A DNA stretch of 64,000 nt. Source: a virus. Both the position numbers and the translations under genes were made by a program. Location of the stretch: the IMG/VR virus record IMGVR_UViG_3300035698_032311, positions 1 through 64,000 of that record; one strand, written 5' to 3'. Shown here in pieces: positions 1 to 64,000 of the stretch (position 1 is the first letter of the stretch; each line of letters starts with the position of its first letter). The notes beneath the pieces are model-generated. The model was not told the DNA's origin. It saw nothing but the letters and a program-made list of their open reading frames with translations, and made no database searches.

Positions 1-1
1 G

Positions 2-145
2 TTAATAATAAAACCATTATTAAGAAATGAAAGTATTTCTAATTTAAAAGATATAGCAGAAGGATTGCCAGATAAAAAAATGAAAGTTAAATATAAGATA
101 ATTCAACATTTTGCTAAAGAAATTTTAGAAGAAATAAAACCATGA
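2..145 (+). CDS. C-terminal fragment of a gene entering from upstream of the window (hypothetical)
   Basis: Open frame from position 2 to TGA at 143-145 (…DKKMKVKYKIIQHFAKEILEEIKP*); no recognisable domain. Confidence 0.3.
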   Translation, partial: LIIKPLLRNESISNLKDIAEGLPDKKMKVKYKIIQHFAKEILEEIKP

Positions 146-414
146 ACAAAGAAACAACAACAGGTAATCCAGAATATGTAGGAGATTGTCCAATATGTGG
201 TTATCCTTGTTTTAGGGGGGTATGGCACAATTGTTCTACTGCCCCAAAACTTGAAGATAAAATAAAACACAGTTGTATGGGGTGTGAAAAAGAATACGAG
301 CCAGACCAATACTATGCTTGGTGTAATAAATGTGGGAAGAGATTGGAAAAAGAGTTTTGGAGCTCATATTTTAGCTGGTATAAAGGATATATTTTAAAGG
401 TCAAATCTAAATAA
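142..414 (+). CDS. small Cys-rich zinc-ribbon-like protein
   Basis: 90 aa with CPICGYPC…CMGCEK…CNKCGK, i.e. multiple CxxC pairs. Confidence 0.4.
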   Translation: MNKETTTGNPEYVGDCPICGYPCFRGVWHNCSTAPKLEDKIKHSCMGCEKEYEPDQYYAWCNKCGKRLEKEFWSSYFSWYKGYILKVKSK

Positions 415-426
415 AATAACAAAACT

Positions 427-759
427 ATGAAGAAATACTACGGTCACCCCAAATTTTACGAACTATTAGAGGAGATTAAAGAAATTCACAGCTCTAAAAA
501 CCACGATTACGCTAAAACAACAGATCCATTTTCTAATCTAAAAATGTGCGAGGAGATTTATGTCAAGTGTCCACACTGTAAAAAATCACACCCTATTCCG
601 GCTCATATAGGAACTCTTATAAGAATGTCAGATAAATGGTCAAGATTAATTCAGCTCACTAAAAAAGAAGGCAAGAATGAAAGTGTAAGAGATAGCCTTA
701 TGGACTTAGCAGTATATTCGCTATTAAGAATAATACTTTTAGAAGAAGAAAAAAAATGA
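427..759 (+). CDS. small nucleotide-metabolism-associated protein (DUF1599/MazG-like guess)
   Basis: 110 aa; motif HSSKNHDY…DSLMDLAVYSLL recalls DUF1599-type phage proteins; recognised from memory only. Confidence 0.3.
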   Translation: MKKYYGHPKFYELLEEIKEIHSSKNHDYAKTTDPFSNLKMCEEIYVKCPHCKKSHPIPAHIGTLIRMSDKWSRLIQLTKKEGKNESVRDSLMDLAVYSLLRIILLEEEKK

Positions 760-1241
760 AAAAATATTTTAAATATCTTAACTATCTTATAAAGCATAAA
801 TGGTTTGTTTTTCTTGAATGTTGTAAAGAAGGAATTTTCTGGCAAGGTGTTATTCATGATTTATCCAAATTTAAGCCAGATGAATTTTTTCCCTATGCAA
901 ATCATTTTTATGGGGAAAAAAAATATCAAGATGTTAAAGATAGAAATGAAACAGGTTATTATAAACCAATTGATACAGGAGATGATGCATTTGATTTTGC
1001 TTGGTTATTGCACCAAAAAAGAAACAGGCATCATTGGCAATGGTGGATTTTGCCTTACGACAATGGAACTTTTAAGATTTTAGAAATGCCTCTTAAATAT
1101 AAAAAAGAAATGTTCTGTGATTGGAAAGGAGCGGCGAAAGCACAGGGTTATAAAGATAATACAATAGTATGGTATGAAAAACATAAAGATAAAATGCAAC
1201 TAGGTCCAGAAACTAGAGCATGGATAGAAATAAAAATATGA
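756..1241 (+). CDS. conserved phage/bacterial protein with HD-like motif (DUF5662-like)
   Basis: 161 aa; N-terminal HKWFVF.ECCK.GI.W.G..HDLSKF pattern, which I recall from DUF5662. Confidence 0.3.
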   Translation: MKKYFKYLNYLIKHKWFVFLECCKEGIFWQGVIHDLSKFKPDEFFPYANHFYGEKKYQDVKDRNETGYYKPIDTGDDAFDFAWLLHQKRNRHHWQWWILPYDNGTFKILEMPLKYKKEMFCDWKGAAKAQGYKDNTIVWYEKHKDKMQLGPETRAWIEIKI

Positions 1242-1329
1242 AAAAAAAAATCCAAAAAGAAAAAAAAGCAGAAAAAGACTAAAAGACTCAATTATTTCAA
1301 GGGTCCTAAGCAAAAAAATAAGTGAAGTT

Positions 1330-1617
1330 ATGAAAAAAATAAAAATAAAGCGAGTTTGCCATGATTGTGGCAAAGAACTCGTAATCAAAAACAAAAGAAT
1401 AATTGGGGGTAAACTTTTAGTGTATAAAGAAGGAGATAAAGAAATAAACATTTTAAAATGTAATGAATGTTTCAAGAAAAATCCTTCTTTGAATAATTTT
1501 AGAAAATGCGAAGTTTATTCAAGGATTGTCGGTTATCTCAGGCCCGTTAAACAATGGAACATAGGAAAAAAACAAGAGTTTAAGGATCGAAAAAATTTCA
1601 ATATAAAAAATGAATAA
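1330..1617 (+). CDS. stand-alone NrdD C-terminal-like protein (zinc ribbon plus glycyl-radical motif)
   Basis: 95 aa; CHDCGK…(24 aa)…CNEC zinc ribbon, then SRIVGYLRPVKQWNIGKKQEFKDRKNF. This matches the class III RNR glycyl-radical tail pattern R-x-C/V-G-Y-L…(F/W)N-x-G-K-x-x-E…R. Confidence 0.5.
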   Translation: MKKIKIKRVCHDCGKELVIKNKRIIGGKLLVYKEGDKEINILKCNECFKKNPSLNNFRKCEVYSRIVGYLRPVKQWNIGKKQEFKDRKNFNIKNE

Positions 1618-1737
1618 AAATAAACGCAGGCAACGGACCCGCCGAAATAAGAAAAAGAGAAAAAGAGCAAAGAAAAAAATGAATTGCAAAAAAACTGAAT
1701 TTAAAATATCGTAGTAGAAGTAGAAAAAAATTAAAAT

Positions 1738-1808
1738 TCCGAAGTAATGTAATGGTCGCATAGGAGACTTTGATCCTCCTAATCTAGGTTCGAATCCTAG
1801 CTTCGGAG
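1738..1808 (+). tRNA. tRNA-Gln (anticodon TTG)
   Basis: Manual cloverleaf: acceptor tccgaag/cttcgga, T-arm ctagg-ttcgaat-cctag, anticodon loop ctTTGat. Confidence 0.55.
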
Positions 1809-1813
1809 CATAT

Positions 1814-1888
1814 TCCAACGTGGACAAGCAGTATGTCGTCTGTCTCATAAGCAGAAAATCGTAGGTGCAATTCCTACCGTTGGAACCA
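1814..1888 (+). tRNA. tRNA-Met/Ile2-type (anticodon CAT), CCA encoded
   Basis: Acceptor tccaacg/cgttgga plus A plus CCA; anticodon arm tctgt-ctCATaa-gcaga; T-arm gtagg-tgcaatt-cctac. Confidence 0.6.
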
Positions 1889-1889
1889 T

Positions 1890-1975
1890 GGAAGATTGTC
1901 GGGGAAATGGCTATCCCACCTCTCTTGAAAAGAGGAGCTGTAAAAGGCGTGTAGGTTCGAGTCCTACATCTTCCG
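1890..1975 (+). tRNA. tRNA-Ser (anticodon TGA)
   Basis: 86 nt with long variable arm; anticodon arm cctct-ctTGAaa-agagg; T-arm gtagg-ttcgagt-cctac; acceptor ggaagat/atcttcc. Confidence 0.65.
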
Positions 1976-2003
1976 CAGCAAGTAAGTGTGTTGTCTGTTG
2001 TAC

Positions 2004-2089
2004 GGAAGAATATCCAAAATGGACAAGGAAGCGGTTTGCTAAACCGTAAAGGGTAAAAACCTTTGTAGGTTCGAGTCCTACTTCTTCCG
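2004..2089 (+). tRNA. tRNA-Ser (anticodon GCT)
   Basis: 86 nt; anticodon arm gcggt-ttGCTaa-accgt; long variable stem aaaggg/cctttg; T-arm gtagg-ttcgagt-cctac. Confidence 0.6.
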
Positions 2090-2212
2090 CCTATGTTTTT
2101 AATACCAAGTGACATACCTCTATTATTAGAGGCATTAAAGGAAAAAGGATTTATAACTAAAAAAGAATTGATTAGCTATTTAATTAGTTTCTTAATTCGT
2201 TTAATATAAATA

Positions 2213-2286
2213 AGCCAATGTAGCTCAATTTGGCAGAGCAGTTGCTTTGTAAGCATCAGGTTGGGGGTTCGATGCCCTTCATTGGC
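2213..2286 (+). tRNA. tRNA-Thr (anticodon TGT)
   Basis: Acceptor gccaatg/cattggc; D-arm gctc..gagc; anticodon loop ttTGTaa; T-loop ttcgatg. Confidence 0.5.
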
Positions 2287-2292
2287 TCATAT

Positions 2293-2365
2293 ACTACCCT
2301 GTCCTAATTGGCAAAGGAGAAAGTCTTAGACACTTTTTATCTGGGTTCGAGTCCCAGGGGTAGTA
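2293..2365 (+). tRNA. tRNA with Leu-type anticodon TAG but short (4-nt) variable loop
   Basis: Acceptor actaccc/gggtagt, D tcct..agga, anticodon arm aaagt-ctTAGac-acttt, T-arm ctggg-ttcgagt-cccag, discriminator A. Confidence 0.45.
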
Positions 2366-2371
2366 CTATAT

Positions 2372-2444
2372 GTGCCAGTAGCCCAATGGCAGAGGCAACA
2401 GATTTAAGTCCTGTTCAGTGTAGGTTCGAATCCTACTTGGCACA
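2372..2444 (+). tRNA. tRNA with Leu-type anticodon TAA but short variable loop
   Basis: Acceptor gtgccag/ttggcac; anticodon arm acaga-ttTAAgt-cctgt (one A-C closing mismatch); T-arm gtagg-ttcgaat-cctac. Confidence 0.45.
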
Positions 2445-2450
2445 CAAAAT

Positions 2451-2525
2451 GCCACTATGATGCAATTTGGTAGACATATTAGTTTCAAAAACTAAAAATT
2501 GAAGGTTCGAATCCTTCTAGTGGCA
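2451..2525 (+). tRNA. tRNA with Leu-type anticodon CAA but short variable loop
   Basis: Acceptor gccacta/tagtggc; anticodon arm ttagt-ttCAAaa-actaa; T-arm gaagg-ttcgaat-ccttc. Confidence 0.45.
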
Positions 2526-2531
2526 TATAAG

Positions 2532-2602
2532 GGCTTCATCTTCTAGTGGCAGGAAACAAGATTCTCAATCTTGTAACAAGAGTTCAATTCTCTTTGAAGC
2601 CA
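2532..2602 (+). tRNA. tRNA-Glu (anticodon CTC)
   Basis: Acceptor ggcttca/tgaagcc; anticodon arm caaga-ttCTCaa-tcttg; T-arm aagag-ttcaatt-ctctt. Confidence 0.55.
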
Positions 2603-2607
2603 CAAAT

Positions 2608-2678
2608 GACCTTATCAGCTAATGGCAGGCTAGAAGACTTTCATTCTTCCAATGTGGGTTCAACTCCCGCTAGGGTCG
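2608..2678 (+). tRNA. tRNA-Glu (anticodon TTC)
   Basis: Acceptor gacctta/tagggtc; anticodon arm gaaga-ctTTCat-tcttc; T-arm gtggg-ttcaact-cccgc. Confidence 0.55.
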
Positions 2679-2689
2679 CAAATAAAGAT

Positions 2690-2763
2690 GGGAATGTAGC
2701 TTAATAAGGCAGAGCAATTCTCTCTTAAAGAAAAGGTTAAAGGTTCGATTCCTTTCATTCCCA
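2690..2763 (+). tRNA. tRNA-Lys (anticodon CTT)
   Basis: Acceptor gggaatg/cattccc; D gctt..gagc; anticodon loop ctCTTaa; T-arm aaagg-ttcgatt-ccttt. Confidence 0.5.
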
Positions 2764-2773
2764 CTATTGAAGA

Positions 2774-2845
2774 TGGCTTATAGTTCAACGGTAGAACACT
2801 TCTCTGATAAAGAAGAAGTTATAGGTTCAATTCCTATTAAGCCAA
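2774..2845 (+). tRNA. tRNA-Ile (anticodon GAT)
   Basis: Acceptor tggctta/taagcca; D gttc..gaac; anticodon arm cttct-ctGATaa-agaag; T-arm atagg-ttcaatt-cctat. Confidence 0.6.
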
Positions 2846-2959
2846 CAATATTTATTATTAGAATATATAAATAAATGAATTGTAAGAGGTTGCCGATTAA
2901 TAAGGCAAAATAAATTTTCAAAAGAAGATTTAATTGATAACTCTATATAATTCATAAAA

Positions 2960-3031
2960 ACCCCATTAACTCAACAGACAGAGTATTAGCCTTCGAAGCT
3001 AAAAATCTGGGTGCGAATCCTAGATGGGGTA
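2960..3031 (+). tRNA. tRNA-Arg (anticodon TCG)
   Basis: Acceptor accccat/atggggt; D actc..gagt; anticodon arm ttagc-ctTCGaa-gctaa; T-arm ctggg-tgcgaat-cctag. Confidence 0.55.
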
Positions 3032-3032
3032 C

Positions 3033-3104
3033 AGGGATATAGCTTAAAAGTAAAGCTCTATTCTTATAAAATAGAAGATATGGGTGCAAGTCCTATTATC
3101 CCTA
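3033..3104 (+). tRNA. tRNA-Ile (anticodon TAT, reads ATA)
   Basis: Acceptor agggata/tatccct; anticodon arm ctatt-ctTATaa-aatag; T-arm atggg-tgcaagt-cctat. Confidence 0.55.
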
Positions 3105-3110
3105 CTATAC

Positions 3111-3182
3111 TGCAGGGTCATCTAATCGGTAGGATATGAGATTCTGACTCTCATAATTTAGGTTCGAATCCTAATCCTGCAA
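3111..3182 (+). tRNA. tRNA-Gln (anticodon CTG)
   Basis: Acceptor tgcaggg/tcctgca; D atct..ggat; anticodon arm tgaga-ttCTGac-tctca; T-arm ttagg-ttcgaat-cctaa. Confidence 0.5.
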
Positions 3183-3187
3183 CATAA

Positions 3188-3261
3188 GGGAATATAACTC
3201 AATTTGGTAGAGTACCTGTCTTTTAAACAGGAGATTCTAGGTTCGATTCCTAGTATTCCCA
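3188..3261 (+). tRNA. tRNA-Lys (anticodon TTT)
   Basis: Acceptor gggaata/tattccc; anticodon arm cctgt-ctTTTaa-acagg; T-arm ctagg-ttcgatt-cctag. Confidence 0.65.
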
Positions 3262-3264
3262 CAC

Positions 3265-3405
3265 GGAGGCAGAAGACATTGGTCTGAAGCACATTGCAAA
3301 ATCTTATCTCATTCTAGTAGCGGGTAAGTGCGTGAAGTGTATCGATGAAAAAGAGACTTGCTAGAAGTTCTTGAGTAGTTGTTGGTTCAACTCCAACTGC
3401 TTCCA
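3265..3405 (+). tRNA. aberrant 141-nt tRNA-like locus (insertion-disrupted or degenerate tRNA)
   Basis: Perfect T-arm gttgg-ttcaact-ccaac followed by tgcttcc plus A. A 7-nt 5' partner ggaggca (6 WC plus 1 GU) lies 130 nt upstream. No canonical D or anticodon arm could be folded in between. Confidence 0.3.
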
Positions 3406-3454
3406 CAAAAACATGATTATAAAACTAACAATAATAAAGTATTAAAATTCAACA

Positions 3455-3525
3455 AGACCTAGTTACCGAGTAGTCAGGTGGGAGTCTGCAAAACTCTCTA
3501 CATAGGTGCAAATCCTATCTAGGTC
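3455..3525 (+). tRNA. tRNA-Cys (anticodon GCA)
   Basis: Acceptor gacctag/ctaggtc; anticodon arm ggagt-ctGCAaa-actct; T-arm atagg-tgcaaat-cctat. Confidence 0.55.
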
Positions 3526-3526
3526 T

Positions 3527-3817
3527 CATTTAGATATGATTGTGGCAGAATAGACGATAAACCAATATACCAAACGCAATAACTATTAGGCGAAGAAGGT
3601 GGCAAGTCATCTCCAGAGTTCTTGATACGCTTAATGGGAACTGAAGTTTGGTTGATAAGCAAAAAGAACCAGAAGCGATGTTGGTCTAAAAAGTATTGCA
3701 TTATGTTCTACCTGTAGCTGGTAATAAACCAGAAGTAAAAACTGTGAGGGAAGCGGTAGAGATACGCCTCACACTGTAGGGTGGAATATCGAGAATCCCT
3801 ACCAATCATATCTAAAT
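3527..3817. other. 291-bp element bounded by a perfect 15-bp terminal inverted repeat (MITE-like insertion or structured RNA)
   Basis: atttagatatgattg at 3527-3541 is the exact reverse complement of caatcatatctaaat at 3803-3817. The element sits precisely between tRNA-Cys and tRNA-Arg. The interior has an internal hairpin gtaggg…ccctac and no convincing ORF. Confidence 0.45.
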
Positions 3818-3820
3818 AAT

Positions 3821-3893
3821 ACCCCTGTCATCCAATTGGATAGGATACTGGTCTTCTAAACCTGAAATAGTGGTTCGAGTCCACTTGGGGGTA
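3821..3893 (+). tRNA. tRNA-Arg (anticodon TCT)
   Basis: Acceptor acccctg/tgggggt (two GU); D atcc..ggat; anticodon loop ctTCTaa; T-arm agtgg-ttcgagt-ccact. Confidence 0.5.
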
Positions 3894-3899
3894 CATTTT

Positions 3900-3971
3900 G
3901 CCAACGTAGCTCAATGGTAGAGCATTCGCTTGAAAAGCGAGGGGTAATAGGTCCAATTCCTATCGGTGGCA
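3900..3971 (+). tRNA. tRNA-Phe (anticodon GAA)
   Basis: Acceptor gccaacg/cggtggc; D gctc..gagc; anticodon arm ttcgc-ttGAAaa-gcgag; T-arm atagg-tccaatt-cctat. Confidence 0.55.
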
Positions 3972-4009
3972 CTGACAAAAATATTTAATTAGTATAAATA
4001 AACGATAAT

Positions 4010-4097
4010 GGCAAGGTGTGCCGAATGGTGAAGGCACTAGTCTGTAAAACTAGCACCCTAGTGGTAAACATTACAGGTTCGATTCCTGTCCTTGTCA
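4010..4097 (+). tRNA. tRNA-Tyr (anticodon GTA), class II
   Basis: 88 nt; acceptor ggcaagg/ccttgtc; D tgcc..ggca; anticodon arm ctagt-ctGTAaa-actag; long variable arm; T-arm acagg-ttcgatt-cctgt. Confidence 0.6.
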
Positions 4098-4102
4098 CAT
4101 AT

Positions 4103-4174
4103 TTCCGTGTAGTTTAACGGCAAAACAGCTGTGTTACATACAGAAGAGTGTAGGTTCAACTCCTATCACGGAAA
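4103..4174 (+). tRNA. tRNA-Val (anticodon TAC)
   Basis: Acceptor ttccgtg/cacggaa; D gttt..aaac; anticodon loop gtTACat; T-arm gtagg-ttcaact-cctat. Confidence 0.5.
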
Positions 4175-4193
4175 CAGTTGAATTAATTTTTAT

Positions 4194-4264
4194 TCCTCCG
4201 TAGTATAATGGTAATACACTTCTCTGTTAAAGAAGAATTAGCGGTTCGAATCCACTCGGAGGAG
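4194..4264 (+). tRNA. tRNA-Asn (anticodon GTT)
   Basis: Acceptor tcctccg/cggagga; D gtat..atac; anticodon arm cttct-ctGTTaa-agaag; T-loop ttcgaat. Confidence 0.6.
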
Positions 4265-4391
4265 CTAAATAGTATATCTTTCATTTTAATAGTAGTACCT
4301 ATGTACAAAAACGTCTAAATATGATATAATATACTTATAAAGGTCAAAAATATCAATAAAGGTCAATTTAATATAAAAATAAAATAAGACA

Positions 4392-4748
4392 ATGACTAAC
4401 AATACAACAAAAGAAGAAAAATGGGAAGAAGTTAAACCTGGAATTTGGGATTATGTAAATGAGCCAATCTTAATTGGAAATCTCATTGAAATAAAAACTA
4501 ACGTAGGTCCAAATTCATCAAAATTATATACTATTCAGAAAGATGATGACACTTTACTTTCAGTTTGGGGCACTACAATATTAGATGCAAGACTTCAATT
4601 TGTTACTGTTGGAGAGAGAGTTAAAGTTGAATTTACAGGAAAGGGTACACCTAAACCAGGTCGAAAGCCAACATTACTTTTTACAGTATATCATTCTTTA
4701 GCAAAACACGAAGAAAATTTATTAGAAGAAGACGTTCAACTTGATTAG
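4392..4748 (+). CDS. hypothetical protein
   Basis: 118-aa ORF immediately after the tRNA array; no recognisable motif. Confidence 0.35.
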   Translation: MTNNTTKEEKWEEVKPGIWDYVNEPILIGNLIEIKTNVGPNSSKLYTIQKDDDTLLSVWGTTILDARLQFVTVGERVKVEFTGKGTPKPGRKPTLLFTVYHSLAKHEENLLEEDVQLD

Positions 4749-4977
4749 TATGAAGAAACAAATTAATGAAAGAATATTAAAAACATATGGAAGTGTAATA
4801 ATTTCAAGACGTCAGGGGATACTTTTAGCAAAAAAGTTGAAAGATGAAGGTGATATTCGATTAATATTAATTGGAGGTGTAGAAGGAATTGAAGACAAGC
4901 CGACTCATACTGATGGAATGTTAGATTGTTATTTTAAAGTAAAAATGGTCAGAGTTGAAAGTATTAAACCGTGTTAA
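4741..4977 (+). CDS. hypothetical protein
   Basis: 78-aa ORF, overlaps neighbours by a few nt (operon-like). Confidence 0.3.
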   Translation: MISMKKQINERILKTYGSVIISRRQGILLAKKLKDEGDIRLILIGGVEGIEDKPTHTDGMLDCYFKVKMVRVESIKPC

Positions 4978-5182
4978 TAAAATGAAAAATAATTTAAAAC
5001 AAAATTCTCAGCAATTATTGAAACTTTCAGAAGTTGCAAAATATCTTCGTGTTAGTATGAGAACAGTATATAGATATATTTTATCTGGTAAATTAAAAGC
5101 TCATAAAATGCCTGCATGGAGAGTAAAAAAAGCAGATTTAAATACTTTTTTAGATAAATGTGCTAACTATGAAACCAAATAA
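4955..5182 (+). CDS. HTH DNA-binding protein, excisionase/AlpA/MerR-like
   Basis: LLKLSEVAKYLRVSMRTVYRYILSGKLKAHKM..WRV.KADL is a typical helix-turn-helix of the excisionase (HTH_17-type) family. Confidence 0.5.
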   Translation: MKVLNRVNKMKNNLKQNSQQLLKLSEVAKYLRVSMRTVYRYILSGKLKAHKMPAWRVKKADLNTFLDKCANYETK

Positions 5183-5354
5183 AGAAGTGATTAAAACACA
5201 AATTTCAAATCAATTAAAACTTCATTGGTTTTGGCTTAAAAAATTAGAAGATAAAGATATTATTGTTTTTATAAATTGGACTATTGATACATGGTGGAAT
5301 GGAGAACCCAAGATAAAAGCAAGAACTTTAAGAGAAAATATTAGCATTAAATGA
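5160..5354 (+). CDS. hypothetical protein
   Basis: 64-aa ORF. Confidence 0.25.
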   Translation: MLTMKPNKEVIKTQISNQLKLHWFWLKKLEDKDIIVFINWTIDTWWNGEPKIKARTLRENISIK

Positions 5355-5412
5355 AATCTAAAAGATTAAAATATATTCTATTGAGTAAAAAGAATATTAC
5401 TCTTAACAAAAT

Positions 5413-5604
5413 ATGCCAACAAGTAATTCAATATATAAAGGTAAAGGAGTTCGAATAGAATCAGATAAATATGAAAGTTGGTATGGTTGGAGAAAAGATA
5501 AAAAATCTGAAAGGTCGAAAAGTTGGCGTAAAAGACAAAGTCAAAGTGCTTATAAATACCATAAAAAAATACGAAAACAAAAAGTAATAGATCATGACAT
5601 ATAA
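5413..5604 (+). CDS. small highly basic protein
   Basis: 63 aa, K/R-rich (…RKDKKSERSKSWRKRQSQSAYKYHKKIRKQ…). Confidence 0.3.
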   Translation: MPTSNSIYKGKGVRIESDKYESWYGWRKDKKSERSKSWRKRQSQSAYKYHKKIRKQKVIDHDI

Positions 5605-5812
5605 ACAACGACTTAGACAAATAAAAATTACATTGAAAAGACCATATCATGTATTTACTCTTGCTCCAAGAGCACGCAGTGTTAAAGAAAGGATTTTAAT
5701 ATTAGAAGCAGCAAACAAAGAAGTTTTATCTTTTTCAGGTGAAAGCAGGTTCAGTTGTATAAAAGAAGCAGAAAAATATATCAAACAACTTAAAGACACT
5801 GGAAATCTATAA
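5594..5812 (+). CDS. hypothetical protein
   Basis: 72-aa ORF. Confidence 0.3.
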   Translation: MTYKQRLRQIKITLKRPYHVFTLAPRARSVKERILILEAANKEVLSFSGESRFSCIKEAEKYIKQLKDTGNL

Positions 5813-6031
5813 TTGTACTAACGACTTTCTGGCTTCGGCGAGAAAATACGTAGAAGGAGAAGGTTTAATTACTTTTTACGAAGTAAGGAACCATACATTC
5901 TTTTGGAAGGTTGAAATTTCTTTTAAGGAGGAATTTCCCTTCGGATAATTTTCTAACCGAGAGGTAGTATGGACTAGCTTTCTCCTTTAAATTTAAAAGT
6001 CGAAAAATATTAATTAACTTGTTATATTAGT

Positions 6032-6340
6032 ATGGAAGAAGAAAATAAAGTAGAAGAAGAAACTGAAGAATCTTTAGAAAATAAACCTGTTGATGAAGAA
6101 AAAGAAGAAGAATTAGAAGATGATGTTAAAGAAGGCACTGAAGACAAAGAAGAGGACGAAGAAGAGGATGATGAAGAAGAAGATGATGAAGAAGAAGACG
6201 AAAAAGAGGATGATGAAGAAGATGATGAAGAAGATGAAGAAGAGGATGAAGAAGAAGATGAAGAAGAAAGTGATGAAAAAGATGAAGAAGAAAGTGATGA
6301 AAAAGATGAAGAAGGGGATAAAAAAGAAGATGAAGAATAA
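6032..6340 (+). CDS. extremely acidic E/D-rich low-complexity protein
   Basis: 102 aa, >70% Glu/Asp (GAA/GAT repeats). Overlapping ORFs in other frames are repeat artefacts. Confidence 0.5.
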   Translation: MEEENKVEEETEESLENKPVDEEKEEELEDDVKEGTEDKEEDEEEDDEEEDDEEEDEKEDDEEDDEEDEEEDEEEDEEESDEKDEEESDEKDEEGDKKEDEE

Positions 6341-6345
6341 ATAGC

Positions 6346-6564
6346 ATGACACGAAAATATTGTGACATTTGTGGAAAAGAGATTGTGGCTGATTCTTTAT
6401 TTGGGTTATTAGTCAGGTTTGTAAAAACACCGTTTTTTGACAAGAAAACCCAAGTAATGGAAATGAAAGTGAAAGAAGAACATCTTGAGTTGTGTGAAAA
6501 ATGCACTGAGCAAATTTCACAAAAACTTTCTGAAATGAGTAAGAAAGTTAAAAAGGTCAAATAA
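6346..6564 (+). CDS. zinc-ribbon protein
   Basis: 72 aa with CDICGK…CEKC. Confidence 0.4.
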   Translation: MTRKYCDICGKEIVADSLFGLLVRFVKTPFFDKKTQVMEMKVKEEHLELCEKCTEQISQKLSEMSKKVKKVK

Positions 6565-6588
6565 AATTAATTAGAGTCATTAAAGACC

Positions 6589-6819
6589 ATGAAAAAAGTA
6601 AATAGGATTACTGTCGTTATCGGACGGTTTGGAATTGAACCCGAAAGTATTGAAATACCCAAAGGTTCTACTGTCAAAGAAGCATTAGAAGAAGCAGGCA
6701 TTGCTTTAGCCACTGGTGAAAAGGTTTATGTTGGAGGAGACAAAGCTACTTCTAAAGACATTTTAGACGATGGCGATGTAATTAATGTAGTCGGAAGTAA
6801 AGAAGGCGGGGTTCTTTAG
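6589..6819 (+). CDS. ubiquitin-like β-grasp protein (ThiS/MoaD-like) with C-terminal GG-VL
   Basis: 76 aa; ITVVIGRFG…EIPKGSTVKEALEEAGI…ILDDGDVINVVGSKEGGVL parallels ThiS/MoaD …DGDxI……GG. The diglycine is followed by a 2-residue tail. Confidence 0.5.
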   Translation: MKKVNRITVVIGRFGIEPESIEIPKGSTVKEALEEAGIALATGEKVYVGGDKATSKDILDDGDVINVVGSKEGGVL

Positions 6820-6869
6820 AGAATCGCGCCTTTTTTAAAGGTCGTTTAAGTTAAAACAGAAAAAAGATT

Positions 6870-7661
6870 ATGAATCCAAGAGATTTAAAAAAACTCGTTA
6901 TAGGAGTCGTTATCTTAGTATTGTTTTTACTTCTTAACCCCTTTGGTACAATTGGTGCAGGAGAAAGAGGTATTCGATTAAGGTTTGGTGCTGTAGTTGA
7001 TGAGATACTAAACGAAGGTTTATATTTTAGAATACCTTTTGTTGAAGTAGTTAAAAGAATAGATGTAAAGATTCAAAAAGAACAAGTAAAAGCAACTGCT
7101 GCATCTAAAGATTTACAGGAAGTTACTTCTGTTGTGGCTTTGAATTTTCATCTTGATCCAAATAAAGTAACAACAATATATCAAGAAGTCGGAATTGACT
7201 ACGATGATAGAATTATTGCACCTGCTATCCAAGAATCAGTTAAAGCTTCTACTGCTCAATTCACAGCAGAAGAATTGATTACTAAAAGAGCTGAAGTCAG
7301 AGAAAAAATTAGAATTATATTAATAGGAAAAATTGAAAAAAGAGGAATAATAGTTGATGACTTCAATATTATTGATTTAGACTTCTCGGCAGCATTTAAT
7401 AGAGCTATTGAAGCTAAAGTAACTGCAGAACAAGATGCATTAGCTGCTCAAAATAAGTTAGCACAAGTAGAATTTGAAGCAACACAAAAAGTGACCAAAG
7501 CTACTGCAGATGCAGAAGCAATTAGAATTCAGGCTCAAGCTATTACTCAGCAGGGTGGTAAAGATTATGTCCAATTACAAGCAATTGATAAATGGAATGG
7601 AATACTACCAGTAAATTGGTATGGTGGTTCAGTGCTTCCTTTTATAGATATCGGACACTAA
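6870..7661 (+). CDS. SPFH/band-7 (prohibitin/HflKC-like) membrane protein
   Basis: N-terminal TM segment, then GERGIRLRFGAVVDEILNEGLYFRIPFVEVVKRIDVKIQ and a long Ala/Gln-rich coiled coil, classic for the SPFH domain. Confidence 0.75.
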   Translation: MNPRDLKKLVIGVVILVLFLLLNPFGTIGAGERGIRLRFGAVVDEILNEGLYFRIPFVEVVKRIDVKIQKEQVKATAASKDLQEVTSVVALNFHLDPNKVTTIYQEVGIDYDDRIIAPAIQESVKASTAQFTAEELITKRAEVREKIRIILIGKIEKRGIIVDDFNIIDLDFSAAFNRAIEAKVTAEQDALAAQNKLAQVEFEATQKVTKATADAEAIRIQAQAITQQGGKDYVQLQAIDKWNGILPVNWYGGSVLPFIDIGH

Positions 7662-7662
7662 T

Positions 7663-7905
7663 ATGAAAAAAGGTTTTACAGTAATAGAACTTCTAGTAAC
7701 AATAGCAATTATCGGTACTTTGTTAGGAATTTTTATGGTTTCTTTACAAAATGCTAGAGAAAAAATAACAAATCCTGCTTATAAAGAATGTCAAGAAGAA
7801 GAAAACGAGTGTCGAAATGATTGCGCCAATTTTGCTGTAGATTTAAGTGATTGTCTTTTAAGATGCAATATTTTAAAAGAAAGTTGTTTAAACGTAATTG
7901 ATTAA
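7663..7905 (+). CDS. type IV pilin-like protein (prepilin-type N-terminal cleavage/methylation domain)
   Basis: MKKGFTVIELLVTIAIIGTLLGIFMV matches the G|FT(L/V)IEL prepilin peptidase site plus hydrophobic helix. Short Cys-rich C-terminus. Confidence 0.65.
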   Translation: MKKGFTVIELLVTIAIIGTLLGIFMVSLQNAREKITNPAYKECQEEENECRNDCANFAVDLSDCLLRCNILKESCLNVID

Positions 7906-7912
7906 TTATAGA

Positions 7913-8141
7913 GGCATAAGTAGTTCCTATTATATTTGCGATTTCAGGATCAAAAGTCTTGAAATTGCAAGCAACCTTATTACTACTCGCCTCTTAATAA
8001 AAAATAAAAGTGGCATAGGCAGTTCCTATTACAATTACATTTTGGATTTAAATACTGCCCGCCACCAACAGGAAAGTAGTTCAATGGTAGAACACAGGCT
8101 TAATTTACTTTTCGCTTTTAGCAAAAAAAGTTCCTATTATA
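7913..8141. repeat. three direct copies of an agttcctatta-containing repeat at about 100-bp spacing
   Basis: ggcataagtagttcctattata at 7913-7934 and ggcataggcagttcctattaca at 8012-8033 match 19/22; the agttcctattata core recurs at 8129-8141. Confidence 0.6.
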
Positions 8142-8183
8142 AACTGGGTGCCTGTGATGTAGGTTCGATTCCTACCTTTCCTA
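8070..8183 (+). tRNA. tRNA gene interrupted by a ~43-nt insertion in the anticodon loop (possible anticodon TGG, Pro, if spliced)
   Basis: Perfect acceptor aggaaag/ctttcct (7 WC), D-arm gttc-aatggta-gaac, T-arm gtagg-ttcgatt-cctac. The anticodon stem halves caggc (8095-8099) and gcctg (8150-8154) are separated by 50 nt instead of 7. The insert carries the third copy of the agttcctattata repeat. Confidence 0.45.
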
Positions 8184-8225
8184 CAAATATAAAAAGGTCA
8201 TATATTAATTTAACAAAGTAAATAC

Positions 8226-10190
8226 ATGAACACTTCAATTCTTAGGCTTTTTAAAGCTTTACCCATAAAAACTAAAAGAAAAAAAACCAACAAAGATTTG
8301 TTGATGAAAACCATCAAGAAAGGTTTTATATTTTCTCCAGAAGTTATTTATACTTATCCAAACTATATCAAGCTAATAGAAATGGTAGAAAAACTCTTTG
8401 GAATAACTGCTGAAAAATTAAATAGTTCTTTTCACAAATCTTGGGTTAAGGTAAAAAATGCTGATATAGAACAATTGGTAGTGGAACAAATAGCACACTA
8501 TTTGACAACATATGGTAAAGAGCAACCAAAAGAATATTTGATAGAAAAGGAAGTACAATGGGGTGTTAATCATTTAGCTGAAAAGATACTTGAATTGAAA
8601 GATTTTGAATCAAATAAAATTCAAGATGAAAATTATATTTATATTCCCAAAGAAAAGTTAGATATTCCTGAACTTGATATTGATGGAATAAAATTAGTAG
8701 TTATTAAAGGATATACTAAAAAAGAATTGAAAGAGAAGTTATTGAAACTGCTTGGTTTAGGAATAGCGTTAGGTGAAGATACAATAAAAGATGTGTTAAA
8801 TGTAGCTACTTTTGTTGAATTAAATGAAAAAGATTTAGAAAATATTAAAAATAAAGAAGTAAGAGTCACGCTTTATGATAATTTGAATTTGTTGCCGGAA
8901 AGCCCTATTGAATTTTTGAGATTTGTTATTTATAAAGCAACAGATAAAACTCTTCTGATTAAAAGTTCTGTATTAATAAAAGAGATAAAAGAACATAAAA
9001 ATACCGGTATTACTAAACTTTTTACTGAATATAAACAAAAGTATGGATTAGAAAAACTAGCAGAAATATTTTATCGTTTTAAACCCCTTTTTCTAGCGTT
9101 CAGAATAAACAAAACATCAAAAAAGACAATAAATAAAATAAGAAGATTAGCTGTAAAGTACCACAAACCACTACCAGAAGATTATCTTAACAACATTACA
9201 TCCAAGTTGAAGAAAGGAGAAAAAGTAGGCAGTAATAAACTAAAAGAAGAACTGGACAAAGTTAACGTGTTTCGCAAGATTAGATTGGCTTATGCTTTGA
9301 AATTTAGAACAAAAGATGTTAAATCAATTTTGTACAAGATAAGGAATGGAAAAGGATATGCTACATCTTTCGATTTTATAAAGAAAGCAGGTGCCAAGAG
9401 AATATTAGACATTGTATTAGATTCAATTGTTAAAGATATTAGCAAAAATGTAAAGAACAAAAAAATCTATATTCCTGAACATATAACATATAGTTTGCCT
9501 GCAACTGAAAAACAATTTACAGGAAATTTTCCCTCAGGAACATTTGTATCAATTCCCAAAGATATGATTGTTGGTATTAGTTGGGCAAACGTAAACGGTG
9601 ATATGATTGACTTAGACTTATCTATGATTTCACCAACAACTGGTAAAATAGGTTGGGATGTGGGTTATAGAACAAAAAGTAAAAATATATTGTTCTCGGG
9701 AGATATAACAAATGCTCCTAATGGTGCTACAGAGTTGTTTTACATACAAAGACAAACTAAAAAAGCACTTATACTTCTTGTTAATTATTATAATTTTAAT
9801 GAAGACATAGAAGTTCCATTTAAAATAATTGTAGCTAAAGAAAAAACAGATGATTTTAAAGAAAATTATATGGTAAATCCTAACAATGTTATGTCTGTTG
9901 CTGAATCAAAAATCAATCAAAGAGAAAAAATATTAGGTTTATTGGTTACAACTTCTGATGAATGCAGATTTTATTTTACTGAAACATATATAGGTAAATC
10001 AATAACTTCTACTGGCTCAGATTTTGTAGAACACAGTAGAAAATATCTCTTTGATTTCTATGAAAATACTATTAGATTAGAAGATGTTTTGATAAAAGCG
10101 GGTGCTAAAATAGTTGATAAAGATAAAGCTGATATTGATTTATCACCAGAAAACTTAGAAAAAGATACTATATTAAATTTGCTAGTTTAA
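8226..10190 (+). CDS. large protein with C-terminal TerD-like (tellurite-resistance/Ca-binding) domain
   Basis: 654 aa; residues ~440-580 read GISWANVNGDMIDLDLSMIS…GKIGWDVGY…ILFSGDITNAPNGATELFYI…ILLVNYYN. This follows the TerD pattern GWDV…DLDLSa…SGDNLTG…E.I.I…A.vTIhd. Confidence 0.45.
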   Translation: MNTSILRLFKALPIKTKRKKTNKDLLMKTIKKGFIFSPEVIYTYPNYIKLIEMVEKLFGITAEKLNSSFHKSWVKVKNADIEQLVVEQIAHYLTTYGKEQPKEYLIEKEVQWGVNHLAEKILELKDFESNKIQDENYIYIPKEKLDIPELDIDGIKLVVIKGYTKKELKEKLLKLLGLGIALGEDTIKDVLNVATFVELNEKDLENIKNKEVRVTLYDNLNLLPESPIEFLRFVIYKATDKTLLIKSSVLIKEIKEHKNTGITKLFTEYKQKYGLEKLAEIFYRFKPLFLAFRINKTSKKTINKIRRLAVKYHKPLPEDYLNNITSKLKKGEKVGSNKLKEELDKVNVFRKIRLAYALKFRTKDVKSILYKIRNGKGYATSFDFIKKAGAKRILDIVLDSIVKDISKNVKNKKIYIPEHITYSLPATEKQFTGNFPSGTFVSIPKDMIVGISWANVNGDMIDLDLSMISPTTGKIGWDVGYRTKSKNILFSGDITNAPNGATELFYIQRQTKKALILLVNYYNFNEDIEVPFKIIVAKEKTDDFKENYMVNPNNVMSVAESKINQREKILGLLVTTSDECRFYFTETYIGKSITSTGSDFVEHSRKYLFDFYENTIRLEDVLIKAGAKIVDKDKADIDLSPENLEKDTILNLLV

Positions 10191-10212
10191 AGATTTAAAA
10201 GGATCAAGTAAG

Positions 10213-11109
10213 ATGAACAGTTGGTTTAAACAATATTATAATAAATGCATTCAAATTTTAGATGAAATGAGATCTAAAATTGAAAAAAAAGTTTCAAGAT
10301 TAAAAGAAGATATCGCATTTTATCTCGAAAGATCGACTAAAGCAACATTACGTTTGAGAGAACAACAAAAAATGGAAATGTTGTTTGAACAATTAAAAGT
10401 AGAAAAAGCTGCATTAGAAAAACTTAAAAAATACAGAAAAGAACTTGATACTAATGTTTTCATAAAAGAACAGTTTCTAAAATTGAAATCGCATCATAAA
10501 ATTGAAAAAGTATTATTCAGATTCGATAATAAAATTATTGATATTTACACAGAAGAATTAAAAGTTTCAGGATCAAGAATTGGAAAATTCAGAATATCTA
10601 TTGAATTAAATAATAGTACACCATTTAAAATTAAAAATTTAACATATAAAGTTAATGATAAGTTTGATCATTGGTTTGTTAAAAATGAAAAACCATGCTT
10701 TGGAAGCTGGCAACCTGTTGTTGATAAATATTTACAAACAGGACATGTCTTTTTATGTATTGACACATTAATTCATTTTTTATTATCAATAAAAGGCGAA
10801 CACGGTTTTTTAAAATCTAAAGATTGGCTTAAAAGTTTTACTGAACAAAAACATTATAAAAGTAACACAAATTCAGGTTATCTAACAGTTGATATGGAAA
10901 CTACTGTAAATGCGGGCGATTCATACTATCTTAATCATATTATGAGTAGAACAAGAGTTGGTCCTAGCATTTATGCTTCTGTGCCCGAAATAGCAACTAG
11001 TCCAAGAAATGTATACATGGCAGTATCTCCAGGATTTATAAATGAGTCACCTTCAACAACTAATATGCCTATAACAACATGGTTATATGACAATAATGCA
11101 GCTAGTTAA
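10213..11109 (+). CDS. hypothetical protein, coiled-coil N-terminus; weak E2/UBC-like patch
   Basis: 298 aa; HWFVKNEKPCFGSWQPVV…GHVFLCIDTLIHFLLSI loosely resembles the UBC HPN…C…W.P…LLSI order. Confidence 0.3.
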   Translation: MNSWFKQYYNKCIQILDEMRSKIEKKVSRLKEDIAFYLERSTKATLRLREQQKMEMLFEQLKVEKAALEKLKKYRKELDTNVFIKEQFLKLKSHHKIEKVLFRFDNKIIDIYTEELKVSGSRIGKFRISIELNNSTPFKIKNLTYKVNDKFDHWFVKNEKPCFGSWQPVVDKYLQTGHVFLCIDTLIHFLLSIKGEHGFLKSKDWLKSFTEQKHYKSNTNSGYLTVDMETTVNAGDSYYLNHIMSRTRVGPSIYASVPEIATSPRNVYMAVSPGFINESPSTTNMPITTWLYDNNAAS

Positions 11110-11111
11110 AT

Positions 11112-11777
11112 ATGAAATTAATATTTAATAAAAAAAGTTATCTCAAATTAAAATATTTCACTCGGAATGTAAATACAGAAATATCAGGATTGGGTGAAAG
11201 TGTGCTTGTTACACCCTCAATAATACGAGTTGATAATATAGAAATTTTTCCCCAAACATGTTCTTACGCAAGTACTCAATTAGACGAAGATATGTTAGCT
11301 AAGTTCTTACACAAGAGAACTGTAAATAATGAAGATGTTTCAAAATACAATATTTGGTGGCACTCACACAATGATTTTTCAACATTTTGGAGTGGTATAG
11401 ATGAAAATACCATTGAAACAACCACAAGCAATCCTTATTTAATTTCAATAGTTGTCAATAAAAAATTAGATTTTTTAGCTCGAATTGATATTTTCAAACC
11501 GATTAGATTAACCTTTTCATTAGACGTCTTATCACCCCTCAAAATTCGCAATAACCAAAAAATAAAAGAGTATTGCCTTCGAAGAATTAAAAAACATGTT
11601 AAAAGACCGAAAATATTTATTCCTCAAAATATTAAAAAACTTTCTCGATATCCAATATTTAAAGATTTTTTAGAAGAAAATAATATCCTTCAATTAAAAC
11701 CATATTCAAAATCAACTTTAGATGAAATAGATCGTTTTTTAGAAAGTGTGGGTATATATTATAAACATACTCTGTAA
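11112..11777 (+). CDS. JAB/MPN (JAMM) metallopeptidase
   Basis: Complete JAMM signature H-S-H-NDFSTFW-S-GI-D (HxHx7Sx2D) with upstream EISGLGES. Confidence 0.65.
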   Translation: MKLIFNKKSYLKLKYFTRNVNTEISGLGESVLVTPSIIRVDNIEIFPQTCSYASTQLDEDMLAKFLHKRTVNNEDVSKYNIWWHSHNDFSTFWSGIDENTIETTTSNPYLISIVVNKKLDFLARIDIFKPIRLTFSLDVLSPLKIRNNQKIKEYCLRRIKKHVKRPKIFIPQNIKKLSRYPIFKDFLEENNILQLKPYSKSTLDEIDRFLESVGIYYKHTL

Positions 11778-12452
11778 ATGTCTAAAAAAAATACTAAAAT
11801 AGATTATTCAAGGCAGAAAGACCTTTTTAATCCGATTCTTTTTCCAGAGGGTGTAAGTATTATAGGCTTAGGCACAATAGGCTCTAATGTTGCTTATTGT
11901 TTGGCACGATTAGGAATACACCATCTAAGCATTTGGGATCACGATATTGTCAATTTTGTAAATCTTCCGAGCCAAGCATATTCATATAGCGATGTTGGTA
12001 AATCTAAGACATTATCATTGGCAAAATCTTTAAAAAACTTTTTGAAGACAATTATTTTATATAATAATATTAAACCCAAGACAAAATTTACTTCAAAAGT
12101 AGATGTACATTTTATAGATCCAATTATTGTAATTGCAGTAGACAGTATGAAAGAAAGAGAAAAGCTCTGCAAAATACTAATAAAAAAGCAGAAAAAAAGC
12201 AATAAAAGGTTTGTCATTATTGATGGAAGAATTGGAGGTTCTCAAATTGAAATATATACAAGAACTAATCTTGAAAAATGGAAAAAAACCTTTTCTAAAT
12301 ATCCAGATCAAGATCCGTGCGGTGCTCGAAATATTTCTTATATTGGAACTATAATTGCAGGGCTTATTAGTAATCAAGTTAAAAGAATTCTTAAACATGA
12401 AGGAATCAAGCTTGATATTCTTTTTAATATAGATTCTTTACAACTTTTGTAA
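11778..12452 (+). CDS. E1-like ThiF/MoeB-family adenylyltransferase (Ubl-activating)
   Basis: DYSRQ…VSIIGLGTIGSNVAYCLARLGIHHLSIWDHDIVNFVNLPSQ…DVGKSKTLSLAKSLK is the diagnostic ThiF/MoeB/E1 Rossmann region; compact 224-aa form. Confidence 0.75.
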   Translation: MSKKNTKIDYSRQKDLFNPILFPEGVSIIGLGTIGSNVAYCLARLGIHHLSIWDHDIVNFVNLPSQAYSYSDVGKSKTLSLAKSLKNFLKTIILYNNIKPKTKFTSKVDVHFIDPIIVIAVDSMKEREKLCKILIKKQKKSNKRFVIIDGRIGGSQIEIYTRTNLEKWKKTFSKYPDQDPCGARNISYIGTIIAGLISNQVKRILKHEGIKLDILFNIDSLQLL

Positions 12453-12709
12453 TGCCTAATACTATTTTAAATTCTCAAGAACATAAAAAAAGACTTCTTA
12501 CTATAGCAGGTTATCTGCCTTCTCGTTCTGAATATAGAGAATTTTCTAATGTTCTTCATGTCGGTTCTCGTATCACTGAAACACATATTAGATATATGAC
12601 AATAGAAGAATTAAAATTTATGTTAATAGGAATTAAAAGGCGTCAAATTCAAGAACTAATTAATAAATTAGAAGAAGATATTCGTAAAATAGAAAACTAT
12701 GAAAGTTAA
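12452..12709 (+). CDS. hypothetical protein
   Basis: 85-aa ORF abutting the E1 stop. Confidence 0.3.
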   Translation: MPNTILNSQEHKKRLLTIAGYLPSRSEYREFSNVLHVGSRITETHIRYMTIEELKFMLIGIKRRQIQELINKLEEDIRKIENYES

Positions 12710-12989
12710 TGAAGTTTTAAAATTCAATAAAAATACATGGTTATCTGTCGATAAACACTGTTATTCAATTAGATATCCTTCTACTCAAACATATTATTAT
12801 GCATCGTTAAAAGATGCTCTTGAAGATCTTTATGAAGAAAGAAAAAAAGCTAGATTATCTGAAAAAAAATGTCAATGTCTTAAAGAAATAATTGAAAAAA
12901 TTGAAGAAATAAACATCGAAACAACAGAAGAAATTAATAAAGCTTTAAAAATATACCAGAAAAATGAAAAAAAGAAAAATAAAAAATAA
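12699..12989 (+). CDS. hypothetical protein
   Basis: 96-aa ORF, K/E-rich C-terminus. Confidence 0.3.
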   Translation: MKVNEVLKFNKNTWLSVDKHCYSIRYPSTQTYYYASLKDALEDLYEERKKARLSEKKCQCLKEIIEKIEEINIETTEEINKALKIYQKNEKKKNKK

Positions 12990-13161
12990 AAGAAAAAAAA
13001 TCAATACACTGCCAATTTTTCTAATCAGCGACATAAGATCTATTTTTACTAGAAATGCTGCTGTTTTTCCTCATGTCATTTTGACAGAAGAGGGTGCTAT
13101 CACGTTATTAAATAAAATTAATGAAATAATTAATTATTTAAATGAAAAAAACCAAACTTGA
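12964..13161 (+). CDS. hypothetical protein
   Basis: 65-aa ORF. Confidence 0.25.
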   Translation: MKKRKIKNKRKKINTLPIFLISDIRSIFTRNAAVFPHVILTEEGAITLLNKINEIINYLNEKNQT

Positions 13162-13981
13162 AGATTTAATTATCGGCTACGGCGAAATAGGTCGTGCACT
13201 TTATAAATTATTTAAGAGAAATGTAGAAGTTAATAATAAAATACCACAAGATTTACTTAAAAGTAATATTATACATCTTCCACACATATATGATAAATAT
13301 AACGACAAATATTCTGATTATTCAAAAATTAAGAAAGCCAGATTTATGCATGTTTGTTATCCATATAATCAGTATTTTGAAATAACATTAGTTAATTATA
13401 TTGCTAAAATTAATCCGTATGCTGTTATCATTCATAGCACAATACCAATTGGAACAACAAGAAGACTTAACACTAGTTTAATAAGAAACAGAATAATATT
13501 TCATTCGCCTGTTAGGGGTGTTCACCCCCATCTTAAAATAGCTTTTACAACTTTCATTAAATATTTAGGTGTAGATCCACGAACATCTAAAAATGTTATT
13601 AAAAATGTCAAAAAACATTTAAAACAATTAGGTATGAAAGTTAAAGTATTAAAGAGCGAAGAAACAGAGCTGGGAAAATTATTATCTACTTTTCAATATG
13701 GTCGTGACATATTATTAGCAGACGAACTATTTAAAATCTGCCGAAAATTTAAAGTAGATTATAATAATGTTATATTACATTTCAATAAAACTTACAATGA
13801 AGGTTATGCTAATCTCAATCTAAGTAAGTATTCACGGTCTTTATTGTTTCCTGATATTAAAAAAGGATTTGGAGGTCATTGTATTGTTCCTAATGCTGAT
13901 TTGTTAAAAAAAGCAGGTGTTTCTAACTATTATGTTAACAAAATAATAAAAACTGGCCAGAAATCTAAGAAAAGACATTAA
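13142..13981 (+). CDS. NAD-binding dehydrogenase, UDP-glucose/GDP-mannose-dehydrogenase-like (short form)
   Basis: N-terminal IIGYGEIGRALYKLF Rossmann motif; C-terminal GFGGHCIVPNADLL resembles the UDPGDH catalytic GxGGxC(F/L)xKD motif. Confidence 0.4.
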   Translation: MKKTKLEDLIIGYGEIGRALYKLFKRNVEVNNKIPQDLLKSNIIHLPHIYDKYNDKYSDYSKIKKARFMHVCYPYNQYFEITLVNYIAKINPYAVIIHSTIPIGTTRRLNTSLIRNRIIFHSPVRGVHPHLKIAFTTFIKYLGVDPRTSKNVIKNVKKHLKQLGMKVKVLKSEETELGKLLSTFQYGRDILLADELFKICRKFKVDYNNVILHFNKTYNEGYANLNLSKYSRSLLFPDIKKGFGGHCIVPNADLLKKAGVSNYYVNKIIKTGQKSKKRH

Positions 13982-13992
13982 AAGTATTGTTT

Positions 13993-14040
13993 AAAATGCC
14001 CAGAAGCATATCTAGAATGAGCCCTGAGGCATTTTTTATT
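13993..14040 (+). terminator. putative intrinsic terminator of the plus-strand operon
   Basis: aaaatgcc (13993-14000) pairs with ggcatttt (14028-14035), followed by TTTTTTATT. Confidence 0.35.
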
Positions 14041-14067
14041 AAAAGATAAGGAATTATACCCTTCAAT

Positions 14068-14110
14068 CAAAAAAAGAGAGAGAAAGCAGTTATGTTATCT
14101 CTCTTTTTAT
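14068..14110. terminator. bidirectional intrinsic terminator between convergent gene blocks
   Basis: aagagaga (14074-14081) pairs with tctctctt (14098-14105), with A-run upstream and T-run downstream. Confidence 0.45.
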
Positions 14111-14129
14111 ATACAAATATTTATTTTTA

Positions 14130-14624
14130 TTAGTAGTATTGATTCCAACAGTTTTCACTTTGCTTCCAAGGTAATCTGCCTCTTCGTTTATGCAGTTCAA
14201 TACAACAGTCTATATTATCAGTAGGATTAAATGGGTCTAATTTTCTACCCAACCATTTTTCACAATCTTGAAGTGTGCTTGGAATAATTTGGCCGAGACC
14301 CATCCCTGCCTTACATCCAAATTCTTTATTGCAAACATTTGGATCAAATTTACTTTCACAATTAAAAATTCTGTAAAAAATTGGTATTTCTTCAAATAAT
14401 TGCTCTAATCTTAAAATAATTTCAATATCAAGGAAATTATTATATTTCTCTCTATCAACTGTATATGGGGATGCAATTCCTTTAATACTATTATTTTGAA
14501 TAGTAATAAAAGATTTTGTTTCAAACTGAGGAATATTTGAATAAAGAGTATGCTCTGACATTTCATTTACCACACAAGGTGTTAATAATAATAAAATAAT
14601 CAAGAGCATACTTGCTCTATACAT
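14130..14624 (-). CDS. lytic transglycosylase (SLT-domain) with signal peptide
   Basis: From Met17: MYRASMLLIILLLLTPCVV signal; CESKFDPNVCNKEFGCKAGMGLGQIIPST matches the SLT catalytic ES…AGA.GLMQ(I)MP.T motif. Confidence 0.55.
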   Translation of the reverse strand: MYRASMLLIILLLLTPCVVNEMSEHTLYSNIPQFETKSFITIQNNSIKGIASPYTVDREKYNNFLDIEIILRLEQLFEEIPIFYRIFNCESKFDPNVCNKEFGCKAGMGLGQIIPSTLQDCEKWLGRKLDPFNPTDNIDCCIELHKRRGRLPWKQSENCWNQYY

Positions 14625-14628
14625 ATAT

Positions 14629-14919
14629 TTATTTCTCTCCGAATCTTTTACTAAGTCCCACCATACCAACAAGACCTTTCAAAATTGTCTTAAATGTACC
14701 GTAAGATGCTGTTAGTGCTAAAATCAAAATACCCAAGAAATCTTTACCTTCTACATTTTGCCCTAAAAAGTATATCCAAATAAAACCAAATGTAATAACG
14801 AATGATGTTATTTGTTTTCTTAAGTCAGTTTTAGCAAGCCACGGAATGAATTTAAAAATTTCAGTAACAATTGATGAAACGAACCCTATTAGAACTGCAG
14901 GTATAATTATATTTTCCAT
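14629..14919 (-). CDS. holin-like small membrane protein
   Basis: 96 aa with 3 predicted TM segments, adjacent to lysins. Confidence 0.4.
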   Translation of the reverse strand: MENIIIPAVLIGFVSSIVTEIFKFIPWLAKTDLRKQITSFVITFGFIWIYFLGQNVEGKDFLGILILALTASYGTFKTILKGLVGMVGLSKRFGEK

Positions 14920-14951
14920 ATTTATGTTGTGTTAAATATTATTATCGACCT

Positions 14952-16034
14952 TTATCCAAAAAGTTTATTTAATACTTTACGTGTAGCTGGCCCACATCTT
15001 CCATATCCTGAATCTCCTAATTTAGCGATATTTTCAGCAGATTGAAAACTTTGCACTGCTTTTGAAGTTATTGAATAGTAATTGCCCGTTTCAGAAATAT
15101 TAATAGGAAAAACGCCATACCACTTTAAACATTTTTGAAGCCAAACTACTTCAGGATCATTTTTTAATCCATAAAATAAATCACGATTAAACTGATGTTT
15201 TGGTTTTTCTATTGTAGCAGACTCTTTATCTCTCCAATTATCTGGTAAATTTAAAAAATAAAAGTTCCATTTAATCCACGGCAGATATTCTTCAGTAAAA
15301 AATACTTGACCATTATAACATGCAGATGAATTTGCTCCCCACGAATTATCTACAATCAAAGTTTTTTTGCCATTTATCAAACCATAATTCTTCCCTTTCT
15401 TATTTTCAGGAGTAATAACCATCGCATGATACCAAAGTTCATCAAATGAACGGGGGGGTAAAACCCATCCTTTTTTATTTGTCCATGTTGCATTAGTGCC
15501 TGCTACACCCAATACTACAGGAATATCTTGTTGGAGTATTGATGCAATTTTATCAAATGTCATATCACAATACAAAAAGCTTTTAGCCTTATATACTAAA
15601 GCAGTTTGTCTAACATCAGTAATAATATCATCTTCCCTATTCATTTGAGTTTCATTCATTCCTTGAGAAGGCAATAAATGTTCTAATGGACAACCCTGTT
15701 TTATGCCAAATTCCATACCTTCTCGTATATACATTCCGGGTCCTTGATATGTTCTTTGAGCATAAGGAAAACGAGCTGATAAATCTCTATAAACTCCACT
15801 TTCATAATATTCAACAATACCCAATGCCTTAGAAACAGATTGTCCAACACAAGAACTGGAATGATCTTGGTCTTTTATTGGAAACAAAGGATCAGGATGA
15901 GAATCTATTGATTGCCAAGAAATAGAAGATGGAGCACCCAATACTTCTTCATGTCTAAAATCGTGTGAGTCAGCTAAATCAGGAACCCAACCGGGCTCTT
16001 TAGGGATAGGAGTTTTTTTTCTAAACCAAAACAT
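14952..16034 (-). CDS. endolysin: papain-like cysteine peptidase with C-terminal peptidoglycan-binding domain
   Basis: Q…SSCVGQS (Cys), WYHAMVI (His), VDNSWG (Asn) in papain order; C-terminal WLQKCLKWYGVFPI…SKAVQSFQ…GYGRCGPATRKVL resembles PG_binding_1. Confidence 0.5.
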   Translation of the reverse strand: MFWFRKKTPIPKEPGWVPDLADSHDFRHEEVLGAPSSISWQSIDSHPDPLFPIKDQDHSSSCVGQSVSKALGIVEYYESGVYRDLSARFPYAQRTYQGPGMYIREGMEFGIKQGCPLEHLLPSQGMNETQMNREDDIITDVRQTALVYKAKSFLYCDMTFDKIASILQQDIPVVLGVAGTNATWTNKKGWVLPPRSFDELWYHAMVITPENKKGKNYGLINGKKTLIVDNSWGANSSACYNGQVFFTEEYLPWIKWNFYFLNLPDNWRDKESATIEKPKHQFNRDLFYGLKNDPEVVWLQKCLKWYGVFPINISETGNYYSITSKAVQSFQSAENIAKLGDSGYGRCGPATRKVLNKLFG

Positions 16035-16116
16035 ATATTTATTCTGAAAAAATTAACTTAAAAAATAAAATTAGTATTAACAGCCAAAAAACTGGAATAA
16101 ATAAGCTAGTATTCAT

Positions 16117-16380
16117 TTATTTGTGATTATTATTATCAAGCCAATGAATTAGTCGTTGTGTTACAAATGTGTTCTTTTCTATTTGATCGCCCATCTTCTC
16201 AAATTTATCTCCTAATTTTTGGCGACTTTCTAAATCTCCGTGAAAATGATTAGTAATAACATCAATAAATTTATCATCACGTTTTGATAATGATGCCAAA
16301 AACATTTTGACAATCAAATATAAGATTACAATTGATACTATTGCAACACCATATTGTGCAATGTCTATTAACTCTATCAT
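16117..16380 (-). CDS. small membrane protein (holin/spanin-like)
   Basis: 87 aa, one N-terminal TM helix then charged tail; lysis-cassette position. Confidence 0.3.
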   Translation of the reverse strand: MIELIDIAQYGVAIVSIVILYLIVKMFLASLSKRDDKFIDVITNHFHGDLESRQKLGDKFEKMGDQIEKNTFVTQRLIHWLDNNNHK

Positions 16381-16416
16381 ATTATAATTTTAATTGTATT
16401 TGAGTACTTTGTAAAC

Positions 16417-16617
16417 CTATTTTTTAACGACTTTTTTATCTTTTTCTTTAGAATTAGAAGATGCTTCTTGAAGCATTTCATTTAATAATGCTAACTGACC
16501 TCTTAACTCTAATATTTCAGTGACAAGAGTTTGACGTGTAATGTCTAGTTGAGCGACTTGCTTGCTTTTTGTATCTAATAGATTACGTGTGACTTGAAGT
16601 CTTTCTTTGATGTTCAT
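16417..16617 (-). CDS. small coiled-coil protein
   Basis: 66-aa ORF. Confidence 0.25.
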   Translation of the reverse strand: MNIKERLQVTRNLLDTKSKQVAQLDITRQTLVTEILELRGQLALLNEMLQEASSNSKEKDKKVVKK

Positions 16618-16649
16618 ATTATTTATAATTAATTTTTTATTAAAGTAAC

Positions 16650-19600
16650 TTAAGATTTTTCGACTTTTAATAATCGGATTTCTAATTCCTTAATTGCCCC
16701 AATCATAATTGAAACTAAAGCTGATAATTCTGCACCGTCTTCAGCCTTAATCTTTTTTTTCGTCTTTTTATCTATTTTATATGGTATATCATTTTTATCT
16801 CTTGGTAACGGTTTGCCGTTTCGATCAGTTGCAATTGAATAAACAGCTTTTGGCATTGTTCTATAATCAAATCTTGGAACACCATAACTTGTCTTAAAAG
16901 AAGGATGTTTTTTAATATTTTTAAGAGCATCAACATCAGAGACCTTTCTGCCATCTTGAAGTTCAACACCATCATCAAATACCCCTAAACATCCTCTGTC
17001 TTGTAAGTTCTTATAATTTAAATCATTGAAATAATTACTAGAACTACCCAAATCCCAAATTCCTGCACTTTCTGGCATAATATCACCGATATGATCAAAT
17101 CCACAAGCATAATGAGCCCCATAAGATTTTTGGTTTATATTAAGATAGTAAGAAGATGAACCTGCAATAAGTTTAGCTCCTGCAGTGATTGTTAAGCCGC
17201 TTGATCCTGGAGTAATACTTATGCCACCTGATGAGCTACCTGATGTTTCAAATATCATTGAAGTATAAGGTCCATAAATTTTATGAGTTCCATCTGTAAG
17301 ATAAACTGATAACGGAGTTATATTAATTCCATCTGAAGTTGAACTGTGATGAGCATTGGGAATACCTGTTCGAGTACCATGCATTGCATCGTTTATTGTT
17401 CCTGAATGATAAGTAGTAATAGCTCCACCATCATGAGCTGAAATATCAACCCCATCAACAGTTCCAGTAATAGCAAGGTTACCTGAAATTTTATTGCCTG
17501 CATCTGAACAATTTATATTTAAATGATTACCACTTAATACTCCAGCTGTACTAACTGAACTTGGAGTAATATTAAGACCATTTGAAACTGAACTATGATG
17601 CTGACTTGCTGTAACACTTGTTAAGTCTGAATGACTTTTAGTTCCTAACTCTGATAAAGAGCAAGTACTCAAATCACTACAGGTAAAAACACCCCCACTT
17701 GGCCAACTTGTCTTACAATCTCCACTTAAACATATTTCAGTTGCATAAAGATAACGCCAACGATTACTATTTGTACCTAAATCATAATCACTTCCATATG
17801 GTATAAAATCAGCATCACATTCTACGGTAGTTGCTAACAATCGTAAAGTTGCACCAGATATTAACATTACTCCTGAAAAACCCCACTCAATATATGCCTC
17901 TGCTACATTAGAAGAATTAACCCAATATATAGTTGATGACTCTCCAAATGAACTGTTACACATTTCAATTCTATTATTATTACTTGCAGCAGAACTAACA
18001 ACCGATCCAGTAATAGTACCTCCAGTAATAGTTGAAGCAGCAATAGTACCCTTAAAATAAGCATCTCCAGCACTAGAAATATAAAAAGTAGTCGCACTAG
18101 ATTTTCTTCCATAAATACCATTAGAATCAAATCTAATACCGTTAGCCGGAAGAGAAATACTAGTTAAATTAGCTTCAAGAAAACCTTTAGTAATTATAGA
18201 GCTAGCGTCAAGTCCAGTATAGGCCCTGCCGGCTCCTGTTTGTTGATTAGCAGTAAGTCTTTTATATGTACTTCCATCAGCTAAAATATCATCTGCTGTT
18301 GAACCTGTACCATCGGCTTGTTTTATTCCACTATCATATTTAAGTGCATTTCCTGCTGTTACTGTAATATTTCCTGATACAACAACATCACCAGAAGTAT
18401 TAATTGAAAATGTTGTAACACTTGCTTTTCTTCCATAAATACCTGTTCCATGAATAAGAATTCCATCGGCAGGTAAACTAGCAGTAGATATTTGGCTAAC
18501 ATCAATTGCAGCTAATTGATTACCTGTTATAGTATTTCCATAGATTTCATTAGCAGTAATGACATTTGCGGCTATTTGTTCTGCTAAAACTGTCCTAACA
18601 GCAATATTTGCTCCATCAATAACCATTCCTAATCCAGGTTTAACATTAACAACTGAAGCTCCTTTAGGTGCAATAGCGGGTATAGCATAACAAAGCCCAA
18701 TTTTATTCGGACCCATTGCATCAGAAAATGATGTTGATGTTTGTAGTGAATTAGTTGAAGCATCAGCATCAAAATAAATTACAGTTGTTGCTCCCATATT
18801 ACCAGTATCATCTTTAGCAATACTATATATAAGAGGACTACTCGCACTAGATGTTGCTGCTTTTATTGAACCTGCTTCCCAACCAACTGTATTGTGATCA
18901 ATTGAAGAGAAAGCTAAATCAGTAACCCAATCTTTGCTTCCTAATGTAAGATTATCTGGTGAAATCGATTGAAGACTTCGCTGTAATTGGTCAATAGCAG
19001 ATTGAACAACATCTTCTTGTTCTTGGGTTAAATCACTTAAATTAGCATCAAATTCTGTTAGTTCTATTAATGCCTCATCAACTTTATAACTAATTCTGAC
19101 AATAGACATATTAGTGCCAAAAAGAGTCTGAGCTTCATTAATATCCATAACCTTACAAGTATCACCGGGCTTAATTGATGCTAAATCATAATCACTTCCT
19201 ACTACTATTGTAATTCTTCTTTTGACATCTTTATTTTCAGCAATTTTTGGATTTCCTAATAAATTAGCATATGCTGTTGTGTGAACATCACTATCAATCT
19301 TTAAATCAGCAATAGTTCCATAATCAGTAATACTAGTTGCGTCAGAATATGTACTATCAACATAATTTAGACATACACTCCCAACCCCTGACCAGATAAA
19401 GAAACGATTAATGACTGTTTCAATATTTTTATGAGTTTTTAATTCCTTAATATGTTTTCGTAAAATGAACTTATGAGTAGCTGATGTAGATTTTTCCTTT
19501 AAATATAGTTTTCCAGAAGCATCAATAAACCAATACCAATTAGTTGGCAAAAACTCTTCAACTTTTCGAATTGCTTTACGATGCTTAATATCTTTGAATA

Positions 19601-20114
19601 GATAGGTTAAATTCTCACTTGTATCACCAACATTAGCATAATCATTACTAATCAATAAGTCTGTTTCACCATTCGTTCTATAGTTATCAATAATATTCTT
19701 CATTATTTGACCTAATTCAGTATCAGATTCTTGAATTGCAAAGCCAGTCAATACGGTTGTAGAAGATCTCCAGTAATCATTGTTAAGTTTTGAAATATTC
19801 GGTAAAAATGTAATTTCGACTCCTTCATCATTTTCTTTAATATATGGTCGAAAAGCAGATAGATATCCTGTATATATTAAAGTATCAGTATTGTCTGAAT
19901 CATTTAAATAGATTTTCAGACGATAATTAAGATCAAGATCAGTACCTTCTCCATAATCATCTACTTTTCTATTAAGATTTAATACAACTTCACTAAGTCC
20001 TCCATTTACTGAATATTCAAATGTAGGTGTATTCAAAACATCGTCAAGAACTTTGACGAAGACACCGCTTCGATTATAGATTTTAAATGTGAGTTTTCTT
20101 TTTATATCTGACAT
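16650..20114 (-). CDS. tail fibre / tail-associated lysin-like protein with C-terminal intramolecular chaperone
   Basis: 1154 aa; N-terminus resembles prophage-tail/Tal-type proteins; long Gly/Ser/Thr-rich β-repeats; C-terminal …SDVDALKNIK…AELSALVSIMIGAIKELEIRLLKVE resembles S74-type auto-cleaving chaperone. Confidence 0.5.
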   Translation of the reverse strand: MSDIKRKLTFKIYNRSGVFVKVLDDVLNTPTFEYSVNGGLSEVVLNLNRKVDDYGEGTDLDLNYRLKIYLNDSDNTDTLIYTGYLSAFRPYIKENDEGVEITFLPNISKLNNDYWRSSTTVLTGFAIQESDTELGQIMKNIIDNYRTNGETDLLISNDYANVGDTSENLTYLFKDIKHRKAIRKVEEFLPTNWYWFIDASGKLYLKEKSTSATHKFILRKHIKELKTHKNIETVINRFFIWSGVGSVCLNYVDSTYSDATSITDYGTIADLKIDSDVHTTAYANLLGNPKIAENKDVKRRITIVVGSDYDLASIKPGDTCKVMDINEAQTLFGTNMSIVRISYKVDEALIELTEFDANLSDLTQEQEDVVQSAIDQLQRSLQSISPDNLTLGSKDWVTDLAFSSIDHNTVGWEAGSIKAATSSASSPLIYSIAKDDTGNMGATTVIYFDADASTNSLQTSTSFSDAMGPNKIGLCYAIPAIAPKGASVVNVKPGLGMVIDGANIAVRTVLAEQIAANVITANEIYGNTITGNQLAAIDVSQISTASLPADGILIHGTGIYGRKASVTTFSINTSGDVVVSGNITVTAGNALKYDSGIKQADGTGSTADDILADGSTYKRLTANQQTGAGRAYTGLDASSIITKGFLEANLTSISLPANGIRFDSNGIYGRKSSATTFYISSAGDAYFKGTIAASTITGGTITGSVVSSAASNNNRIEMCNSSFGESSTIYWVNSSNVAEAYIEWGFSGVMLISGATLRLLATTVECDADFIPYGSDYDLGTNSNRWRYLYATEICLSGDCKTSWPSGGVFTCSDLSTCSLSELGTKSHSDLTSVTASQHHSSVSNGLNITPSSVSTAGVLSGNHLNINCSDAGNKISGNLAITGTVDGVDISAHDGGAITTYHSGTINDAMHGTRTGIPNAHHSSTSDGINITPLSVYLTDGTHKIYGPYTSMIFETSGSSSGGISITPGSSGLTITAGAKLIAGSSSYYLNINQKSYGAHYACGFDHIGDIMPESAGIWDLGSSSNYFNDLNYKNLQDRGCLGVFDDGVELQDGRKVSDVDALKNIKKHPSFKTSYGVPRFDYRTMPKAVYSIATDRNGKPLPRDKNDIPYKIDKKTKKKIKAEDGAELSALVSIMIGAIKELEIRLLKVEKS

Positions 20115-20115
20115 A

Positions 20116-20304
20116 TTATTTTATACGCTTCCATGCTCGTTCATGAATGTAATATTCAATAGTTGAAACTATCGCAGCAACAATAGTTATTTTTAATGAT
20201 ATAGCAAATTTTTGAGTATAGAAAAAAATAATCAATAATGAAGTTAATACTGCAATAATTCTCCAACTTATAGTTTTTAAAATTGATTTCTTTTTTGAAT
20301 CCAT
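20116..20304 (-). CDS. small membrane protein
   Basis: 62 aa with two hydrophobic helices. Confidence 0.3.
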   Translation of the reverse strand: MDSKKKSILKTISWRIIAVLTSLLIIFFYTQKFAISLKITIVAAIVSTIEYYIHERAWKRIK

Positions 20305-20517
20305 ATTATTATAAAATATCTCATCTCAAAAATAAGCAGTGGGTTCAAGTAAAGAGATATTCACTTTTTCACTACTTCTCCCTTTTATGGTTGAGATGAG
20401 ATATCTTATAACAAAATAATATTTTGCTGTAAAAATCGTAGAGTGTGATTGTGTAATTTTGTTGAACCCTTCTCTAAAAACTGGAGTTAAAATCTTTATT
20501 TAATTATTTAATTAGAT

Positions 20518-20796
20518 TTATAGTTGAACACTATGACCTTGAGATTGTGTTATCCCATCACTTTGTTTAAAAGCATAAAACTGGAAACCATACAAAATCT
20601 CTTGAATCTGATTTTTTATTTGGTCTTTAACGGCTTTGTTTTGTATTTCATTAACTATTGCACCATCAATAATAGTTAGGATTTTACCAGATAAATGTTT
20701 TATATTATTTTCTACATATTCATAAGGTAAATATCCTTCGTATTTTGGTATAGATGATTTTTCTCCTACAACTGACTTAACTTTATCTTTTGACAT
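20518..20796 (-). CDS. hypothetical protein
   Basis: 92-aa ORF flanked by a 10-bp inverted repeat ctggagttaa/ttaactccag (20472-20481, 20809-20818). Confidence 0.3.
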   Translation of the reverse strand: MSKDKVKSVVGEKSSIPKYEGYLPYEYVENNIKHLSGKILTIIDGAIVNEIQNKAVKDQIKNQIQEILYGFQFYAFKQSDGITQSQGHSVQL

Positions 20797-20920
20797 AACA
20801 TTATAACTAAACTTGACTTAACTCCAGATTTTAAAGAACTGTTATTAAAAAGTATAGAGATGTTTAAGCAACGATTTGTTGTCAAAGCCCTTGAACTATG
20901 TTATAGAAAACATCTCTTTA

Positions 20921-21142
20921 TTAGGTTGGGCTTTTTTTATCATCTTCTCCGGCAGTAAGATACAGCGGTTTTCCACAATTGGAGCATTTCTTTTTCAGCC
21001 CTGAGGACTTATAAGTTATCCTACATAGCCGACAATATGCTTCGTAGAATATCAGATACACCAAGGGATAACCACATTTAGGACACTTTGCTTTAATCTT
21101 TTCTCCACAATCAGGACAATAGAAATAAGCTAATCTTCCCAT
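20921..21142 (-). CDS. four-CxxC zinc-ribbon protein (paralog A)
   Basis: 73 aa CPDCG…CPKCG…CRLC…CSNCG; same architecture as 21724-21945. Confidence 0.4.
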   Translation of the reverse strand: MGRLAYFYCPDCGEKIKAKCPKCGYPLVYLIFYEAYCRLCRITYKSSGLKKKCSNCGKPLYLTAGEDDKKSPT

Positions 21143-21369
21143 TATGAATACAACCCGTTCTTTCCGTTTATAATCTTCTTCTTTTTAGACACAAATTCTC
21201 CAACTTCAATCTTTACAAACAGTTTTTTGGCATCAATTGTTTCCCAGCCTTTCTCTTTCCACCTGTAAAGTATCAAGTTAATGGCTTTCATTATGGATAA
21301 ACCTATGTCTTCTGCTGTTTCAAGTTCCTGTAGTTTCTTTTCCAAGATTTCTTCTTTGCTTTCGGTCAT
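21142..21369 (-). CDS. hypothetical protein
   Basis: 75-aa ORF. Confidence 0.3.
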   Translation of the reverse strand: MTESKEEILEKKLQELETAEDIGLSIMKAINLILYRWKEKGWETIDAKKLFVKIEVGEFVSKKKKIINGKNGLYS

Positions 21370-21677
21370 CTGTAAATCTCTCTCTTGTGATTGTTTTGGC
21401 TTCTGAGCAGTTTATACCATTCGTCAAACCTCTCTATAGCTGTCTTATGCCTATATCCAGGTTGCATCATTCCTTCTAAATGATTAAAAGTCAGTGTAGG
21501 GACTAATTCTATTCCATTTTCTACTTTCCTTTTGTATTCTTCATAGATTTTCCTGTAATTGTCGTGTATCTCTTTGTATTCTTTGGCTATTTTTTGGTCT
21601 ATCTCTTTATGATATTTCTCAAAGCTTTCAGCGAATTTAATCATTCTGTCATACATCTCTTTAATTGTTTCAGCCAT
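21366..21677 (-). CDS. hypothetical protein
   Basis: 103-aa ORF. Confidence 0.3.
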   Translation of the reverse strand: MAETIKEMYDRMIKFAESFEKYHKEIDQKIAKEYKEIHDNYRKIYEEYKRKVENGIELVPTLTFNHLEGMMQPGYRHKTAIERFDEWYKLLRSQNNHKREIYR

Positions 21678-21723
21678 TATAGATTCAAACTGTTCATCGG
21701 TTAAGATAAACTCTTCTGGTTCT

Positions 21724-21945
21724 TCATTTATCAGTATTGTCGCCTCCTTTAAATATCAATCCATACTTTCCACACTTGGAACAAATATTTTTTCCAATCT
21801 GATTCATAGAAAAGAACTGCTTGCAATTCCTACAAAGCGCTATAAATGAATCGACATAATCCAATTGTCTTTTACATAAAGGACATCGTGCCATTATTCT
21901 TTCATACTCACAGTATCTATTAGAACATACTTTCCATGCTTTCAT
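21724..21945 (-). CDS. four-CxxC zinc-ribbon protein (paralog B)
   Basis: 73 aa CSNRYC…CPLC…CRNC…CSKCG. Confidence 0.4.
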   Translation of the reverse strand: MKAWKVCSNRYCEYERIMARCPLCKRQLDYVDSFIALCRNCKQFFSMNQIGKNICSKCGKYGLIFKGGDNTDK

Positions 21946-22163
21946 TTACTTCACCTATTAAATTGTTAAAGGAAGTAGTGGATAGACGCTATACGAATCT
22001 CGTATTTTTTTATCTTTGTCCAATCTAATTCCCTCAAAGCTGGATATAAGGGTTTATTGAGATTAAGGAACTCAAAACCTTTATCCCTCTAAACATTATT
22101 CTGTCCACCCAGCTTTCAAGGAACTAAATTCATTGGGGAACGAAGCAAATTACTTCGCCCCCC

Positions 22164-23171
22164 TCATTTTGAGGAAGATTTATTTAAGTCCAATTTTATA
22201 ACGTGGCGAAAAGATACTCCGTAAACAGGATGAATCCCTAAAAGCAATTGTTCAGGAACTGAAGCCACTCCCAGTTGTTCTTCTGCATATTCGTCATCTG
22301 TAATCCAAGAACCATTTACGAAAATAGTTAAATCGTTCCATCTCATACCTGCATTAGCCGAATGAAAATGCGAGAATAAAAAGTTATCCAGTTTAATTCT
22401 ATTCCTGTAAGCTCCTTGCCATCTCTGACATTGGCGGGTCATACCATAATGAGGCAAATTGTAATATCGCCTAATCATATCTCCGTGAGTCGCTAAAAAT
22501 CCGTGTCCTAAAATGGTAAACATAGCTTTCCAGTCTTTCATTTCTACATGCCATTTAAGTCGGGGCTGATTTCTTGTGGTTGCTTCTAATGATTTATAAA
22601 ATACTAGGTCCCAGTTTGTACTTCTTGAAGAAACCCATTTTGCTTGATGCTGTCTTCCGTGATTTCCTTTGATGGCGTGGATTTCCACTTCCTTGAAATT
22701 CTTTAAGCAGAAAAGAATAAACTTCGTAAACTCGGGAACACCTACAGAGAATATTTGCTCCATTATAGGAATAGCCATAAAATCTACTGCTTGAGCCGGA
22801 TAGACTGCCTCACAATCTACCATATCTCCGTTAAAAACTATCACTAATTTTTTTATCTGTCGTTGACTTCTAAGAGCAGAAATAATGCTCATCATTGATT
22901 TTTCAAGAAATCTCAATCTTTTAACAAAGACTTTAGGGTTATAAGAAATAGTCTGCTTTCCTATATGTGTATCCGAAATTAAAATCAATGCTACTTCAGA
23001 GCTGTGTTTTGTTTTGGGTATGAAAAGTGTAGGCGCTTCTATCGCCGGCATTATAGCAATAGAGTCTTTGATAGATTTTACAATCCTATCAGCTATATCC
23101 AGTTTCTTATCTTGAGCTAATATCCTTCTTTTCAAAAGGCGAATCTTCGCTTCAAGTTTTTTATCACTCAA
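22164..23171 (-). CDS. calcineurin-like metallophosphoesterase (TTG start)
   Basis: SDTHIG, NGDMVD, KGNHG, THGD, SHFHS motifs in canonical order. Confidence 0.6.
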   Translation of the reverse strand: MSDKKLEAKIRLLKRRILAQDKKLDIADRIVKSIKDSIAIMPAIEAPTLFIPKTKHSSEVALILISDTHIGKQTISYNPKVFVKRLRFLEKSMMSIISALRSQRQIKKLVIVFNGDMVDCEAVYPAQAVDFMAIPIMEQIFSVGVPEFTKFILFCLKNFKEVEIHAIKGNHGRQHQAKWVSSRSTNWDLVFYKSLEATTRNQPRLKWHVEMKDWKAMFTILGHGFLATHGDMIRRYYNLPHYGMTRQCQRWQGAYRNRIKLDNFLFSHFHSANAGMRWNDLTIFVNGSWITDDEYAEEQLGVASVPEQLLLGIHPVYGVSFRHVIKLDLNKSSSK

Positions 23172-23216
23172 CTAAATCACCTTCCTCCTGCGTTCTATTT
23201 TTCATAGAATCACCTC
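23164..23216 (-). promoter_or_regulatory. conserved leader: GAGGTG RBS plus 14-codon uORF (MKNRTQEEGDLVE) overlapping the main start; palindrome ttctat-N5-atagaa
   Basis: Near-identical element upstream of the paralogous gene at 24363-24424. Confidence 0.45.
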
Positions 23217-23331
23217 AGTTTTTAAAGAGCTATAATTCGCTCAAGATTAAAGACAACTTTCCTTTAATCTTCAAAGAACTATTTAAATCCATCTTCTATA
23301 AAATAATCCTTTAACCAAGAAACATCATTCG

Positions 23332-24366
23332 CTACTTCGCCTCCCTCATTTTTTTAGGAAGAGAGATATAATCATTTTTAACAGGCACATAATATGTCTT
23401 ATTGTAAATTTCTATAGACTCAAGCCCTTTGTTTGACTGGTGTATTGTTAGAATCATACCCCCTATTGCTGGAAAATATCCTTTGGTCTTTAGATAAGTT
23501 GTTTGAGACTGAAAGCATTTAAGCTGAAATCCTTCTACATTTCTATATGCTTCCAAGTAAGCTGGTTGATGATAGTGCCCTAATAACAATATGTGCGGTT
23601 TTTGTTCTGGTGCAAACTGTTCAATTATCTTCTGCATTTTATAGCTTCTCGCATAAGCAATTCCACCAGAGCCGTGCATCAGATAAATTACAATTTTTCC
23701 AAAGGTTATATAAGCTCCAGTATATCCCAGATATTCTATATCGCTTCTTTCGTCTGCAAAATGTTGTAAAATGTCAAAGCCTGATTCCTTGTAAAAAGAG
23801 TAATCGTGGCTTCCACCGATAACATATGTTTTTATGCCCTCAATCTTAGGATAGTTGTTAACAATGTAATCCAGTTGGGTTTCAACTCCAAACATAAACA
23901 TTTCATAGAGTTGCCCCCTATAAAGTTTTCCATTGCCTTCCACCACATCGCCTCCGTGTAAAATAGCATCTACTTTAAAATGTTTGCAAAGCCTGTAAAA
24001 GTCCAGTAAGTGCTGGTGTTGTTGATGTTTAGACCCATAATGAGTATCTGATATTATACCCAACTTATAAGTCTTGACTCTTTTGTCATATTTATATTCT
24101 GCATCTTGTTTTAATTTCTGCTTATAGGCTATATAACCCCTCTTTGATACTTCTTCAAGCAGTTGCCTGTCTTTTACTTTTTCAATATTATATTGAGATT
24201 TAAGATTACTTTGGGGTGTATTTCTTTTAAGACTTATTCGATTGGCTTTAGTTTTGATGGACTCTTTGGTCCTGTTAGGTATAGCTTTTTGAAGCTCTTC
24301 CCAAGTGCCAGACTTCCATAGTTTTTTTAAAGAGTCAGCTTCTTGTTTAGTCCAATATTTAGTCAT
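23332..24366 (-). CDS. calcineurin-like metallophosphoesterase (paralog) with N-terminal SANT/HTH-like region
   Basis: SDTHYG, GGDVVEG, GGSHD, MHGSGG, GHYHQ motifs. Confidence 0.6.
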   Translation of the reverse strand: MTKYWTKQEADSLKKLWKSGTWEELQKAIPNRTKESIKTKANRISLKRNTPQSNLKSQYNIEKVKDRQLLEEVSKRGYIAYKQKLKQDAEYKYDKRVKTYKLGIISDTHYGSKHQQHQHLLDFYRLCKHFKVDAILHGGDVVEGNGKLYRGQLYEMFMFGVETQLDYIVNNYPKIEGIKTYVIGGSHDYSFYKESGFDILQHFADERSDIEYLGYTGAYITFGKIVIYLMHGSGGIAYARSYKMQKIIEQFAPEQKPHILLLGHYHQPAYLEAYRNVEGFQLKCFQSQTTYLKTKGYFPAIGGMILTIHQSNKGLESIEIYNKTYYVPVKNDYISLPKKMREAK

Positions 24367-24424
24367 AGAAATATCACCTTATTTATATCTTCCCATTGTG
24401 TTCTATTTTTCATAGAACCACCTC
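24363..24424 (-). promoter_or_regulatory. conserved leader: GAGGTG RBS plus 17-codon uORF (MKNRTQWEDINKVIFL) ending in ATGA overlap with main ATG; same palindrome
   Basis: Second copy of the element at 23164-23216. Confidence 0.45.
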
Positions 24425-24525
24425 GTAAGTTTTAAAAAAACCATATTTCGTTCTTTGAACTAAGTTCTTTTAAACCCAGAGGCAAAAAACAAAAGTTTAT
24501 TTAAAAATACCCTAGATATTTAATA

Positions 24526-25296
24526 TTACAAGTAAGTTGGGTAATATGAAACTAATGTATCTACCTGATGTGCAGTACTAGTGAAAGTGAGTGTTATACT
24601 ATTTGTACTTGGCTGAAATTCAGGAAAAACACCCGAAAAATCTGAATTTGTTGAACCAATTTTGACTGTTTTTGCATCACAATCTATTATGAGAACATTT
24701 CCTGCATTAAATGACTGAGATACTGATATTGAATTTGTCGTTCCATCTGCTGTTTGATTTTGAAATTGAATTTTAGTTAAAGTAGTTTCTGAATCAACTG
24801 TGAACTGAAGAGTTGGTGAAGGGTTTGCAGAGCCTGTCATAACTATCGAATTTGTATAAGTAGAAGCAGTAACATTATTATATGAAGAAGATACAGAAGC
24901 TGTTGCTTTTCCAAATGGTTGGCAGACAAAAGTAATTCTATATGGACACGAAGATATATGATAAAAATCGTCAGGCATTTCAATTTCTCGAACAGTCGCT
25001 ACATATCTTATAGTTGATCCGCCGTATGCAATATCTAAATTCTTACTTTTTGGTTTAAGAAATTTTTTCATTTCATCAATCTTAGTTCGCAAAGCAGCAT
25101 TTGTGCTGCAAACAAGCATTCCCTCAATCTCAATTGTTTTTTGGGTATGATATATATTTACAATTTTAAAACCATCTGATCTTGCAATATTCTCAAGATC
25201 AATTGTCCGTTCAGGCAAGTTTTTATAATGAATAATTTTTGTTTTCCAATTCGTGTCTTGCAATAAATATGAATTAAATGTTACATTATAAGCCAT
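24526..25296 (-). CDS. distal tail protein (Dit-like)
   Basis: 256 aa, β-rich, immediately downstream of the tape measure as in siphovirus tail modules. Confidence 0.4.
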   Translation of the reverse strand: MAYNVTFNSYLLQDTNWKTKIIHYKNLPERTIDLENIARSDGFKIVNIYHTQKTIEIEGMLVCSTNAALRTKIDEMKKFLKPKSKNLDIAYGGSTIRYVATVREIEMPDDFYHISSCPYRITFVCQPFGKATASVSSSYNNVTASTYTNSIVMTGSANPSPTLQFTVDSETTLTKIQFQNQTADGTTNSISVSQSFNAGNVLIIDCDAKTVKIGSTNSDFSGVFPEFQPSTNSITLTFTSTAHQVDTLVSYYPTYL

Positions 25297-25322
25297 TGTT
25301 ATTATTTTTTATTTATTAAAAG

Positions 25323-27677
25323 TTATCTTGCACCCAATTTTCTAAGCTCATTATTTCGAGCTAATACCTTTTCCAAAACTCTGCCCATTTCTTGTAAATC
25401 TTCAGATTTTCGGATAATTGGATTATTTATATTTATAGTTATTGGTGCTAATTCACCAAGTTGATTTGAAGGAATCACCCGTTCGCCACCATGTAAAATA
25501 GCAGGCACTCTTTCATTAGGAAAGCCGGGTACAATGCCACCGAGTTGATAAGAACGAAAGCCCTTCATAAAATTTTGAAATGCACCATACATCGCATCAG
25601 ATAAAACTTGTATTCCTTCAATTCCTTGCATTCCAAATTTCTGTATGTCTTGTGAACTTAATGGTTTTTCTATTCCCGGAACATAACTAGGACCCGAAAC
25701 AGGACCATACGGTGCACTCATTGCTTCTCCCATAAATTGTCCAATACTTTCCCAAATACCTTTTTGTTTTTTTACTTTTTCTGTATTTTTATCAGATTCT
25801 TCACCAAGTTTTATAAGTTTATCTACCATTTCATCAAGAGTAGTATTTGTACTTTCCAAAGTATCATTAACATTTGCTTGTTGATTGTCTATTCCTGCTA
25901 TTTGTTCTTCAGTTAAACCTAGTTTAGCTACTTGTTCATCTAGTTGAGCAATTCTTTCTTCATGAGTTCTTTTCATTTTTTCAAATTCATCTAAAAACGC
26001 GAAATTTCTCCACTGTTGATATTCTTCTTTATGTTTTTTTCTCAACTCGTATTCAACATTTAACTCGTCAATAATACTATTCTTTTTTTCTTTTGTTGAT
26101 TCTTTGTGATCTGCAACGTCTTCATCGTAATCTCTTTGTTTTCTTTTTTTATCTTTAGCATATTCTTTATTTTCATCTTCAATTGCTTCCCTTAAATCTC
26201 TTAATTTTTCTTGATCTGCTCGTATACCCAGAGATTCTTCACATTCTAAATCTCTAGTCAAATCATCTATTCTATCTTTATGAGCTTCTTCCATGTCTGC
26301 CATTGATTCTGCATAATCTCTAGTTCTTCTATCTAAATATTTCTTTTCATCGGTTTCTAATTTTAATAAGTCAGCTTTAAGTTTATCAATAGTTTGAGAG
26401 TGTTTTCTAGCCAGTTCCATCAAACTTTCTTCATAATCTCTATTTTCTTTAGCTAACTGACTAGTAAACTTAGCATAGCTTTCAAGAGATGCAGCACTTG
26501 CTTTTGCAGCAACATCAGGCAATGTTTTAAATACATCACTTATTAAAGCTATGTTTCTTTTCAAACTATTAGTCCACTTATCCCACTTTCCTGTAATTTT
26601 TAAAATCATAATTGCAAGACCTCCTAATGCTACAACTAATGCAAGAATCACAGCAGTTGCTTTAACACCCGCAATTATCATAGGCAAAAGTGCACTCCAT
26701 TTAAGAGTAGTAAACCCAAGTATTAACATCGGTAACAATGCACCAGCCATTGCTATAGCTGCTGTAAAAGTAGTTAACATAACTAGTCCCACTTGGAGAG
26801 CAGCTGCGACTTCTTTATTTTTTGAAATAAAGTCAGTAAACTTTGTTACTAAATTAGTTATATTTTCTGCTAATGTACCTATTACTGGCAATAATGCTTC
26901 ACCCATCCTTATTTTAAAAATTTCTATGTTAGCAGACAATCTATCTAATGTGCCACTGAAAGTATTCATAGCGAAATTTGCACCACCCGTGAAGCGTTTA
27001 GATTCACTAACTAACTTATTATAAACTGCCATATGACGGTCCAGCTCATTAAATTGATTAGTTGTTTTTCCTATAACAGCTTCATAGTCCTTATAAGTTT
27101 GAGTTAATTTTTGGTTGATACCAACTGCATCAATGTTTCTTTCATTTAAGACTCTAAAACCAAAAGACATTTTTTCCATAGCACTTCCTGTTGTATACAT
27201 TTCTTCATGTAAAAAAACAGCAGTATCTAAAGTACCTTTCATTAAAGTATCCACTTGATCTAAATTTAAACCACTTGCTAATAAATTCTGAACAGTCATT
27301 GCAGCTTCTGAAATTGACATTAACCCTGTTTGAGCATATTTTGTTGCAAGACCAGTAGCATCTTCCATGCTCTGTCCAGTAGTTTTAGCCATTACATTCA
27401 ATCCTAACATTCCTCTTTCATATTCTTTATATGAATCTACAAAACTTTTAGTGGCTAACATCATTGCACCAGATGTTGCACCTACTACTAAACTTAAATA
27501 TCTAAACTGGTTACCCAGTCCTCCAAGTCCATTCACTACTTCTTCATGACCCTCTGTCATTTTTTTGCTAGATTTCTGGGAAGCTGTTCCTAATTCTTCA
27601 GTAGCTTTTTTAGCTTTATCAGTTCCTGCAGAGTTGTAGTCACTACTTACATGTATTGTTATATCGTTACTTGCCAT
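25323..27677 (-). CDS. tape measure protein
   Basis: 784 aa, long coiled-coil segments plus central hydrophobic TM stretch; preceded by chaperone with G-T frameshift. Confidence 0.7.
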   Translation of the reverse strand: MASNDITIHVSSDYNSAGTDKAKKATEELGTASQKSSKKMTEGHEEVVNGLGGLGNQFRYLSLVVGATSGAMMLATKSFVDSYKEYERGMLGLNVMAKTTGQSMEDATGLATKYAQTGLMSISEAAMTVQNLLASGLNLDQVDTLMKGTLDTAVFLHEEMYTTGSAMEKMSFGFRVLNERNIDAVGINQKLTQTYKDYEAVIGKTTNQFNELDRHMAVYNKLVSESKRFTGGANFAMNTFSGTLDRLSANIEIFKIRMGEALLPVIGTLAENITNLVTKFTDFISKNKEVAAALQVGLVMLTTFTAAIAMAGALLPMLILGFTTLKWSALLPMIIAGVKATAVILALVVALGGLAIMILKITGKWDKWTNSLKRNIALISDVFKTLPDVAAKASAASLESYAKFTSQLAKENRDYEESLMELARKHSQTIDKLKADLLKLETDEKKYLDRRTRDYAESMADMEEAHKDRIDDLTRDLECEESLGIRADQEKLRDLREAIEDENKEYAKDKKRKQRDYDEDVADHKESTKEKKNSIIDELNVEYELRKKHKEEYQQWRNFAFLDEFEKMKRTHEERIAQLDEQVAKLGLTEEQIAGIDNQQANVNDTLESTNTTLDEMVDKLIKLGEESDKNTEKVKKQKGIWESIGQFMGEAMSAPYGPVSGPSYVPGIEKPLSSQDIQKFGMQGIEGIQVLSDAMYGAFQNFMKGFRSYQLGGIVPGFPNERVPAILHGGERVIPSNQLGELAPITININNPIIRKSEDLQEMGRVLEKVLARNNELRKLGAR

Positions 27678-27855
27678 ACTTGCTTGACATATTTTTTAAT
27701 TTATTAGAGTTATGGGTTTGAAATTGTTGTTCTATATTCATAATCGCAATAATTTCTTCATATTTTGTTTGGGGCAAAGAATTGACTTCTTCTACTGTCC
27801 ACCCAAATTTTTTACATATTAAATAATCCATCAAAGATTTGGACTTTACTTTTTT
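27667..27855 (-). CDS. T-extension of tail assembly chaperone, reached by -1 programmed frameshift
   Basis: -1 frame from the slippery site is open for 58 codons and stops at TAA inside ATGGCAAGTAA, the tape-measure start. Confidence 0.5.
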   Translation of the reverse strand, partial: KKVKSKSLMDYLICKKFGWTVEEVNSLPQTKYEEIIAIMNIEQQFQTHNSNKLKNMSSKYGK

Positions 27856-28202
27856 CGAGATGAAGGATTCGACAACTTTCTTGAGTTCATTTTTTTTTTA
27901 TTTTGACCTGCTATAATCAACTCTGAAATTTTAGATATTAAAAAAGTCATATCCCCAGAAGGGAAACGACTTAATATTTCTTGAGTTACTTTTACAGGAT
28001 TGTCTTTTTCATCAACAAAATTCCACTCTTTGATTAAATATTTAAGAGTGATTAATCCTGCTTCATATGGGTTTTTAGCATACTGAAGTTCAGCATTTTG
28101 ATATGCTAAAAGTTGGTCCCATAAAATAATTTTGCTTCCTTTATAAGAAGGTAATGAAACTTCAAAAGTTTTTCGAATATCCTTTAATACTGGATTTTTC
28201 AT
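27846..28202 (-). CDS. tail assembly chaperone (gpG-like)
   Basis: 118 aa between major tail protein and TMP; ends in frameshift heptamer. Confidence 0.55.
   Translation of the reverse strand: MKNPVLKDIRKTFEVSLPSYKGSKIILWDQLLAYQNAELQYAKNPYEAGLITLKYLIKEWNFVDEKDNPVKVTQEILSRFPSGDMTFLISKISELIIAGQNKKKMNSRKLSNPSSRKK
27849..27855 (-). other. slippery heptamer A-AAA-AAG for -1 ribosomal frameshift
   Basis: Minus strand reads cgA AAA AAG TAA: canonical X-XXY-YYZ immediately before the chaperone stop. Confidence 0.55.
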
Positions 28203-28241
28203 AGTATTATTAGATGGACATTAAAACTGTCTCTTTAAAAA

Positions 28242-29246
28242 TTATACTGGCTCGTATTTAGTTGAATCAGATTCTTTATTTGTAATTAGAATTTCTAAAG
28301 ACTGTGTTGTATTTGTATCATACTGAGCAACATATGTCGGATTTTCAGTTAAAAATCCTGCAATAGCTGTATCAATCGGTCTTTCTCTTAAATGAATTCG
28401 AGGAAGCCCAATGAAAATTTGTTCAGTTGTACTATCAACTGTCGCACCTTTAAACTGAATAATCATTGCTCTTTTATCCAATCCTTCATAAATATCTCTC
28501 TCAGTCGTATCTTCAAAAAACAAAGTATAATCCCCCTCAATTTCTACTTGTCCCATACTTACTGATTCTACATCTTCATCTCCACTAACATGCTGTATTT
28601 CAGCATTGTTATTGTATCTAAAAGAAAGTGCTGAAAGTTTAGTTGCAGTAGCAGTGTTTGCTAATACAGCAGCTTTAAGAGTTGTATAAGTCGAGTTAGT
28701 TGTAGTAGTAAAATACAAGTTGTAATCTTTAAATCCCAAAATAGTTTCACCAGTAATTGATTTTGTACCTGTTTTAGTAGTAGGAAATTTTGAAAGCACC
28801 GATGCTGAAAGCGTTGCCAATCCATCAGAAACACCTATTTCAAAAGTGTTAATAACTCCATTAGTGAATACTCTACTTGCAATGCCATTGTCATAAATCA
28901 ATGTCATAGTTTTCGGTGCATTAGTAGATTTTACACTAATAGTATGAGTATATGCTTGAGTTGTTGCTGCAGTAGTACTAACAGCTCCTAAAGCAGGAAC
29001 AATAAGATATGGTGCATTCATCGCATCTAAAAGCATTTCAACATCTCCTTCTCCTCTTTTAGGTCCTGCAATTGCACCGCCTACTCTTTCACGAATGCCT
29101 CTTGCGGCTTCATCTTCTAATATTTCCTGAGTTCCATGTAAAGTACATGTCAAAAATGGTATCCATTTACTAGCAGTAACTGAAGTTCCAGGTGTTCTTT
29201 CAATTCCGATACCTAAAGAACCTTCTCTTCCAATTTTAATTGCCAT
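28242..29246 (-). CDS. major tail protein (candidate)
   Basis: 334 aa, Thr/Ser/Ala-rich β protein immediately upstream of chaperone and TMP. Confidence 0.4.
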   Translation of the reverse strand: MAIKIGREGSLGIGIERTPGTSVTASKWIPFLTCTLHGTQEILEDEAARGIRERVGGAIAGPKRGEGDVEMLLDAMNAPYLIVPALGAVSTTAATTQAYTHTISVKSTNAPKTMTLIYDNGIASRVFTNGVINTFEIGVSDGLATLSASVLSKFPTTKTGTKSITGETILGFKDYNLYFTTTTNSTYTTLKAAVLANTATATKLSALSFRYNNNAEIQHVSGDEDVESVSMGQVEIEGDYTLFFEDTTERDIYEGLDKRAMIIQFKGATVDSTTEQIFIGLPRIHLRERPIDTAIAGFLTENPTYVAQYDTNTTQSLEILITNKESDSTKYEPV

Positions 29247-29254
29247 AATTTTGT

Positions 29255-29476
29255 TTACTTTTTGTCATTAATTCGACCTTTGTTATTTTTATTTTTTTGT
29301 GTCCATATTTCAAACAGCGGACGTAATTCAATAATGAGAGTGCTAAATTCATTATCTGCATAGCACTTCGTTTCCAACTCAATATATGTTGGATGAATTT
29401 TGTATTTATATAAGAGAGAATGACATCTTGGACATCTAAACTCTCTCAAATTAGCAGTAGAAGAACGATGATTCAT
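29255..29476 (-). CDS. small zinc-ribbon protein
   Basis: 73 aa with CPRCH…. Confidence 0.3.
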   Translation of the reverse strand: MNHRSSTANLREFRCPRCHSLLYKYKIHPTYIELETKCYADNEFSTLIIELRPLFEIWTQKNKNNKGRINDKK

Positions 29477-29485
29477 AATCTTTTT

Positions 29486-29953
29486 TTATCTTGTAATTAT
29501 TCGAACAACTGTAAGTCGTGCCCACGATTCTAATGTAACTGCTTGTTCAGAACGAACTCTTACACTATAATCAATTGAACTGACATTTTCTACATACCAG
29601 TTCGTGTCAATTTTCATATCGTTTCTTAATGCATATAGTATAGTATTCTCTTTTAAAGCTCCAGTAGTTTTTTTCTCTTCCATTAAAGTAGTTAAAAACT
29701 TCATTCCAACCATTTCTTTCTTAACTTTATTTAATTCAGTCAATGCATTTATAATTAAATAGACATCTATTGTATATCTATATTCATCTCGTGCAGTATC
29801 AGCAACATTAATATCTGTCCTTATCGGTACAATTGATACACAAGGCAATGAACTCATCTGTATCAATTTAGGATCATCTAAAAAATATAATTTAATCTTA
29901 TTGCCCAAAGCAGACTGGACTTTTGCTCTAATTTTTAAAAGTGAGTCATACAT
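29486..29953 (-). CDS. head-tail joining / tail terminator candidate
   Basis: 155 aa; position between virion morphogenesis protein and major tail protein. Confidence 0.25.
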   Translation of the reverse strand: MYDSLLKIRAKVQSALGNKIKLYFLDDPKLIQMSSLPCVSIVPIRTDINVADTARDEYRYTIDVYLIINALTELNKVKKEMVGMKFLTTLMEEKKTTGALKENTILYALRNDMKIDTNWYVENVSSIDYSVRVRSEQAVTLESWARLTVVRIITR

Positions 29954-29955
29954 AG

Positions 29956-30444
29956 TTATTTGATATATGGACGAAGTATTCGTTTAATCCACCCTATATA
30001 TAATGATATTGCAAGATTTTGTCGCACTTCATCAAATCGGAGCATTATTCTTTGAGGTATTCTTGATGTTCCAAGTTGATGAAATTTGAAGTATGGAGTT
30101 GGATTGAAAACTGTGAGCAAACCAGTTGGAATATAACCCGGTGTCATATGAGCTAAACTTCTTGTCCTGACTTGATAGCTAAAACTACCTTTCATTCTTC
30201 CTGTTTTAACTAATGGAATTGGAGGAAACCCCTGTTTAACCTTTTTAACTATTGTTACTGGTCTAAGTTTAGGCCATGCTTTTCCAAATTCACGACCGCC
30301 AGAAGCAAACTGCTCTTGAATATCTGGCATAAAAATTAAAGCATATTCCTTTAAAACCTCACGGGGATTCATCAAAGATGCTTCAATTTTTGAAAAATTT
30401 CTTAATACTTTGTCTATTCCTTCAATTTCAATACTTATATTCAT
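29956..30444 (-). CDS. virion morphogenesis / tail-component protein (HK97 gp10 / Mu G-like)
   Basis: …LVKTGRMKGSF…YFKFHQLGTSRIPQR… resembles the family motifs L.kTG.L..S and y..hQ.G. Confidence 0.4.
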   Translation of the reverse strand: MNISIEIEGIDKVLRNFSKIEASLMNPREVLKEYALIFMPDIQEQFASGGREFGKAWPKLRPVTIVKKVKQGFPPIPLVKTGRMKGSFSYQVRTRSLAHMTPGYIPTGLLTVFNPTPYFKFHQLGTSRIPQRIMLRFDEVRQNLAISLYIGWIKRILRPYIK

Positions 30445-30513
30445 CTATTTATCTTAAAATCAATTCTTGAAATTGTAAACTTTTCTTACAGAATTTTTGA
30501 TCAGTTATACTGT

Positions 30514-31470
30514 TTATGAAGTTGGATTGTCTGGATCTTTCATTTTAAAGTGTTCGTCACCAACGTTGAACATTTCACCTTCATCTTCTTGATTATACAC
30601 ATTTGAACTTGAAGCCTTAATTGTTGATGTTTTAGCCAATAAATCTCCACTGTCATCTCTTAAAGTTATTAATCCATCTCGTATTTTTTTAAGTAAGCTT
30701 TCAGCCCTGTCAATTTTTCTTTGACCTGTTTTGCTAATATTTATATCTGCTTCCATCCCGAATTCTTTAGCTAACAGTAAACCCGCTGCTAACAATCTAG
30801 TTATCTGCTCAAATATTTTTGGAGAAGAACTGAAGGGCAAAGAATACACAGTAGCGACTGAACTTTCAGCCTGATTTTCAGCTTCATTACGGTAATCTGA
30901 AATAATGCCGTCTGGAATATAATAGTTTTCTTCCATTCCTGCTTCTAATTTAATTTTATATAATGAAGTGTAATGTTCTGATTCACCTGCTTTAGTAGCA
31001 ATTGCATCAGTAGTTGCTGTTTCTGTTGATGTTGTTGAATTGTAATATGTCGCTTTATACCATGATGTACTCAGTCCATTTGTATCTTCAAACATCGTTC
31101 CATTCGGGCTATCTGCTTCTATATCAACAGGTGAGCCTTCAGCTAATAAATGACTATATGTACCTGATTCAGATGTTGCTCGATAAAACTTTCTTTGATT
31201 GTAAAGAATCTTAGTAATAGGTTCATTGGTAGAATGAGCATGTTTAGTAGCTGAACTAATAGTAATTGATTTTAAATCAGCCGAAACTGATGAAACTTGT
31301 TTTAATTCTGCTGTTTCATGTCCATTATAACCTAAAACGAGATAATTATTTTCTTCAAATCCTTGATTATTATCTACTGAAAGTTCAGTCTGGTTGATGT
31401 CTTCATCACCAGAAAAATATGTTTTTTCAGTAAGTACGAAGTCTTCAGTTGACGCGATTAAAATTTGCAT
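30514..31470 (-). CDS. virion structural protein (hypothetical)
   Basis: 318 aa, structural-module position. Confidence 0.3.
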   Translation of the reverse strand: MQILIASTEDFVLTEKTYFSGDEDINQTELSVDNNQGFEENNYLVLGYNGHETAELKQVSSVSADLKSITISSATKHAHSTNEPITKILYNQRKFYRATSESGTYSHLLAEGSPVDIEADSPNGTMFEDTNGLSTSWYKATYYNSTTSTETATTDAIATKAGESEHYTSLYKIKLEAGMEENYYIPDGIISDYRNEAENQAESSVATVYSLPFSSSPKIFEQITRLLAAGLLLAKEFGMEADINISKTGQRKIDRAESLLKKIRDGLITLRDDSGDLLAKTSTIKASSSNVYNQEDEGEMFNVGDEHFKMKDPDNPTS

Positions 31471-31485
31471 GTTAATTGAAAATTT

Positions 31486-32229
31486 TTATTTTATTAATGT
31501 TTGTCTTGAACCGATTGTATCTACTTCAAAATGAAAATCAAATTCTAGTATTGTTGGGCTTTGTGCATTTGTTGTTCCTACCCAAGTATCTCCAACAGAA
31601 TCTCTCCATAATCTACATACTAATATTGAAGAAATAGTTTTATCTGTTCCGTCAACAACAACTTCTGGTGTCATTAAATGGGCATCATTTGTAGATTGAC
31701 AAGCGTCTGATAAATCTGCTGTTGCACTAGAAGCAAAAGTTCCATCTATATGTGCCCAAGAATAATCAAGTTTCCAAACAACAATTGCTGTTCCTTCTGC
31801 AATTCCTCTATCACCAGGTGTCCAATGTAAATGGGCTTTAATATCAGTTCCTTCTTTATAAGAATGTGGCATTTGACAAGTAAAGAAAACTTCATCATTC
31901 TCTTTAAACTTATATACTTTAAATTCTGTACCCGAACCACCCGGTTGCCAAGTTTGTATAGAAGGGTCAGAAGTACCAGCAAACTGGAATGCACCTGGAA
32001 CAATTCTTAAATCGTCCCATACTACTGCATTTCCATTAAATTCTAGTGTTCCGTCTAATTCTATTTTAGAATAATTACCTCCGTCGTAGTCGCCTAAAAA
32101 AACGTTCCCATTACTGTCTACAACAATTCTTTTGACAGGGGCAGAGTCATCATTCGCAAAAACTCTATGAGATAATGAATGGTCTGGACTATTTAATGTA
32201 TTTGAACTAGTTGGTTGTTGGATTGCCAT
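31486..32229 (-). CDS. virion structural protein, β-sandwich-like (hypothetical)
   Basis: 247 aa, structural-module position. Confidence 0.3.
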   Translation of the reverse strand: MAIQQPTSSNTLNSPDHSLSHRVFANDDSAPVKRIVVDSNGNVFLGDYDGGNYSKIELDGTLEFNGNAVVWDDLRIVPGAFQFAGTSDPSIQTWQPGGSGTEFKVYKFKENDEVFFTCQMPHSYKEGTDIKAHLHWTPGDRGIAEGTAIVVWKLDYSWAHIDGTFASSATADLSDACQSTNDAHLMTPEVVVDGTDKTISSILVCRLWRDSVGDTWVGTTNAQSPTILEFDFHFEVDTIGSRQTLIK

Positions 32230-32230
32230 A

Positions 32231-35200
32231 TTATTTTGATAAAAGAGTTGTTTTACCTTTTTTAGTTGTTAATAATGTTTTTTGTTTTTTTGTCAATAAC
32301 ATTGCCTTATGACCTTTAGTAAGCAATATTGCTTTATGTGGCAATGGTGTTGTTGCAAATATATTTGAAATTATTTCAGCGAATGATATCGAATCTTTAA
32401 GCGGTAATTCGAATTCTCTGATTAATGTATCAATCAATTCAAAAGTATCACACACTTTAATTCGAATATCTTTAGAAAGTGTTTCAGCTAATGGTAATTT
32501 TTCTGAAATAACTAACTCACTGCTCTTAGCTTTTTTAAAATCTTCAGTCAATACTAAGAAATCTGTTTCTGATAATATATAATGTTTTTGGACAATTTCA
32601 GAAAGTAAAATCAATTCATCCACAGATACTGTCCAAACTTTTCCTAGTTCAATTACTTCATTTAGGGTAACAATATCTGTGAAATGTTTTTTGATTGTTG
32701 AAAATGTATTTAATGAATCTATTAAATCAAATACATCAAATTTTTGAAGTCTAATATTTTTATTTAATGAATCAGCGAAAGTCAAAGAATCAGATGGTTT
32801 CAATTCTAATGTTCTTGTTAATATATCTGAAAAACTTAGAGTGTCAGCAATATTCACGCTTCTCAATCTTTGCATTTGGTCAATAAAAGCAATACTATCA
32901 GTTTTCGACAATTCCACATTTTTAGCCAGAGTTTCTAAAAATTGTAACGAGTCTTGTTTTTTAACTGAAATGTCTTTAACTAAAGATTCAATAAGTCCAA
33001 TCGTATCAGCTAAACTAATTTCCTTAACAGCAATATGAGATAATGTATCAATAAAAGAAATAGCTTCAGTTTTTGAAAATGAGGTTAATTTAGATAAAGA
33101 ATCTGCTAAAGTTATATTATCAGATAATGCTCGCTGAAAAGCAGTAATATTTATTAAAACTTCTGTAAGACTAATTGATTCTGAAATATTCTTGCCAACA
33201 TTAAAAATAGGAATAGGACTATAGTTGTATTGGTCATATGGATATCCATACTCACCCTCTGCTCCACCGTAACTAATTGGGTGTCCTGACAAGAATAATA
33301 AACTTTCAATTTGTTGAATCCCTATTGTTTTTAAAAGTGTTTCAGATAAAACAAAACTATCATCTTTTTTCAAAGTAACTGATTTTTTCAATGCCTCAAA
33401 TAAGGTGAATGAATCTGAAAATGTTCGTTGAATTGATAAAAATGAACTCAAAATATCTGTTAACAAAAGTGTTTCATTCTTTGAAAGACCACTACCAGTT
33501 TTTAGATTTTCAGCCAATGATAAAGTTTCACTTATACTTTCTTCTACACCAGTCCATCTTTGCATTACTTCTGCGAATTGAAAACTGTCAGATAAAGGAA
33601 TATCTACACTTTTAGAAACAGCTTCAGCTATTATCAAAGTATCTGCCAATGCTCTTATATAAGCAGATATTGGCGAAATAGAATCAATCAATGAAAATGT
33701 TTCAGATAATCTTCTTTTAGTTGTAAGAATCTTATCTACAGTTTCTGATAAAGAAATTGTTTCTGTTTTTGTTAACTCAATATTTTTAGTTAAAGATTCT
33801 GTTAGTGCGATTGAATCAGTAATATTTTTACCAAAGTCCAGTAAATTCGATTCTGATATTGGCATTGTAGCAGTTTGGGCGATTAAAATATCTTTTATTA
33901 AACTTTCGGCCAGTGTGATTGAGTCAGATAAAGACTGCCCTCTTACTCTTAAAAGAGATTCTGCCAATGTAATAGCTTCTGATAATGTTCGTTCAGCAGA
34001 TATTAAACGGGCAAATGATTCTGCTAAGTTAAAAGTTTCAAAAACATTTTTGCCCAAAGATTTACTGTAAATAACTGAGAACAGGATTGAAGATGCTAAT
34101 GATTTCTTAATTGTTGATTCAGCAGACAAACTTTCAATAAGAGTTAAACTATCGGTTAACGACAAACCTTCTATGCTTTCTAAAATTGCAGAAAGTGTCA
34201 GTATTTCAGACAAAGAAAGTCCTGTATCTTTTATAATTGATTCTGCTAATGTAAGATTGTCAGTTAAAGATTGAGTAAGAATCCCACCAGTTGAAATTGA
34301 TTCTGCTAATGCAAAACTATCAGTTTTTGAAACATCAATAGCTTTCTTTAAAGCTTCACTAAATGTTAATGTGCTCGGTGTTGTAGATGTCCTGCCAATA
34401 TCTAAATATTTAAGAACTTCAGATACTGACATTGTATCTGTTAATGTTTTTGTATAAGATGTTCCTCCTGATGGTGTATAGGTGGCGTAGATGGAGTATT
34501 TATTACTATTAGTAGAAAAAGAAGCTGTGCTTGGCCAGGAATCATAAGTAGGATTTGTGTCTTTCCCACCTGCTCCACTTGAATTGTAAGCTATTCGGCC
34601 ACCTTGATCATTAAAAAATGCAGTAATATAGTAATTTTGGGCAGTAATAGGGGCATCAGAAATGTCATAATCATTAAATCCCGCAATAGCATCAGCGTTA
34701 TGTTCTGTGGTGCTTTGAGGATTTACTAACGAACTATCAGAAACCACATAAAGCCCCGCTTTACTCCTATGAGTAGACCCAGGTTCATACTTAAGACCAA
34801 CTGAAATAGTTTGAACTGTTCCTGACTCAGAAGCGGAATAATTACCACCCAATAAACCATCCTGTAAAAGAGTATTACTACTTCCAATAGTTTCATATCC
34901 AAAAGTCGTTCCCTTACTACTTAATGGATAAATCGCATTGTTCAAAAAGTCCTGCGGGATAGTAATAGTCATTATTCCCTTTTTCTCATCTATATTTCTT
35001 TCTTCCCAAGTCCAATTTCCCACACTATCAGTCATTCTCGGTCTATAAACTATTCCCATCTGTCCTGTTTTATATTCTTTACCAGTAGAACTATTCATTC
35101 TACCTTTTGTCTGATGATCAACTGCATAACTACCAACTACATTTTCGGGTCTATCTACTAAAATATTTCCCTCTAAATCTTTGACTTGAGTTTCGGTAAC

Positions 35201-35677
35201 CACTATCTCTGTTTTGAATTCTTCTGAATAGCCATTTTGATATTCTTGGGTGAGGGGTGGCTGGTAAAGAAAATCTAATCCTTTTGTTTCTATACTCATT
35301 TCTATCTTATTGGTAGTGGGTTTTTCTTTTAAAATAATTTCAAACTCGTATCCACCTTCTGGGTGAGTTTCTGAAATCGGCAAATCATAAAAATTACTTT
35401 CTATATTTCCCTTTGACCATTTGATTTTGCCTGCTTCTGTAGTAATTTGAGAAATTCCTATTTCATTATCAATCAACCTAACACTAAAATTTACTTCATT
35501 CGACCATCTCATTAATTTCACCTGTGGCAAAAAGTCATTTATCACCTTACTGTCTCCAATTTCAACATTTATTTCATCTTTTGGATCGTCTTTTGGAGTA
35601 AGTAAAAATGTATTATCTTTTATAAGATATTTATCCTTAACTTCTGAATTCAATTTTTTCAAATTTATTATTGACAT
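32231..35677 (-). CDS. large fibre-like protein: globular N-terminus, ~650 aa of Ser/Thr/Leu/Glu-rich degenerate repeats
   Basis: 1148 aa; contains SYTKTLTDTMSVSEVL junction shared with the next two genes, then dozens of x-D/E-S-x-x-L-x-E-S/T-L repeats. Confidence 0.5.
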   Translation of the reverse strand: MSIINLKKLNSEVKDKYLIKDNTFLLTPKDDPKDEINVEIGDSKVINDFLPQVKLMRWSNEVNFSVRLIDNEIGISQITTEAGKIKWSKGNIESNFYDLPISETHPEGGYEFEIILKEKPTTNKIEMSIETKGLDFLYQPPLTQEYQNGYSEEFKTEIVVTETQVKDLEGNILVDRPENVVGSYAVDHQTKGRMNSSTGKEYKTGQMGIVYRPRMTDSVGNWTWEERNIDEKKGIMTITIPQDFLNNAIYPLSSKGTTFGYETIGSSNTLLQDGLLGGNYSASESGTVQTISVGLKYEPGSTHRSKAGLYVVSDSSLVNPQSTTEHNADAIAGFNDYDISDAPITAQNYYITAFFNDQGGRIAYNSSGAGGKDTNPTYDSWPSTASFSTNSNKYSIYATYTPSGGTSYTKTLTDTMSVSEVLKYLDIGRTSTTPSTLTFSEALKKAIDVSKTDSFALAESISTGGILTQSLTDNLTLAESIIKDTGLSLSEILTLSAILESIEGLSLTDSLTLIESLSAESTIKKSLASSILFSVIYSKSLGKNVFETFNLAESFARLISAERTLSEAITLAESLLRVRGQSLSDSITLAESLIKDILIAQTATMPISESNLLDFGKNITDSIALTESLTKNIELTKTETISLSETVDKILTTKRRLSETFSLIDSISPISAYIRALADTLIIAEAVSKSVDIPLSDSFQFAEVMQRWTGVEESISETLSLAENLKTGSGLSKNETLLLTDILSSFLSIQRTFSDSFTLFEALKKSVTLKKDDSFVLSETLLKTIGIQQIESLLFLSGHPISYGGAEGEYGYPYDQYNYSPIPIFNVGKNISESISLTEVLINITAFQRALSDNITLADSLSKLTSFSKTEAISFIDTLSHIAVKEISLADTIGLIESLVKDISVKKQDSLQFLETLAKNVELSKTDSIAFIDQMQRLRSVNIADTLSFSDILTRTLELKPSDSLTFADSLNKNIRLQKFDVFDLIDSLNTFSTIKKHFTDIVTLNEVIELGKVWTVSVDELILLSEIVQKHYILSETDFLVLTEDFKKAKSSELVISEKLPLAETLSKDIRIKVCDTFELIDTLIREFELPLKDSISFAEIISNIFATTPLPHKAILLTKGHKAMLLTKKQKTLLTTKKGKTTLLSK

Positions 35678-35682
35678 ACAAT

Positions 35683-37566
35683 TTAGGGCGATGAAATTCT
35701 CAAGAAATATCTAATAATTGGATAAAGAGAAGGTACTTCATAACTTATTGATTCAGATAAATTCAATGTTTCAGAAAGAATCTTGCCGATTGCAACTCTG
35801 TCAGCTTCAGTTAAAGTAAATGTGTCTGAAAGAGTTTGACTGTGTGTCAATACACTAGTTAGAGCATCTGATAAAGCAACTGCTTCAGTCTGAGGAAGCT
35901 TAAATGTCTTTTTCAAAAGGGATGTTAATAATAAACTTTCTGTTTTTTTAATAATATTGTCTTTCTTTTCTGTTTCAGATATAGTTAAATTTTCAGACTT
36001 TTTGATATCAGTATCTTTCCTTTCTGCTTCAGATATAATCAAACTTTCAGATTTTTTGATATCACTATCTTTCTTTTCTGTTTCAGAGATAGTTAAATTT
36101 TCAGATTTTTTGATATCGCTATCTTTCCTTTCTGTTTCAGAGATAGTTAAATTTTCAGATTTTTTGATATCGCTATCTTTCCTTTCTGTTTCAGAGATAG
36201 TTAAATTTTCAGATTTTTTGATATCGCTATCTTTTCTTAATATACTAACTAAAGTTAAGATTTCAGTAAGTGTTTTTTCGGCACTAATTTCTTCTTTAAT
36301 AGAATCAGTAAGAGTCATAACATGCGGAGAAGTGGGATAATAATCAACATCAATATAATTAAGTTTAGAACTAATATTTAATGAATCCGTTAAAGTCTTT
36401 GTATAAGCAGTGCCAGTCGACGATTCCCATGCTAAATTACCCCCATCCTGAAATCTTCCATCTGTACCCGTCCCATCAATATAAACAAAAGCATAACCAT
36501 CATCAGGCAAATTAGTATGAGCACTAAGTATTATCGGATGTCTTGCAAAAATAAGAGTATTATTTCCCTGATTATTTGTGTCATCATCAGTCAAGCCAGC
36601 TTGAGTTTGCCAACCACCGAGCGGAGTTCTTTCACGATACTGGATATTGTAAATAGCAGTGTTCACCCCCCAACCAAGCCCTGTCCAAACAACGGAAACA
36701 TTATCATCATTATCCAATGCAATAGAGGGATAATCTTGATGATAATCTACATTAGTAACTGCTTCTGGATCATTCCATCCACCACTGTCTTCTGACCTAT
36801 ATCTAATTTGTTGTTTATCTGTATAATCTCCGACACCAATAGTAACCCAAACTATATGAGGATAATTGTTTGAATCAACAGCAATACAACAAGATGACTG
36901 AAACTCTAGATTTCCAGCGTCAGTAATATCTACTGTAACTGCCCAAGTATCCTCACTCACATCCTTAAATCTATACATTATATCTATTGTGAGTAATGCA
37001 CTTCCACCATACCATGCAACATGCACATCATCATTAGAATCAATAGCTATCGAAGGATAATTCTGAACATACTCATTATCAAAAACTGTTTCAGTATCAG
37101 CCCAAGTTCCTTCACTTGTATCTTTAAATCGGTACTTAATATCCGAATCTGACCAAACAACATGTACATCGTCATTCGCATCAACTGCTATTGCCGATTC
37201 TTCTTCCGACCCTGTACCTATGCTTTCTGTATCTCCCCACCCAACCCCTTTTGTCCTTTTACAGTATTGTAAAGTGCCTTGAGCACTTGGGTGATTACTC
37301 CAAGTAGCATGTAAATTATCACTTGAATCAATAGCCAATGCTGGTTTCCAAGCCCCCGCAGGACTCTCATAGGTCGTTACTTGTTCCTCTGTCCAATTCT
37401 CTCCACTATCTATGGAATAAGACACATAAATCTGATAATCATCGCTTCCATCCTGTCTTCTATAAATACACCAAAGTTTTCCATTACTTTCTCGAACCAA
37501 TTTTCTACTAGATACTGGCCAAAACCCATCACCTGATACACTTGCTTTTATTAAATAATCTGACAT
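35683..37566 (-). CDS. fibre-like protein: BNR/Asp-box β-propeller head plus tandem-repeat tail
   Basis: 627 aa; Asp-box SIDSGENW and repeated …D..H..W blades; junction AYTKTLTDSLNIS; 6 copies of KDSDIKKSENLTISETER. Confidence 0.55.
   Translation of the reverse strand: MSDYLIKASVSGDGFWPVSSRKLVRESNGKLWCIYRRQDGSDDYQIYVSYSIDSGENWTEEQVTTYESPAGAWKPALAIDSSDNLHATWSNHPSAQGTLQYCKRTKGVGWGDTESIGTGSEEESAIAVDANDDVHVVWSDSDIKYRFKDTSEGTWADTETVFDNEYVQNYPSIAIDSNDDVHVAWYGGSALLTIDIMYRFKDVSEDTWAVTVDITDAGNLEFQSSCCIAVDSNNYPHIVWVTIGVGDYTDKQQIRYRSEDSGGWNDPEAVTNVDYHQDYPSIALDNDDNVSVVWTGLGWGVNTAIYNIQYRERTPLGGWQTQAGLTDDDTNNQGNNTLIFARHPIILSAHTNLPDDGYAFVYIDGTGTDGRFQDGGNLAWESSTGTAYTKTLTDSLNISSKLNYIDVDYYPTSPHVMTLTDSIKEEISAEKTLTEILTLVSILRKDSDIKKSENLTISETERKDSDIKKSENLTISETERKDSDIKKSENLTISETEKKDSDIKKSESLIISEAERKDTDIKKSENLTISETEKKDNIIKKTESLLLTSLLKKTFKLPQTEAVALSDALTSVLTHSQTLSDTFTLTEADRVAIGKILSETLNLSESISYEVPSLYPIIRYFLRISSP
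35945..36265. repeat. six near-perfect tandem 54-bp repeats inside the BNR-fibre gene
   Basis: tatcgctatctttcctttctgtttcagagatagttaaattttcagattttttga repeated head-to-tail. Confidence 0.8.
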
Positions 37567-37673
37567 AAACTATGTTTTGTTAATCTGATGACTACAACAG
37601 ATAACTTCTATAACTATATTTTTACTAAAAAATCAATTGTTTTTTAATTAATAATAACTTTATTGAATTTTTG

Positions 37674-39188
37674 TTATGGTCCAATATGTAAAATATGCCT
37701 GATTACTACTGGCATTTCATAAGTATGATCTTCTGAAATCGACATTGTATCAGTAAATATTTTAGCAACATGAAGTCTTTGACTTTCAGTTAATGTAAAT
37801 GCATCAGAAAGCGTGGCTTGTCGCCCGACAACACTAGACAAGCTTTCAACAAAAGTCAATGCTTCAGTCGTTTTCAGCCCAAAAAGTTTTACTAAAGATT
37901 CTGTAAATGCTAATGAATCCGAAGACATTTTTCCAAAAATAGAACCAGTAGATTCAGAAACAGACATTGTTTCACTTAATGATTTTGAAAAAGCATTAAC
38001 TTTTTGAACAGATTCAGATATTGATAATGCTTCATTTTTCAAAAGAGTTGGACTTTTTTTCAAACTGTCAGAAACTGATAAAGTTTCTGTTAATGTTTTA
38101 GTGTAAGCAACACCTGCACTATAATCCTCTTCCACCCCCCAAGCTACTAAAGCATCTGTTTCAGAATAATAATTTACCTTTCTCCAATCATTTGAACGAA
38201 CAGTTGTAGATATTCTTGGTTCATCTATTGAGCCAATAAACCATCTTGCTGTGTTGTCGTTTTGGTGTCCTATGCGAGTTACCTGATTTGCGTCATATAT
38301 ATTTCCACTCCCAGTCCCTGCCGAACCTCCGTCGTTATCAAGAACATTGTCAATATATAAGTTTATTGTCGTTCCGTCCCATGTCATTTCTATCTTGTGC
38401 CAATTACCGTCATCTATTACATCGTCTCCTACTTGATATTTATAGGTATCACTTGCTCCTGCATAGATGGCAACATAAATTGTGCCGTCTATATATTTCC
38501 ACATTGTAAAACTACGAGAGCCAATCCCACCATTCCACTCTCCAATAATTCCACCATAGTCTCCCACCATTGTTGTTTTTATCCACACACTTAGGGTTAT
38601 ATGGTTTACATCAATATCTGCAATCTCGTTATAGTCGTCTCCGTCATAATCAACAGATTTGGCTATCTTTCCTGCGGAGTTGTAGGTTGGGTTTCCTGAC
38701 TCACCTGTTACATCATTATTGTTGGAGGTTGCATCATCTAAATCTGTATAAGCTGCACCAGTTAAATGTTGAACCATTTTAAAATTACTATCCCAAACTT
38801 CTGTCCTACTCCCACTATCTGCTACATAAGTTGTATTAGCGTCTTGAGCATCGTCATAATAAAAATAAAGTATATTTTGTTCTCCTGTTGCCGAAGCATA
38901 TAAAACCCAATCTGATTTAGAAATCCATAACTCTGCCGTTTCATTAGCATCATCCCACTTTTCTATCTCTCCATAGATTTGAGTAGTTCCATCTCCTAAA
39001 GTAATAGCAATTTTATTTCTGTTCTCATCACTTTGGAGTTCATCAAAGATACTTGAAATATCTGTGCTTCCAGTTCCAGAAGATGTGCTTATATTTAACC
39101 TAACTGGTAAATGCGTTTGATTAGAATCAATGTTTGTGTCTGATACTGTTATTGACCTTCTGTGTGTATATGTCCCTAACCAAGCCAT
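37674..39188 (-). CDS. fibre-like protein: LamG/concanavalin-like lectin head plus repeat tail
   Basis: 504 aa; …WHKIEMTWDGTTINLYIDNV… is LamG_3-like; junction AYTKTLTETLSVSDSL; C-terminus parallels the 35683 gene. Confidence 0.5.
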   Translation of the reverse strand: MAWLGTYTHRRSITVSDTNIDSNQTHLPVRLNISTSSGTGSTDISSIFDELQSDENRNKIAITLGDGTTQIYGEIEKWDDANETAELWISKSDWVLYASATGEQNILYFYYDDAQDANTTYVADSGSRTEVWDSNFKMVQHLTGAAYTDLDDATSNNNDVTGESGNPTYNSAGKIAKSVDYDGDDYNEIADIDVNHITLSVWIKTTMVGDYGGIIGEWNGGIGSRSFTMWKYIDGTIYVAIYAGASDTYKYQVGDDVIDDGNWHKIEMTWDGTTINLYIDNVLDNDGGSAGTGSGNIYDANQVTRIGHQNDNTARWFIGSIDEPRISTTVRSNDWRKVNYYSETDALVAWGVEEDYSAGVAYTKTLTETLSVSDSLKKSPTLLKNEALSISESVQKVNAFSKSLSETMSVSESTGSIFGKMSSDSLAFTESLVKLFGLKTTEALTFVESLSSVVGRQATLSDAFTLTESQRLHVAKIFTDTMSISEDHTYEMPVVIRHILHIGP

Positions 39189-39288
39189 AGTTATTTATAA
39201 GCAATTTTAATTAGTAAGTATGTTATGAATAATAACCATGGAATAGCTATAATTGCTTCCAGATGTATTGTATCTTGAAATTTTAATT

Positions 39289-39897
39289 TCATATGTTTTT
39301 GAGATTAATAGTTTTAAAATGAGAGCATTGATAATCTGTCGGACAAAAAATTTTAAAGCCCACTTCTTTAGCTTTTTTTGAAAAACTTAAATCTAAACCC
39401 ATTGTTTCAATACCATTTTCATCAAATATTCTTTCAAAGGGTGCTTTTATTTTTTCAAGCACATTTCTTTTTATTAAAATACAACCTGTCCCGCCTGCGT
39501 CAATTTCAATAAGGTCATTTTCAGGCAAATCTTTAATTGGTTGCCAGTAACCATTAGCATCAGTTTTATAAACATTCCAGCCAACTTTGTATTGATAAAT
39601 CAGTGTTGGACAAATAATAACATCTTTATTTAATAAAATGAGCTCAAATGGATTTTGAGAAGGCACAACATCTTCATCAATCATAATCAACCACTCATTA
39701 TTTGATTTTAAGAATTTTTGAACAATATGATTGCGTGCATGAGCACATGGCTTTTCTTCAGTAAAATTGACAAAAATTTTATATGGCGAGTTTTTGCACC
39801 ATTTAATCAGTTTAAGTGCAAGTTCTTTTCTGATACTACCTTGAGTCAAGATAGCTAAATATACCTCTGAATCATTTTTTAACTTGTTTTCTGCCAT
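39289..39897 (-). CDS. GT-A fold glycosyltransferase (DxD)
   Basis: IMIDEDVVP DxD motif; paralog of 40005 and 58675 genes (…GTGCILIK…). Confidence 0.45.
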   Translation of the reverse strand: MAENKLKNDSEVYLAILTQGSIRKELALKLIKWCKNSPYKIFVNFTEEKPCAHARNHIVQKFLKSNNEWLIMIDEDVVPSQNPFELILLNKDVIICPTLIYQYKVGWNVYKTDANGYWQPIKDLPENDLIEIDAGGTGCILIKRNVLEKIKAPFERIFDENGIETMGLDLSFSKKAKEVGFKIFCPTDYQCSHFKTINLKNI

Positions 39898-40004
39898 TTC
39901 TGTGTGATTTTTATAAGTAGTTAATGAATAACACCTCTTTGATATAAAAAACTCCCAGAGCATCATCTAGATATGTCTGAGAGAGCTCTAATAATAACTT
40001 TAGA

Positions 40005-40700
40005 TTAATTTCTTTTATAAAGTTCCTTGTCTCGAGCTCTTTTGTTTAAAAACCCCCTTAAGCCGTTATTCCATTTCTTTTTAGCTTCAGGTGATAAGTG
40101 GGCAATATAATAATTTTCATCAATAACTTGGTTGCTTCCAATATGTCCGATTTTAAGAGACGAATCTACCCAAATTTTATAGCCCAATTTAAGAGCATTT
40201 GAACACCAAGTAAGGTCACTACTGAACAAATGGTCTTTATAATAATAATAAGGCGGCTTCATTTTCTTAAACACGTCCATCTTAATCAGCATACAGGACA
40301 TTCCTGTCGCGTCTACACTCACGAGTCCGTGGTAATAAGCCATTGTATTATAAGATTTTTCTATATCGTTCCATTTGAAAATACAGGGATAATGCGGTTT
40401 TATTCTTCGAAAAGCAAGTGCATTTACAATATTTAATTTATGTTCTAATAATCTTTTTAATGCATCGGGAGGAAAAGTCATGTCAACATCAATAAAAAAC
40501 AGATAGTCACTATGACTTTTCAATGCTTCCGATACTATATAATTTCGAGCAAATGGTAATTGTACACCCAGCGTTGAAATAAACCGGACATCAGTATTTG
40601 GGGGATATTCAAGGGCAATCAGACACTGCACAAATTTTGTATGAAGAAATTCTGATGCACTCGGCATTCCAACTGCTATTTTTAATCTTTTTGACTCCAT
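40005..40700 (-). CDS. GT-A fold glycosyltransferase (DxD), paralog
   Basis: FFIDVDMTFPP…ATGMSCMLIK…IGHIG. Confidence 0.45.
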   Translation of the reverse strand: MESKRLKIAVGMPSASEFLHTKFVQCLIALEYPPNTDVRFISTLGVQLPFARNYIVSEALKSHSDYLFFIDVDMTFPPDALKRLLEHKLNIVNALAFRRIKPHYPCIFKWNDIEKSYNTMAYYHGLVSVDATGMSCMLIKMDVFKKMKPPYYYYKDHLFSSDLTWCSNALKLGYKIWVDSSLKIGHIGSNQVIDENYYIAHLSPEAKKKWNNGLRGFLNKRARDKELYKRN

Positions 40701-40962
40701 AGTCTTAAGACATACTGCCTCTCTACCTGAAGTTCTCGAACTTTCGGAGAGGCCTTGGTTCACGAACTTCAGTATAGCATGTCAAGGATTCATGTTTATT
40801 TTGGTTATCGATATCAACAACCAAATTTAAAGCTAGCTTGATCCGCAGGTCACTGTCCAAGTAATTGTTAGGGTCATTCTGTTACTTTTATAACCTCTTT
40901 GTTGAGGCGAGTAAATATTTCTATTTACTTCTCTATGTCGCCATAGAGTTCAGACTTTCTCA

Positions 40963-41682
40963 TTATCCTATATTTAAAGAATCAACACAGTTAGAAGAAC
41001 TTTCTTTAATCTCATTTTCTTTTAATCGTATTACCTGATATCCATTCTTCTTTAATAGCTGAGTATATTTTTTATCTCTCTCAATCACATTAGGTAAAGA
41101 ATGCCAGTATTTTCCATCACAATATATTGCAAGATTATATTTGGGTACAAAGAAATCAACTATAGTAGAAAATATTAAATATTGTTTTTTATAAACTATC
41201 TTTCGTGTCTTAAGTTCAGCTTCAATTATCCTCTCGATAAGTGTGTCTTTTTTTATCCAACTTTTAGATAAAATTTTCATCATTCGTTCCTTTTCAACAG
41301 GATTACTCCATCTTTTCTGTTGACCTGCTTTCATTCTTTCTACAACTTCTTCTGATATTTTTCTGCCTATTAATTTTTTCTTAATTTTATTAATCGTTTC
41401 TTGAGAATAAATTCCTTTTTTATTCTTATTCCAGGCTACTATTATTCCTTTAAGACCTTTATTCCATGGTATCATTCTTTTTTTAAACTCGCTTTTTGGA
41501 TGATTTCCTTTCTTAAATCCGTAAGTATTACCTTTCATAAATTTTCTCATCTTCTCTTTTCGTTCAGTTGACCAAGGACTATTATAATTTCTTCTCATTT
41601 TTTTGATTGATTCTTTTGTATGATGTGAATCTTTCTTCATATATAGGATACTCTCCGTCAAGTCGTTACACCTTCCGCACAA
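40963..41682 (-). CDS. homing-endonuclease-like protein: NUMOD3 repeats plus C-terminal Vsr/DUF559-like nuclease
   Basis: GNHPKSEFKKRMIPWNKG and IYSQETINKIKKKLIGRKISEE are NUMOD3-like; C-terminal …YCDGKYWHS…RD…LLKKNGYQVIRL is a Vsr-fold PD-(D/E)xK domain. Confidence 0.5.
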   Translation of the reverse strand: MCGRCNDLTESILYMKKDSHHTKESIKKMRRNYNSPWSTERKEKMRKFMKGNTYGFKKGNHPKSEFKKRMIPWNKGLKGIIVAWNKNKKGIYSQETINKIKKKLIGRKISEEVVERMKAGQQKRWSNPVEKERMMKILSKSWIKKDTLIERIIEAELKTRKIVYKKQYLIFSTIVDFFVPKYNLAIYCDGKYWHSLPNVIERDKKYTQLLKKNGYQVIRLKENEIKESSSNCVDSLNIG

Positions 41683-42218
41683 GCGGCTTGGCTCGGGATT
41701 GTCTTGAATATTTTATCAAGGTTTTCCCCGAATTTGAAGAGTTTTTCATTTAGGATTACTCCTAAAGCGGACAAATTTTTATCCGCAGCCCCTTTGTTAA
41801 TTACTGGGAATGTTGCTCCACAGAGCATTGTTCCTGCACCAGAACTATTGAAAACACCCGCTTCAGTTATTGCTCCTGTTCCATCTGCAGCTGCCCATGT
41901 AGCTTTATAAACCACATCATTATCATCTGCACCAGAAAGTTGATCTGGGTAATTAGCAGATAATGCATTTCTATCTAGTTGACTACCCAATGTAGTCGCA
42001 CCAGTAGTAAAAGCAGTAGCAGAAGTTCCAATCGCCATCCATCCCATTCCAGCTTCATCAGGAGAAACATCTAATTGATCTGCAACATGAGCATCTCCTG
42101 TATCCATAAATGTATTTTCCTGTATGTGAAAATCTTTCAATCGACCCTCTTCGTCGTATATTTCCAGCTTAATTTTTCCCTTCAATGGAACTAATTCATG
42201 AACTTTTTTCTTTTTCAT
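41658..42218 (-). CDS. higher-GC Ala/Gly/Thr-rich protein, possible decoration/structural protein
   Basis: 186 aa; composition differs from neighbours. Confidence 0.25.
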   Translation of the reverse strand: MKKKKVHELVPLKGKIKLEIYDEEGRLKDFHIQENTFMDTGDAHVADQLDVSPDEAGMGWMAIGTSATAFTTGATTLGSQLDRNALSANYPDQLSGADDNDVVYKATWAAADGTGAITEAGVFNSSGAGTMLCGATFPVINKGAADKNLSALGVILNEKLFKFGENLDKIFKTIPSQAACAEGVTT

Positions 42219-42236
42219 AATAAGAAAGAAGATTGG

Positions 42237-42452
42237 TTATTTAGGTTTAGCTTCCTTTTTAGGAACATCCTCAAAAGTAACAACATCAATTTCAACTTTT
42301 TTTCTTACAGGTCTCTTTCCAGGAACTTCAAGTACTCCTCTTTCAGCAAGAAGAGCTGCTGCCGGCCCTGGTAATTCCATCATATCACCGGGCTTTCTCA
42401 TTTTGCCAGCTTTCATAATCGGTACAAGAAATTTGACTTTTACCATCTTCAT
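42237..42452 (-). CDS. small basic protein
   Basis: 71-aa ORF, higher GC. Confidence 0.3.
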   Translation of the reverse strand: MKMVKVKFLVPIMKAGKMRKPGDMMELPGPAAALLAERGVLEVPGKRPVRKKVEIDVVTFEDVPKKEAKPK

Positions 42453-42486
42453 TTGTTTTTATTTACTAACATATTCGACCTTTAAT

Positions 42487-42792
42487 TCAATAATGAATTT
42501 CTTTAAAATGTTTTTGTACTTCTTGTTCATTTAAAAATTTCTGTTCACAAAACAAGCAATAAAAATTTCCTTTTTCGATATCTTCAGTGTCATATGGTGT
42601 TACAATCTCTACTTTTGAAACTCTTAAATGCTCTCTTGTTTTATCATAACTCTCAGGCTGTGTTGGCACCTGTTGAATAACTACACGAGGATTATTCTTT
42701 GCCCAGTTCGGTAATCTGTCTCGATATTCAACACTTCCATGCTTGATATTTCTATCAGACGGAAAATTTAATGGTGATGTTATTTTCCACAT
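42487..42792 (-). CDS. hypothetical protein with C-terminal C2H2-like zinc finger
   Basis: YCLFCEQKF…VQKHFKEIH. Confidence 0.3.
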   Translation of the reverse strand: MWKITSPLNFPSDRNIKHGSVEYRDRLPNWAKNNPRVVIQQVPTQPESYDKTREHLRVSKVEIVTPYDTEDIEKGNFYCLFCEQKFLNEQEVQKHFKEIHY

Positions 42793-42828
42793 ATTACAAA
42801 AACTACTTCATTCATTATAATTTTATAA

Positions 42829-43485
42829 TTAAACATCATTTTGTAAACTTTTCTTAATATATTTAATTTTAAATGCTTGGTATATTTTTAATAATACAAA
42901 AGGTACTATTTTTTTATTTAAATGAGTTTTGTCTTTTGAACTTTTGATAGGAAAATTAGAATATTTAGATGACACACTACCATTTTTATTTGAAACCATT
43001 GAAAATATATTGATAAACGGTATATTATTTTCTTTACAAAACATATCAAGTTTCTCATTAAATTCTTTTACTATTTGAACTCGAACAACCAATGGAGCAA
43101 AATATGGCAAATTCCAGAGATCTGGAGTATCCTGAGAGGGAGGAATACTATAAATGCAAATCTTAAAACCCATCTTTTCTATTTCTTTTATCATCTTTCC
43201 GTAATTCGCAATAGTATTGTCAATCAATATGCTAATAGGTATCTTATCTCTTTTATGAATGTTATAAATATGAAGCCCACAATCTATTTCACCAAAACTT
43301 AATAAGACTATATCATTTATTTTATCTATATTTTCTTCTTTTAATATTTTTAACACTCTCAATCTTGAACTGTGTTCACTTTCACCAAGTTTAAAAGCTG
43401 TCGCTGCCCAATTCTTATGAACAATAAAGTTATCATTTTCTTTAAAAGAAAAAATATGACTATCTCCGATTGCATGAATTTTCAT
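42829..43485 (-). CDS. SGNH/GDSL hydrolase (esterase/O-acetyl-modifying)
   Basis: N-terminal IHAIGDSH (GDSx block I). Confidence 0.55.
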   Translation of the reverse strand: MKIHAIGDSHIFSFKENDNFIVHKNWAATAFKLGESEHSSRLRVLKILKEENIDKINDIVLLSFGEIDCGLHIYNIHKRDKIPISILIDNTIANYGKMIKEIEKMGFKICIYSIPPSQDTPDLWNLPYFAPLVVRVQIVKEFNEKLDMFCKENNIPFINIFSMVSNKNGSVSSKYSNFPIKSSKDKTHLNKKIVPFVLLKIYQAFKIKYIKKSLQNDV

Positions 43486-44189
43486 TGTTTTTGAAAAACT
43501 AAAAGAGGATTTATATCTGAAAGTCTAATCATTTTTAATAATTTTAACTTCGCTAACCGTGCATGCAAATGAAGAAAAGCAAGATAAAATGTTTCTTTTT
43601 GATGTGTTTCTTGAAAAATTTCAAAATTTGGCAAAACTAAAAATCTCCATTTTATTACAGCTTGGCTTCTTTTAAAACTTGAAGTAGTCAATCTTATAAT
43701 TATTTTTTCTTGTGCTTTAAAACTTTTAATAATTACTTTTGTAAGACCATGAAGAATAACATCATCAGTGTCCCAATAATCAACAATAAACAATCCATCT
43801 TTTCGTAAATGTCGTGAAACTATTTTAAAAAATTGTGGAATATCACGTTTTTTTAGATATCCAAGTACATCAAAAAGACAAACACATGCGTCAAATTTTT
43901 GGGAACTCTTAAAGTTTAAAATATCATCACATTTAAATTTTAAATTGCTATTTTTTATTTTCTTTTGTGCAATTTTAATCATGTCAGGAGATTTATCAAT
44001 TCCAAACACAGTATATCCTTGTTGAGCTAAAATTGACGAATGTCGCCCTGTTCCACAACCAATATCAAGAACTTTTTTTATATTATGTTCTTTAAAAATT
44101 GTATCTAAAAAATCAACTTCAGCTTTATAGTCTTTTCTTTGGTATGTAATATCATAGATATTAGCATACTTTTCTTTAAAAACACTCAT
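43482..44189 (-). CDS. class I SAM-dependent methyltransferase
   Basis: VLDIGCGTGRHS motif I. Confidence 0.7.
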   Translation of the reverse strand: MSVFKEKYANIYDITYQRKDYKAEVDFLDTIFKEHNIKKVLDIGCGTGRHSSILAQQGYTVFGIDKSPDMIKIAQKKIKNSNLKFKCDDILNFKSSQKFDACVCLFDVLGYLKKRDIPQFFKIVSRHLRKDGLFIVDYWDTDDVILHGLTKVIIKSFKAQEKIIIRLTTSSFKRSQAVIKWRFLVLPNFEIFQETHQKETFYLAFLHLHARLAKLKLLKMIRLSDINPLLVFQKQ

Positions 44190-45262
44190 AATGTTTCTTT
44201 TATTACTTTAATAATTTCATCTTGTTCCTTTTCTGTTAAATCAGGAAATGTTGGCAAATATATTCCTTCATTCATTAATCGTTCAGAAACTGGAAAATTA
44301 CCGTCTTGTTTCAAATATGGCTGTAAATGCATCGGAATAAACCCCCTGCGAGTTTCAATTCCATTTTCTTTTAATGCTTTTTCAATCTCATTCCTTTTTG
44401 GTGTTTTAATAAAGTAATACCAGCTAACGTTTTTAGCAAACTTTTTTTCTACTGGAATTTCAACTAATCCTTCTAAATATTTATCGTAGTATTTAGCAAT
44501 TTTATTTCTTTTTTCATGCAATTCATCCCATCTTTCAAGTTGTCCAAGTCCAATTGCTGCATTCAACGAAGACAATCTTAAATTCCACCCAATTTTTTCG
44601 TGCCAGAAATGACCTACTTTGGGAAAATAATAAGCTCGAATCCCCCTTAATTCTGATGCTAAAGCATCATCATTCGTTGTAATTGCTCCACCTTCACCAC
44701 ATGTGATAATTTTGTTAGCATAAAACGAAAAACAATTACAAATACCAAAAGAACCGACTGTTTTCCCACCATACTCAGCACCATGAGCTTCAGCTGCATC
44801 TTCAACTACTTTTATATTTTTTCCTTTAATTGCTTCAAATATTTTGCTCATATTTACTGGCTGACCGTAAATATGTACAGGTATTATCACTTTAGTTCTT
44901 TCAGTGATTTTTTCTTTTATTAAATCAGGGTTAATATTACAAGTATCCCATTCTGCATCTACAAAAATAGGTTTAGCCCCACATTCAATAACTGCATTTG
45001 CAGTTGCGACCATAGTAAAATCAGGAACAATAACTTCATTATCACTTCTAATATTCAATGCCCATAAAGCTAAAAATAAAGCAGAACTTCCACTATTTAC
45101 TGCAATACAGTGTTTTACACCAATTCTCTCAGCGAATTTTTCTTCAAAAAGTTTCGTAAACCCTGCTATTGAAGAAATTTTACATTCATCAAGAGCTTTA
45201 TTGACCCATTTTTTCTCAACTTCTGTAATACTTGGACGAGATACGGGTATTTTATATTTCAT
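44186..45262 (-). CDS. DegT/DnrJ/EryC1/StrS-family sugar aminotransferase (PLP)
   Basis: …AVNSGSSALFLAL…GDEVIVPDFTMVATANAVIECGAKPIFVD… full-length match to the family. Confidence 0.8.
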   Translation of the reverse strand: MKYKIPVSRPSITEVEKKWVNKALDECKISSIAGFTKLFEEKFAERIGVKHCIAVNSGSSALFLALWALNIRSDNEVIVPDFTMVATANAVIECGAKPIFVDAEWDTCNINPDLIKEKITERTKVIIPVHIYGQPVNMSKIFEAIKGKNIKVVEDAAEAHGAEYGGKTVGSFGICNCFSFYANKIITCGEGGAITTNDDALASELRGIRAYYFPKVGHFWHEKIGWNLRLSSLNAAIGLGQLERWDELHEKRNKIAKYYDKYLEGLVEIPVEKKFAKNVSWYYFIKTPKRNEIEKALKENGIETRRGFIPMHLQPYLKQDGNFPVSERLMNEGIYLPTFPDLTEKEQDEIIKVIKETL

Positions 45263-45288
45263 ATATTTAAATATTTATATTAATAAGT

Positions 45289-46062
45289 TCATTCGACGTA
45301 AAATTCTAATTTTAGAATATTTTTAAGCATCGGATATCGCCACTGAGAAACTGCTCTTGGACCTATTCCAAGAAGAAAGTCCCAAAATGCTCCCATGTCT
45401 AATAGAAAAGATTTCTTTAATTTATTATGAAGATTACTTATAATAATATTAGAAGTAATTCCTGCAGTAAAACAATAAACTGCTGGTTTTCCATATCTTA
45501 AAATTTCATTTTCAACTCTATCATTTTCAAGATATGCCCCAAGTGTTGGAATTTCTATTAGTTTAAACTCTTTAAATAGACCTTTCTCTTTTAAAACTTT
45601 TAAATAACGACCACCTATTAATACTAATTCTTTTTTTCTTAAAGTTTCTATAAACTCTCTTGTTAAGGGCGGATATCTTATATCTCCTAAAGAAGTCCAT
45701 CTTAAAAGTTCATAAAATAATCTAGCATCATGTCGTTTCTGAATTCCAATCTTTTCTATCAATTTTTTTGCCTGTTTAATTAAGTTAGGGTAATCCTTAC
45801 CCCCCACTCCTTCTATTATTGTAGATAAATAAAGACCCGGAGATTTACAGTTATATAATGTTTCTATTAATTCTTTTCTACAATTTGGATAATAAATCTC
45901 TCTGTTAGAAATTGATGTTTTATCAAATATGAAACTAAATTCTCCGTCTCCATAACTTAACCAAGAAAAGTACTCATTATTTTTTAACTTATTGACAAAA
46001 AAATAAAATTTTGTTTTAAAGTCTTCAAATTTTTCATCATTTAGTTCTTTAGGCATATCCAA
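45289..46062 (-). CDS. GT-D (DUF1792)-like glycosyltransferase candidate
   Basis: N-terminal SYGDGEFSFIF (GDGE = DxE metal motif); paralog of next gene. Confidence 0.35.
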   Translation of the reverse strand: MDMPKELNDEKFEDFKTKFYFFVNKLKNNEYFSWLSYGDGEFSFIFDKTSISNREIYYPNCRKELIETLYNCKSPGLYLSTIIEGVGGKDYPNLIKQAKKLIEKIGIQKRHDARLFYELLRWTSLGDIRYPPLTREFIETLRKKELVLIGGRYLKVLKEKGLFKEFKLIEIPTLGAYLENDRVENEILRYGKPAVYCFTAGITSNIIISNLHNKLKKSFLLDMGAFWDFLLGIGPRAVSQWRYPMLKNILKLEFYVE

Positions 46063-46783
46063 TGTTTCGTTTCATCATTTTACGATCTAATTTAGGTAGC
46101 GTTTTAATTCTCCAATTCCTCTTAACAAAAGGGTCCCATGTATAACCAAAATCAATAAGAGAAGCATTTAATTTCGAATGAAGTCGCCCTATTAAAATAT
46201 TACTAGCGATACCAGCTGAAAAACAATATACATTACTTTTTGGTGCATTTAATATCTGTTGCTCAATCTCATCAATATGAAGAGTCGCACCTCTTTTTGG
46301 TACTTGAATAAATGCTTTATAATGAATCATATCATAAATCTTTTTTAGATGAATCGCACCAATCATTACAATTTTTCTTTTTCTTAACAATTCTATTAGT
46401 GGAAACAGTTCACCGTATTCAAGAGCATAATAATACATCATACAATGAAATCTTCGTTTATTGTAACTAATATCATCTAAATATTTTAAAGATTCCTTAG
46501 CGATTTTTATAAATTTACCGTATTCTTGCATCGTTGCTAAAAAACAATTGTCTTGTTGGACAGAAACATCTAATGCTTGCAATAAGCCGAGACGACTTTC
46601 TTCATTATAAATTTCTCTTTGTGTTGAACGCTCTCTTTTTCGAAGAATAAAATTCCATTCACCGTCTCCAAAATTCAACAAAGAGAAAGGTTTATTTTCA
46701 TCAAGTTTCTTTAAAAGTAACAGATAATCTTCTTTTATTTTATCTATGGGAATATTTTGACCAATGTTTAATATATCAGACAT
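46049..46783 (-). CDS. GT-D (DUF1792)-like glycosyltransferase candidate, paralog
   Basis: NFGDGEWNFIL; about 30% identity to the 45289 gene across its length. Confidence 0.35.
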   Translation of the reverse strand: MSDILNIGQNIPIDKIKEDYLLLLKKLDENKPFSLLNFGDGEWNFILRKRERSTQREIYNEESRLGLLQALDVSVQQDNCFLATMQEYGKFIKIAKESLKYLDDISYNKRRFHCMMYYYALEYGELFPLIELLRKRKIVMIGAIHLKKIYDMIHYKAFIQVPKRGATLHIDEIEQQILNAPKSNVYCFSAGIASNILIGRLHSKLNASLIDFGYTWDPFVKRNWRIKTLPKLDRKMMKRNIGYA

Positions 46784-46787
46784 TTTT

Positions 46788-47144
46788 TTATATTTTTTTT
46801 ACAAGAAAAATAGCATTTTGATTTTTACCATAAAGATCATCAACTTTAAAGGCTCTTTCAAAACCAATATCTAAATAAAAATGAATTGCCTCGATATTTG
46901 TAGCAATCGTATGAAGGTACACACTTTTATAACTCGGATATTTTTTTAACATTTCATAAAATAGTTTTGTTCCATAACCTTTTCTTTGAAATTTTACTGT
47001 TACATAAATATTATGAACTTCTAAGACTTTCCCTCCCGGAAAAGTATGCCAAGATATGAGTCCAATTTCTTCCTCTTCTTCTGTTTTAAAACTGATATTA
47101 TTGCCGTTCTGTTTGATTATTATTTCTTGATCAGGAACACTCAT
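46788..47144 (-). CDS. GNAT N-acetyltransferase
   Basis: QRKGYGTKLFYEML … FYLDIGFE acetyl-CoA binding motifs. Confidence 0.6.
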   Translation of the reverse strand: MSVPDQEIIIKQNGNNISFKTEEEEEIGLISWHTFPGGKVLEVHNIYVTVKFQRKGYGTKLFYEMLKKYPSYKSVYLHTIATNIEAIHFYLDIGFERAFKVDDLYGKNQNAIFLVKKI

Positions 47145-47148
47145 ATTT

Positions 47149-48081
47149 TTATTTTCTGTTTAAAAACCATTGATATGTTTCTTTAAGTCCTTCCTCGAAT
47201 GTATATTCTGGACGACTTTTGATAACTTTATAAACTTTAGTATTATCAGATAACAAATACTGTACATCGTCTGGTCTCATTCGTTCTTCCCTTACTTCAA
47301 TTTGTAGTACCTTACCCATGATTTTAGCAATAAGTACTGCTATTTCTTTAACACTATAACTTTTACCTAAACCAAGATTATAAACTTCTCCAACTTTACC
47401 TTTCTCAATTAGTTCCGAAACAATTCTAACTTGATCTTTTACATAAAGAAAGTCTCTGCAAGCACGAATATTTCCTAACTTGATAGTTTCTCGTATCGAA
47501 AGCTGTTTCATAATTACTGGAATAACATAGGGTTGAGTCCACTTTGGACCGAAACTATTAAACTGTCTTAGAATAATAACAGGAACACCGTGTTCGTTGA
47601 AAAAATTATAACATATTCTATCAGCTGCTAATTTTGTTGTTGCGTATAAAGAACGAGGAAAAACTGGAAAATCTTCAGAAATAGTTTGATGTCGATTTGA
47701 TGCACCACCATATACTTCAGATGAAGAATATACAAGCACCCGATATATATCAGCTTCTTGGCATGCTTTAAGCACATTTAAAGTACCTCTTATATTAATA
47801 TCAACAAACTCTTCAGGATTCTCATACGAATCAGGTATAAAAGGACATGCTGCTAAATGAAAAACATAATCGGTTTTAAAATCTCTTAAAATCTTAGACA
47901 GCCTGACAACAGAATATCGAATGTCTATTTTTCGAAAATTAACATTAGAATCTAAATATTCTCTTTTTCCCGATAAAAGATTGTCTAAAACTAAAACATT
48001 ATTTTCTTGGACTAAATAATTTGAAAGATGGTTGCCAAGAAAACCTGCTCCCCCAATTATAACAATATTTTTATTCTTCAT
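47149..48081 (-). CDS. NAD-dependent sugar epimerase/dehydratase (extended SDR)
   Basis: IIGGAGFLGNHL (GxxGxxG) and YATTKLAADRI (YxxxK). Confidence 0.8.
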   Translation of the reverse strand: MKNKNIVIIGGAGFLGNHLSNYLVQENNVLVLDNLLSGKREYLDSNVNFRKIDIRYSVVRLSKILRDFKTDYVFHLAACPFIPDSYENPEEFVDINIRGTLNVLKACQEADIYRVLVYSSSEVYGGASNRHQTISEDFPVFPRSLYATTKLAADRICYNFFNEHGVPVIILRQFNSFGPKWTQPYVIPVIMKQLSIRETIKLGNIRACRDFLYVKDQVRIVSELIEKGKVGEVYNLGLGKSYSVKEIAVLIAKIMGKVLQIEVREERMRPDDVQYLLSDNTKVYKVIKSRPEYTFEEGLKETYQWFLNRK

Positions 48082-48754
48082 GATTTTTAAATTTTATATT
48101 ATTAATAAAAAGCATCATAGCCCCCGTGGGAACTATTTTATCATTAGTTGTTACTTCAAATCCTTTCTTTTCAAAAAAATCTACTAGTGTTTTATAGGGT
48201 TTCATGAAATGAGCTTCCATAACAATTTTTTTTATTTTAGAAAGAATTGCATCTGGTGTGTTGGGAAAAATTTCATATTCTCCACCTTCGCAGTCTGATT
48301 TAATAAAATCACATATTTCAATTTTTTCTTTTTTAAAAATGCTTTCTAATGTATCACATTGAACAACTTCTGATTTTCTATCTTCTCTACTATAATAAAA
48401 ACCCAACATTCCAGTATTGATATGAGGACTCGGTAAATAAAGTTTTTTCAATTCTTTTTTTGAACTTAATGCAATTTTGTATGGAAAAACCACATCTTCT
48501 AGACAATTCAATTTGATGTTTTTTACTAACAAGTCAAAATTAAATTTAGTGGGTTCAAAACTATAAACCTTTTCAGCTCCATTTCTTGCAGCAAAACAGC
48601 TAAAACCCCCAATATGAGCACCTATCACAATAACAGTTCCTTGAAATTTTTTACCATATAACTTAGCATTTGATATAATGCCCATGTCGTTTGTACCACG
48701 TCTGATATAAAATTGGAGATTGCTTTTTGGAAATTTTACAAGCCGTTCTTCCAT
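48071..48754 (-). CDS. FkbM-family methyltransferase
   Basis: VIVIGAHIGGFSCFAARNGAEKVYSFEPTKFNFDLL resembles the FkbM core. Confidence 0.5.
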   Translation of the reverse strand: MEERLVKFPKSNLQFYIRRGTNDMGIISNAKLYGKKFQGTVIVIGAHIGGFSCFAARNGAEKVYSFEPTKFNFDLLVKNIKLNCLEDVVFPYKIALSSKKELKKLYLPSPHINTGMLGFYYSREDRKSEVVQCDTLESIFKKEKIEICDFIKSDCEGGEYEIFPNTPDAILSKIKKIVMEAHFMKPYKTLVDFFEKKGFEVTTNDKIVPTGAMMLFINNIKFKNHEE

Positions 48755-48784
48755 ATTAAAAGTGTTTCATATGATTTAAAATTG

Positions 48785-49177
48785 TTAGTTTTTTAATCTT
48801 TTTATGAAAAAAATAGCATTTTGATTTTTACCATAAAAATCTTTAACTTCAAAGACTTTTTCAAATCCAAGATGTAAATAAAAAGAAAGTGCCTTAGTAT
48901 TCGTTGATCGTGAATGACAATAAACATTTACATATTCTGGATATAATTTTATCATTTCTTGTACTAAATATGTTCCATAACCCTTTCTTTGAAACTCAGT
49001 TTCAGTATGAATATTATGAATTTCTAAAACCTTTCCCCCAGGAGACGCATGCCATTTAATAAAACCAATTTCTTGACCTCCTTTAGTCTGAAAACTTAAG
49101 TTATTCTTATCTCTTTTAATTATTATTCCTTGTTTTAAACCCGTTCTTCTAACAATAGCAATGTTTCTGTTTTTCAT
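48785..49177 (-). CDS. GNAT N-acetyltransferase (paralog)
   Basis: QRKGYGTYLVQEMI … FYLHLGFE. Confidence 0.6.
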   Translation of the reverse strand: MKNRNIAIVRRTGLKQGIIIKRDKNNLSFQTKGGQEIGFIKWHASPGGKVLEIHNIHTETEFQRKGYGTYLVQEMIKLYPEYVNVYCHSRSTNTKALSFYLHLGFEKVFEVKDFYGKNQNAIFFIKRLKN

Positions 49178-49179
49178 AT

Positions 49180-50316
49180 TTAAAAATGTTTCATGTTTAA
49201 TTTGACAAAATCCTTTGCTTCAGAATTATAAGAGATATCTAAAAATGTAGATATTTTTTTGACTTCATTTTCAGGATCTGTAAAAAAATCTTCAAAATAT
49301 ACATCTAATCTTAAAACTTCAGTTTCTTTTAAATGTTTCTCAATATTTTCTTCATTTTCTTTAATAGAATTTCTACACCACTCAATCTCCTTTTTTCCTC
49401 GCCATAATCCTTCACGAATACTCAATGCTTGAGCTTCTTTGTCTCTTCGATAACAAACAATACAATAGACTTTATCATAAACTTTAATAAGCCAAGGAAG
49501 TAGATAAAATCCGTCATTACTTTTCCACCCTTGAAGATTCCCTCTTTTTTTAGCGATGCCTTTTAATTCTTTTTCAAATCTGAGACTTGACTGTTCTAAA
49601 TTATCTTCTTTTGCTTTTTTTGTAGCATGGCCTAAGAAATCTAATTCTCTATCAAAAGATCTTTCTCCGTACCCCTCAACAATATCTGTTCCTTTTATTA
49701 ATACAATATCATCTTCATTCACTTTACCCCTAATATCTACTCCCAATTTATTTAAAATACCCGCAATCATGCTAGTGCCACAACGACCTCGACCCAATAT
49801 AATAACTAATTTTTTGGTCGTTAAATATTTTAATTCTATTTTTTTTAAGATTTTTTGAATAGATTCTTCAACTGTTTCTTTATCAGTTTCAACTATTACT
49901 TCGGGATTTTGAGGCTCTTCATAAGGTATGTCTATTCCATTTACATTTTTAATCTCTCCTCTATTAAATCTTTCATAAACTTTATTAACATCTCTTTCTT
50001 TACAAACTTTTAAAGAACACTTAACAAAAACTTCTATAAAATCTTTACTTTGACTTCTTGCTTCATTTCGAACTTTTTTATACGGGGACATCAATGCAAC
50101 GATGACTATATACCTCTGATTTTCATATTCTTTAGCTAATTTAATCGCCCGTCTCATATTCTCTTCCCTATCTTCTCTTGAATAACCCAACTCTTTGGAA
50201 GTTGTCTTTCGTAATTCATCGCCATCGATAATTTTCACTTTTTCAAAATGTTTAGCTATCTCTTTAGCTATTGTTGATTTTCCAGATGACGAAAGTCCAG
50301 TAAGCCAGATAATCAT
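49180..50316 (-). CDS. cysC: adenylylsulfate (APS) kinase fused to sulfotransferase-like domain
   Basis: N-terminus IWLTGLSSSGKSTIAKEI…DGDELR…LGYSREDREENMRR…IVIVALMSPY is canonical CysC. Residues ~170-378 begin LVIILGRGRCGTSMIAG, a PAPS-binding 5'-PSB-like P-loop as in sulfotransferases. Confidence 0.7.
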   Translation of the reverse strand: MIIWLTGLSSSGKSTIAKEIAKHFEKVKIIDGDELRKTTSKELGYSREDREENMRRAIKLAKEYENQRYIVIVALMSPYKKVRNEARSQSKDFIEVFVKCSLKVCKERDVNKVYERFNRGEIKNVNGIDIPYEEPQNPEVIVETDKETVEESIQKILKKIELKYLTTKKLVIILGRGRCGTSMIAGILNKLGVDIRGKVNEDDIVLIKGTDIVEGYGERSFDRELDFLGHATKKAKEDNLEQSSLRFEKELKGIAKKRGNLQGWKSNDGFYLLPWLIKVYDKVYCIVCYRRDKEAQALSIREGLWRGKKEIEWCRNSIKENEENIEKHLKETEVLRLDVYFEDFFTDPENEVKKISTFLDISYNSEAKDFVKLNMKHF

Positions 50317-50317
50317 A

Positions 50318-50638
50318 TTATTTTTTTGTTGAACTATAAAATAAATTTAAAATATCTTTCCAGTTTGTGAATCTAATACCTCTGTCATCTATATAAGCTT
50401 GTGCTGGAATTTTCTTATTAGTTATTTCAATCTCTTTATCAAAATCATATTTCTTCAACCAACTTCTAATAGCTTTTCTATCTTCTCTTGCTGTCAGTAT
50501 AACAACTTTATATTGCTCACTTAATTTTTTCAAAGCATCAATTGCTCCCTTCATTGGTTCATCGTAAATAGTTCCATCATGATAATGTTTACTGTATTTA
50601 TGAATTACTCCATCAAAATCTATTGCTAATATTTTCAT
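50318..50638 (-). CDS. small HAD-superfamily phosphatase
   Basis: LAIDFDGVI (DxDGx nucleophile motif). Confidence 0.45.
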   Translation of the reverse strand: MKILAIDFDGVIHKYSKHYHDGTIYDEPMKGAIDALKKLSEQYKVVILTAREDRKAIRSWLKKYDFDKEIEITNKKIPAQAYIDDRGIRFTNWKDILNLFYSSTKK

Positions 50639-50682
50639 TTTATAATAAATAAGTTTTTAATTGCAAGTATTATTAAAAACAT

Positions 50683-51672
50683 TTATTTAGGTTTTTTAAG
50701 TTTTCTCTCAATTTCATCTTTCATTGTTGCTCTTATTTTAGTGGCACTAATTTTTTCAATTTCTTCGGAAAGATGTATCTGACGCATTCTCCAACCCACA
50801 CCTCGACCATAACAAACTTCAGTAATATCTGGAACGGGAATAACTACTAAACGACCTTCTTCTATTTCTTTTTTAAATTCTTTATTGAACATGTTAATTC
50901 GTTCTTTGATGGTGAAAGGATTTTTTTCTGTAAGAGTAGTATTTCTTAATGCAACACATACATTTTTATCTTCTTTTAATGCTGTTCGTATAAGTTCAAT
51001 ATGCCCTCGGTGAAGCGGCATATATCTTCCTAAAAATAAAGACCAAACTTTACTTTTCTTTTTTTGTTCTAAAGATTTCTTAAGATATGCTATAAAAACT
51101 TTAACATTTGAACATATTTTATCCTCAAAAATTTTAATTTCTACTTGTCCATATTTACCTAATAAATGTTCAATATCTTTTTTGTTAAAACTCCAAAGAT
51201 GTTCTGTTGAAATAGTACCCTGACTAACTTCTTCTTCAATTGGAGTAGAAAGAGCAAAAATTCCACCTGGTTTTAAAACTCTAACTGCTTCTTTTATGAA
51301 TGATTTAGGATCTTCTAAATGCTCGATTAACTCACCCGCAACTAAATAATCAAAATAACCGTCACCAAACGGTAAATTCATCACATCTCCTACAATATAT
51401 TTCACTTCAGGAAATTGAGCTTTTAAATGATTAATAACTCTTTCTGCATAATCTATTCCCCAGACTTCTGCATCTGGATGTCGTCTTTTAAGCTCAACAG
51501 GCAGTGGTGAGTTAAAAACACCCAAGTCTAAATATTTACCATGTTCGAAATATTTTGCTAATAGGGCATACCGGCGGAAATCAATATAGTGCAGTTGTTT
51601 TTTCCATCTTTCAACAAAAATTTCATATGAAAGTTCAGGTGTATTAATATTAGATGTTCTTAATCTTTTCAT
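50683..51672 (-). CDS. bifunctional SAM-methyltransferase / HxGH nucleotidyltransferase (cytidylyltransferase-like)
   Basis: N-terminal …VGDVMNLPFGDGYFDYLVAGELIEHLEDP…LKPGGIF (type-11 MTase); C-terminal LFLGRYMPLHRGHIELI (HxGH). Confidence 0.5.
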   Translation of the reverse strand: MKRLRTSNINTPELSYEIFVERWKKQLHYIDFRRYALLAKYFEHGKYLDLGVFNSPLPVELKRRHPDAEVWGIDYAERVINHLKAQFPEVKYIVGDVMNLPFGDGYFDYLVAGELIEHLEDPKSFIKEAVRVLKPGGIFALSTPIEEEVSQGTISTEHLWSFNKKDIEHLLGKYGQVEIKIFEDKICSNVKVFIAYLKKSLEQKKKSKVWSLFLGRYMPLHRGHIELIRTALKEDKNVCVALRNTTLTEKNPFTIKERINMFNKEFKKEIEEGRLVVIPVPDITEVCYGRGVGWRMRQIHLSEEIEKISATKIRATMKDEIERKLKKPK

Positions 51673-51673
51673 A

Positions 51674-52324
51674 TTAAAAATGTTTAAGTTTCTTATCTAT
51701 GATTAATAATGCTTCGTCTTTATATGGTATCTCTAAAAATTGACAAACTTTTCGAACTTGAGATTCTTTTTCTTCATTAAAATATTTTTCATAATATACA
51801 TTTAATCTTGGATATCGATATTTTTTAAAAAACTTTTCTACTAATCTGTAATATTCTTTACTTAAAGACAGCCCCATTTCAACAGATAATCTGTCTCTAA
51901 AATTTAATGAATTAGCAATTGATGTAACATCTCTGTAATTTACTATAAAATATGGATTTTTTATAAATTCAGAAAAGAGTGGAAATGTCCATAATATTCG
52001 GGGGTCTTTCCAACCCCAAATAGTCTCTTTTTTATTCTTTTCAAAAAGTTCTTTAGTTTCTTTTCTATATTGCTTTTTAAGGGATATAAGACAATCTAAT
52101 TTTGGCAATGGCACTTTATTAATATAAAAACTATTATCTTCTAGTACTTTTATATTGAAGGCTAATATGTCTATGTTCTCAAAAAAACCTTTTTCATTAG
52201 CTTTGCCTGCTTTTTTTAACGTATCTCCTAAATGTACTCCTAATTGATATAAAATACCCGCAGTAAGAGAAGTTCCTGAACGTGCTTTTCCTATTACAAT
52301 TACAGTTTTTGCTATTTTATTCAT
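51674..52324 (-). CDS. sulfotransferase-like protein (start at internal Met)
   Basis: KTVIVIGKARSGTSLTAGIL P-loop, paralogous to the C-terminal domain of 49180-50316. Confidence 0.45.
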   Translation of the reverse strand: MNKIAKTVIVIGKARSGTSLTAGILYQLGVHLGDTLKKAGKANEKGFFENIDILAFNIKVLEDNSFYINKVPLPKLDCLISLKKQYRKETKELFEKNKKETIWGWKDPRILWTFPLFSEFIKNPYFIVNYRDVTSIANSLNFRDRLSVEMGLSLSKEYYRLVEKFFKKYRYPRLNVYYEKYFNEEKESQVRKVCQFLEIPYKDEALLIIDKKLKHF

Positions 52325-53306
52325 GAATTTTATAAGAAGTCCTCGGCTCAAAAGCATATACTTTTTTTGCAAAGGGCTTACATAATTCAAAAAATCCATC
52401 AGGCGAAAGTCTAAAAGCGTAGAGACATTGTATCTCAAATACAATATCAAATTTTTCTGAAGATTCAAAATCAAATATATTATCAACTCTAAAATCAGCA
52501 TTTGGAAATCTTTCTTTTGCAAGTTCTATCATCTCTTTACACCAATCTATTCCCACATAATTAGGTGTAATTTCTTTAATAATAGAAAACCATTTTCCAT
52601 GACCACAACCTATCTCTAAAACGCTATCACTTGGTTTGACTATTTCTTTTAATACTTTAATAAAATTTTTTTCTAAGTTATTAAAAATTAAGGGACCTTT
52701 ATACCAATCGATAGCTTCACTAACTCGTTTAGGCCAATACTCTTTTTCATGAGGATATAATTGTCGAATTTCTTCATTTATTAAAGCAAACTCATTTTTA
52801 AAATTCCAAGAAGAAAAAGAGTTCGGTTTATTAATATGACTTGTTTTTACTTGCCCCTGCTTAAAAGTTTTACTCTTTAGAGGAATAATAGTATTACCAA
52901 CAGCAAAATAAGAAAACTTTAAATCTTCTAAAACTTTTTGAGTATGTTCATTGTAATGATTTCCGGGTGCTTTGAATCCATATTTTTTTGGAAGAAATTT
53001 TTTTAAAATTTGAATTGATTTTGAAAACATTTCTTTTTGTTCTTCGTAACTTCTTTTGCACTCAACTGGTCTATTATAAATTTCACCAGTATGAGTATAC
53101 CCATGAATGGCAATCTCAACCCATTCCTTATTTTTTTCAAACCATTTACAAAACTCGCTGTCCTCATTGAGTGGTTTTATAAAATTCCAAAAGGGTACGG
53201 TGAATAAAGTTATTTTCATTGCGGGCATCCTTTTTTTTAATTTATCTATTCGAGAAAGTTCCTTCGAAGAAACCATTCCAATATCATCCATTGTTAAATA
53301 TATCAT
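52317..53306 (-). CDS. bifunctional polysaccharide deacetylase (CE4/NodB-like) / SAM-methyltransferase
   Basis: LTMDDIG (TFDD-like) and HGYTH (HxxH) motifs N-terminally; VLEIGCGHGKW motif I C-terminally. Confidence 0.5.
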   Translation of the reverse strand: MIYLTMDDIGMVSSKELSRIDKLKKRMPAMKITLFTVPFWNFIKPLNEDSEFCKWFEKNKEWVEIAIHGYTHTGEIYNRPVECKRSYEEQKEMFSKSIQILKKFLPKKYGFKAPGNHYNEHTQKVLEDLKFSYFAVGNTIIPLKSKTFKQGQVKTSHINKPNSFSSWNFKNEFALINEEIRQLYPHEKEYWPKRVSEAIDWYKGPLIFNNLEKNFIKVLKEIVKPSDSVLEIGCGHGKWFSIIKEITPNYVGIDWCKEMIELAKERFPNADFRVDNIFDFESSEKFDIVFEIQCLYAFRLSPDGFFELCKPFAKKVYAFEPRTSYKIHE

Positions 53307-54172
53307 AAAACTTTTCTTAATCGATGTAACATTGCCTTAGCCATCGCACTAGCAGTATATTTAGATATCGCCAAAGCATATGCACCTTCTACATCTAACT
53401 TTATTTTTTTATTATATAACTTTTTTAATTTAACTTTGAAATCCTCCAAATCGTCAGTCTTGAAATAAAGAGCATATTCACCCCAACATTCTTTATGTGG
53501 TTCAATATCTGACAGTAATAACGGTTTTTTAAAATAAGCTGCTTCAATAGAACTAAGAGCAGCATTCGCGTCTTCAGATGTTGCAACAACTAATAAGCGA
53601 CAATCTCTTAATACTTCAATATACTTTTTTCTGCTAAATTTGTATGGGTGACATGAAATAAATGGAATATCTAAGTCACGACAAGCGTCTTCAAAAAAAT
53701 CAAATCTTTTATATCTTTTGTCTCTTCTTGATGCTTGAACAACATAGCCAAGATCTTTTGTTTCGCCTATGCATTCTTCAACGACAGAGCATGTTTCAAT
53801 AACATGATGTTTTAAATTTAACTTTTTTTGCATTAACTTAACCATATATTTTGAAGGCGTCCAAATATCAATACTTTCTTTCATCAAGTCAGTAAATGCA
53901 GGCCAATATCCAGTAGTTTTATCTACAAAAGAAAGCCAGTCCCAGTTATATGTAATGATTGGAACTTTTGGATATAATAAATGAAATTTTTGAAGTCTGG
54001 AAGTTTGAGATATGCTCATACAAATAATCACATCACAATCTTCAGAACATTCGTTAAGAAGAACTTTTGCCCTTTTCGATAATTCGTTATACACCCACCA
54101 CAACCAATTTTTATTATCTGTATATACTCCAATTGATGGGATTAAAAATGAAATTTTAAATTTTTTCTTCAT
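53303..54172 (-). CDS. GT-B (GT4-like) glycosyltransferase, short
   Basis: C-terminal …SIEAAYFKKPLLLSDIEPHKE… resembles the GT1/GT4 sugar-donor domain. Confidence 0.4.
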   Translation of the reverse strand: MKKKFKISFLIPSIGVYTDNKNWLWWVYNELSKRAKVLLNECSEDCDVIICMSISQTSRLQKFHLLYPKVPIITYNWDWLSFVDKTTGYWPAFTDLMKESIDIWTPSKYMVKLMQKKLNLKHHVIETCSVVEECIGETKDLGYVVQASRRDKRYKRFDFFEDACRDLDIPFISCHPYKFSRKKYIEVLRDCRLLVVATSEDANAALSSIEAAYFKKPLLLSDIEPHKECWGEYALYFKTDDLEDFKVKLKKLYNKKIKLDVEGAYALAISKYTASAMAKAMLHRLRKVL

Positions 54173-54173
54173 A

Positions 54174-56456
54174 TTAATAATTTAAAAATAAATGTAAATC
54201 GACATTTTTATTTTGAACTACTCTTTTAAAAAGTTCAGCATATTTTGGGCCTAGCTCTTCCCAACTTAATTCATTTGCAATTTTATCTGAAAGTTTTGAA
54301 AAATTTGAAATTTTTGAAGGGCTCATTTTAGCAACTTCATCAATTTTTTTAGCAATTATTTCTGGCGAATGAATAGCAGCATAAAAAGTCCTACGACCAG
54401 CCGGCTCATCTCTCTCAAACGTAAGAGTAGTTGGACGGGTTTTCTTTTCTACTCCGATTGGTTTAATTAACATTTCTTTGGGCAGCCAACTATTAAAAGG
54501 TGGAAAGTCTGTCGCCATTATTAACATTCCTGTTGATAATGCTTCTTGAATTGGTAAACAAAGACCATTATATCTAAGAGGAAAAAGAAAAACATCTCCT
54601 TTCTTAAAAAGTTCCCAATAGTTGTCGATGTCTTCGACATTTAAAATTACACGTTTATCATCAATTTTAATATCAGTTTCATCTTGTACTTTTATTAAGA
54701 AAGTAACTTTTTTATTTTTAACTAATGGAATAGCTTTTAAAAGAGATGTTGTGCCATTTCTATTAAATGCTGTTTTACGACCCGCAGTATGAAGAAAAAT
54801 TTTAGCTTTTTTTCTACACTTAAATGGTAAAACTTTTCTTTCAACTGGCATGGGCAAAAAGATTTTTTTGTTGGATATACTTTGATAATCAACTAAAGAA
54901 GGACAGATAAAAAGATCTGCGAACTTATAATATGGAGAATCTTCAGGCATACACTCATACATCGGTATCCAAATTATTTTCTTTCTTTTTGCTTTTGCCT
55001 TTTCAAGAACTCGTAAAATAAATGGATGCTGAAGAACTACAAGAACATCGATTTGGTCTAAGAAATTGTCTAATATTTGATCAGTCACATCTTCTTCCGT
55101 TTCAAAAATTTTACAGCCAGGAAAACGTTCAGGGAAAATTCTTCTGGAAGTATTTTTGATAATTAACGCTTTCATATTGAAATGATTAAAAAATTCTTGA
55201 GCCAATGTTCCTAATCCTGTGTTATCTGCACGAATAATACTTCCTATTTTAATTTCAGGAATATATTTTCCCTTTAAATCTATATTAATTTGTTGTTCAG
55301 AGTTAAATTTTTCTGGAATAAAAACATTTTTTGTATTTTTTTCTTTTTTTTGAATGAAAAAAGAACTTCTTTCGTCTTCATTTTGTTTAATTCTTTCACC
55401 ATTAACTAGTTTTTCAAAAATATTTAAATACTTAGATTTAAGTTGTTTCCAACTCCATTTTTCAGCTAACATATTATTATAATTAGAATATTTTTTGATT
55501 GATTTATCTGCAATTTCGTCTATTTTTCCAGCTATTGTTCTTGGCGATATCGAAGAATGTAGAGTATTTCTTCTAATAAAAATATTCTCTTGTTTTATTG
55601 GAGTAAGTAATAATTCTTTGGGTAAAAAACTGTTTTCTGGAAATTTATTAATACTAATAACAGGCATTCCTAATGACATCGCTTCTTGAACTGGAAGAGA
55701 AAGACTTCCATATTTTTGAGGGTGTAATAAAATATCTTCTCCGTTGTAAAGATCTTCGTATTTAGAAAAATCTTTTTCTTGTATTTTAAGAGTTACTTTG
55801 TTATATCTAAACTCTTCTCCTGATATATATTTTTTTCCTGCAATTTCTTGTATTTTTCCAGATACACTTTTATTTATCCAAAATAATGCAGGTTGAAAAT
55901 TCATTACAAGTTTAATGGGGTTCTTAATTAATGGAAGAGATTCTAAAATTTCCATAGTTCCATTTCTACCTCGCACCCCTCCCTTTCCAATATTATGAAG
56001 AAAAATATTCGCTTTTTCTCTTAATTTAAATGGAAGAATTTTTCGATTTATTGGAATGGGTAGAAAAATCTTGGGTTCATTCATTTCTTGATAATCTAAC
56101 AATGTAGGACAAATACATAAATCAGGTAAAGAGGGCAGTTCAAGCGGCATCCATTCAAAATTAGGGATAAGAACTGTTTTCACTCCCATTTCTCTTGCAA
56201 TATTAAAAATTTCCCAGTTATACGGCGTCTCAAATGTCAATAAAAGATCTAAATCTTTAAGAAAGTCTCTAATGAAAGAAGCGTTTAAACTACCAACCCA
56301 ATAAGCATCAGGAAATTTCCACCTATACTCAACTCTATATGGTGATATTGCAACTACTTTTGAAAATGGCAAATGACGGTAGAATTCTAATGAAAGAGTT
56401 CCAAGTCCACACGAATCACTACGAGCAATAAGTCCATAACGCATTTTTTTTGCCAT
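54174..56456 (-). CDS. tandem double GT-B glycosyltransferase
   Basis: Two repeats each with …PVQEAMSLGMPVISI / …PIQEALSTGMLIMAT (E-x7-E-like GT4 motif). Confidence 0.55.
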   Translation of the reverse strand: MAKKMRYGLIARSDSCGLGTLSLEFYRHLPFSKVVAISPYRVEYRWKFPDAYWVGSLNASFIRDFLKDLDLLLTFETPYNWEIFNIAREMGVKTVLIPNFEWMPLELPSLPDLCICPTLLDYQEMNEPKIFLPIPINRKILPFKLREKANIFLHNIGKGGVRGRNGTMEILESLPLIKNPIKLVMNFQPALFWINKSVSGKIQEIAGKKYISGEEFRYNKVTLKIQEKDFSKYEDLYNGEDILLHPQKYGSLSLPVQEAMSLGMPVISINKFPENSFLPKELLLTPIKQENIFIRRNTLHSSISPRTIAGKIDEIADKSIKKYSNYNNMLAEKWSWKQLKSKYLNIFEKLVNGERIKQNEDERSSFFIQKKEKNTKNVFIPEKFNSEQQINIDLKGKYIPEIKIGSIIRADNTGLGTLAQEFFNHFNMKALIIKNTSRRIFPERFPGCKIFETEEDVTDQILDNFLDQIDVLVVLQHPFILRVLEKAKAKRKKIIWIPMYECMPEDSPYYKFADLFICPSLVDYQSISNKKIFLPMPVERKVLPFKCRKKAKIFLHTAGRKTAFNRNGTTSLLKAIPLVKNKKVTFLIKVQDETDIKIDDKRVILNVEDIDNYWELFKKGDVFLFPLRYNGLCLPIQEALSTGMLIMATDFPPFNSWLPKEMLIKPIGVEKKTRPTTLTFERDEPAGRRTFYAAIHSPEIIAKKIDEVAKMSPSKISNFSKLSDKIANELSWEELGPKYAELFKRVVQNKNVDLHLFLNY

Positions 56457-56468
56457 ATTTTTAATCTG

Positions 56469-57431
56469 TTATTTTTCGTTAATTGTTTCTAATAATTGTG
56501 TACAACGACTTTTAAATGAATGTTGCTTTTTGCAATACTCAAATCCATCTTTTTTAATTTTTTCTCTTTCTTTATTATGTGTTAAATAATAGTTAATTTT
56601 CTTTTTTAAATCAACAAAATTTCTATATTCAAATGGTACAAAATGTTTATAGTATTCAAACTCTTTTTCAAGACCATCAACACTTGGATGAAGCAAAAAT
56701 CCACCTCTTCCTAATACATCATAAATCCGAACTGACCAGTACTGTGGACTTGGTGAAGAATCACCAACTATTATTTTAACAGAAGCATATAAATCATTTA
56801 AATCTGCACCTCGAATTTCATTCGCCCCCATTCGTCCCCACCACTTGAAACTGTTTTTGAATGTACTTTGAAGTTTCCTTATCATTTCTGCTCGCCATGG
56901 GTGTAATATTGATGAAGAAGTACCAACAAATGTAATATCTGATTTTAAATACTTTCTATATCGCCCGATATAAGCATCTTCTTCATAAATACCTTGTCTC
57001 AATACATAATGATTAATTCTTGACCAGAAAAAATAATCTTGATGGCCACCATCTGTTGAAAAAACAAAATCACATTGGTATCGGGGATTAAAAAATAAGT
57101 CTATTGCCCTATCTGTTCCACAATAAAGATCAAATAACCAAAAAACTGTTTTTATTTTGCCCAAAATCTTAGAGAAATCTCCGTTTATTCTTCTATTAAC
57201 AGTTAATAAAAAATTATATTTTTTAGTGTGTATTTCACGAAGAACATCTTCAAGAGATGTTTCTTTTGCTTCAAATCTTTTAACTTCCCAACCTAACTTC
57301 TCAAATGTTCTTGCAATATACTCTTCATCCCATAGATTATAAAATGATCCAATCAATATCATTTTTGGCTTAGAAAAAATATCTAGCAACTTGGATTTTG
57401 ATTTTCTTTCCATAGTCTTGTTGACTCTCAA
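56469..57431 (-). CDS. CgeB-like glycosyltransferase (DUF3880-type)
   Basis: C-terminal …YRNFVDLKKKINYYLTHNKEREKIKKDGFEYCKKQHSF… resembles CgeB family; TTG start. Confidence 0.4.
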   Translation of the reverse strand: MRVNKTMERKSKSKLLDIFSKPKMILIGSFYNLWDEEYIARTFEKLGWEVKRFEAKETSLEDVLREIHTKKYNFLLTVNRRINGDFSKILGKIKTVFWLFDLYCGTDRAIDLFFNPRYQCDFVFSTDGGHQDYFFWSRINHYVLRQGIYEEDAYIGRYRKYLKSDITFVGTSSSILHPWRAEMIRKLQSTFKNSFKWWGRMGANEIRGADLNDLYASVKIIVGDSSPSPQYWSVRIYDVLGRGGFLLHPSVDGLEKEFEYYKHFVPFEYRNFVDLKKKINYYLTHNKEREKIKKDGFEYCKKQHSFKSRCTQLLETINEK

Positions 57432-57442
57432 GTTATGTTTCT

Positions 57443-57625
57443 TTATCTGTGCTTGCCTCCACCGCGTCCACCACCTCTACCACGTCCAGGACCTTTTGAA
57501 GGGCATGGTTTTTTGTTGCGACCACCTCTTTTCCCACCGGGCACACCACTACCTTTACCCCGACCATCTTTGGGTCGTTTTTGTCCTCGTGGATTTTTTG
57601 ATGAATTGAATTTATATAATGGCAT
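57443..57625 (-). CDS. small Gly/Arg-rich (RGG-like) basic protein on a local GC-rich island
   Basis: 60 aa: …GRGKGSGVPGGKRGGRNKK…GPGRGRGGGRGGGKHR; DNA here is >55% GC in a ~30% GC genome. Confidence 0.3.
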   Translation of the reverse strand: MPLYKFNSSKNPRGQKRPKDGRGKGSGVPGGKRGGRNKKPCPSKGPGRGRGGGRGGGKHR

Positions 57626-57629
57626 ATTT

Positions 57630-58382
57630 TTAATTATTATTAAATCTTAATATCTTTTGTTTGACTTTATTCAACTTTTTTAATTCGTTCTCCCAAATAA
57701 TCAATGTATCATAACCAAATTGTTTAAAGTAATTTATTCTATTTTGTTCGTGAACTTTTTTAGATTCGCCTGTTTTCCATTCTCCATGCCAATAATTACT
57801 ATTATATTCGATCAGTTTTTTATTCTTTTCGTCAGTAAAATCAGGATATTTTCCTCCTACACTAAATCCTCCATTACCAGTAAAAATAAACTGATTTGAT
57901 GAAATTGTTTGAAGTAATTCAAGTACTTGAATTTCTTTTTTGTTTGGCGAATTGAAACTTAAACACCTTTTAGCATATTCAGGATTTTTCCATAGTTTCT
58001 TTACCATTTTTCGATTCTTTATTTTAACTTCCTCAGTACGTTTTTTTCCTTTATTTGCTTTACTAACGCCCATACTCACTTTCTTTCGATACTCTGGATT
58101 TGTCCAAAGTTTTAATGTTATTCCTTCACGAGCTTTTTTTACTTTCTTAATATATAATGGATCTTGCCACTTTGTTTTTATTTTTTGTATATAAGTTTCA
58201 CGATATTTTCGATCTTTCCATTTTTCAATCATTCTTAAACGTTGAGCTTTTTTAACCTCAATAGATACTTTCCAATGTTTTCCATAAGTTGGATGTTTTG
58301 TAGGGTCTTTAAATCTCTTTTTTAATGCTTTACTAATATTCTGACAATGCGTTATAGTTCGTTTATAATTTCCTCTAGACAT
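57630..58382 (-). CDS. homing-endonuclease-like protein with Vsr-fold nuclease (I-Bth0305I-like)
   Basis: Repeated W-x-(D/N)-P-(E/L)-Y-(R/A)-x-K motifs, then C-terminal GGKYPDF…IEYNSNYWHGE…N.R..YFKQFGYDTLIIWENEL (DUF559/Vsr-like). Confidence 0.5.
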   Translation of the reverse strand: MSRGNYKRTITHCQNISKALKKRFKDPTKHPTYGKHWKVSIEVKKAQRLRMIEKWKDRKYRETYIQKIKTKWQDPLYIKKVKKAREGITLKLWTNPEYRKKVSMGVSKANKGKKRTEEVKIKNRKMVKKLWKNPEYAKRCLSFNSPNKKEIQVLELLQTISSNQFIFTGNGGFSVGGKYPDFTDEKNKKLIEYNSNYWHGEWKTGESKKVHEQNRINYFKQFGYDTLIIWENELKKLNKVKQKILRFNNN

Positions 58383-58390
58383 AATTAAAA

Positions 58391-58672
58391 TCAGAGTATA
58401 TCAACATACGCTTTCGCTCCCGTTCCAGTAACTGCTGCATAAACTCCATTTCCAAAAGATTTTGAGCCTAAATAACTAGTGCATGAAGTATTCGCAGTTG
58501 CTTTTATAGTAACTAAAATTGTTCCACTTCCCTCTGTGTTATCATAAACTATTACTGTAGAATTACTTGCACTTGCAGTCAGAACTACTGAAGAAATAGC
58601 ACCAATACCAGTAAAAAGTAAACTGTTTGTAGTAACTTCGTAACCTTTAGACATTTTTTTAATCTTTTTCAA
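58391..58672 (-). CDS. small β-rich protein (hypothetical)
   Basis: 93-aa ORF, Thr/Ser/Gly-rich. Confidence 0.3.
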   Translation of the reverse strand: MKKIKKMSKGYEVTTNSLLFTGIGAISSVVLTASASNSTVIVYDNTEGSGTILVTIKATANTSCTSYLGSKSFGNGVYAAVTGTGAKAYVDIL

Positions 58673-58674
58673 CC

Positions 58675-59331
58675 TTACTGCGAAGCTGAAAAAGGTTTAT
58701 TTATATTAGTTCTTTTTTCGACCATTTTTAAGAAATCCCCTTTACCCCTTACAGGAGCGTCACCAATATGTCCAATATTAATATTTGGTTCACAATATAT
58801 TTTAAAACCTGCTTTTTTCGCTTTTTTACAAAACATAAAGTCTACAGACCAATGAGTTTTATTTTTGTCGTAGAGTGTCTCAAAAAAAGGATATTTAACT
58901 TTTTTAAAAACTTCAGTTTTAATTAATAAAATTCCAGTGCCAATTGCATCAACTTCAGTAAACCTATTTACAAGCACAGGATAATATTTATCACCTCTTT
59001 TTGCATAAACACAAGGTTCATACATCTCTCTTCGTTTAAACGCTTGAACACCCACAATTTCTTTATTGTGGGCTAATAGATTATCCAGTGTTTCTGGAGG
59101 AAAAATCATATCATCATCTATAAAAAGAAGATGAGTATAATCAGGTTCCTCAAGAGTTTTTTCTACAATTATATTTCTTGCTGAATCTATCATTACTCTA
59201 GGTACCCATATAATCCTAGTATTATTTGGTGTTTTAAGTGCTGCAATTGAACTTGCAAATCTGTAATCAACAAGTCCAGAACCTGCTGGAATCCCAATTG
59301 ATATTTTATTTATTTGACTTTTTAGATTCAT
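58675..59331 (-). CDS. GT-A fold glycosyltransferase (DxD), third paralog
   Basis: LLFIDDDMIFPP … GTGILLIK … IGHIG. Confidence 0.45.
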   Translation of the reverse strand: MNLKSQINKISIGIPAGSGLVDYRFASSIAALKTPNNTRIIWVPRVMIDSARNIIVEKTLEEPDYTHLLFIDDDMIFPPETLDNLLAHNKEIVGVQAFKRREMYEPCVYAKRGDKYYPVLVNRFTEVDAIGTGILLIKTEVFKKVKYPFFETLYDKNKTHWSVDFMFCKKAKKAGFKIYCEPNINIGHIGDAPVRGKGDFLKMVEKRTNINKPFSASQ

Positions 59332-60068
59332 AATATATTAAAAGCTAAAATTCTCTTTTTTAATTTATTAATATTTAATAATTCATTTCCCCAAATAATT
59401 AAAGTGTCAAAACCAAATTTCTTAAAATATTCAATCCTTTTTCTTTCTTCTTTCTTTTCGTGCCAATGCTCTCCAAATAACTCGATAAGTTTCTTTTTTC
59501 CATTAATATTTAGAAAGTCTGGACATTTTCCTCCAAGAATAAATTGACCGTCTCCAACAAAAAAATATTCTTCAGGTATTGTTACTTGAAGAATAGTATT
59601 AAGAAATTTCTCAGAATAATTAGGACAAACATGACTAGCTTCTAAAATTTTTTGTACAGTTCTTTTTTTATACCCGGGCTCTCTCCATTTTTTCTTCATC
59701 GAACAACTTATTTTATTAGCATAAATAAGGTTTTTCCAAAGGATTCTAGAACTTTTAGCTCTTTTTAATCTAATCTTAGTTGTATTACATACTTGTTTAG
59801 TTTTTAATTGAATTAATTTTTTATGTTTTATTGATAATTTTTTCCCAGCCCAATAACCAATATGGCCCATTAAAGATTGGCTTCTTTTTTTTCTAGTTTT
59901 ACTATTTTGTATAATGCCCGTATGAGCAATAATCTGTTTTTTTCTATATCCAATGTCTTTCCATTTTTCTTTCATCGCTAGACTTAATTTCGGATATTTT
60001 ATTTTTTGGTCTTTTAGACTCATTTTACCTTGAAGCCTCTCCAACTCATTATTTTTTAGTTTATACAA
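59328..60068 (-). CDS. homing-endonuclease-like protein with Vsr-fold nuclease (paralog of 57630)
   Basis: W-x-(D/E)-(I/P)-G-Y-(R/K)-K-K repeats; C-terminal GGKCPDF…IELFGEHWHEK…KR.EYFKKFGFDTLIIWGNEL. Confidence 0.5.
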   Translation of the reverse strand: MYKLKNNELERLQGKMSLKDQKIKYPKLSLAMKEKWKDIGYRKKQIIAHTGIIQNSKTRKKRSQSLMGHIGYWAGKKLSIKHKKLIQLKTKQVCNTTKIRLKRAKSSRILWKNLIYANKISCSMKKKWREPGYKKRTVQKILEASHVCPNYSEKFLNTILQVTIPEEYFFVGDGQFILGGKCPDFLNINGKKKLIELFGEHWHEKKEERKRIEYFKKFGFDTLIIWGNELLNINKLKKRILAFNIL

Positions 60069-60132
60069 GGATAAACTTTACTATAAAATAATGAGTACTC
60101 AAGGATTATTTAATTAAATTATTGACTTGGAA

Positions 60133-61104
60133 CTAAGCTGAAACAAACGCTCCGTAAGCTGTTCTCCAATCGCCAAATGCAGCGAAACCCCTCCAATCTA
60201 CACCATAGTAGAGTTGTTTTCTCATAAATGAGCTTTCAGTACCCTTAATTAAGCTACTGAATATAGGAGTTTTTCTCATCTGGAGGATAATAGGCTTAAC
60301 AGTTCGTGATGTATCAACAAGAAACCAGTTATTCGTATCAGTCAAGTATGGCGATACTAGTAAGTTAACAATACCTCTCAAAACATTGGTAGCCAATTTA
60401 GTAGCACCTCCAACATTTTCACTATCAGCTTCATTTCTAACAGTTGTTGTTTCTGGATAATATGTAGAATTTAATAATTCTCGTGCTGTAAACTCTAAGT
60501 CAGGTGGAATCACTAACAAATTAGGAGAAATATGACAAGGCTTGCCCTGGTCATCTTTAAATTTTCTCATTGCTGTAATTGCTGTTTGCAATGAAGAAAC
60601 ACCTAATGCAGTAGTTCCATAGTTTGACTGAGATCCAGAAGAGCCTTCAGAATGGTCTGTCTTGAAAAATTCTGCACCATCATAACAACTAATACTTTTA
60701 CCAGCAAAATAGCCAGTACCAGTAGTGCTATTACCTTGTGCAATCAAACCAAATGCTAACTCATCATAAAATCTTTTTGCTTCAACTGCTAATTCTCTAA
60801 CTCTAATCATTATTTGGCCGTATTGTTCATCCTCAACTGAATTTCTATCAACTGCGATAGAAGCTTCCCAATCATAGTTAATAATCGAGAAGTTATATTC
60901 AGAAAGGCCTTTAGGCATTCTTTCATCTTTCCATTCTCTCATTTTAGGAGTTGTACCTAACCATGGATATGTTTCTTGGTTTTTACCAGATTTAATAGTG
61001 CTTGCAATAGCAGTATAATCTGCTGTCGCTTTTCCAAAAGCACCCATAAATTCAGTTTTCATTCCAGCTGTCAATAATTTAGGTATATCAGATCTAACTA
61101 ACAT
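60133..61104 (-). CDS. major capsid protein (HK97 fold, Mu gpT-like)
   Basis: 323 aa directly after protease-scaffold and small head protein; composition typical of HK97-fold capsid proteins. Confidence 0.55.
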   Translation of the reverse strand: MLVRSDIPKLLTAGMKTEFMGAFGKATADYTAIASTIKSGKNQETYPWLGTTPKMREWKDERMPKGLSEYNFSIINYDWEASIAVDRNSVEDEQYGQIMIRVRELAVEAKRFYDELAFGLIAQGNSTTGTGYFAGKSISCYDGAEFFKTDHSEGSSGSQSNYGTTALGVSSLQTAITAMRKFKDDQGKPCHISPNLLVIPPDLEFTARELLNSTYYPETTTVRNEADSENVGGATKLATNVLRGIVNLLVSPYLTDTNNWFLVDTSRTVKPIILQMRKTPIFSSLIKGTESSFMRKQLYYGVDWRGFAAFGDWRTAYGAFVSA

Positions 61105-61109
61105 AAAAA

Positions 61110-61520
61110 TTATCTAACAGCAACATCTATTCTCACTCTAAAGTGAGTAGAATCAGGAATTCCAACAATATATCCCGCTAGAATAGAGTTCGTACAAGTA
61201 GTATCTACAGTCTGGTCGTCACGAATATACGCAGCTTGTCCAATATCTGTCTGAGCGGCTGATGGCGTTGAAAATTCAAAACTACCAGTTTTATAAACTC
61301 GAACAGTCTTCGCACCATCTGCACCCGACGTATTATCGGTTTTTTCAACTGCTACACCCAAAAAAGTGTAAGCACCTGCATTAGATCCAGGACTAGCATA
61401 ACCAGTATCAACATCTACTACCAAAGCTCCTTTGTAGATTATATCATCTGCAATCACATCATAATCAACTATTTCAGAATCTTGTCGTTTCGCTTCCAAG
61501 TTATCACTTAATGCTGTCAT
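61110..61520 (-). CDS. small head protein (DUF2190-like, decoration/scaffold-associated)
   Basis: 136 aa between protease-scaffold and MCP. Confidence 0.3.
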   Translation of the reverse strand: MTALSDNLEAKRQDSEIVDYDVIADDIIYKGALVVDVDTGYASPGSNAGAYTFLGVAVEKTDNTSGADGAKTVRVYKTGSFEFSTPSAAQTDIGQAAYIRDDQTVDTTCTNSILAGYIVGIPDSTHFRVRIDVAVR

Positions 61521-61540
61521 TATTTATTTTTTAAATAAAC

Positions 61541-63913
61541 TTAAAATATTGTTGATTTTTTTCTCTCAGTCTCTGCTAATTTCTTAGCATCATGCCATGC
61601 TATATCAGCATTCTCTTCAGAAAGGTTCATCTTTTTAACATAAAAGTCTTTAACATCTTCTGGCATAACTTCCTCTTTTTTAAGAGGCAATTTTGTTTCA
61701 CCAGAAGTTTCAGATGTTCCCTTTTCTTCAAAGTTGATGATTTGAGGCTGATTTTCTAAAAATGTTTCCAAAGCTTTTCTGATATCGACCGCTTTATCTC
61801 CAAGCTCGACTACGTTTTTAGAAGTCAAGAGCGATATAATAGTATCCTTTTGAGCAGGAACTAATTTTCCCGCTTTAAGGAATTTATCATACACCCTTTC
61901 TGCATCAGCAAGCTCAACTTTCTCTTGCTGGGCAGATTCTTCAGACTCTTCTTCAGGCTTTTCTTTAGACTTTTCAGCTTCTTCTTTAGTTTCTTCTTCA
62001 GAAGTTTTTTCTTCAGCCGTTTCTTCAGAAACTTTTTCTTTAGAAACTTCTTCAGTTTCTTCTTCTTTAGAAGATTCTTTTTCAGAAACTTCATCCTCTT
62101 CAGATTTCTCCGAAGTATCCTCTGAAATATCTTTTTTAACTTCTTTCTTAATTTCTTCTTTAACTTCTTCTTTAGTTTCCCCTTCCTTTTCTTCTTTTTT
62201 ATCCGTTTCTTCGTCTCCTTTTTTAACTTTCTTAATACAAAACTTAACTGCATCGTTGAATGACATCCCTTCTTTTAATTTCTTACCTACACATGTTGTA
62301 TATGCAGATTTTTCAATATCAGTTGTAAGTTCTTTTGGTAATTCTAATTCCAAAGTTAGTTTTAATTTTTTCATATCTTTTATTTTATCGTTATCTGCTT
62401 GTATGTCCAACTTCTGAGCAATCTTTTCAACCAATTCTTTAAGAATAAGAAAATTTTGAGCAGGAGTAATTGCTTCATCTTCTAAAACAAAAACTGGTCG
62501 GTTTTTGAAGTCATCAGATAATGGAACAAACCCTTTCATGCCTTTAATGTATGGCTCATGTACTAAAGCAGTATGTAATAATACTGGTCCAGTAAATTTG
62601 CCCGTTTTCTTATCTTGATAATTTGGATCAATACTGGCAGAAATTGATTTAATTAGACCGTCTTTAATTTTTTTAGCAATACTTTTGTCTTTAATTTTGC
62701 ACACTGCGTCTAATCCATCTTTAGTTTCAATCAACTTTACTACTTCACCAGTATTCATTGCTGGATTTGTAGTATGAGTCAATGGAATTGTTACATTGTC
62801 AAGAACATGGTCTTTAAAATTCTTAATAATTTGAGCAATTTTTTCTGCAGTAATATTAAGAATACCACCTTCAGCACTCCAATGATACCATTTACCTTTC
62901 TTCAACACTTGTTTTCGAAAAGTACCCTCATCATCTAATGAAATCTTTCCATATGTGTTAAGTTGAAAAATTGGTCGAGTGTCACTCTCATCTGCAAAAT
63001 CAAACTCGTCACTAGCTTTCTTTGGAGAAAGATATCTATAAGGACTATAGTATTGACCGTAACCTGGTATATACCCGTAATAACCATGAGAGCCATATCC
63101 ACTCTTAGACAATGTGTTAATCACATCTTCAATAACCTCTTTATCGTCATCAGATGCTTTTTTAACTACTTTCTTTAATTTATCAATCAGCTCATTTTTT
63201 GCTTTCTTAATTTTTTCAGGACAAGGATACGATGCAGATATTTTATCTAAAAGATTTTTAATTGTTTTAGACATTCCATTAACGGTTTTTTTAGTTAGTG
63301 CGGTTTTCAGTGTTGATATAATATCTCCCGTTTTCATTATTTTTAAAACTTCTTCAATTTCTGTTTCAGGACTTCCAGAAGCAGGCCTAACTTCTTGAAG
63401 CTTGCTATCTTTCTTTTTTAATTTAGACATATCTTTTAACGATTTCGCAACATACCAGCTAATAGTTTTTGCTTCAGCATTAGCTGGAACAGATACAAGC
63501 GAAACCTCATATAATTCTAATTTATTAATTTTAAGGATTTTTTCTCCATCATGTCCGACAACTTCCTCAAAGTCGGACGCTCGACCTTTAATTGAAAATT
63601 TATTTATAATGCCTTCTTTAACTTTATTCCAAATTTCTTTTTCTTCTTTAGAAATAACAATTTCAACCAATAATCCTGTATGATCAATCGCTGTGTTTAC
63701 TACTTTTCCGATCGGTCTTTCAGTATCATGATTAAATAATACAGTAGAGTACTTTAATAAATCATCTTTAGCATCAGCAATAGCCTTTGGGGTAATAATA
63801 GTTTTATCCGAATCTAAATCATATGTTGTACAATAACCCACAACAACGTGTTCACCTTTTCTGATTAACTTAGATGTTTTTAAAACTTCGAGTTCAAAAA
63901 ATACATTTTTCAT
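61541..63913 (-). CDS. prohead protease (HK97/S78-type) fused to Mu gpI-like scaffold region
   Basis: N-terminus …LFNHDTERPIGKVV…GLLVEIV…GIINKFSIKGRA…EVSLVSVPANAEA… matches prohead protease motifs; then about 600 aa of K/E-rich coiled coil. Confidence 0.6.
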   Translation of the reverse strand: MKNVFFELEVLKTSKLIRKGEHVVVGYCTTYDLDSDKTIITPKAIADAKDDLLKYSTVLFNHDTERPIGKVVNTAIDHTGLLVEIVISKEEKEIWNKVKEGIINKFSIKGRASDFEEVVGHDGEKILKINKLELYEVSLVSVPANAEAKTISWYVAKSLKDMSKLKKKDSKLQEVRPASGSPETEIEEVLKIMKTGDIISTLKTALTKKTVNGMSKTIKNLLDKISASYPCPEKIKKAKNELIDKLKKVVKKASDDDKEVIEDVINTLSKSGYGSHGYYGYIPGYGQYYSPYRYLSPKKASDEFDFADESDTRPIFQLNTYGKISLDDEGTFRKQVLKKGKWYHWSAEGGILNITAEKIAQIIKNFKDHVLDNVTIPLTHTTNPAMNTGEVVKLIETKDGLDAVCKIKDKSIAKKIKDGLIKSISASIDPNYQDKKTGKFTGPVLLHTALVHEPYIKGMKGFVPLSDDFKNRPVFVLEDEAITPAQNFLILKELVEKIAQKLDIQADNDKIKDMKKLKLTLELELPKELTTDIEKSAYTTCVGKKLKEGMSFNDAVKFCIKKVKKGDEETDKKEEKEGETKEEVKEEIKKEVKKDISEDTSEKSEEDEVSEKESSKEEETEEVSKEKVSEETAEEKTSEEETKEEAEKSKEKPEEESEESAQQEKVELADAERVYDKFLKAGKLVPAQKDTIISLLTSKNVVELGDKAVDIRKALETFLENQPQIINFEEKGTSETSGETKLPLKKEEVMPEDVKDFYVKKMNLSEENADIAWHDAKKLAETERKKSTIF

Positions 63914-64000
63914 GTTTCTTATTAATAGTATATTTATAATATTTTTTTGTAAACTATTTCTTTTTTTTAGACATAGTAAGAGTTACAGTGTCATAATCTA

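Follow-up and report, generated by a model that had tools for sequence, protein, structure and literature searches.

A phage-borne NrdD-type glycyl-radical domain as a likely spare part for class III ribonucleotide reductase

A 95-aa protein encoded by a tailed phage is likely to be an autonomous glycyl-radical domain for class III ribonucleotide reductase (RNR), i.e., a spare part that would dock in trans into the reductase NrdD. This reading is a comparative-genomic inference without biochemistry. The gene lies in the 64-kb stretch of viral DNA analyzed here (hereafter, the window), which belongs to an AT-rich tailed phage that encodes many tRNAs: its G+C content is about 31%, an array of 22 tRNA genes (positions 1738–4265) directly follows the gene on its 3' side, and phage structural genes are present (Table 1). 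Three lines of evidence are presented below, namely the homology of the protein to the NrdD C-terminus, the arrangement of its homologues in nrd operons of CPR bacteria, and the oxygen-defence context of its closest cellular relatives.

The gene starts with ATG, comprises 95 codons, and ends with TAA (ORF list and sequence), and its product reads MKKIKIKRVCHDCGKELVIKNKRIIGGKLLVYKEGDKEINILKCNECFKKNPSLNNFRKCEVYSRIVGYLRPVKQWNIGKKQEFKDRKNFNIKNE. The protein matches the Pfam NRDD profile PF13597 (E = 3.1e-12; 46.4 bits at a gathering cut-off of 26.2 bits), with residues 9–90 falling on profile positions 510–562 of 562, the last 53 positions at the extreme C-terminus. The NCBIfam NrdD model TIGR02487 was matched only at its C-terminal end (positions 538–580 of 581), and the NrdD-like PHROG 487 only at positions 665–712 of 718. 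NCBIfam NrdD scores were at most 43 bits compared to cut-offs of 326–764, and the catalytic body (the ten-stranded alpha/beta barrel with its finger-loop cysteine) is absent from the 95-aa protein. The two-Cys-knuckle C-terminal metal site of NrdD is present (zinc binding is inferred), and so is the R-x-x-G-Y radical motif followed by W/F-N-x-G-K...E...R (RIVGYLRPVKQWNIGKKQEFKDRK). The PFL-type glycine-radical domain PF01228 did not match the protein at E ≤ 1. None of the six frames of the window matched HMMs of the NrdD body (about 50 sequences) or of NrdG (13 sequences), and Pfam searches of its large ORFs recovered neither an NrdD body nor an NrdG. A promoter scan around the gene performed no better than shuffled controls, and the terminator scan found no + strand terminator after it. 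An identical protein (P0001) is known from a JGI metagenome, where its sole record sits on a 2.3-kb contig.

Table 1 Features of the small gene and structural genes of the phage window (coordinates in the 64-kb window)
Feature	Position	Strand	Evidence
Stand-alone NrdD-tail gene	1330..1617	+	ORF list; Pfam NRDD match
First putative zinc knuckle, C10-H-D-C13	1357..1368	+	C10, D12, and C13 invariant (33- and 40-sequence family alignments)
Long beta-hairpin insert between knuckles, residues 14–43	1369..1458	+	Alignment of NrdD C-termini; AF2 strands 18–44
Second putative zinc knuckle, C44-N-E-C47	1459..1470	+	K43, C44, and C47 invariant; aligns with NrdD CPKC knuckle
Family-specific linker FKKNPSLNNFRKC, residues 48–60	1471..1509	+	Alignment of NrdD C-termini
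Glycyl-radical loop and C-terminal segment EVYSRIVGYLRPVKQWNIGKKQEFKDRKNF, residues 61–90	1510..1599	+	Aligns to Tm NrdD 611–645
Tape-measure protein	25323–27677	-	Phage structural gene
Prohead protease domain	61541–63913	-	Phage structural gene

The order of elements in the small protein follows that of the NrdD C-terminus, a two-knuckle ribbon and then R-[IV]-V-G-Y-L...W-N-x-G-K...E-F-x-x-R with the glycine in register, and the spacing differs. The hairpin between the knuckles is about 30 aa long, compared to about 12–14 aa in NrdD and about 20 aa in a subfamily found in Moranbacteria operons, i.e., about 15–18 residues longer than in NrdD. Similarly, 13 residues link the ribbon to the Gly loop, whereas NrdD has four (e.g., VIEQ-K-C). 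Within this linker, L54, N56, and C60 show little or no variation across the 33- and 40-sequence family alignments. In the radical segment, E61, V62, Y63, S64, R65, V67, G68, Y69, R71, P72, Q75, W76, G79, K80, and E83 are all invariant in the 40-sequence alignment, and the segment of the window protein shares 85% identity with the C-terminal end of one complete CPR NrdD (L134). Unlike in CPR NrdDs, whose first knuckle is C-P-x-H-G, the first knuckle of the small protein is CHDC.

Using a profile of 33 family members, a search of the PDB returned Thermotoga maritima (Tm) NrdD as the only family. In the profile alignment, ...EVYSRIVGYLRPV.QWN.GK... lies on ...DEYMRIVGYLVPVSAFNKER... (Tm NrdD chain residues 611–645), RIVGYL falls on RIVGYL, and G68 (nucleotides 1531–1533) falls on G621, which we take to be the radical site of T. 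maritima NrdD. G68 is therefore positionally equivalent to the NrdD radical glycine, and the domain of the window protein is homologous to the NrdD C-terminus. Tm NrdD was recovered with the family profile alone; a phmmer search of PDB sequences with the single window protein gave only chance matches.

An earlier, sequence-only reading of the window can be compared with these results. Its description of a stand-alone 95-aa ORF with the zinc ribbon and glycyl-radical tail of NrdD held in the ORF list, Pfam, NCBIfam, and PHROG, and its statement that no NrdD body is adjacent also held and now extends to the whole 64 kb (HMMs and Pfam). That reading would have been refuted had the GY motif not been homologous to the NrdD radical glycine; the alignment with Tm NrdD upheld the homology. 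Two details failed. CHDCGK and CNEC are separated by 28 residues rather than 24 (cysteines C10, C13, C44, and C47), and the valine before the glycine, taken as a replacement of the usual cysteine, is not a substitution because R-[IV]-V-G-Y, as read in T. maritima and CPR NrdDs, is usual in the NrdD clade of the window protein.

The protein belongs to a large family of stand-alone small proteins. A word-indexed search returned 351 relatives, of which the 120 examined are all 86–123 aa long and carry PF13597 alone; named sources among them were Nealsonbacteria, Paceibacterota, Parcubacteria, and Staskawiczbacteria, with one record labelled Methanogenium. When 1.84 billion cluster representatives were searched exhaustively with an HMM, 4134 matched at E ≤ 1e-3 (540 at E ≤ 1e-10), and every one of the best 150 was 42–159 aa long. 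In IMG/VR, 456 stretches were related to the small protein, and ANMV-1, a virus of ANME-1 archaea, encodes a 144-aa family member. The family alignment has 23 invariant columns (M1, the four cysteines, and E61-V-Y-S-R-x-V-G-Y-x-R-P-x-x-Q-W-x-x-G-K-x-x-E83), and the linker consensus of the small proteins, C-F-x-K-N-P-x-L-x-N-F-[RQ]-K, is 9 residues longer than the NrdD linker. Many members have a terminal CC or CxC tail of unknown role. The longer hairpin, the canonical CHDC knuckle, and the conserved linker therefore indicate a diverged paralogue of the NrdD C-terminal domain rather than random fragments.

The arrangement of homologues in CPR genomes bears on function. When one genome was scanned for each GTDB species, 37 loci of the zinc-ribbon type were found, and in 16 of them (Moranbacteria, Parcubacteria, and Paceibacterota) the small gene lies immediately 3' of nrdD. 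Most of these 16 operons have nrdR upstream of nrdD (13) and nrdG downstream of the small gene (also 13); operons without a visible nrdR or nrdG are on short or cut contigs. Gene identities were confirmed by Pfam (NRDD positions 1–562 of 562 plus ATP-cone for NrdD; zinc ribbon plus ATP-cone for NrdR), and the activase carries Radical_SAM/Fer4_12 and matches NrdG2 TIGR02495 at 203 bits (cut-off 131). The nrdD gene ends with TAA or TAG. In L111 the nrdD and small-gene reading frames overlap; the other 15 operons have a spacer of 18–137 nt that contains further stops. The small gene mostly starts from a separate ATG, which precedes the CHDC knuckle by about five codons. Stop-codon readthrough or an alternative genetic code, considered for the truncated NrdDs described below, was ruled out by the TAA/TAG stops, the spacers, and this separate ATG.

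Two configurations were distinguished among the 16 genomes. In configuration A (nine genomes; nrdR-nrdD-small gene-nrdG), NrdD is complete, with a tail of the form ...CPKC-x4-[KP]-x-EVYSR[IV]VGY[IL]RPVxQWNxGK..., and the loop of the small protein is 79–91% identical to the loop of its own NrdD (mean about 83%), compared to 73% identity with NrdDs of other genomes. In configuration B (seven genomes), nrdD is truncated just past the zinc ribbon and is followed by the small gene and then nrdG. These NrdDs end 10–26 residues past the CPKC-type knuckle in a degenerate tail (e.g., ...CPKCVIEQKTEVFLKVGEEE...*; KTEVFLKVGEEELREKQEKIIKK*; KAEGFLVAGEDEDEAKK*), reach only position 549 of 581 in TIGR02487 and 661 of 684 in PRK08270, and align with Tm NrdD no further than residue 612, with the finger-loop MCCR intact. 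In L110, for example, the truncated NrdD is encoded at 7769–9961 and the small protein at 9989–10285. In the configuration-B genomes, the small protein is the sole source of a radical glycine; some lineages thus keep the Gly loop as a trans copy only. In a neighbor-joining (NJ) tree of NrdD bodies, configuration B was polyphyletic, with at least three losses, and one close relative of three configuration-A genomes (L169) was without the small gene, although this tree is rough. Polyphyletic loss of either copy would be expected of interchangeable cis and trans loops, and we regard it as the strongest evidence at hand for trans delivery. We consider it likely that the small protein can deliver a glycyl radical to NrdD in trans, again by comparative-genomic inference and without biochemistry. 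Oxygen is reported to cleave activated Escherichia coli NrdD at the radical glycine, leaving the body and the ribbon (King and Reichard 1995); by analogy, a configuration-B NrdD may be regarded as a genetically pre-cleaved enzyme.

Viral loci show both the stand-alone gene and truncated reductases. In all 39 viral loci of the zinc-ribbon type, the flanking 10 kb on both sides are free of NrdD and NrdG, and the neighbours of the viral small genes are ordinary phage genes. Across stand-alone copies on phage, Desulfobacterales, and other non-CPR MAG contigs, there was no conserved neighbour; the set was heterogeneous and included terminase (three times), HNH/LAGLIDADG, and Clp genes. Beside these copies there are 27 loci of a mini type, nearly all viral and without NrdD or NrdG within 10 kb, with ORFs of 40–87 aa that comprise hardly more than the Gly loop (e.g., MTKKARTECEVYSRVVGYLRPIDQWNLGKRQEYKDRKLF...). 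The bolder joint reading given below would count both, the zinc-ribbon type and this mini type with the Gly loop only, as types of one family. When viral NrdDs were scanned, 8 of the 80 loci examined (of 258) were truncated directly past the zinc ribbon, and a separate Gly-loop ORF of 40–79 aa was found near seven of these eight. The gene order is nrdD'-mini-nrdG in two loci (L181 and L230), and in L072 the mini ORF lies directly 5' of the truncated NrdD. Given the truncated viral NrdDs with mini ORFs and the CPR operons, delivery of the Gly loop in trans therefore apparently arose repeatedly. No contig with a stand-alone viral small gene was among the 80 viral NrdD loci compared (of 258); three contigs were common to the viral NrdD and small-gene scans, all with a full-length NrdD in the small-gene scan.

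The window protein belongs to a long-hairpin subfamily, and its closest cellular relatives (52–69% identical) do not adjoin nrdD. In eight CPR loci, a Fur-family gene precedes the small gene and overlaps it by about 26–32 nt: L250 (JGI Ga0485107_000012; contig of 447 kb), L251 (224 kb), L252 (Ga0265297_10000177; 212 kb), L254 (18.7 kb), and, from GTDB, L092, L093, L094, and L096. Genes for rubrerythrin, desulfoferrodoxin (superoxide reductase), or Fe-SOD lie 3' of the small gene in several of these Fur-linked loci, as well as in L090 and L001 (JGI Ga0265297_10000012; contig of 804 kb). A further copy is on the 626-kb chromosome OZ246412.1 (L091). The Fur-family neighbours scored best with PerR models (82–93 bits vs. 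41–66 for Fur); because these scores fall under the equivalog cut-offs, the designation 'PerR-like' rests on ranking and context only. No nrd gene was found within 10 kb of the PerR-linked loci. Some MAG contigs may be mis-binned phage. Homologues of the window gene are separate cistrons, located between nrdD and nrdG or overlapping the 3' end of a PerR-like gene, mostly with oxygen-detoxification genes after them. The linkage to peroxide and superoxide defence probably reflects a replacement for a radical domain destroyed by oxygen, an inference made without confirmation that NrdD and NrdG are encoded in the same genomes.

The proposed mechanism is as follows. The phage would have acquired the gene, most likely from its CPR/Patescibacteria-like host (the host was not identified). 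The small protein would fold round zinc via its own four-Cys ribbon, and the host NrdG activase, a radical SAM enzyme, would remove a hydrogen from G68 in the way in which it acts on the C-terminal loop of NrdD. The radical loop, carried on the 13-residue linker, would then dock in trans into an NrdD barrel that either never had a loop of its own or lost it when oxygen cut the chain at the radical glycine, and the ribbon of the small protein would bind beside the resident NrdD ribbon. The docked loop would restore the thiyl radical on the finger loop, and dNTP synthesis would go on during infection of an oxygen-exposed host. That NrdG activates the small protein, that it docks into NrdD, and that activity is rescued are all inferred, and there is no biochemistry for any of these steps. 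The sole support for NrdG as the activase is the adjacency of nrdG in 13 operons (TIGR02495, 203 bits). Rescue of an oxygen-cleaved NrdD has indirect support only, from the seven genomes in which NrdD is genetically cut short close to the cleavage point and from the PerR/rubrerythrin/SOR/SOD context. The binding place of the second ribbon remains unexplained because oxygen-cleaved and truncated NrdDs both retain their own zinc ribbon. Structure prediction was uninformative on these points: an AF2 monomer model (40-sequence alignment) had a mean pLDDT of 66, with strands 18–44 at 73–80, moderate confidence for the ribbon, and the Gly loop at about 50–70, and Foldseek comparison of the model with the PDB returned nothing at E ≤ 0.001. 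It is plausible, as far as this prediction goes, that the Gly loop is ordered only once docked.

The closest functional parallels serve pyruvate formate-lyase (PFL), for which E. coli GrcA/YfiD and the phage T4 protein Y06I are autonomous glycyl-radical spare parts (PMC13450708). PFL is irreversibly cut at its radical glycine by O2 (PMC13450708, PMC8683613). Like these proteins, the small protein has a radical loop nearly identical to that of the parent enzyme and a link to oxygen stress (here via genomic context), and like Y06I it is encoded by a phage. Among the homologues, though this does not extend to the window phage, the nine CPR operons show a separate small gene with a radical domain very like the one in the complete parent enzyme of the same genome, as for GrcA-type proteins. 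Unlike for GrcA/YfiD, the parent is class III RNR and not PFL. With PF01228 unmatched, the likeness is functional and architectural rather than familial. The small protein also differs from GrcA in carrying a zinc ribbon, and from the GrcA/PFL pair in that the NrdD of some lineages has lost its own loop, which makes the small protein obligatory there; to our knowledge, no PFL is reported to have lost its own loop and come to depend on GrcA. According to a 2026 review of glycyl-radical enzymes (PMC13450708), spare parts are unknown outside formate lyases, in agreement with the statement of the sequence-only reading that they are established for PFL only. A stand-alone NrdD radical domain is absent from this review and from a survey of phage RNRs (PMC3653736), and is not described in family-wide RNR phylogeny papers or in the 2025 NrdD cryo-EM paper. 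More generally, we found no description in the open-access literature searched; most subscription journals lay outside the search, and an earlier mention is not excluded. A literature search for class III RNR in Patescibacteria returned no paper. What is likely to be new is that the concept of autonomous glycyl-radical cofactors extends to class III RNR, in a form that carries a zinc ribbon and is obligatory in some lineages.

Split phage RNRs offer a second comparison. In Aeromonas phage Aeh1, NrdA is divided into NrdA-a and NrdA-b by the homing endonuclease mobE and works as two polypeptides (PMC3045599), and several phage nrd genes, including nrdD, are interrupted or split by insertion of mobile elements (PMC3653736). 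The operons with a truncated NrdD and a small gene, together with the phage nrdD'-mini-nrdG loci, are analogous to the Aeh1 arrangement. However, the Aeh1 split concerns a class Ia enzyme, was caused by an endonuclease, and left adjacent halves, whereas the small piece studied here is a duplicated and diverged radical domain that also occurs beside complete NrdDs and alone in phages.

The main rival to the spare-part reading is a class III RNR split into two genes, with the phage gene as the smaller half, i.e., an obligate radical subunit for a loop-less NrdD of the phage or host. This is supported by the seven CPR operons in which NrdD is truncated and the small gene provides the only Gly loop, by the eight of 80 viral NrdD loci truncated at the equivalent point (seven with a nearby Gly-loop ORF; L072 likewise), and by the precedent of split phage RNR genes (PMC3653736, PMC3045599). 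Against it, there is no NrdD body in the 64-kb window, 0 of 39 zinc-ribbon viral loci have NrdD within 10 kb on either side, the cellular long-hairpin members occupy PerR/oxidative-stress units away from nrdD, and the CPR NrdDs nearest to the window protein in Gly-loop sequence (L127–L137 and L160) are complete. We therefore regard a split enzyme as unlikely for this phage. The sequence-only reading had left the choice between a spare part and a split half open, and both arrangements occur among the homologues (nine vs. seven CPR operons); the spare-part reading is favored for the window protein because there is no NrdD within 64 kb and its relatives lie in PerR/oxygen-defence units. That reading had also counted a full-length nrdD encoded elsewhere as a refutation, which does not hold as a criterion since a complete nrdD would fit the spare-part model.

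The remaining alternatives have less in their favor. The protein could be a decoy used in host takeover that titrates host NrdG or blocks the NrdD barrel, shutting down or re-routing host dNTP synthesis; it is a small phage-borne mimic of a host enzyme segment, and no partner gene is nearby. This is very unlikely, given that the family is conserved in cellular nrdD-nrdG operons and that all radical-loop residues, including G68, are conserved. Moreover, an inhibitor role is incompatible with the seven genomes in which the small protein provides the only Gly loop, and phages usually have an increased rather than a reduced demand for dNTPs. A partner other than NrdD, either another glycyl-radical enzyme or a redox/oxygen sensor in the PerR regulon, would fit the absence of nrd genes within 10 kb of the PerR-linked loci and the CC or CxC tails of unknown role in many members. 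It is hardly more credible than the decoy, because the Gly loop is 79–91% identical to the NrdD tail, one subfamily is embedded between nrdD and nrdG, and the PFL-type domain PF01228 was unmatched at E ≤ 1. A non-functional nrdD remnant, whether a C-terminal fragment left by a deletion or an exon of an interrupted gene, can practically be dismissed. Introns, inteins, and homing endonucleases often interrupt phage nrdD (PMC3653736), and intein-bearing NrdDs of 1030–2553 aa occur in related loci; however, the gene begins at an ATG of its own, both its ribbon (CHDC...KCxxC, hairpin of 30 aa) and its linker differ from those of full-length NrdD, these distinctive features are common to hundreds of stand-alone proteins with 23 invariant positions, and no NrdD-like sequence lies upstream in any frame.

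A bolder reading joins these observations: the family would comprise widespread spare parts for class III RNR, the first beyond PFL, that are wired in CPR bacteria to the nrd operon or to a PerR unit, serve as the sole radical subunit in several lineages and phages, and, in phages of anaerobes, act as a very small auxiliary gene by which host dNTP synthesis goes on after oxygen exposure. Taken as a whole, the balance of evidence tips only slightly toward this joint reading. If it is true, NrdD in several lineages would be a genuine two-subunit enzyme. The family is a concrete candidate for a spare part of class III RNR, the DNA-precursor enzyme of strict anaerobes, and the operons that combine a truncated NrdD with the small protein are an evolutionary experiment indicating that the radical domain can work in trans. 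Such a domain bears on how NrdG gains access to the glycine, on the flipping of the domain in and out of the barrel, and on engineering. Hundreds of proteins annotated as 'anaerobic ribonucleoside-triphosphate reductase' or 'hypothetical' could be renamed. For the phages, the finding would add a very small auxiliary metabolic gene to their repertoire, and for CPR bacteria with minimal genomes, it suggests a way in which they may survive transient oxygen.

In addition to the stand-alone proteins that combine a zinc ribbon with a glycyl-radical domain (GRD), we found a further kind of stand-alone gene, shorter than the first (hereafter, mini type), which encodes ~40-87 aa and comprises the Gly loop only, without a zinc ribbon. 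Neither NrdD nor its activase, NrdG, was present within 10 kb of 27 mini-type loci, nearly all of which are viral. In 7-8 further loci, the mini gene adjoins a phage NrdD that ends right after its zinc ribbon. Inteins, recognized by LAGLIDADG and Hint domains, have spread heavily into the NrdD genes of this clade, both viral and from the candidate phyla radiation (CPR); in one case, a viral ORF measured from stop to stop spans 2553 aa, with the NrdD segments broken up at least four times. Positions of these and the other features described here are listed in the table.

Features of the window and of related loci (L-numbers, loci with relatives, in their own coordinates; P-numbers, protein-search matches)
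Feature	Location	Strand	Remarks
Cys-rich 90-aa ORF	window 142-414		several CxxC pairs; ORF list
PHROG 1485 protein gene	window 427-759	+	function unknown; immediately upstream of GRD gene, with DUF5662 gene
DUF5662 protein gene	window 756-1241	+	E=2e-40; immediately upstream of GRD gene
tRNA array, 22 tRNA genes	window 1738-4265	+	dense; begins 120 nt past GRD ORF
102-aa ORF, almost all Glu + Asp	window 6032-6340	+	EEDDEEEDD...; ORF list
Sugar / nucleotide-sugar modification-like gene cluster	window 44186-56456	-	Pfam/PHROG-type family matches
790-aa ORF with prohead serine protease domain (S78)	window 61541-63913	-	domain at residues 18-162 only
Mini-type loci on viral contigs	L047, L050, L052, L064, L070, L077 and others
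Mini-type ORFs	L181:5125-5307; L230:4980-5216; L211:2959-3129; L072:3211-3372
Intein-bearing NrdD examples	L069:2441-10099; L060, L061, L073, L082 (~1030 aa); P0277, P0365, P0383
Cys-tail examples	L123:9971-10246; L119:10140-10424; L115:8347-8658; P0079, P0099, P0112, P0117; L036-type alignments
~52-aa Cys ORF	L250:10337-10495; L092:5177-5473		MKRITKKSKNKNMQCTLCQANF...YCPACRR

Based on coding strand and GC skew, both of which flip at ~14 kb, the window is divided into divergent modules: genes before this border lie on the + strand with positive skew, and those after it on the - strand with negative skew. There is no established tie between the GRD gene and the DUF5662, PHROG 1485, or Cys-rich genes upstream of it. 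Among the genes of the tRNA array on its other side are tRNA-Ile(UAU), three tRNA-Leu, and two each of Ser, Glu, Gln, Lys, Arg, and Ile. Such a high number of tRNA genes is unusual in a phage region and suggests a large genome whose codon usage differs from that of the host.

The Glu/Asp ORF is overlapped in other frames by Lys-rich and Phe/Leu-rich ORFs. If it is expressed as a strongly acidic protein of the phage, a DNA mimic and an internal protein are examples of what it could be; it could also be a compositional artefact. Proteins encoded in the sugar modification-like cluster include an aminotransferase (PHROG 3139, E=3e-61), kinase and cytidylyltransferase/methyltransferase proteins, and a 760-aa protein bearing two glycosyltransferase-1 domains, and the cluster may act in glycosylation of the virion or of DNA. 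Outside the S78 domain, the other ~600 residues of the 790-aa ORF had no family match; this ORF may represent a fusion in which the protease is joined to a scaffold or capsid protein.

In two CPR loci, a conserved Cys-containing ORF of unknown function separates the small GRD gene from Fe-SOD. Many family members carry a C-terminal CC, CxC, or GCGC tail, which the window protein lacks. In class I and II RNRs, a pair of cysteines at the C-terminus returns the active site to its reduced state, and the tails of the family members resemble such pairs. By analogy, the Cys-tailed small proteins may also shuttle reducing equivalents.

What the first reader, a model, noticed from the sequence alone, without database searches (positions are those of the whole stretch)
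3527..3817. 291-bp element with perfect 15-bp terminal inverted repeats inserted between two tRNA genes
atttagatatgattg and its exact reverse complement bound the element. It begins 2 nt after tRNA-Cys and ends 3 nt before tRNA-Arg. There is no ORF longer than 30 codons with an RBS, and there is an internal gtaggg/ccctac hairpin. The size and terminal inverted repeats fit a MITE. Alternatively the 15-bp helix could close a structured RNA (a small ribozyme or intron-like element, or an sRNA processed with the tRNA array).
Basis: seen in the sequence. Interest (0 to 1): 0.5.

Follow-up and report, generated by a model that had tools for sequence, protein, structure and literature searches.

The report
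Orphan hairpin-closed RNA in phage tRNA operon
A 290-base stretch closed by a perfect 15-base-pair helix fills the gap between two tRNA genes of an uncultivated phage; it is most likely a small non-coding RNA cut out together with the tRNAs, but no relative exists anywhere searched, so this stays a candidate rather than a discovery.

Summary
The segment lies between tRNA-Cys(GCA) and tRNA-Arg(TCT), inside a 22-tRNA array of a low-GC tailed phage.

A perfect 15-bp inverted repeat somewhere in the window is not rare (27% of shuffles). Arms flush with both tRNA ends are (about 1e-7).

The MITE reading is not supported: there is no second copy in the window, IMG/VR, GTDB genomes, JGI metagenomes, GenBank phages or plasmids. 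There is no empty site, no non-palindromic target duplication, and no transposase, recombinase or reverse transcriptase among the ORFs scanned.

The RNA reading fits better but is unproven. The element is on the tRNA strand without terminator-like sites or strong promoter matches inside it. Its GC is 39%, against 44% for the tRNAs and 0-22% for ordinary spacers. It has no credible ORF and no Rfam match. In a modelled precursor it folds as a separate module between the two cloverleaves.

Without the terminal helix the fold is only marginally better than shuffles (z = -1.7). All six other contigs from this phage match the window exactly, so covariation cannot be tested.

The closest analogues are T4 species 1/2 RNAs and the ROOL/GOLLD RNAs found near phage tRNA islands. 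Interest is moderate to low.

The parts
3528..3817 (+). The whole element: 290 nt, candidate non-coding RNA
   Evidence: Bounded by the perfect inverted repeat. GC is 39%, against 31% for the window, 44% for the tRNAs and 0-22% for ordinary spacers. No Rfam match. MFE is -80.3 kcal/mol, z = -4.4.
3528..3542 (+). 5' arm of the terminal helix P1 / left inverted repeat
   Evidence: ATTTAGATATGATTG. It pairs 15/15 Watson-Crick with 3803-3817, with mean pair probability 0.95.
3803..3817 (+). 3' arm of the terminal helix P1 / right inverted repeat
   Evidence: CAATCATATCTAAAT, the exact reverse complement of 3528-3542.
3545..3715 (+). Predicted long arm (element positions 18-188). Four short helices separated by small internal loops lead to a three-way junction.
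   Evidence: MFE and partition function. The 10-bp helix 3583-3592/3628-3637 has p = 1.0 and two G-U pairs, so it forms only on the + strand. Helix 3569-3575/3646-3652 has p = 0.93. Hairpin 3665-3687 has p about 0.6-0.8. This is a prediction from one sequence only.
3718..3732 (+). Predicted hairpin CUGGU-AAUAA-ACCAG
   Evidence: Pair probability 0.99.
3743..3773 (+). Predicted hairpin UGUGAGG...CCUCACA
   Evidence: Pair probability 0.82.
3776..3802 (+).
   Evidence: Pair probability 0.78. The loop UAUCGAGAA can pair with UUCUUGAUA at 3618-3626, but this is only marginally better than shuffled loops (26 of 500).
3456..3527 (+). Upstream tRNA-Cys(GCA). Its 3' processing site defines the 5' end of the released RNA.
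   Evidence: ARAGORN; Rfam tRNA 50.6 bits. CCA is not encoded.
3821..3894 (+). Downstream tRNA-Arg(TCT). Its RNase P site defines the 3' end of the released RNA.
   Evidence: ARAGORN; Rfam tRNA 54.6 bits.

Best explanation
The element is a stand-alone, lineage-specific non-coding RNA gene inside the phage's tRNA operon.

Proposed steps:
1. It is transcribed on the + strand as part of the poly-tRNA precursor.
2. It is released by the enzymes that mature the neighbouring tRNAs. 3' processing of tRNA-Cys (RNase Z type, since CCA is not encoded) cuts after 3526. RNase P cuts at the 5' end of tRNA-Arg, before 3821.
3. The product is an RNA of about 294 nt. Its two ends are locked in a 15-bp helix with overhangs of only 1 nt (5') and 3 nt (3').
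4. The terminal helix closes a multi-branched body and shields both ends from exonucleases, giving a stable RNA that acts in trans during infection.

Shown: the anatomy, strand, composition and modular predicted fold. Inferred: transcription, the processing sites, stability and any trans function.

The same helix could also serve as a double-strand processing stem, like the stems that flank rRNAs.
For: - The element is on the same strand as all 22 tRNAs, with no terminator-like sites and no strong promoter-like matches inside it.
- The helix arms sit 1 nt and 3 nt from the tRNA ends. The chance of this is about 1e-7.
- In a fold of the 439-nt Cys-element-Arg precursor, the two tRNA acceptor stems and P1 form as three separate modules.
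- GC is 39%, close to the tRNAs (44%) and far from the ordinary spacers of this array (0-22%). It lies at the 95th percentile of 290-nt windows.
- The + strand is G-rich over C (0.228 vs 0.162), as in the tRNAs.
- The best-supported internal helix (p = 1.0) has two G-U pairs, so it exists only on the + strand. The + strand MFE is -80.3 against -74.7 for the - strand.
- No frame has a Pfam or PHROG match.
- Precedent: the T4 tRNA cluster carries the stable RNAs rnaC and rnaD directly abutting tRNA-Arg (PMC2330249). ROOL and GOLLD RNAs are 'often near tRNA islands' of phages (PMC12286853).
- The same array holds a second non-tRNA, GC-rich, end-paired RNA candidate at 3265-3409.
Against: - There is no homologue anywhere, so there is no covariation.
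- All six other contigs from this phage (L024-L029) match the window exactly.
- Without P1 the internal 260 nt fold only marginally better than shuffles: z = -1.7, with 13 of 200 shuffles as good. The - strand does about as well.
- A 15/15 Watson-Crick helix with no G-U pair is what a DNA-level repeat would also give.
- No partner protein was identified in the window.
- There are no expression data.
Confidence: 0.45

Rival explanations
1. It is a non-autonomous mobile DNA element (MITE-like). It inserted into a normal 4-nt inter-tRNA spacer, and its terminal inverted repeats are transposase binding sites. Any RNA structure is a by-product.
For: - The terminal repeats are perfect over 15 bp, and the size of 290 bp is within the MITE range.
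- Deleting the element leaves 'CAAT', a 4-nt spacer like the 4-5-nt spacers elsewhere in the array.
- Its GC differs from the surrounding non-coding DNA.
- A palindromic 2-bp 'AT' duplication cannot be excluded from the sequence.
- Small mobile elements do exist in phage genomes, for example the 439-bp MPME1 of mycobacteriophages (PMC3029335).
Against: - It is single-copy in the window.
- The repeat pair at this spacing is absent from IMG/VR and from 185,579 species genomes.
- The body is absent from IMG/VR, GTDB genomes, JGI metagenomes, GenBank phages and plasmids.
- No empty site was found.
- There is no non-palindromic target duplication.
- No transposase was found among the window ORFs scanned.
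- Caveat: the host genome may be unsampled, and exact-pattern scans miss diverged copies.
Confidence: 0.18
2. It is a cis-acting processing cassette. The 15-bp helix is a double-strand RNase (RNase III-type) site or a folding insulator that separates two halves of the poly-tRNA transcript. The 260-nt body has no function of its own and is degraded.
For: - The helix brings the 3' end of tRNA-Cys next to the 5' end of tRNA-Arg, and the three modules fold independently.
- The internal fold is weak.
- rRNA operons use flanking inverted repeats in this way (established knowledge).
Against: - The other 20 junctions of the array manage with 0-37-nt AT spacers.
- A mere spacer would not need 39% GC over 260 nt.
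- 15 bp is short for classical RNase III substrates (established knowledge).
Confidence: 0.15
3. It is non-functional filler: a decayed remnant of earlier genes or a rearrangement scar. The inverted repeat arose from a DNA-level event such as a palindrome-forming repair or replication error.
For: - It is an orphan sequence, single-copy and without relatives.
- A perfect 15-bp inverted repeat somewhere in the window is not unusual.
- The internal fold is marginal.
Against: - Flush placement of both arms has a chance of about 1e-7.
- GC is far above that of the neutral spacers of the same array.
- There is no trace of a tRNA or of any protein family in any frame.
Confidence: 0.1
4. It is an invertible DNA switch (inverton), or a retron-like msr-msd RNA whose flanking repeats play the a1/a2 role.
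For: - The inverted repeats flank a segment of about 260 bp, as in fimS-type switches.
- The a1/a2-like end pairing has a G two nucleotides after the 5' arm.
Against: - No invertase, integrase or reverse transcriptase was found among the window ORFs scanned.
- The four independent assemblies that reach into the element (window, L024, L025, L029) all show the same orientation.
- No promoter-like site inside the element scores above background.
Confidence: 0.04

Closest known systems
Phage T4 species 1 and species 2 RNAs (rnaC, rnaD)
   Same: They are small stable RNAs of unknown function encoded inside a phage tRNA gene cluster, on the tRNA strand. They abut a tRNA by 1-6 nt (NC_000866: rnaD 71053-71171 lies next to tRNA-Arg 71173-71247). 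[quoted passage not shown]
   Different: The T4 RNAs are 119 and 139 nt, and rnaC has a tRNA-like T-arm. The element here is 290 nt, has no T-arm, has a much longer (15-bp) perfect terminal helix, and shares no sequence similarity with them. The neighbouring 145-nt RNA candidate at 3265-3409 resembles rnaC more closely.
ROOL and GOLLD large phage RNAs
   Same: They are structured RNAs of unknown function encoded by phages and prophages, 'often near tRNA islands' (PMC12286853).
   Different: GOLLD members often exceed 800 nt (PMC12286853), and ROOL is roughly 580 nt (from memory, not checked here). Both have conserved, covariation-supported folds. Neither Rfam model matches the element even at E <= 10.
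Bacterial MITEs and the ultra-small phage mobile elements MPME1/2
   Same: They are short, bounded by inverted repeats and found in intergenic positions. MPME1 is a 439-bp element that moves between mycobacteriophage genomes (PMC3029335).
   Different: MITEs and MPMEs are multi-copy, with identifiable empty sites in relatives. MPMEs carry a small ORF and 11-bp repeats (from memory of the original description). This element is single-copy, with no empty site and no ORF.
Processing stems of rRNA operons
   Same: Inverted repeats flanking a stable RNA pair in the precursor, bringing both ends together next to co-transcribed tRNAs (established knowledge).
   Different: Those stems are longer and imperfect, and RNase III cuts within them. 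Here the ends can be made by tRNA-processing enzymes alone, and the enclosed RNA matches no rRNA model.

Membership tests
MITE (miniature inverted-repeat transposable element) | Terminal inverted repeats | tested here: met
   Perfect 15-bp repeats at 3528-3542 and 3803-3817.
MITE (miniature inverted-repeat transposable element) | Multiple copies in the same or the host genome | tested here: not met
   One copy in the window. No match to the repeat pair or the body in IMG/VR, GTDB genomes, JGI metagenomes, phages or plasmids. The host genome may be unsampled.
MITE (miniature inverted-repeat transposable element) | Direct target-site duplication flanking the repeats | tested here: inconclusive
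   The flanks are C | element | AAT, with no direct repeat. A palindromic 2-bp 'AT' hidden in the outer repeat positions cannot be excluded.
MITE (miniature inverted-repeat transposable element) | Empty sites in related genomes | tested here: not met
   The pattern tRNA-Cys end, N{1,20}, tRNA-Arg start gave 0 matches in JGI metagenomes. No close relative of the phage exists in the collections.
Any Rfam family (incl. ROOL, GOLLD, RNase P, tmRNA, 6S, SRP, group I/II introns, small ribozymes, HEARO) | Score at or above the family's covariance-model threshold | tested here: not met
   cmscan of the element alone at E <= 10 gave only two chance-level hits (14.6 and 13.8 bits). The whole-window gathering scan found tRNAs only.
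tRNA-operon-embedded stable phage RNA (T4 rnaC/rnaD kind) | Encoded within a phage tRNA cluster, on the same strand, abutting tRNAs | tested here: met
   T4 comparison.
tRNA-operon-embedded stable phage RNA (T4 rnaC/rnaD kind) | Accumulates as a discrete stable RNA, processed from the tRNA precursor | not testable with these tools
   No expression data are available. Modular folding of the modelled precursor is compatible with it.
tRNA-operon-embedded stable phage RNA (T4 rnaC/rnaD kind) | Sequence or structure homology to rnaC/rnaD | not tested
   The 290-nt element was never compared directly with T4 rnaC or rnaD. The only indirect check, blastn (distant mode) of the element against GenBank phages, gave chance-level hits. 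One search aligned the neighbouring 3265-3411 RNA candidate, not this element, to rnaC and showed no convincing homology. The resemblance is in kind, not descent.
Retron msr-msd RNA | Adjacent reverse transcriptase gene | tested here: not met
   No RVT-family hit among the window ORFs scanned. tRNA genes, not an ORF, follow the element.
Invertible promoter switch | Nearby site-specific recombinase, and both orientations present in populations | tested here: not met
   No recombinase among the window ORFs scanned. The four assemblies that reach into the element have the same orientation. Read-level data were not available.

The most novel reading that the evidence does not exclude
The element founds a new class of structured phage RNA of about 290 nt. 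It would be matured purely by the host tRNA-processing enzymes, have a multi-way-junction body clamped by a long terminal helix, and act in trans during infection. Possible roles are a decoy or sponge for a host RNA-binding or tRNA-targeting defence factor. Because its 5'-phosphate and 3'-OH ends are held side by side, it could also be a substrate for circularisation.
Probability: 0.3. Interest if true: 0.55.

Novelty: new member of a known kind. Interest (0 to 1): 0.3.

Why it matters
Phage tRNA clusters repeatedly harbour non-tRNA RNAs whose functions are still unknown: T4 species 1/2 for about 50 years, and more recently ROOL and GOLLD. This would be another unrelated example, from a phage lineage far from any cultured one, whose capsid protein is at most 36% identical to any in the GenBank phage collection. 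It would add to the case that tRNA operons serve as general expression and processing platforms for phage RNAs.

With a single sequence and no relatives it cannot yet move that question forward. Its value is as a flagged candidate for metatranscriptome checks.

Tried and rejected
Homologue searches, all negative:
- blastn (distant mode) against GenBank phages and plasmids.
- nhmmer against 35 fetched loci.
- Exact scans for repeat-gap-repeat in IMG/VR and GTDB genomes.
- The 3' 21-mer of tRNA-Cys in IMG/VR.
- Pseudo-protein scans. I translated the element in a nearly open frame so that the search for related loci would scan five or six degenerate 24-nt windows at once. This was run on IMG/VR twice, on JGI metagenomes and on GTDB genomes. 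It returned only L029, an identical copy of the same phage.
- Exact look-up and full HMMER search of the 60-aa minus-strand ORF. It is not on record, and the only hits are repetitive junk.

Searches for related tRNA arrays through neighbouring genes:
- The 118-aa downstream gene and the 198-aa spurious ORF over the tRNAs are orphans.
- Relatives found through the 161-aa and 654-aa proteins lack comparable tRNA arrays; only two of them carry one or two isolated tRNAs.
- Homologues of the NrdD-like gene are mostly cellular. One phage-like contig, L035, has tRNA-Cys followed by tRNA-Thr with no insert, but that tRNA is too diverged to count as an empty site.
- 90%-identity clusters of ten neighbouring genes contain essentially only this phage.

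Readings rejected:
- Protein-coding in the standard code. Reassigned stop codons were considered but not translated; TAA, TGA and TAG all end long ORFs in the window.
- An intron of a split tRNA: both flanks are complete tRNAs, and ARAGORN with introns allowed finds nothing spanning the element.
- Decayed tRNA genes: no tRNA-model hit inside the element.
- A loop-to-bulge pseudoknot: only p of about 0.05.

Full report
**Context**

The window is a low-GC (31%) tailed-phage genome segment. It encodes a Mu gpT-like major capsid protein, an S78 prohead protease, a tail tube protein and a Dit protein. It also encodes SLT and PG_binding_1 wall-degrading proteins and a large glycan-biosynthesis cluster. 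The capsid protein is at most 36% identical to any in the GenBank phage collection. The peptidoglycan-directed enzymes and an N-methyl pilin motif point to a bacterial host. The closest homologues of the small NrdD-like gene upstream of the array are in Patescibacteria MAGs, which is a weak hint about the host.

Positions 1738-4265 carry 22 tRNA genes, all on the + strand. Most junctions between them are 0-10 nt of pure A/T.

**Observation**

The inverted repeat is exact. ATTTAGATATGATTG at 3528-3542 pairs with CAATCATATCTAAAT at 3803-3817, with 260 nt between. The element is therefore 3528-3817, 290 bp, one base shorter than reported. One nucleotide (C3527) separates it from tRNA-Cys(GCA), and three (AAT) separate it from tRNA-Arg(TCT). 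The gtaggg/ccctac hairpin exists at 3776-3802.

The repeat alone is not statistically striking. It is the longest in the window, but 27% of dinucleotide shuffles contain a perfect 15-bp inverted repeat within 600 nt. The placement is what stands out. Both arms lie within 3 nt of the tRNA boundaries of one of the few long gaps, which has a probability of about 1e-7.

**What it is not**

- Not a known RNA family. Rfam 15 gives nothing over 1-8000 at E <= 1, nothing real on the element alone at E <= 10, and only tRNAs at gathering thresholds over the whole window.
- Not a protein gene or the remnant of one. Every frame is broken except a 60-codon minus-strand ORF. No frame matches Pfam or PHROGs at E <= 1. 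The ORF is not a called gene anywhere, and its only HMMER hits among 1.84 billion representatives are two repetitive junk sequences.
- Not an intron of a split tRNA and not decayed tRNAs.
- Not accompanied by a transposase, recombinase or reverse transcriptase among the window ORFs scanned.

**Test of the MITE reading**

A MITE should be multi-copy and should leave empty sites. Neither was found.

- The window has one copy.
- The repeat pair at this spacing is absent from IMG/VR and from one genome of each of 185,579 species.
- The body was scanned as five or six degenerate 24-nt windows per run. It is absent from IMG/VR and GTDB genomes. In JGI metagenomes it occurs only as a contig identical to the window.
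- blastn against 50,697 phage and 72,556 plasmid records gives chance-level hits only.
- An empty Cys-Arg junction is absent from JGI metagenomes.
- The flanks show no direct duplication, although a palindromic 2-bp AT could hide in the outermost repeat positions.

One point favours insertion. Removing the 290 bp leaves CAAT, a normal 4-nt spacer for this array.

These searches rely on exact patterns or on at least 65-70% identity, and the host is probably unsampled. The MITE reading is therefore weakened, not excluded.

**Test of the RNA reading**

Several observations fit.

- The element is on the tRNA strand, with no terminator-like sites and no strong promoter-like matches inside it, so it must be transcribed with the array.
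- Its GC (39%) is like the tRNAs (44%). It is unlike the real spacers (0-22%) and the AT-rich leader and trailer of the array (28% and 18%).
- The + strand is G-rich over C, as in the tRNAs.
- The full element folds to -80.3 kcal/mol (z = -4.4).
- P1 closes a four-way junction made of one long arm and three hairpins. The long arm contains a 10-bp helix with pair probability 1.0 and two G-U pairs, which makes that helix + strand-specific.
- In the 439-nt Cys-element-Arg precursor, the two acceptor stems and P1 form as independent modules. CCA is not encoded in tRNA-Cys. Endonucleolytic 3' processing of that tRNA together with RNase P cleavage at tRNA-Arg would therefore release an RNA of about 294 nt. 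Both its ends would be buried in a 15-bp helix. This step is an inference from established tRNA-processing knowledge.

Several weaknesses remain.

- Without P1 the body folds only marginally better than shuffles (z = -1.7), and the minus strand does about as well.
- A candidate loop-bulge pseudoknot has p of about 0.05.
- No covariation test is possible. Every public contig of this phage is 100% identical to the window, and neighbouring genes have essentially no close variants.

**Comparison with known systems**

The kind is known.

- T4 encodes the stable RNAs rnaD (119 nt) and rnaC (139 nt) directly after tRNA-Arg in its tRNA cluster (PMC2330249).
- ROOL and GOLLD are large structured phage RNAs often found near tRNA islands (PMC12286853).

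The element shares the location, strand and lack of known function with these. It does not match the ROOL or GOLLD models, and it was not compared directly with T4 rnaC or rnaD. The same array has a second candidate at 3265-3409. It is 145 nt with GC 42%, an acceptor-like terminal stem and a T-arm, and it resembles T4 rnaC in architecture though not in sequence.

**Verdict**

The MITE interpretation fails its own refutation test as far as it can be run here.

The best-supported reading is an orphan non-coding RNA co-processed with the tRNAs (confidence about 0.45). The rivals are a MITE-like insertion (0.18), a purely cis-acting processing stem (0.15), non-functional filler (0.10) and an inverton or retron-like RNA (0.04).

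It is a new, unrelated member of a known kind. Interest is 0.3, because nothing further can be learned without expression data or relatives.

Noticed in passing
window 3265-3409 (+): A second non-tRNA RNA candidate in the array, 145 nt long. It has an acceptor-like terminal stem (GGAGGCAG/CUGCUUCC) and a T-arm (GUUGG-UUCAACU-CCAAC). Its GC is 42%, against 15% for the AT-rich spacer that follows (3410-3455). ARAGORN does not call it a tRNA, and Rfam scores it 16.9 bits. Its architecture recalls T4 rnaC (species 1 RNA), without sequence similarity.
   Followed up: partly
window 8070-8183 (+): A 23rd tRNA, found by Rfam (62.2 bits) but missed by ARAGORN. It carries an insertion of about 43 nt in the anticodon loop (CAGGC-[50 nt]-GCCUG). 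It lies outside the array, just upstream of the 654-aa gene. The insert is too short for a group I intron, which is odd for a phage whose host looks bacterial.
   Followed up: partly
window 6589-12452 (+): A ubiquitin-like conjugation cassette: a ThiS/Ub-like 76-aa protein, unknown 654-aa and 298-aa proteins, a 221-aa protein with a JAB/MPN-type HSH...S..D motif (seen by eye), and a ThiF/E1-like protein.
   Followed up: no
window 39289-59331 (-): A large sugar-modification cluster embedded among the structural genes. It includes a DegT aminotransferase, an epimerase/dehydratase, an APS kinase-sulfotransferase fusion, further sulfotransferases, several methyltransferases and glycosyltransferases.
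   Followed up: no
window 1330-1617 (+); loci L031-L033: A 95-aa protein resembling the C-terminal glycyl-radical domain of NrdD sits directly upstream of the tRNA array. Its closest homologues (about 60-77% identity) are small genes next to FUR and rubrerythrin, some of them labelled as Patescibacteria MAGs. This is a possible hint about the host lineage.
   Followed up: partly
window 2847-2959 and 2092-2213 (+): Two further long gaps in the array are AT-rich (18-21% GC). By eye, 2847-2959 contains a terminator-like hairpin (TTGCCGATTAATAAGGCAA) and a TTGATA...TATAAT promoter-like pair, which would mean the array is more than one transcription unit. The consensus scan did not list either site.
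   Followed up: no
window 6032-6340 (+): A 102-aa ORF made almost entirely of Glu/Asp/Lys low-complexity repeats.
   Followed up: no

Follow-up and report, generated by a model that had tools for sequence, protein, structure and literature searches.

A set of four genes, coding for a ubiquitin-like protein (Ubl), an E2-like protein, a JAMM peptidase and an E1-like enzyme, was identified in the analyzed stretch of the record IMGVR_UViG_3300035698_032311 (64,000 nt, referred to as the window), and it is likely that these genes constitute a phage-encoded ubiquitin-like protein conjugation cascade. This gene set has so far been described only as bacterial anti-phage defence, and here it is carried by a phage. 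The window originates from a large tailed phage, as seen from the tape measure gene, a protease/capsid fusion and 22 tRNAs. Other uncultured phages carry this cassette as well. It was found neither in 50,697 deposited phages nor in bacterial genome scans, and no phage-borne equivalent of the four-gene cassette was found in the published literature.

The initial annotation of this DNA had proposed a set of E1, JAMM and beta-grasp Ubl genes. Profile searches recovered all three families, ThiF, JAMM/JAB and beta-grasp Ubl, and every ORF of the cassette was present at the position and with the motifs reported there. The cassette belongs to the early/replication block. It is encoded on the strand opposite to the structural genes, and the array of 22 tRNAs is located 2.3 kb upstream of it. 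The genes for the E2-like protein, the JAMM peptidase and the E1 are tightly packed on one strand, with a gap of 2 nt between the first two and the last two adjacent to each other. The Ubl gene is found 3.4 kb away from them in the window. The identities of the components rest on sequence, profile or structure analysis, and from these we infer a working Ubl-conjugation cascade in the phage.

Components of the cassette

The Ubl precursor (6589..6819, plus strand) is a protein of 76 aa, assigned to the single beta-grasp proteins of the ThiS/MoaD/SAMP2 type from its ORF, family profile and orthologues. Using the single sequence, all beta-grasp matches were sub-threshold. The family profile found its best PDB matches in SAMP2 (5lda_B, E 0.0048), PF1061, MoaD, TtuB and ThiS; these matches run from end to end, and the conserved Gly falls on the C-terminal Gly of SAMP2. 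Pfam ThiS was matched by 3 of 6 family members, the best E value (1.3e-6) belonging to an orthologue. The beta-grasp fold first proposed for the 76-aa protein is backed by its family. An AF2 model computed from the single sequence is of low confidence (pLDDT 56), with the beta-beta-alpha-beta order visible. The protein ends in ...GSKEGG-VL. All 10 orthologues keep Gly74, after which come 0-3 residues that vary from one protein to the next (VL, L, EGK, I, R, F, NN, SR, C or none). This Gly is predicted to be the conjugation residue, with VL as a removable tail. At the level of sequence, an invariant Gly with variable short tails is the signature of a Ubl precursor, and it reinforces the earlier suggestion that a short tail masks the diglycine and that the JAMM peptidase matures it.

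The E2-like protein, here called X (10213..11109, plus strand; 298 aa), has no covering model in Pfam, NCBIfam, PHROG or PADLOC and was characterized by family conservation, AF2, Foldseek and hhalign. It consists of an N-terminal coiled-coil hairpin (residues ~3-92), a UBC-like core (~93-215) and a disordered C-terminal tail (225-298). Its family comprises 116 cluster representatives at E<=1e-3. Although the family is deeply divergent, C162 is kept in 117/117 sequences; G124 (116/117), T113 (112/117) and H153 (111/117) are also strongly conserved, position 154 is W in 63 and P in 43 of the 117, and the C-terminal tails are highly variable. His153 and the invariant Cys162 are part of the motif DHWxVxxxxPC[LF]GxW. 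The AF2 model obtained with the 117-sequence alignment reaches pLDDT >90 over residues 1-215. Its top matches in a Foldseek search of the PDB are E2s, namely UBE2J2 (probability 0.93), Rad6b, Ube2g2, Ube2e2, CdnG-E2 and UFC1, with a best E value of 0.063; the CBASS E2 8yjy_B is also among the matches. In hhalign, the core of X was aligned with canonical E2 sequences, which were entered by hand, over 118 columns (P 5.5e-4; probability 30% without secondary structure), with H153 on the His of the HPN motif and C162 on the catalytic Cys. The score was 25.6, compared to 8.0-16.8 for 40 controls. No E2 was recovered when the HMM of the core was run against PDB sequences, and Pfam E2 families were matched by 0/117 family members. 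Taken one by one, the statistics behind the E2 assignment are weak. A UBC/E2-like fold with His and Cys at the E2 positions is supported by model and alignment, and what was initially a tentative E2 can be upgraded by the invariant Cys, the E2s at the top of the Foldseek matches and an hhalign score above all 40 controls.

The third gene (11112..11777, plus strand) encodes a JAMM/MPN+ metallopeptidase (JAB), recognized by its motif, its homologues and its family profile. The sequence HSHNDFSTFWSGID is a perfect HxH-x7-S-xx-D motif with a Glu upstream, as originally described. Five homologues all retain the catalytic residues E23, H84, H86, S94 and D97. On its own, the sequence stays below the Pfam threshold (Prok-JAB, E 0.089), and the JAB/Cap3-type models of PADLOC match it with E 8.6e-4. 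A profile of the five-member family gave the archaeal Rpn11-like protein 6fjv as best PDB match (E 9.2e-6), along with CSN5 (5.4e-4), Rpn11 and PfJAMM1 (5lda_A), all of deubiquitinase type. The protein is predicted to act as both maturase and deconjugase of the Ubl.

The fourth gene (11778..12452, plus strand) codes for a minimal E1-like adenylating enzyme of 224 aa. The diagnostic ThiF/E1 block noted earlier in this gene was confirmed by Pfam ThiF (PF00899; E 2.3e-17, 63.4 bits versus a cut-off of 28.1), by the family profile and by invariant residues. The enzyme contains GxGxxG, DxD and Asp122, and a PCGAR loop holds the invariant Cys181. Rhodanese and ubiquitin-fold domains are both missing, and so is a four-Cys zinc site, the sequence having only three Cys. 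In PADLOC, it matches the Cap2 E1 domain (4.4e-13). The family profile matched UBA1, UBA6 and UBA5 in the PDB with 5e-16 to 1e-13, followed by ThiF (1e-11) and MoeB (2e-9). In NCBIfam, ThiF-type models are on top, all of them below their equivalog cut-offs.

Linkage and gene order in related phages

Eleven other loci that hold family X or a close E1 homologue were examined, and in all of them the neighbours come from the same four families, so the grouping is not due to chance. All four families are present where the sequence suffices, that is in the window and in loci L005, L008, L011 and L015. The HMMs for Ubl, JAB and E1 that detected the genes of L012, L013, L014 and L015 were built without these loci. 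The usual order is Ubl-E2-JAB-E1, which equals that of BilA-B-C-D, so the resemblance to Bil systems pointed out in the initial annotation is apt. The Ubl gene adjoins the E2/JAB/E1 genes in L005, L007-L011, L013 and L015, and the JAB gene is located directly 5' of the E1 gene in the window, in L005, L006, L008, L011, L012 and L015 and in crAss001. No JAB was seen in the available sequence of L009, and L010 carries tandem E2 paralogues. The window, L008 and L011 carry the cassette at a syntenic position, with the flanking genes conserved as well.

Since the Ubl gene stands directly beside the E2 gene in the relatives, the region 6870-10190 of the window is an insertion. For the same reason, the SPFH, pilin-like, 107-aa and 654-aa genes were ruled out as members of the module. 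Among the neighbours previously described as collinear, the SPFH protein (Band_7, E 5.7e-32) and the pilin-like protein (prepilin N-terminal methylation motif, 24.9 bits versus a cut-off of 21.2) keep their identities, but sequence searches of Pfam, NCBIfam and the PDB, family profile included, gave nothing to back the TerD label of the 654-aa protein. In other phages, this 654-aa protein accompanies tRNA arrays, not E1/JAB.

Proposed mechanism and alternative explanations

All steps of the cascade are proposed by analogy with Bil, SAMP/JAMM1 and archaeal Rpn11-like ubiquitin processing. Of the two profiles, that of the JAB is nearest to JAMMs that process Ub/SAMP and that of the Ubl to SAMP2, and JAMM1 and SAMP2 are seen together in the crystal of the 5lda complex. 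The JAMM peptidase would trim the tail of 1-3 residues, here VL, and expose Gly74. The E1 would adenylate Gly74 and then hold the Ubl through a thioester at Cys181, from where it may be handed to Cys162 of the E2-like protein and transferred to target lysines with no dedicated E3. The coiled-coil hairpin and the variable disordered tail of the E2-like protein likely set target choice or oligomerisation, and the JAMM peptidase may also reverse the modification. The cassette's place in the early/replication block and its syntenic inheritance within a lineage of large lytic phages make it most likely that it serves to tag proteins of the host or of rival phages in the course of infection, and not metabolism.

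As a sub-case of this tagging, the cassette could be defence cargo, and not a means of host takeover, that modifies structural proteins of superinfecting rivals and blocks their assembly in the manner of bacterial Bil, an unlikely but still reasonable option. Component set and order match BilABCD, which is known only to tag phage central tail fibres; highly variable E2 tails are expected for fast-evolving target recognition, and the tandem E2 paralogues of L010 point in the same direction. However, the syntenic position and conserved flanks fit a lineage-core function better than mobile cargo, the cassette was found in neither the deposited phages nor the bacterial genomes scanned, and the phage would need to spare its own tail from tagging.

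Counter-defence is improbable. Here, the phage proteins would build no conjugates of their own; the JAMM peptidase would remove Ubl or CD-NTase conjugates made by the host, and Ubl, E1 and E2 would be decoys that titrate enzymes or cap targets of Bil, Bub or type II CBASS Cap2/Cap3. The PADLOC matches to the Cap2 E1 domain and Cap3-type JAB models, the phage-borne position in the early region and the pressure on phages to counter the tagging of their tail proteins by Bil would agree with such a role. Stripping, however, needs only a lone deconjugase, whereas the four activities are conserved together and their catalytic residues are intact, a pattern that suggests a cascade both complete and autonomous. 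The components also stand apart from Bil, Bub and CBASS proteins: PADLOC has no match for Ubl and E2, and no Bil, Bub or Cap chain is listed among the PDB matches of the Ubl and JAB profiles.

Very improbable is a sulfur carrier, in which the E1-adenylated Ubl would receive a C-terminal thiocarboxylate as sulfur donor for tRNA, a cofactor or a nucleotide and the JAMM peptidase would only mature the carrier. TtuB/TtuC, Urm1/Uba4 and SAMP2 are precedents for tRNA thiolation, and Mec+ matures CysO. E1+JAB+Ubl sulfur-transfer operons are established (Iyer et al., 2006), the best PDB matches of the Ubl profile, SAMP2, MoaD, TtuB and ThiS, are sulfur carriers or dual-function proteins, the best NCBIfam matches of the E1 are ThiF-type, and the tRNA array would offer a possible substrate. 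This alternative, already raised in the initial annotation, nevertheless lacks contextual support, as no partner that could accept or relay sulfur is present, no PP-loop motif was found in the window and six loci (L005, L008, L009, L010, L011 and L015), a scan of neighbouring ORFs showed no ThiG, MoaE or CysM, the E1 lacks a rhodanese domain and scores far under the ThiF/MoeB equivalog cut-offs, and the JAB is nearest to deubiquitinase-type JAMMs. The Ubl is moreover obligately linked to X, with its invariant Cys and E2-like fold, and to our knowledge the known sulfur-carrier systems have no E2-like partner.

Comparison with known systems

In the SAMP/UbaA/JAMM1 system and the Caldiarchaeum Ub/E1/E2/Rpn11-like operon, a JAMM peptidase matures and removes a small beta-grasp modifier ending in Gly-Gly. 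The phage Ubl profile is nearest to SAMP2 and the JAB to Caldiarchaeum Rpn11-like and PfJAMM1, a distant likeness from small profiles (E 0.005 and 9e-6). Those systems are cellular, SAMPs are also sulfur carriers, and SAMPylation uses no E2 as far as we know. Type II CBASS resembles the cassette in its Cap2 (4.4e-13) and Cap3-type (8.6e-4) models and in 8yjy_B, found among the Foldseek matches of X. It differs by having no separate Ubl, the C-terminus of the CD-NTase being conjugated instead, and by its fused E1 and E2; no CD-NTase or effector is present in the phage cassette.

The gpI (Ubl) and gpK (JAB + NlpC/P60) tail assembly proteins found in phages of the lambdoid and T1-like groups likewise combine a phage beta-grasp Ubl, a conserved Gly and a JAB (Iyer et al., 2006). 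They come without E1/E2 and belong to the tail module, in contrast to the cassette. In crAss-like phages such as crAss001, which is lytic, JAMM and E1-like genes (gp77 and gp76) lie side by side in the replication region. Both the JAMM motif of gp77 (HSHNNMATFFSGTD) and the E1 Cys of gp76 are kept, but at 416 and 385 aa the proteins are far larger, and their annotation reads only "metalloprotease" and "thiamine biosynthesis protein". For gp78 and gp79 next to them, no similarity to X or Ubl could be detected.

The anti-phage BilABCD (Bacterial ISG15-like) operons of Types I and II encode Ubl, E2, JAB deubiquitinase and E1 as separate genes (Hor et al., 2024; Chambers et al., 2024). The phage cassette shares with them the four separate activities in the same order, the lack of an E3, an E1 without ubiquitin-fold domain, an obligatory C-terminal Gly of the Ubl with a short overhang in some BilA homologues, and a disordered E2 region, which was proposed for target recognition. 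In contrast to BilA with one to three ubiquitin-like domains, the phage Ubl is a single ThiS/MoaD/SAMP-like beta-grasp of ~75 aa, and neither it nor the phage E2 is matched by PADLOC. The phage E2 represents a separate unannotated family with an N-terminal coiled-coil hairpin of roughly 90 aa. The phage E1 has only 224 aa and lacks the four-Cys zinc site that is present in BilD. Finally, Bil is located in bacterial chromosomes, whereas the cassette described here is carried by lytic tailed phages.

Components of the cassette and the phage that carries it

The window has a G+C content of about 30% and is organized in a plus-strand block (about 1-14,000) followed by a long minus-strand block, with two ORFs at the strand switch, one SLT lysozyme-like and the other encoding a PG-binding domain. 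PHROG matches were obtained for tape-measure proteins (25323-27677), nucleotide kinases and a 790-aa prohead protease/major-head fusion (61541-63913, minus strand). A tRNA array of 22 genes covering 15 amino acids is located at 1738-4265 (plus strand). Together, these matches, the tRNA array and the lysozyme-like ORF indicate a large tailed phage. No close relative was found among 50,697 deposited phage genomes, and the only clear link to cultured phages is the protease domain at the N-terminus of the fusion, which is ~35% identical to proteases of T5-like Vibrio phages; major-head-like regions lie elsewhere in the fusion. The tRNA array includes tRNA-Ile(TAT), isoacceptor pairs for Gln, Glu, Lys, Arg, Ser and Ile, and three tRNA-Leu genes. 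A promoter and terminator scan gave counts at chance level, and operon boundaries could not be drawn.

The early/accessory plus-strand block encodes a ubiquitin-like protein (Ubl, 6589-6819), an E2-like protein termed X (10213-11109), a JAMM peptidase (JAB, 11112-11777) and an E1 (11778-12452). All ORFs and motifs quoted in the initial annotation are present in the window where it had placed them, and its view of these genes as a Ubl conjugation set is supported by the analysis, with corrections to the module boundaries and to one gene label.

The E1 assignment is borne out by a strong match to PF00899 (E 2.3e-17; 63.4 bits, with the gathering score at 28.1). In PADLOC the single sequence hits the E1 portion of CBASS Cap2, and the family profile matches UBA1/UBA6/UBA5, ThiF and MoeB. 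Five homologues, crAss001 gp76 among them, share G32, G35, D54, D56, D122, R127, D149-G-R151 and C181 without exception. These residues represent the ATP/Mg-binding elements (GxGxxG, DxD and a conserved Asp) and the Cys that follows the adenylation core. Judged by its position, C181 is probably the counterpart of ThiF Cys184 and MoeB Cys187. With 224 aa the E1 is minimal and contains neither a rhodanese nor a ubiquitin-fold domain. The neighboring JAB (221 aa) has the complete E...HxH-x7-S-xx-D motif that had been proposed for it, and E23, H84, H86, S94 and D97 are invariant in the five-member family. Alone, it stays below the threshold of the Pfam Prok-JAB model (13.1 vs 25 bits). The five-member profile recovers deubiquitinase-type JAMMs, first the archaeal Rpn11-like 6fjv (E 9.2e-6), then CSN5, Rpn11 and PfJAMM1. 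These nearest solved structures are those of enzymes acting on Ub/SAMP-type modifiers, which they process or remove.

The 76-aa Ubl shows sub-threshold Pfam matches, nearly all of them to beta-grasp families (DUF348, Ub-Mut7C, SLBB, ThiS and RnfH). A six-member profile searched against the PDB gave end-to-end but weak matches, with SAMP2 as the best (E 0.0048), followed by PF1061, MoaD, TtuB and ThiS; in the profile alignment the conserved Gly of the family falls on the C-terminal Gly of SAMP2. One orthologue matches Pfam ThiS with E 1.3e-6, and the Ubl of locus L013 has a precomputed ThiS match. The AlphaFold single-sequence model is of low confidence (pLDDT 56), but its beta-beta-alpha-beta order is the one expected for the fold. 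Considered jointly, these results make a convincing case for a predicted beta-grasp protein. BLASTP of the window Ubl against that of locus L005 produced no alignment, and their kinship is drawn from the multiple alignment and the HMM.

A C-terminal Gly masked by a short tail had been proposed for the Ubl, and the comparison of orthologues strengthens this idea. All 10 of 10 orthologues keep the Gly, as the last residue in L005 and with one to three variable residues behind it elsewhere. The proteins end in ...[SP]K[EQ][GA]G and then VL, L, EGK, I, R, F, NN, SR, C or nothing. An invariant Gly with short, non-conserved tails is the pattern one would predict for a Gly that has to be uncovered by a peptidase, which would account for the constant presence of the JAMM gene. 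Overhangs of 2-9 residues behind the Gly also occur in some BilA homologues (Bil preprints).

A probable, divergent E2-like protein family

The 298-aa protein X had been regarded as a possible E2. Word-index protein searches with X alone or with a first alignment (A1) returned nothing. Only an exhaustive HMMER search recovered the family, with 116 cluster representatives at E<=1e-3 (clusters defined at 50% identity). In the resulting 117-sequence alignment Cys162 is invariant (117/117), and Gly124 (116/117), Thr113 (112/117) and His153 (111/117) are nearly so. Position 154 is occupied by Trp in 63 and by Pro in 43 of the 117 sequences, the latter giving an "HP" pair with His153. The core motif reads DH[WP]xVxxxxPC[LF]GxW. 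His153 and Cys162 are nine residues apart, within the spacing of 8-10 residues that was taken for an HPN-type His and a catalytic Cys.

An AlphaFold2 model built from the 117-sequence alignment has pLDDT >90 for residues 1-215 and comprises a helical hairpin (3-78), a helix (81-92), a beta-meander (97-153) and helices that begin directly behind Cys162; residues 225-294 form a disordered tail. In a Foldseek search against the PDB, E2 enzymes ranked at the top, led by UBE2J2 (probability 0.93, 137 columns, target-normalised TM 0.47), with no match reaching E 0.001. Rad6b, Ube2g2, Ube2e2, UbcA1, the CBASS CdnG-associated E2 and UFC1 were also matched. By hhalign, the core of X (90-218) aligned with five canonical E2s, whose sequences were entered by hand, over 118 columns (P 5.5e-4). 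The score of 25.6 lies above those of forty controls (8.0-16.8), which consisted of reversed sequences, unrelated families and column-shuffled E2 alignments. In this alignment IGxFxI of X lies on the GGxFxL strand of the E2s, His153 matches the HPN His, and Cys162 matches the catalytic Cys85 of UBE2D2.

Sequence searches speak against this: a Pfam scan of all 117 members found no E2 family, the full-length profile retrieved coiled-coil noise only from PDB sequences, and the HMM trimmed to the core found no E2 there. No model of the X family is present in Pfam, PHROG, NCBIfam or PADLOC. Overall, we regard X, with good though not complete confidence, as a divergent E2-like enzyme family for which no curated model exists.

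The C-terminal tails of X vary widely in the family alignment and are rich in Ser, Thr and Trp in the clade of the window. The last residues are [ILVSC]P[FW] in about 8 of the 117 members, mostly behind acidic residues (EDLPF, GEVPF, DDCPF), and in about 8 further members a polyacidic stretch is capped by an aromatic residue (DDDFF, DEDEF); examples of such tails are P0020, P0030, P0041, P0046, P0085, P0112, P0037 and P0032. Since these tails are similar to the C-terminal tails of SSB and T7 gp2.5, docking on replisome or SSB-client proteins might occur in part of the family.

Recurrence and boundaries of the cassette

Eleven further loci were gathered through homologues of E1 or X, and HMMs of the four families were applied to all of them in the same way. 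In every one the neighbors come from the same four families, and all four are found wherever the sequence suffices. Most often the genes run Ubl, E2, JAB, E1, as they do in BilA-B-C-D. This order occurs in L008, in L015 (a 44-kb contig with a terminase small subunit gene) and in L011 (a 129-kb IMG/VR phage), where a small Zn-ribbon ORF stands between X and JAB. L005 has the order X, JAB, E1, Ubl. L012 starts with a C-terminal Ubl fragment followed by X, JAB and E1, and L009 contains an E1 fragment, Ubl and X. L014 carries X, a 66-aa ORF and JAB; L006 carries JAB and E1. In L007 and L013 Ubl and X are followed by the contig end, and in L010 by a second X paralogue. L012-L015 contributed no sequences to the HMMs with which their Ubl, JAB and E1 genes were detected. 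The carriers of the cassette are a tailed-phage genome and phage-like contigs.

BLAST searches of deposited phage genomes found no detectable homologue of X or Ubl. With E1 as query for related loci in viral contigs, patterns were matched and no relative was confirmed. A search for X in 185,579 representative bacterial and archaeal genomes gave no matches or chance matches only; this is a weak negative, since the DNA motif used would catch only 15 of the 117 known members.

Several details of the related loci were noted. The tandem X paralogues of L010 (2356-3474 and 3477-3923) lie downstream of a single Ubl gene. In L011 (features at 4539-5753, 8731-9054 and 12139-13599) the extra ORF between E2 and JAB has a CPHC...CDEC Zn-ribbon, and flanking ORFs resemble, by eye, RtcB RNA ligase and a TROVE/Ro60 plus vWA protein, which would make the surroundings an RNA-repair neighborhood. 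The 66-aa ORF of L014 at the same place between E2 and JAB is a different one.

In the window, Ubl and E2 are separated by 3.4 kb encoding an HflK/C-like SPFH/Band 7 protein (6870-7661, plus strand; Pfam E 5.7e-32, PHROG 200 E 5e-46). Directly behind it is the gene of an 80-aa protein (7663-7905, plus strand) whose N-terminus carries a prepilin-type methylation motif and whose C-terminus is rich in Cys. A 107-aa ORF and the gene of a 654-aa protein (8226-10190, plus strand) also belong to this stretch. The collinear SPFH, pilin-like and 654-aa genes noted earlier are indeed present, but they are not part of the module. L008 and L011 share the ORFs upstream of Ubl with the window (a 72-88-aa ORF and a Zn-ribbon ORF), yet there Ubl directly adjoins the E2 gene; the region 6870-10190 is therefore an insertion. 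The upstream Zn-ribbon ORF was considered as a system component or E3-like adaptor and rejected, as it is kept only in the three closest loci and reflects lineage synteny.

For the 654-aa protein the label TerD was not upheld: neither the single sequence nor a four-member profile matched Pfam, NCBIfam or PDB sequences. Full-length homologues with 25-28% identity (E down to 5e-59) were found at L002 (6974-8815), L003 (6977-8833) and L004 (6815-8761). The hosting genomes are the Synechococcus phages S-CRM01 (g174) and S-CBWM1 (gp22) and the gut phage Phass-1. The gene lies inside a large tRNA gene array in the Synechococcus phages and has tRNA genes nearby in Phass-1; in the window the tRNA array is 4 kb upstream. 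DLDLS...SGDITNAPNGAxE is invariant, and the protein belongs to an uncharacterised phage family linked to tRNA arrays. No E1 or JAB was found near the homologues in these three phages, and their position beside tRNA arrays provides independent support for the insertion.

Two other ORFs of the plus-strand block were noted. Just upstream of the Zn-ribbon ORF and Ubl, a 102-aa ORF (6032-6340, plus strand) consists almost entirely of Glu and Asp (EEDDEEEDDEE...) and might encode a DNA-mimic-like protein; an overlapping frame reads poly-Lys/Met, and only one of both can be real. A short, 279-aa UDP-glucose/GDP-mannose dehydrogenase-like protein is encoded at 13142-13981 (plus strand; sub-threshold Pfam and NCBIfam matches, PADLOC PDC-S31 E 7e-5). 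It has a counterpart downstream of the L008 cassette at 6217-6957.

Proposed function and comparison with known systems

The four components are genetically linked, and their catalytic residues are conserved. It is quite likely that they form a working protein-conjugation cascade. In such a cascade the JAMM peptidase would trim the Ubl tail and expose the Gly, E1 would adenylate the Ubl and bind it as a thioester at Cys181, and transthiolation would pass it to Cys162 of the E2-like protein. From there it would be transferred to target lysines independently of an E3, and the JAMM peptidase could reverse the modification. Candidates for target selection are the coiled-coil hairpin of X and its highly variable, disordered tail. 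We see about an even chance that a lineage of large lytic phages runs a complete, autonomous Ubl cascade which covalently tags proteins of the host or of rival phages during infection. Phage-borne, Bil-like exclusion is the sub-case in which rival phages are the target; syntenic inheritance in one lineage speaks mildly against mobile defence cargo of this kind.

A sulfur-carrier system would explain the similarity of the Ubl to ThiS, MoaD, TtuB and SAMP2 and the ThiF-like NCBIfam matches of E1, although all of these score far below the cut-off, and the window does hold a tRNA array. However, no PP-loop motif was detected in the window or in six related loci, none of the acceptors or relays (ThiG, MoaE, CysM, TtuA/Ncs6 PP-loop, rhodanese) is found among the neighbors, and E1 has no rhodanese domain of its own. 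The cassette also includes an E2-like partner, which is not known from sulfur-carrier systems. Counter-defence or a decoy role is conceivable but would leave the joint conservation of all four catalytic centres unexplained.

To our knowledge, prokaryotic Ubl conjugation has so far been demonstrated only as a bacterial anti-phage weapon (Bil, Bub and type II CBASS). Eukaryotic viruses exploit host ubiquitin, and the conservation of a complete cassette in lytic phages would show protein tagging to be in use among bacterial viruses as well. Should the conjugation cascade be real, it would mirror the Bil defence and be the first complete pathway of E1, E2, Ubl and DUB known from a prokaryotic virus. 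One would then have to ask whether such systems have passed between phages and hosts, and which side was the donor. The system is also compact enough for direct tests (Ubl of 76 aa, E1 of 224 aa, JAMM of 221 aa and one E2), and the rules of target choice without an E3 come within reach. The X family, with its 116 clusters, could now receive a name and be searched for.

Among known phage genes, the lambdoid gpI/gpK share only Ubl and JAB with the cassette and sit in the tail module (Iyer et al., 2006). The crAss-like phages have in common with it an adjacent JAB and E1 pair in the replication region, which in crAss001 (gp77 and gp76; 4244-5494 and 5491-6648) lies next to primase and UDG genes. 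In crAss-like Bacteroides phages gp77 carries the JAMM motif HSHNNMATFFSGTD, and gp76 is E1-like with a conserved Cys. The crAss001 proteins gp78 and gp79 were rejected as counterparts of X and Ubl, showing no similarity by BLASTP or hhalign; only JAB and E1 correspond, and no Ubl or E2 partner of the pair was identified. A function of Ubl type, or one based on adenylation, is probably overlooked by the annotations "metalloprotease" and "thiamine biosynthesis protein ThiF", and the pair in these gut phages may need reinterpretation in the same light as the cassette.

The closest functional analogue is BilABCD (Hor et al., 2024; Chambers et al., 2024), with four separate genes for Ubl, E2, JAB and E1 in the same order. 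Bil is a bacterial chromosomal operon that protects against phage, whereas the cassette is phage-encoded. Its Ubl is a single ThiS/SAMP-like domain in contrast to the ubiquitin-like domain(s) of BilA, its E2 family is new, and its E1, having only three Cys, lacks the four-Cys zinc site of BilD (Bil preprints). Ubl and E2 had no match in PADLOC 2.0.0, from which Bil/ISG15-like models are possibly absent, and no Bil chains occurred among the PDB matches of their profiles. A full-text literature search for phage-encoded E1/E2/JAB/Ubl systems found only bacterial systems and lambdoid gpI/gpK; most subscription-journal papers lay outside this search, and an earlier description is possible. Based on the Bil comparison, the searches of deposited phages and this literature, we rate as novel the phage-encoded Ubl-E2-JAMM-E1 cassette with its previously unannotated E2 family, while its parts and their order are known from Bil.
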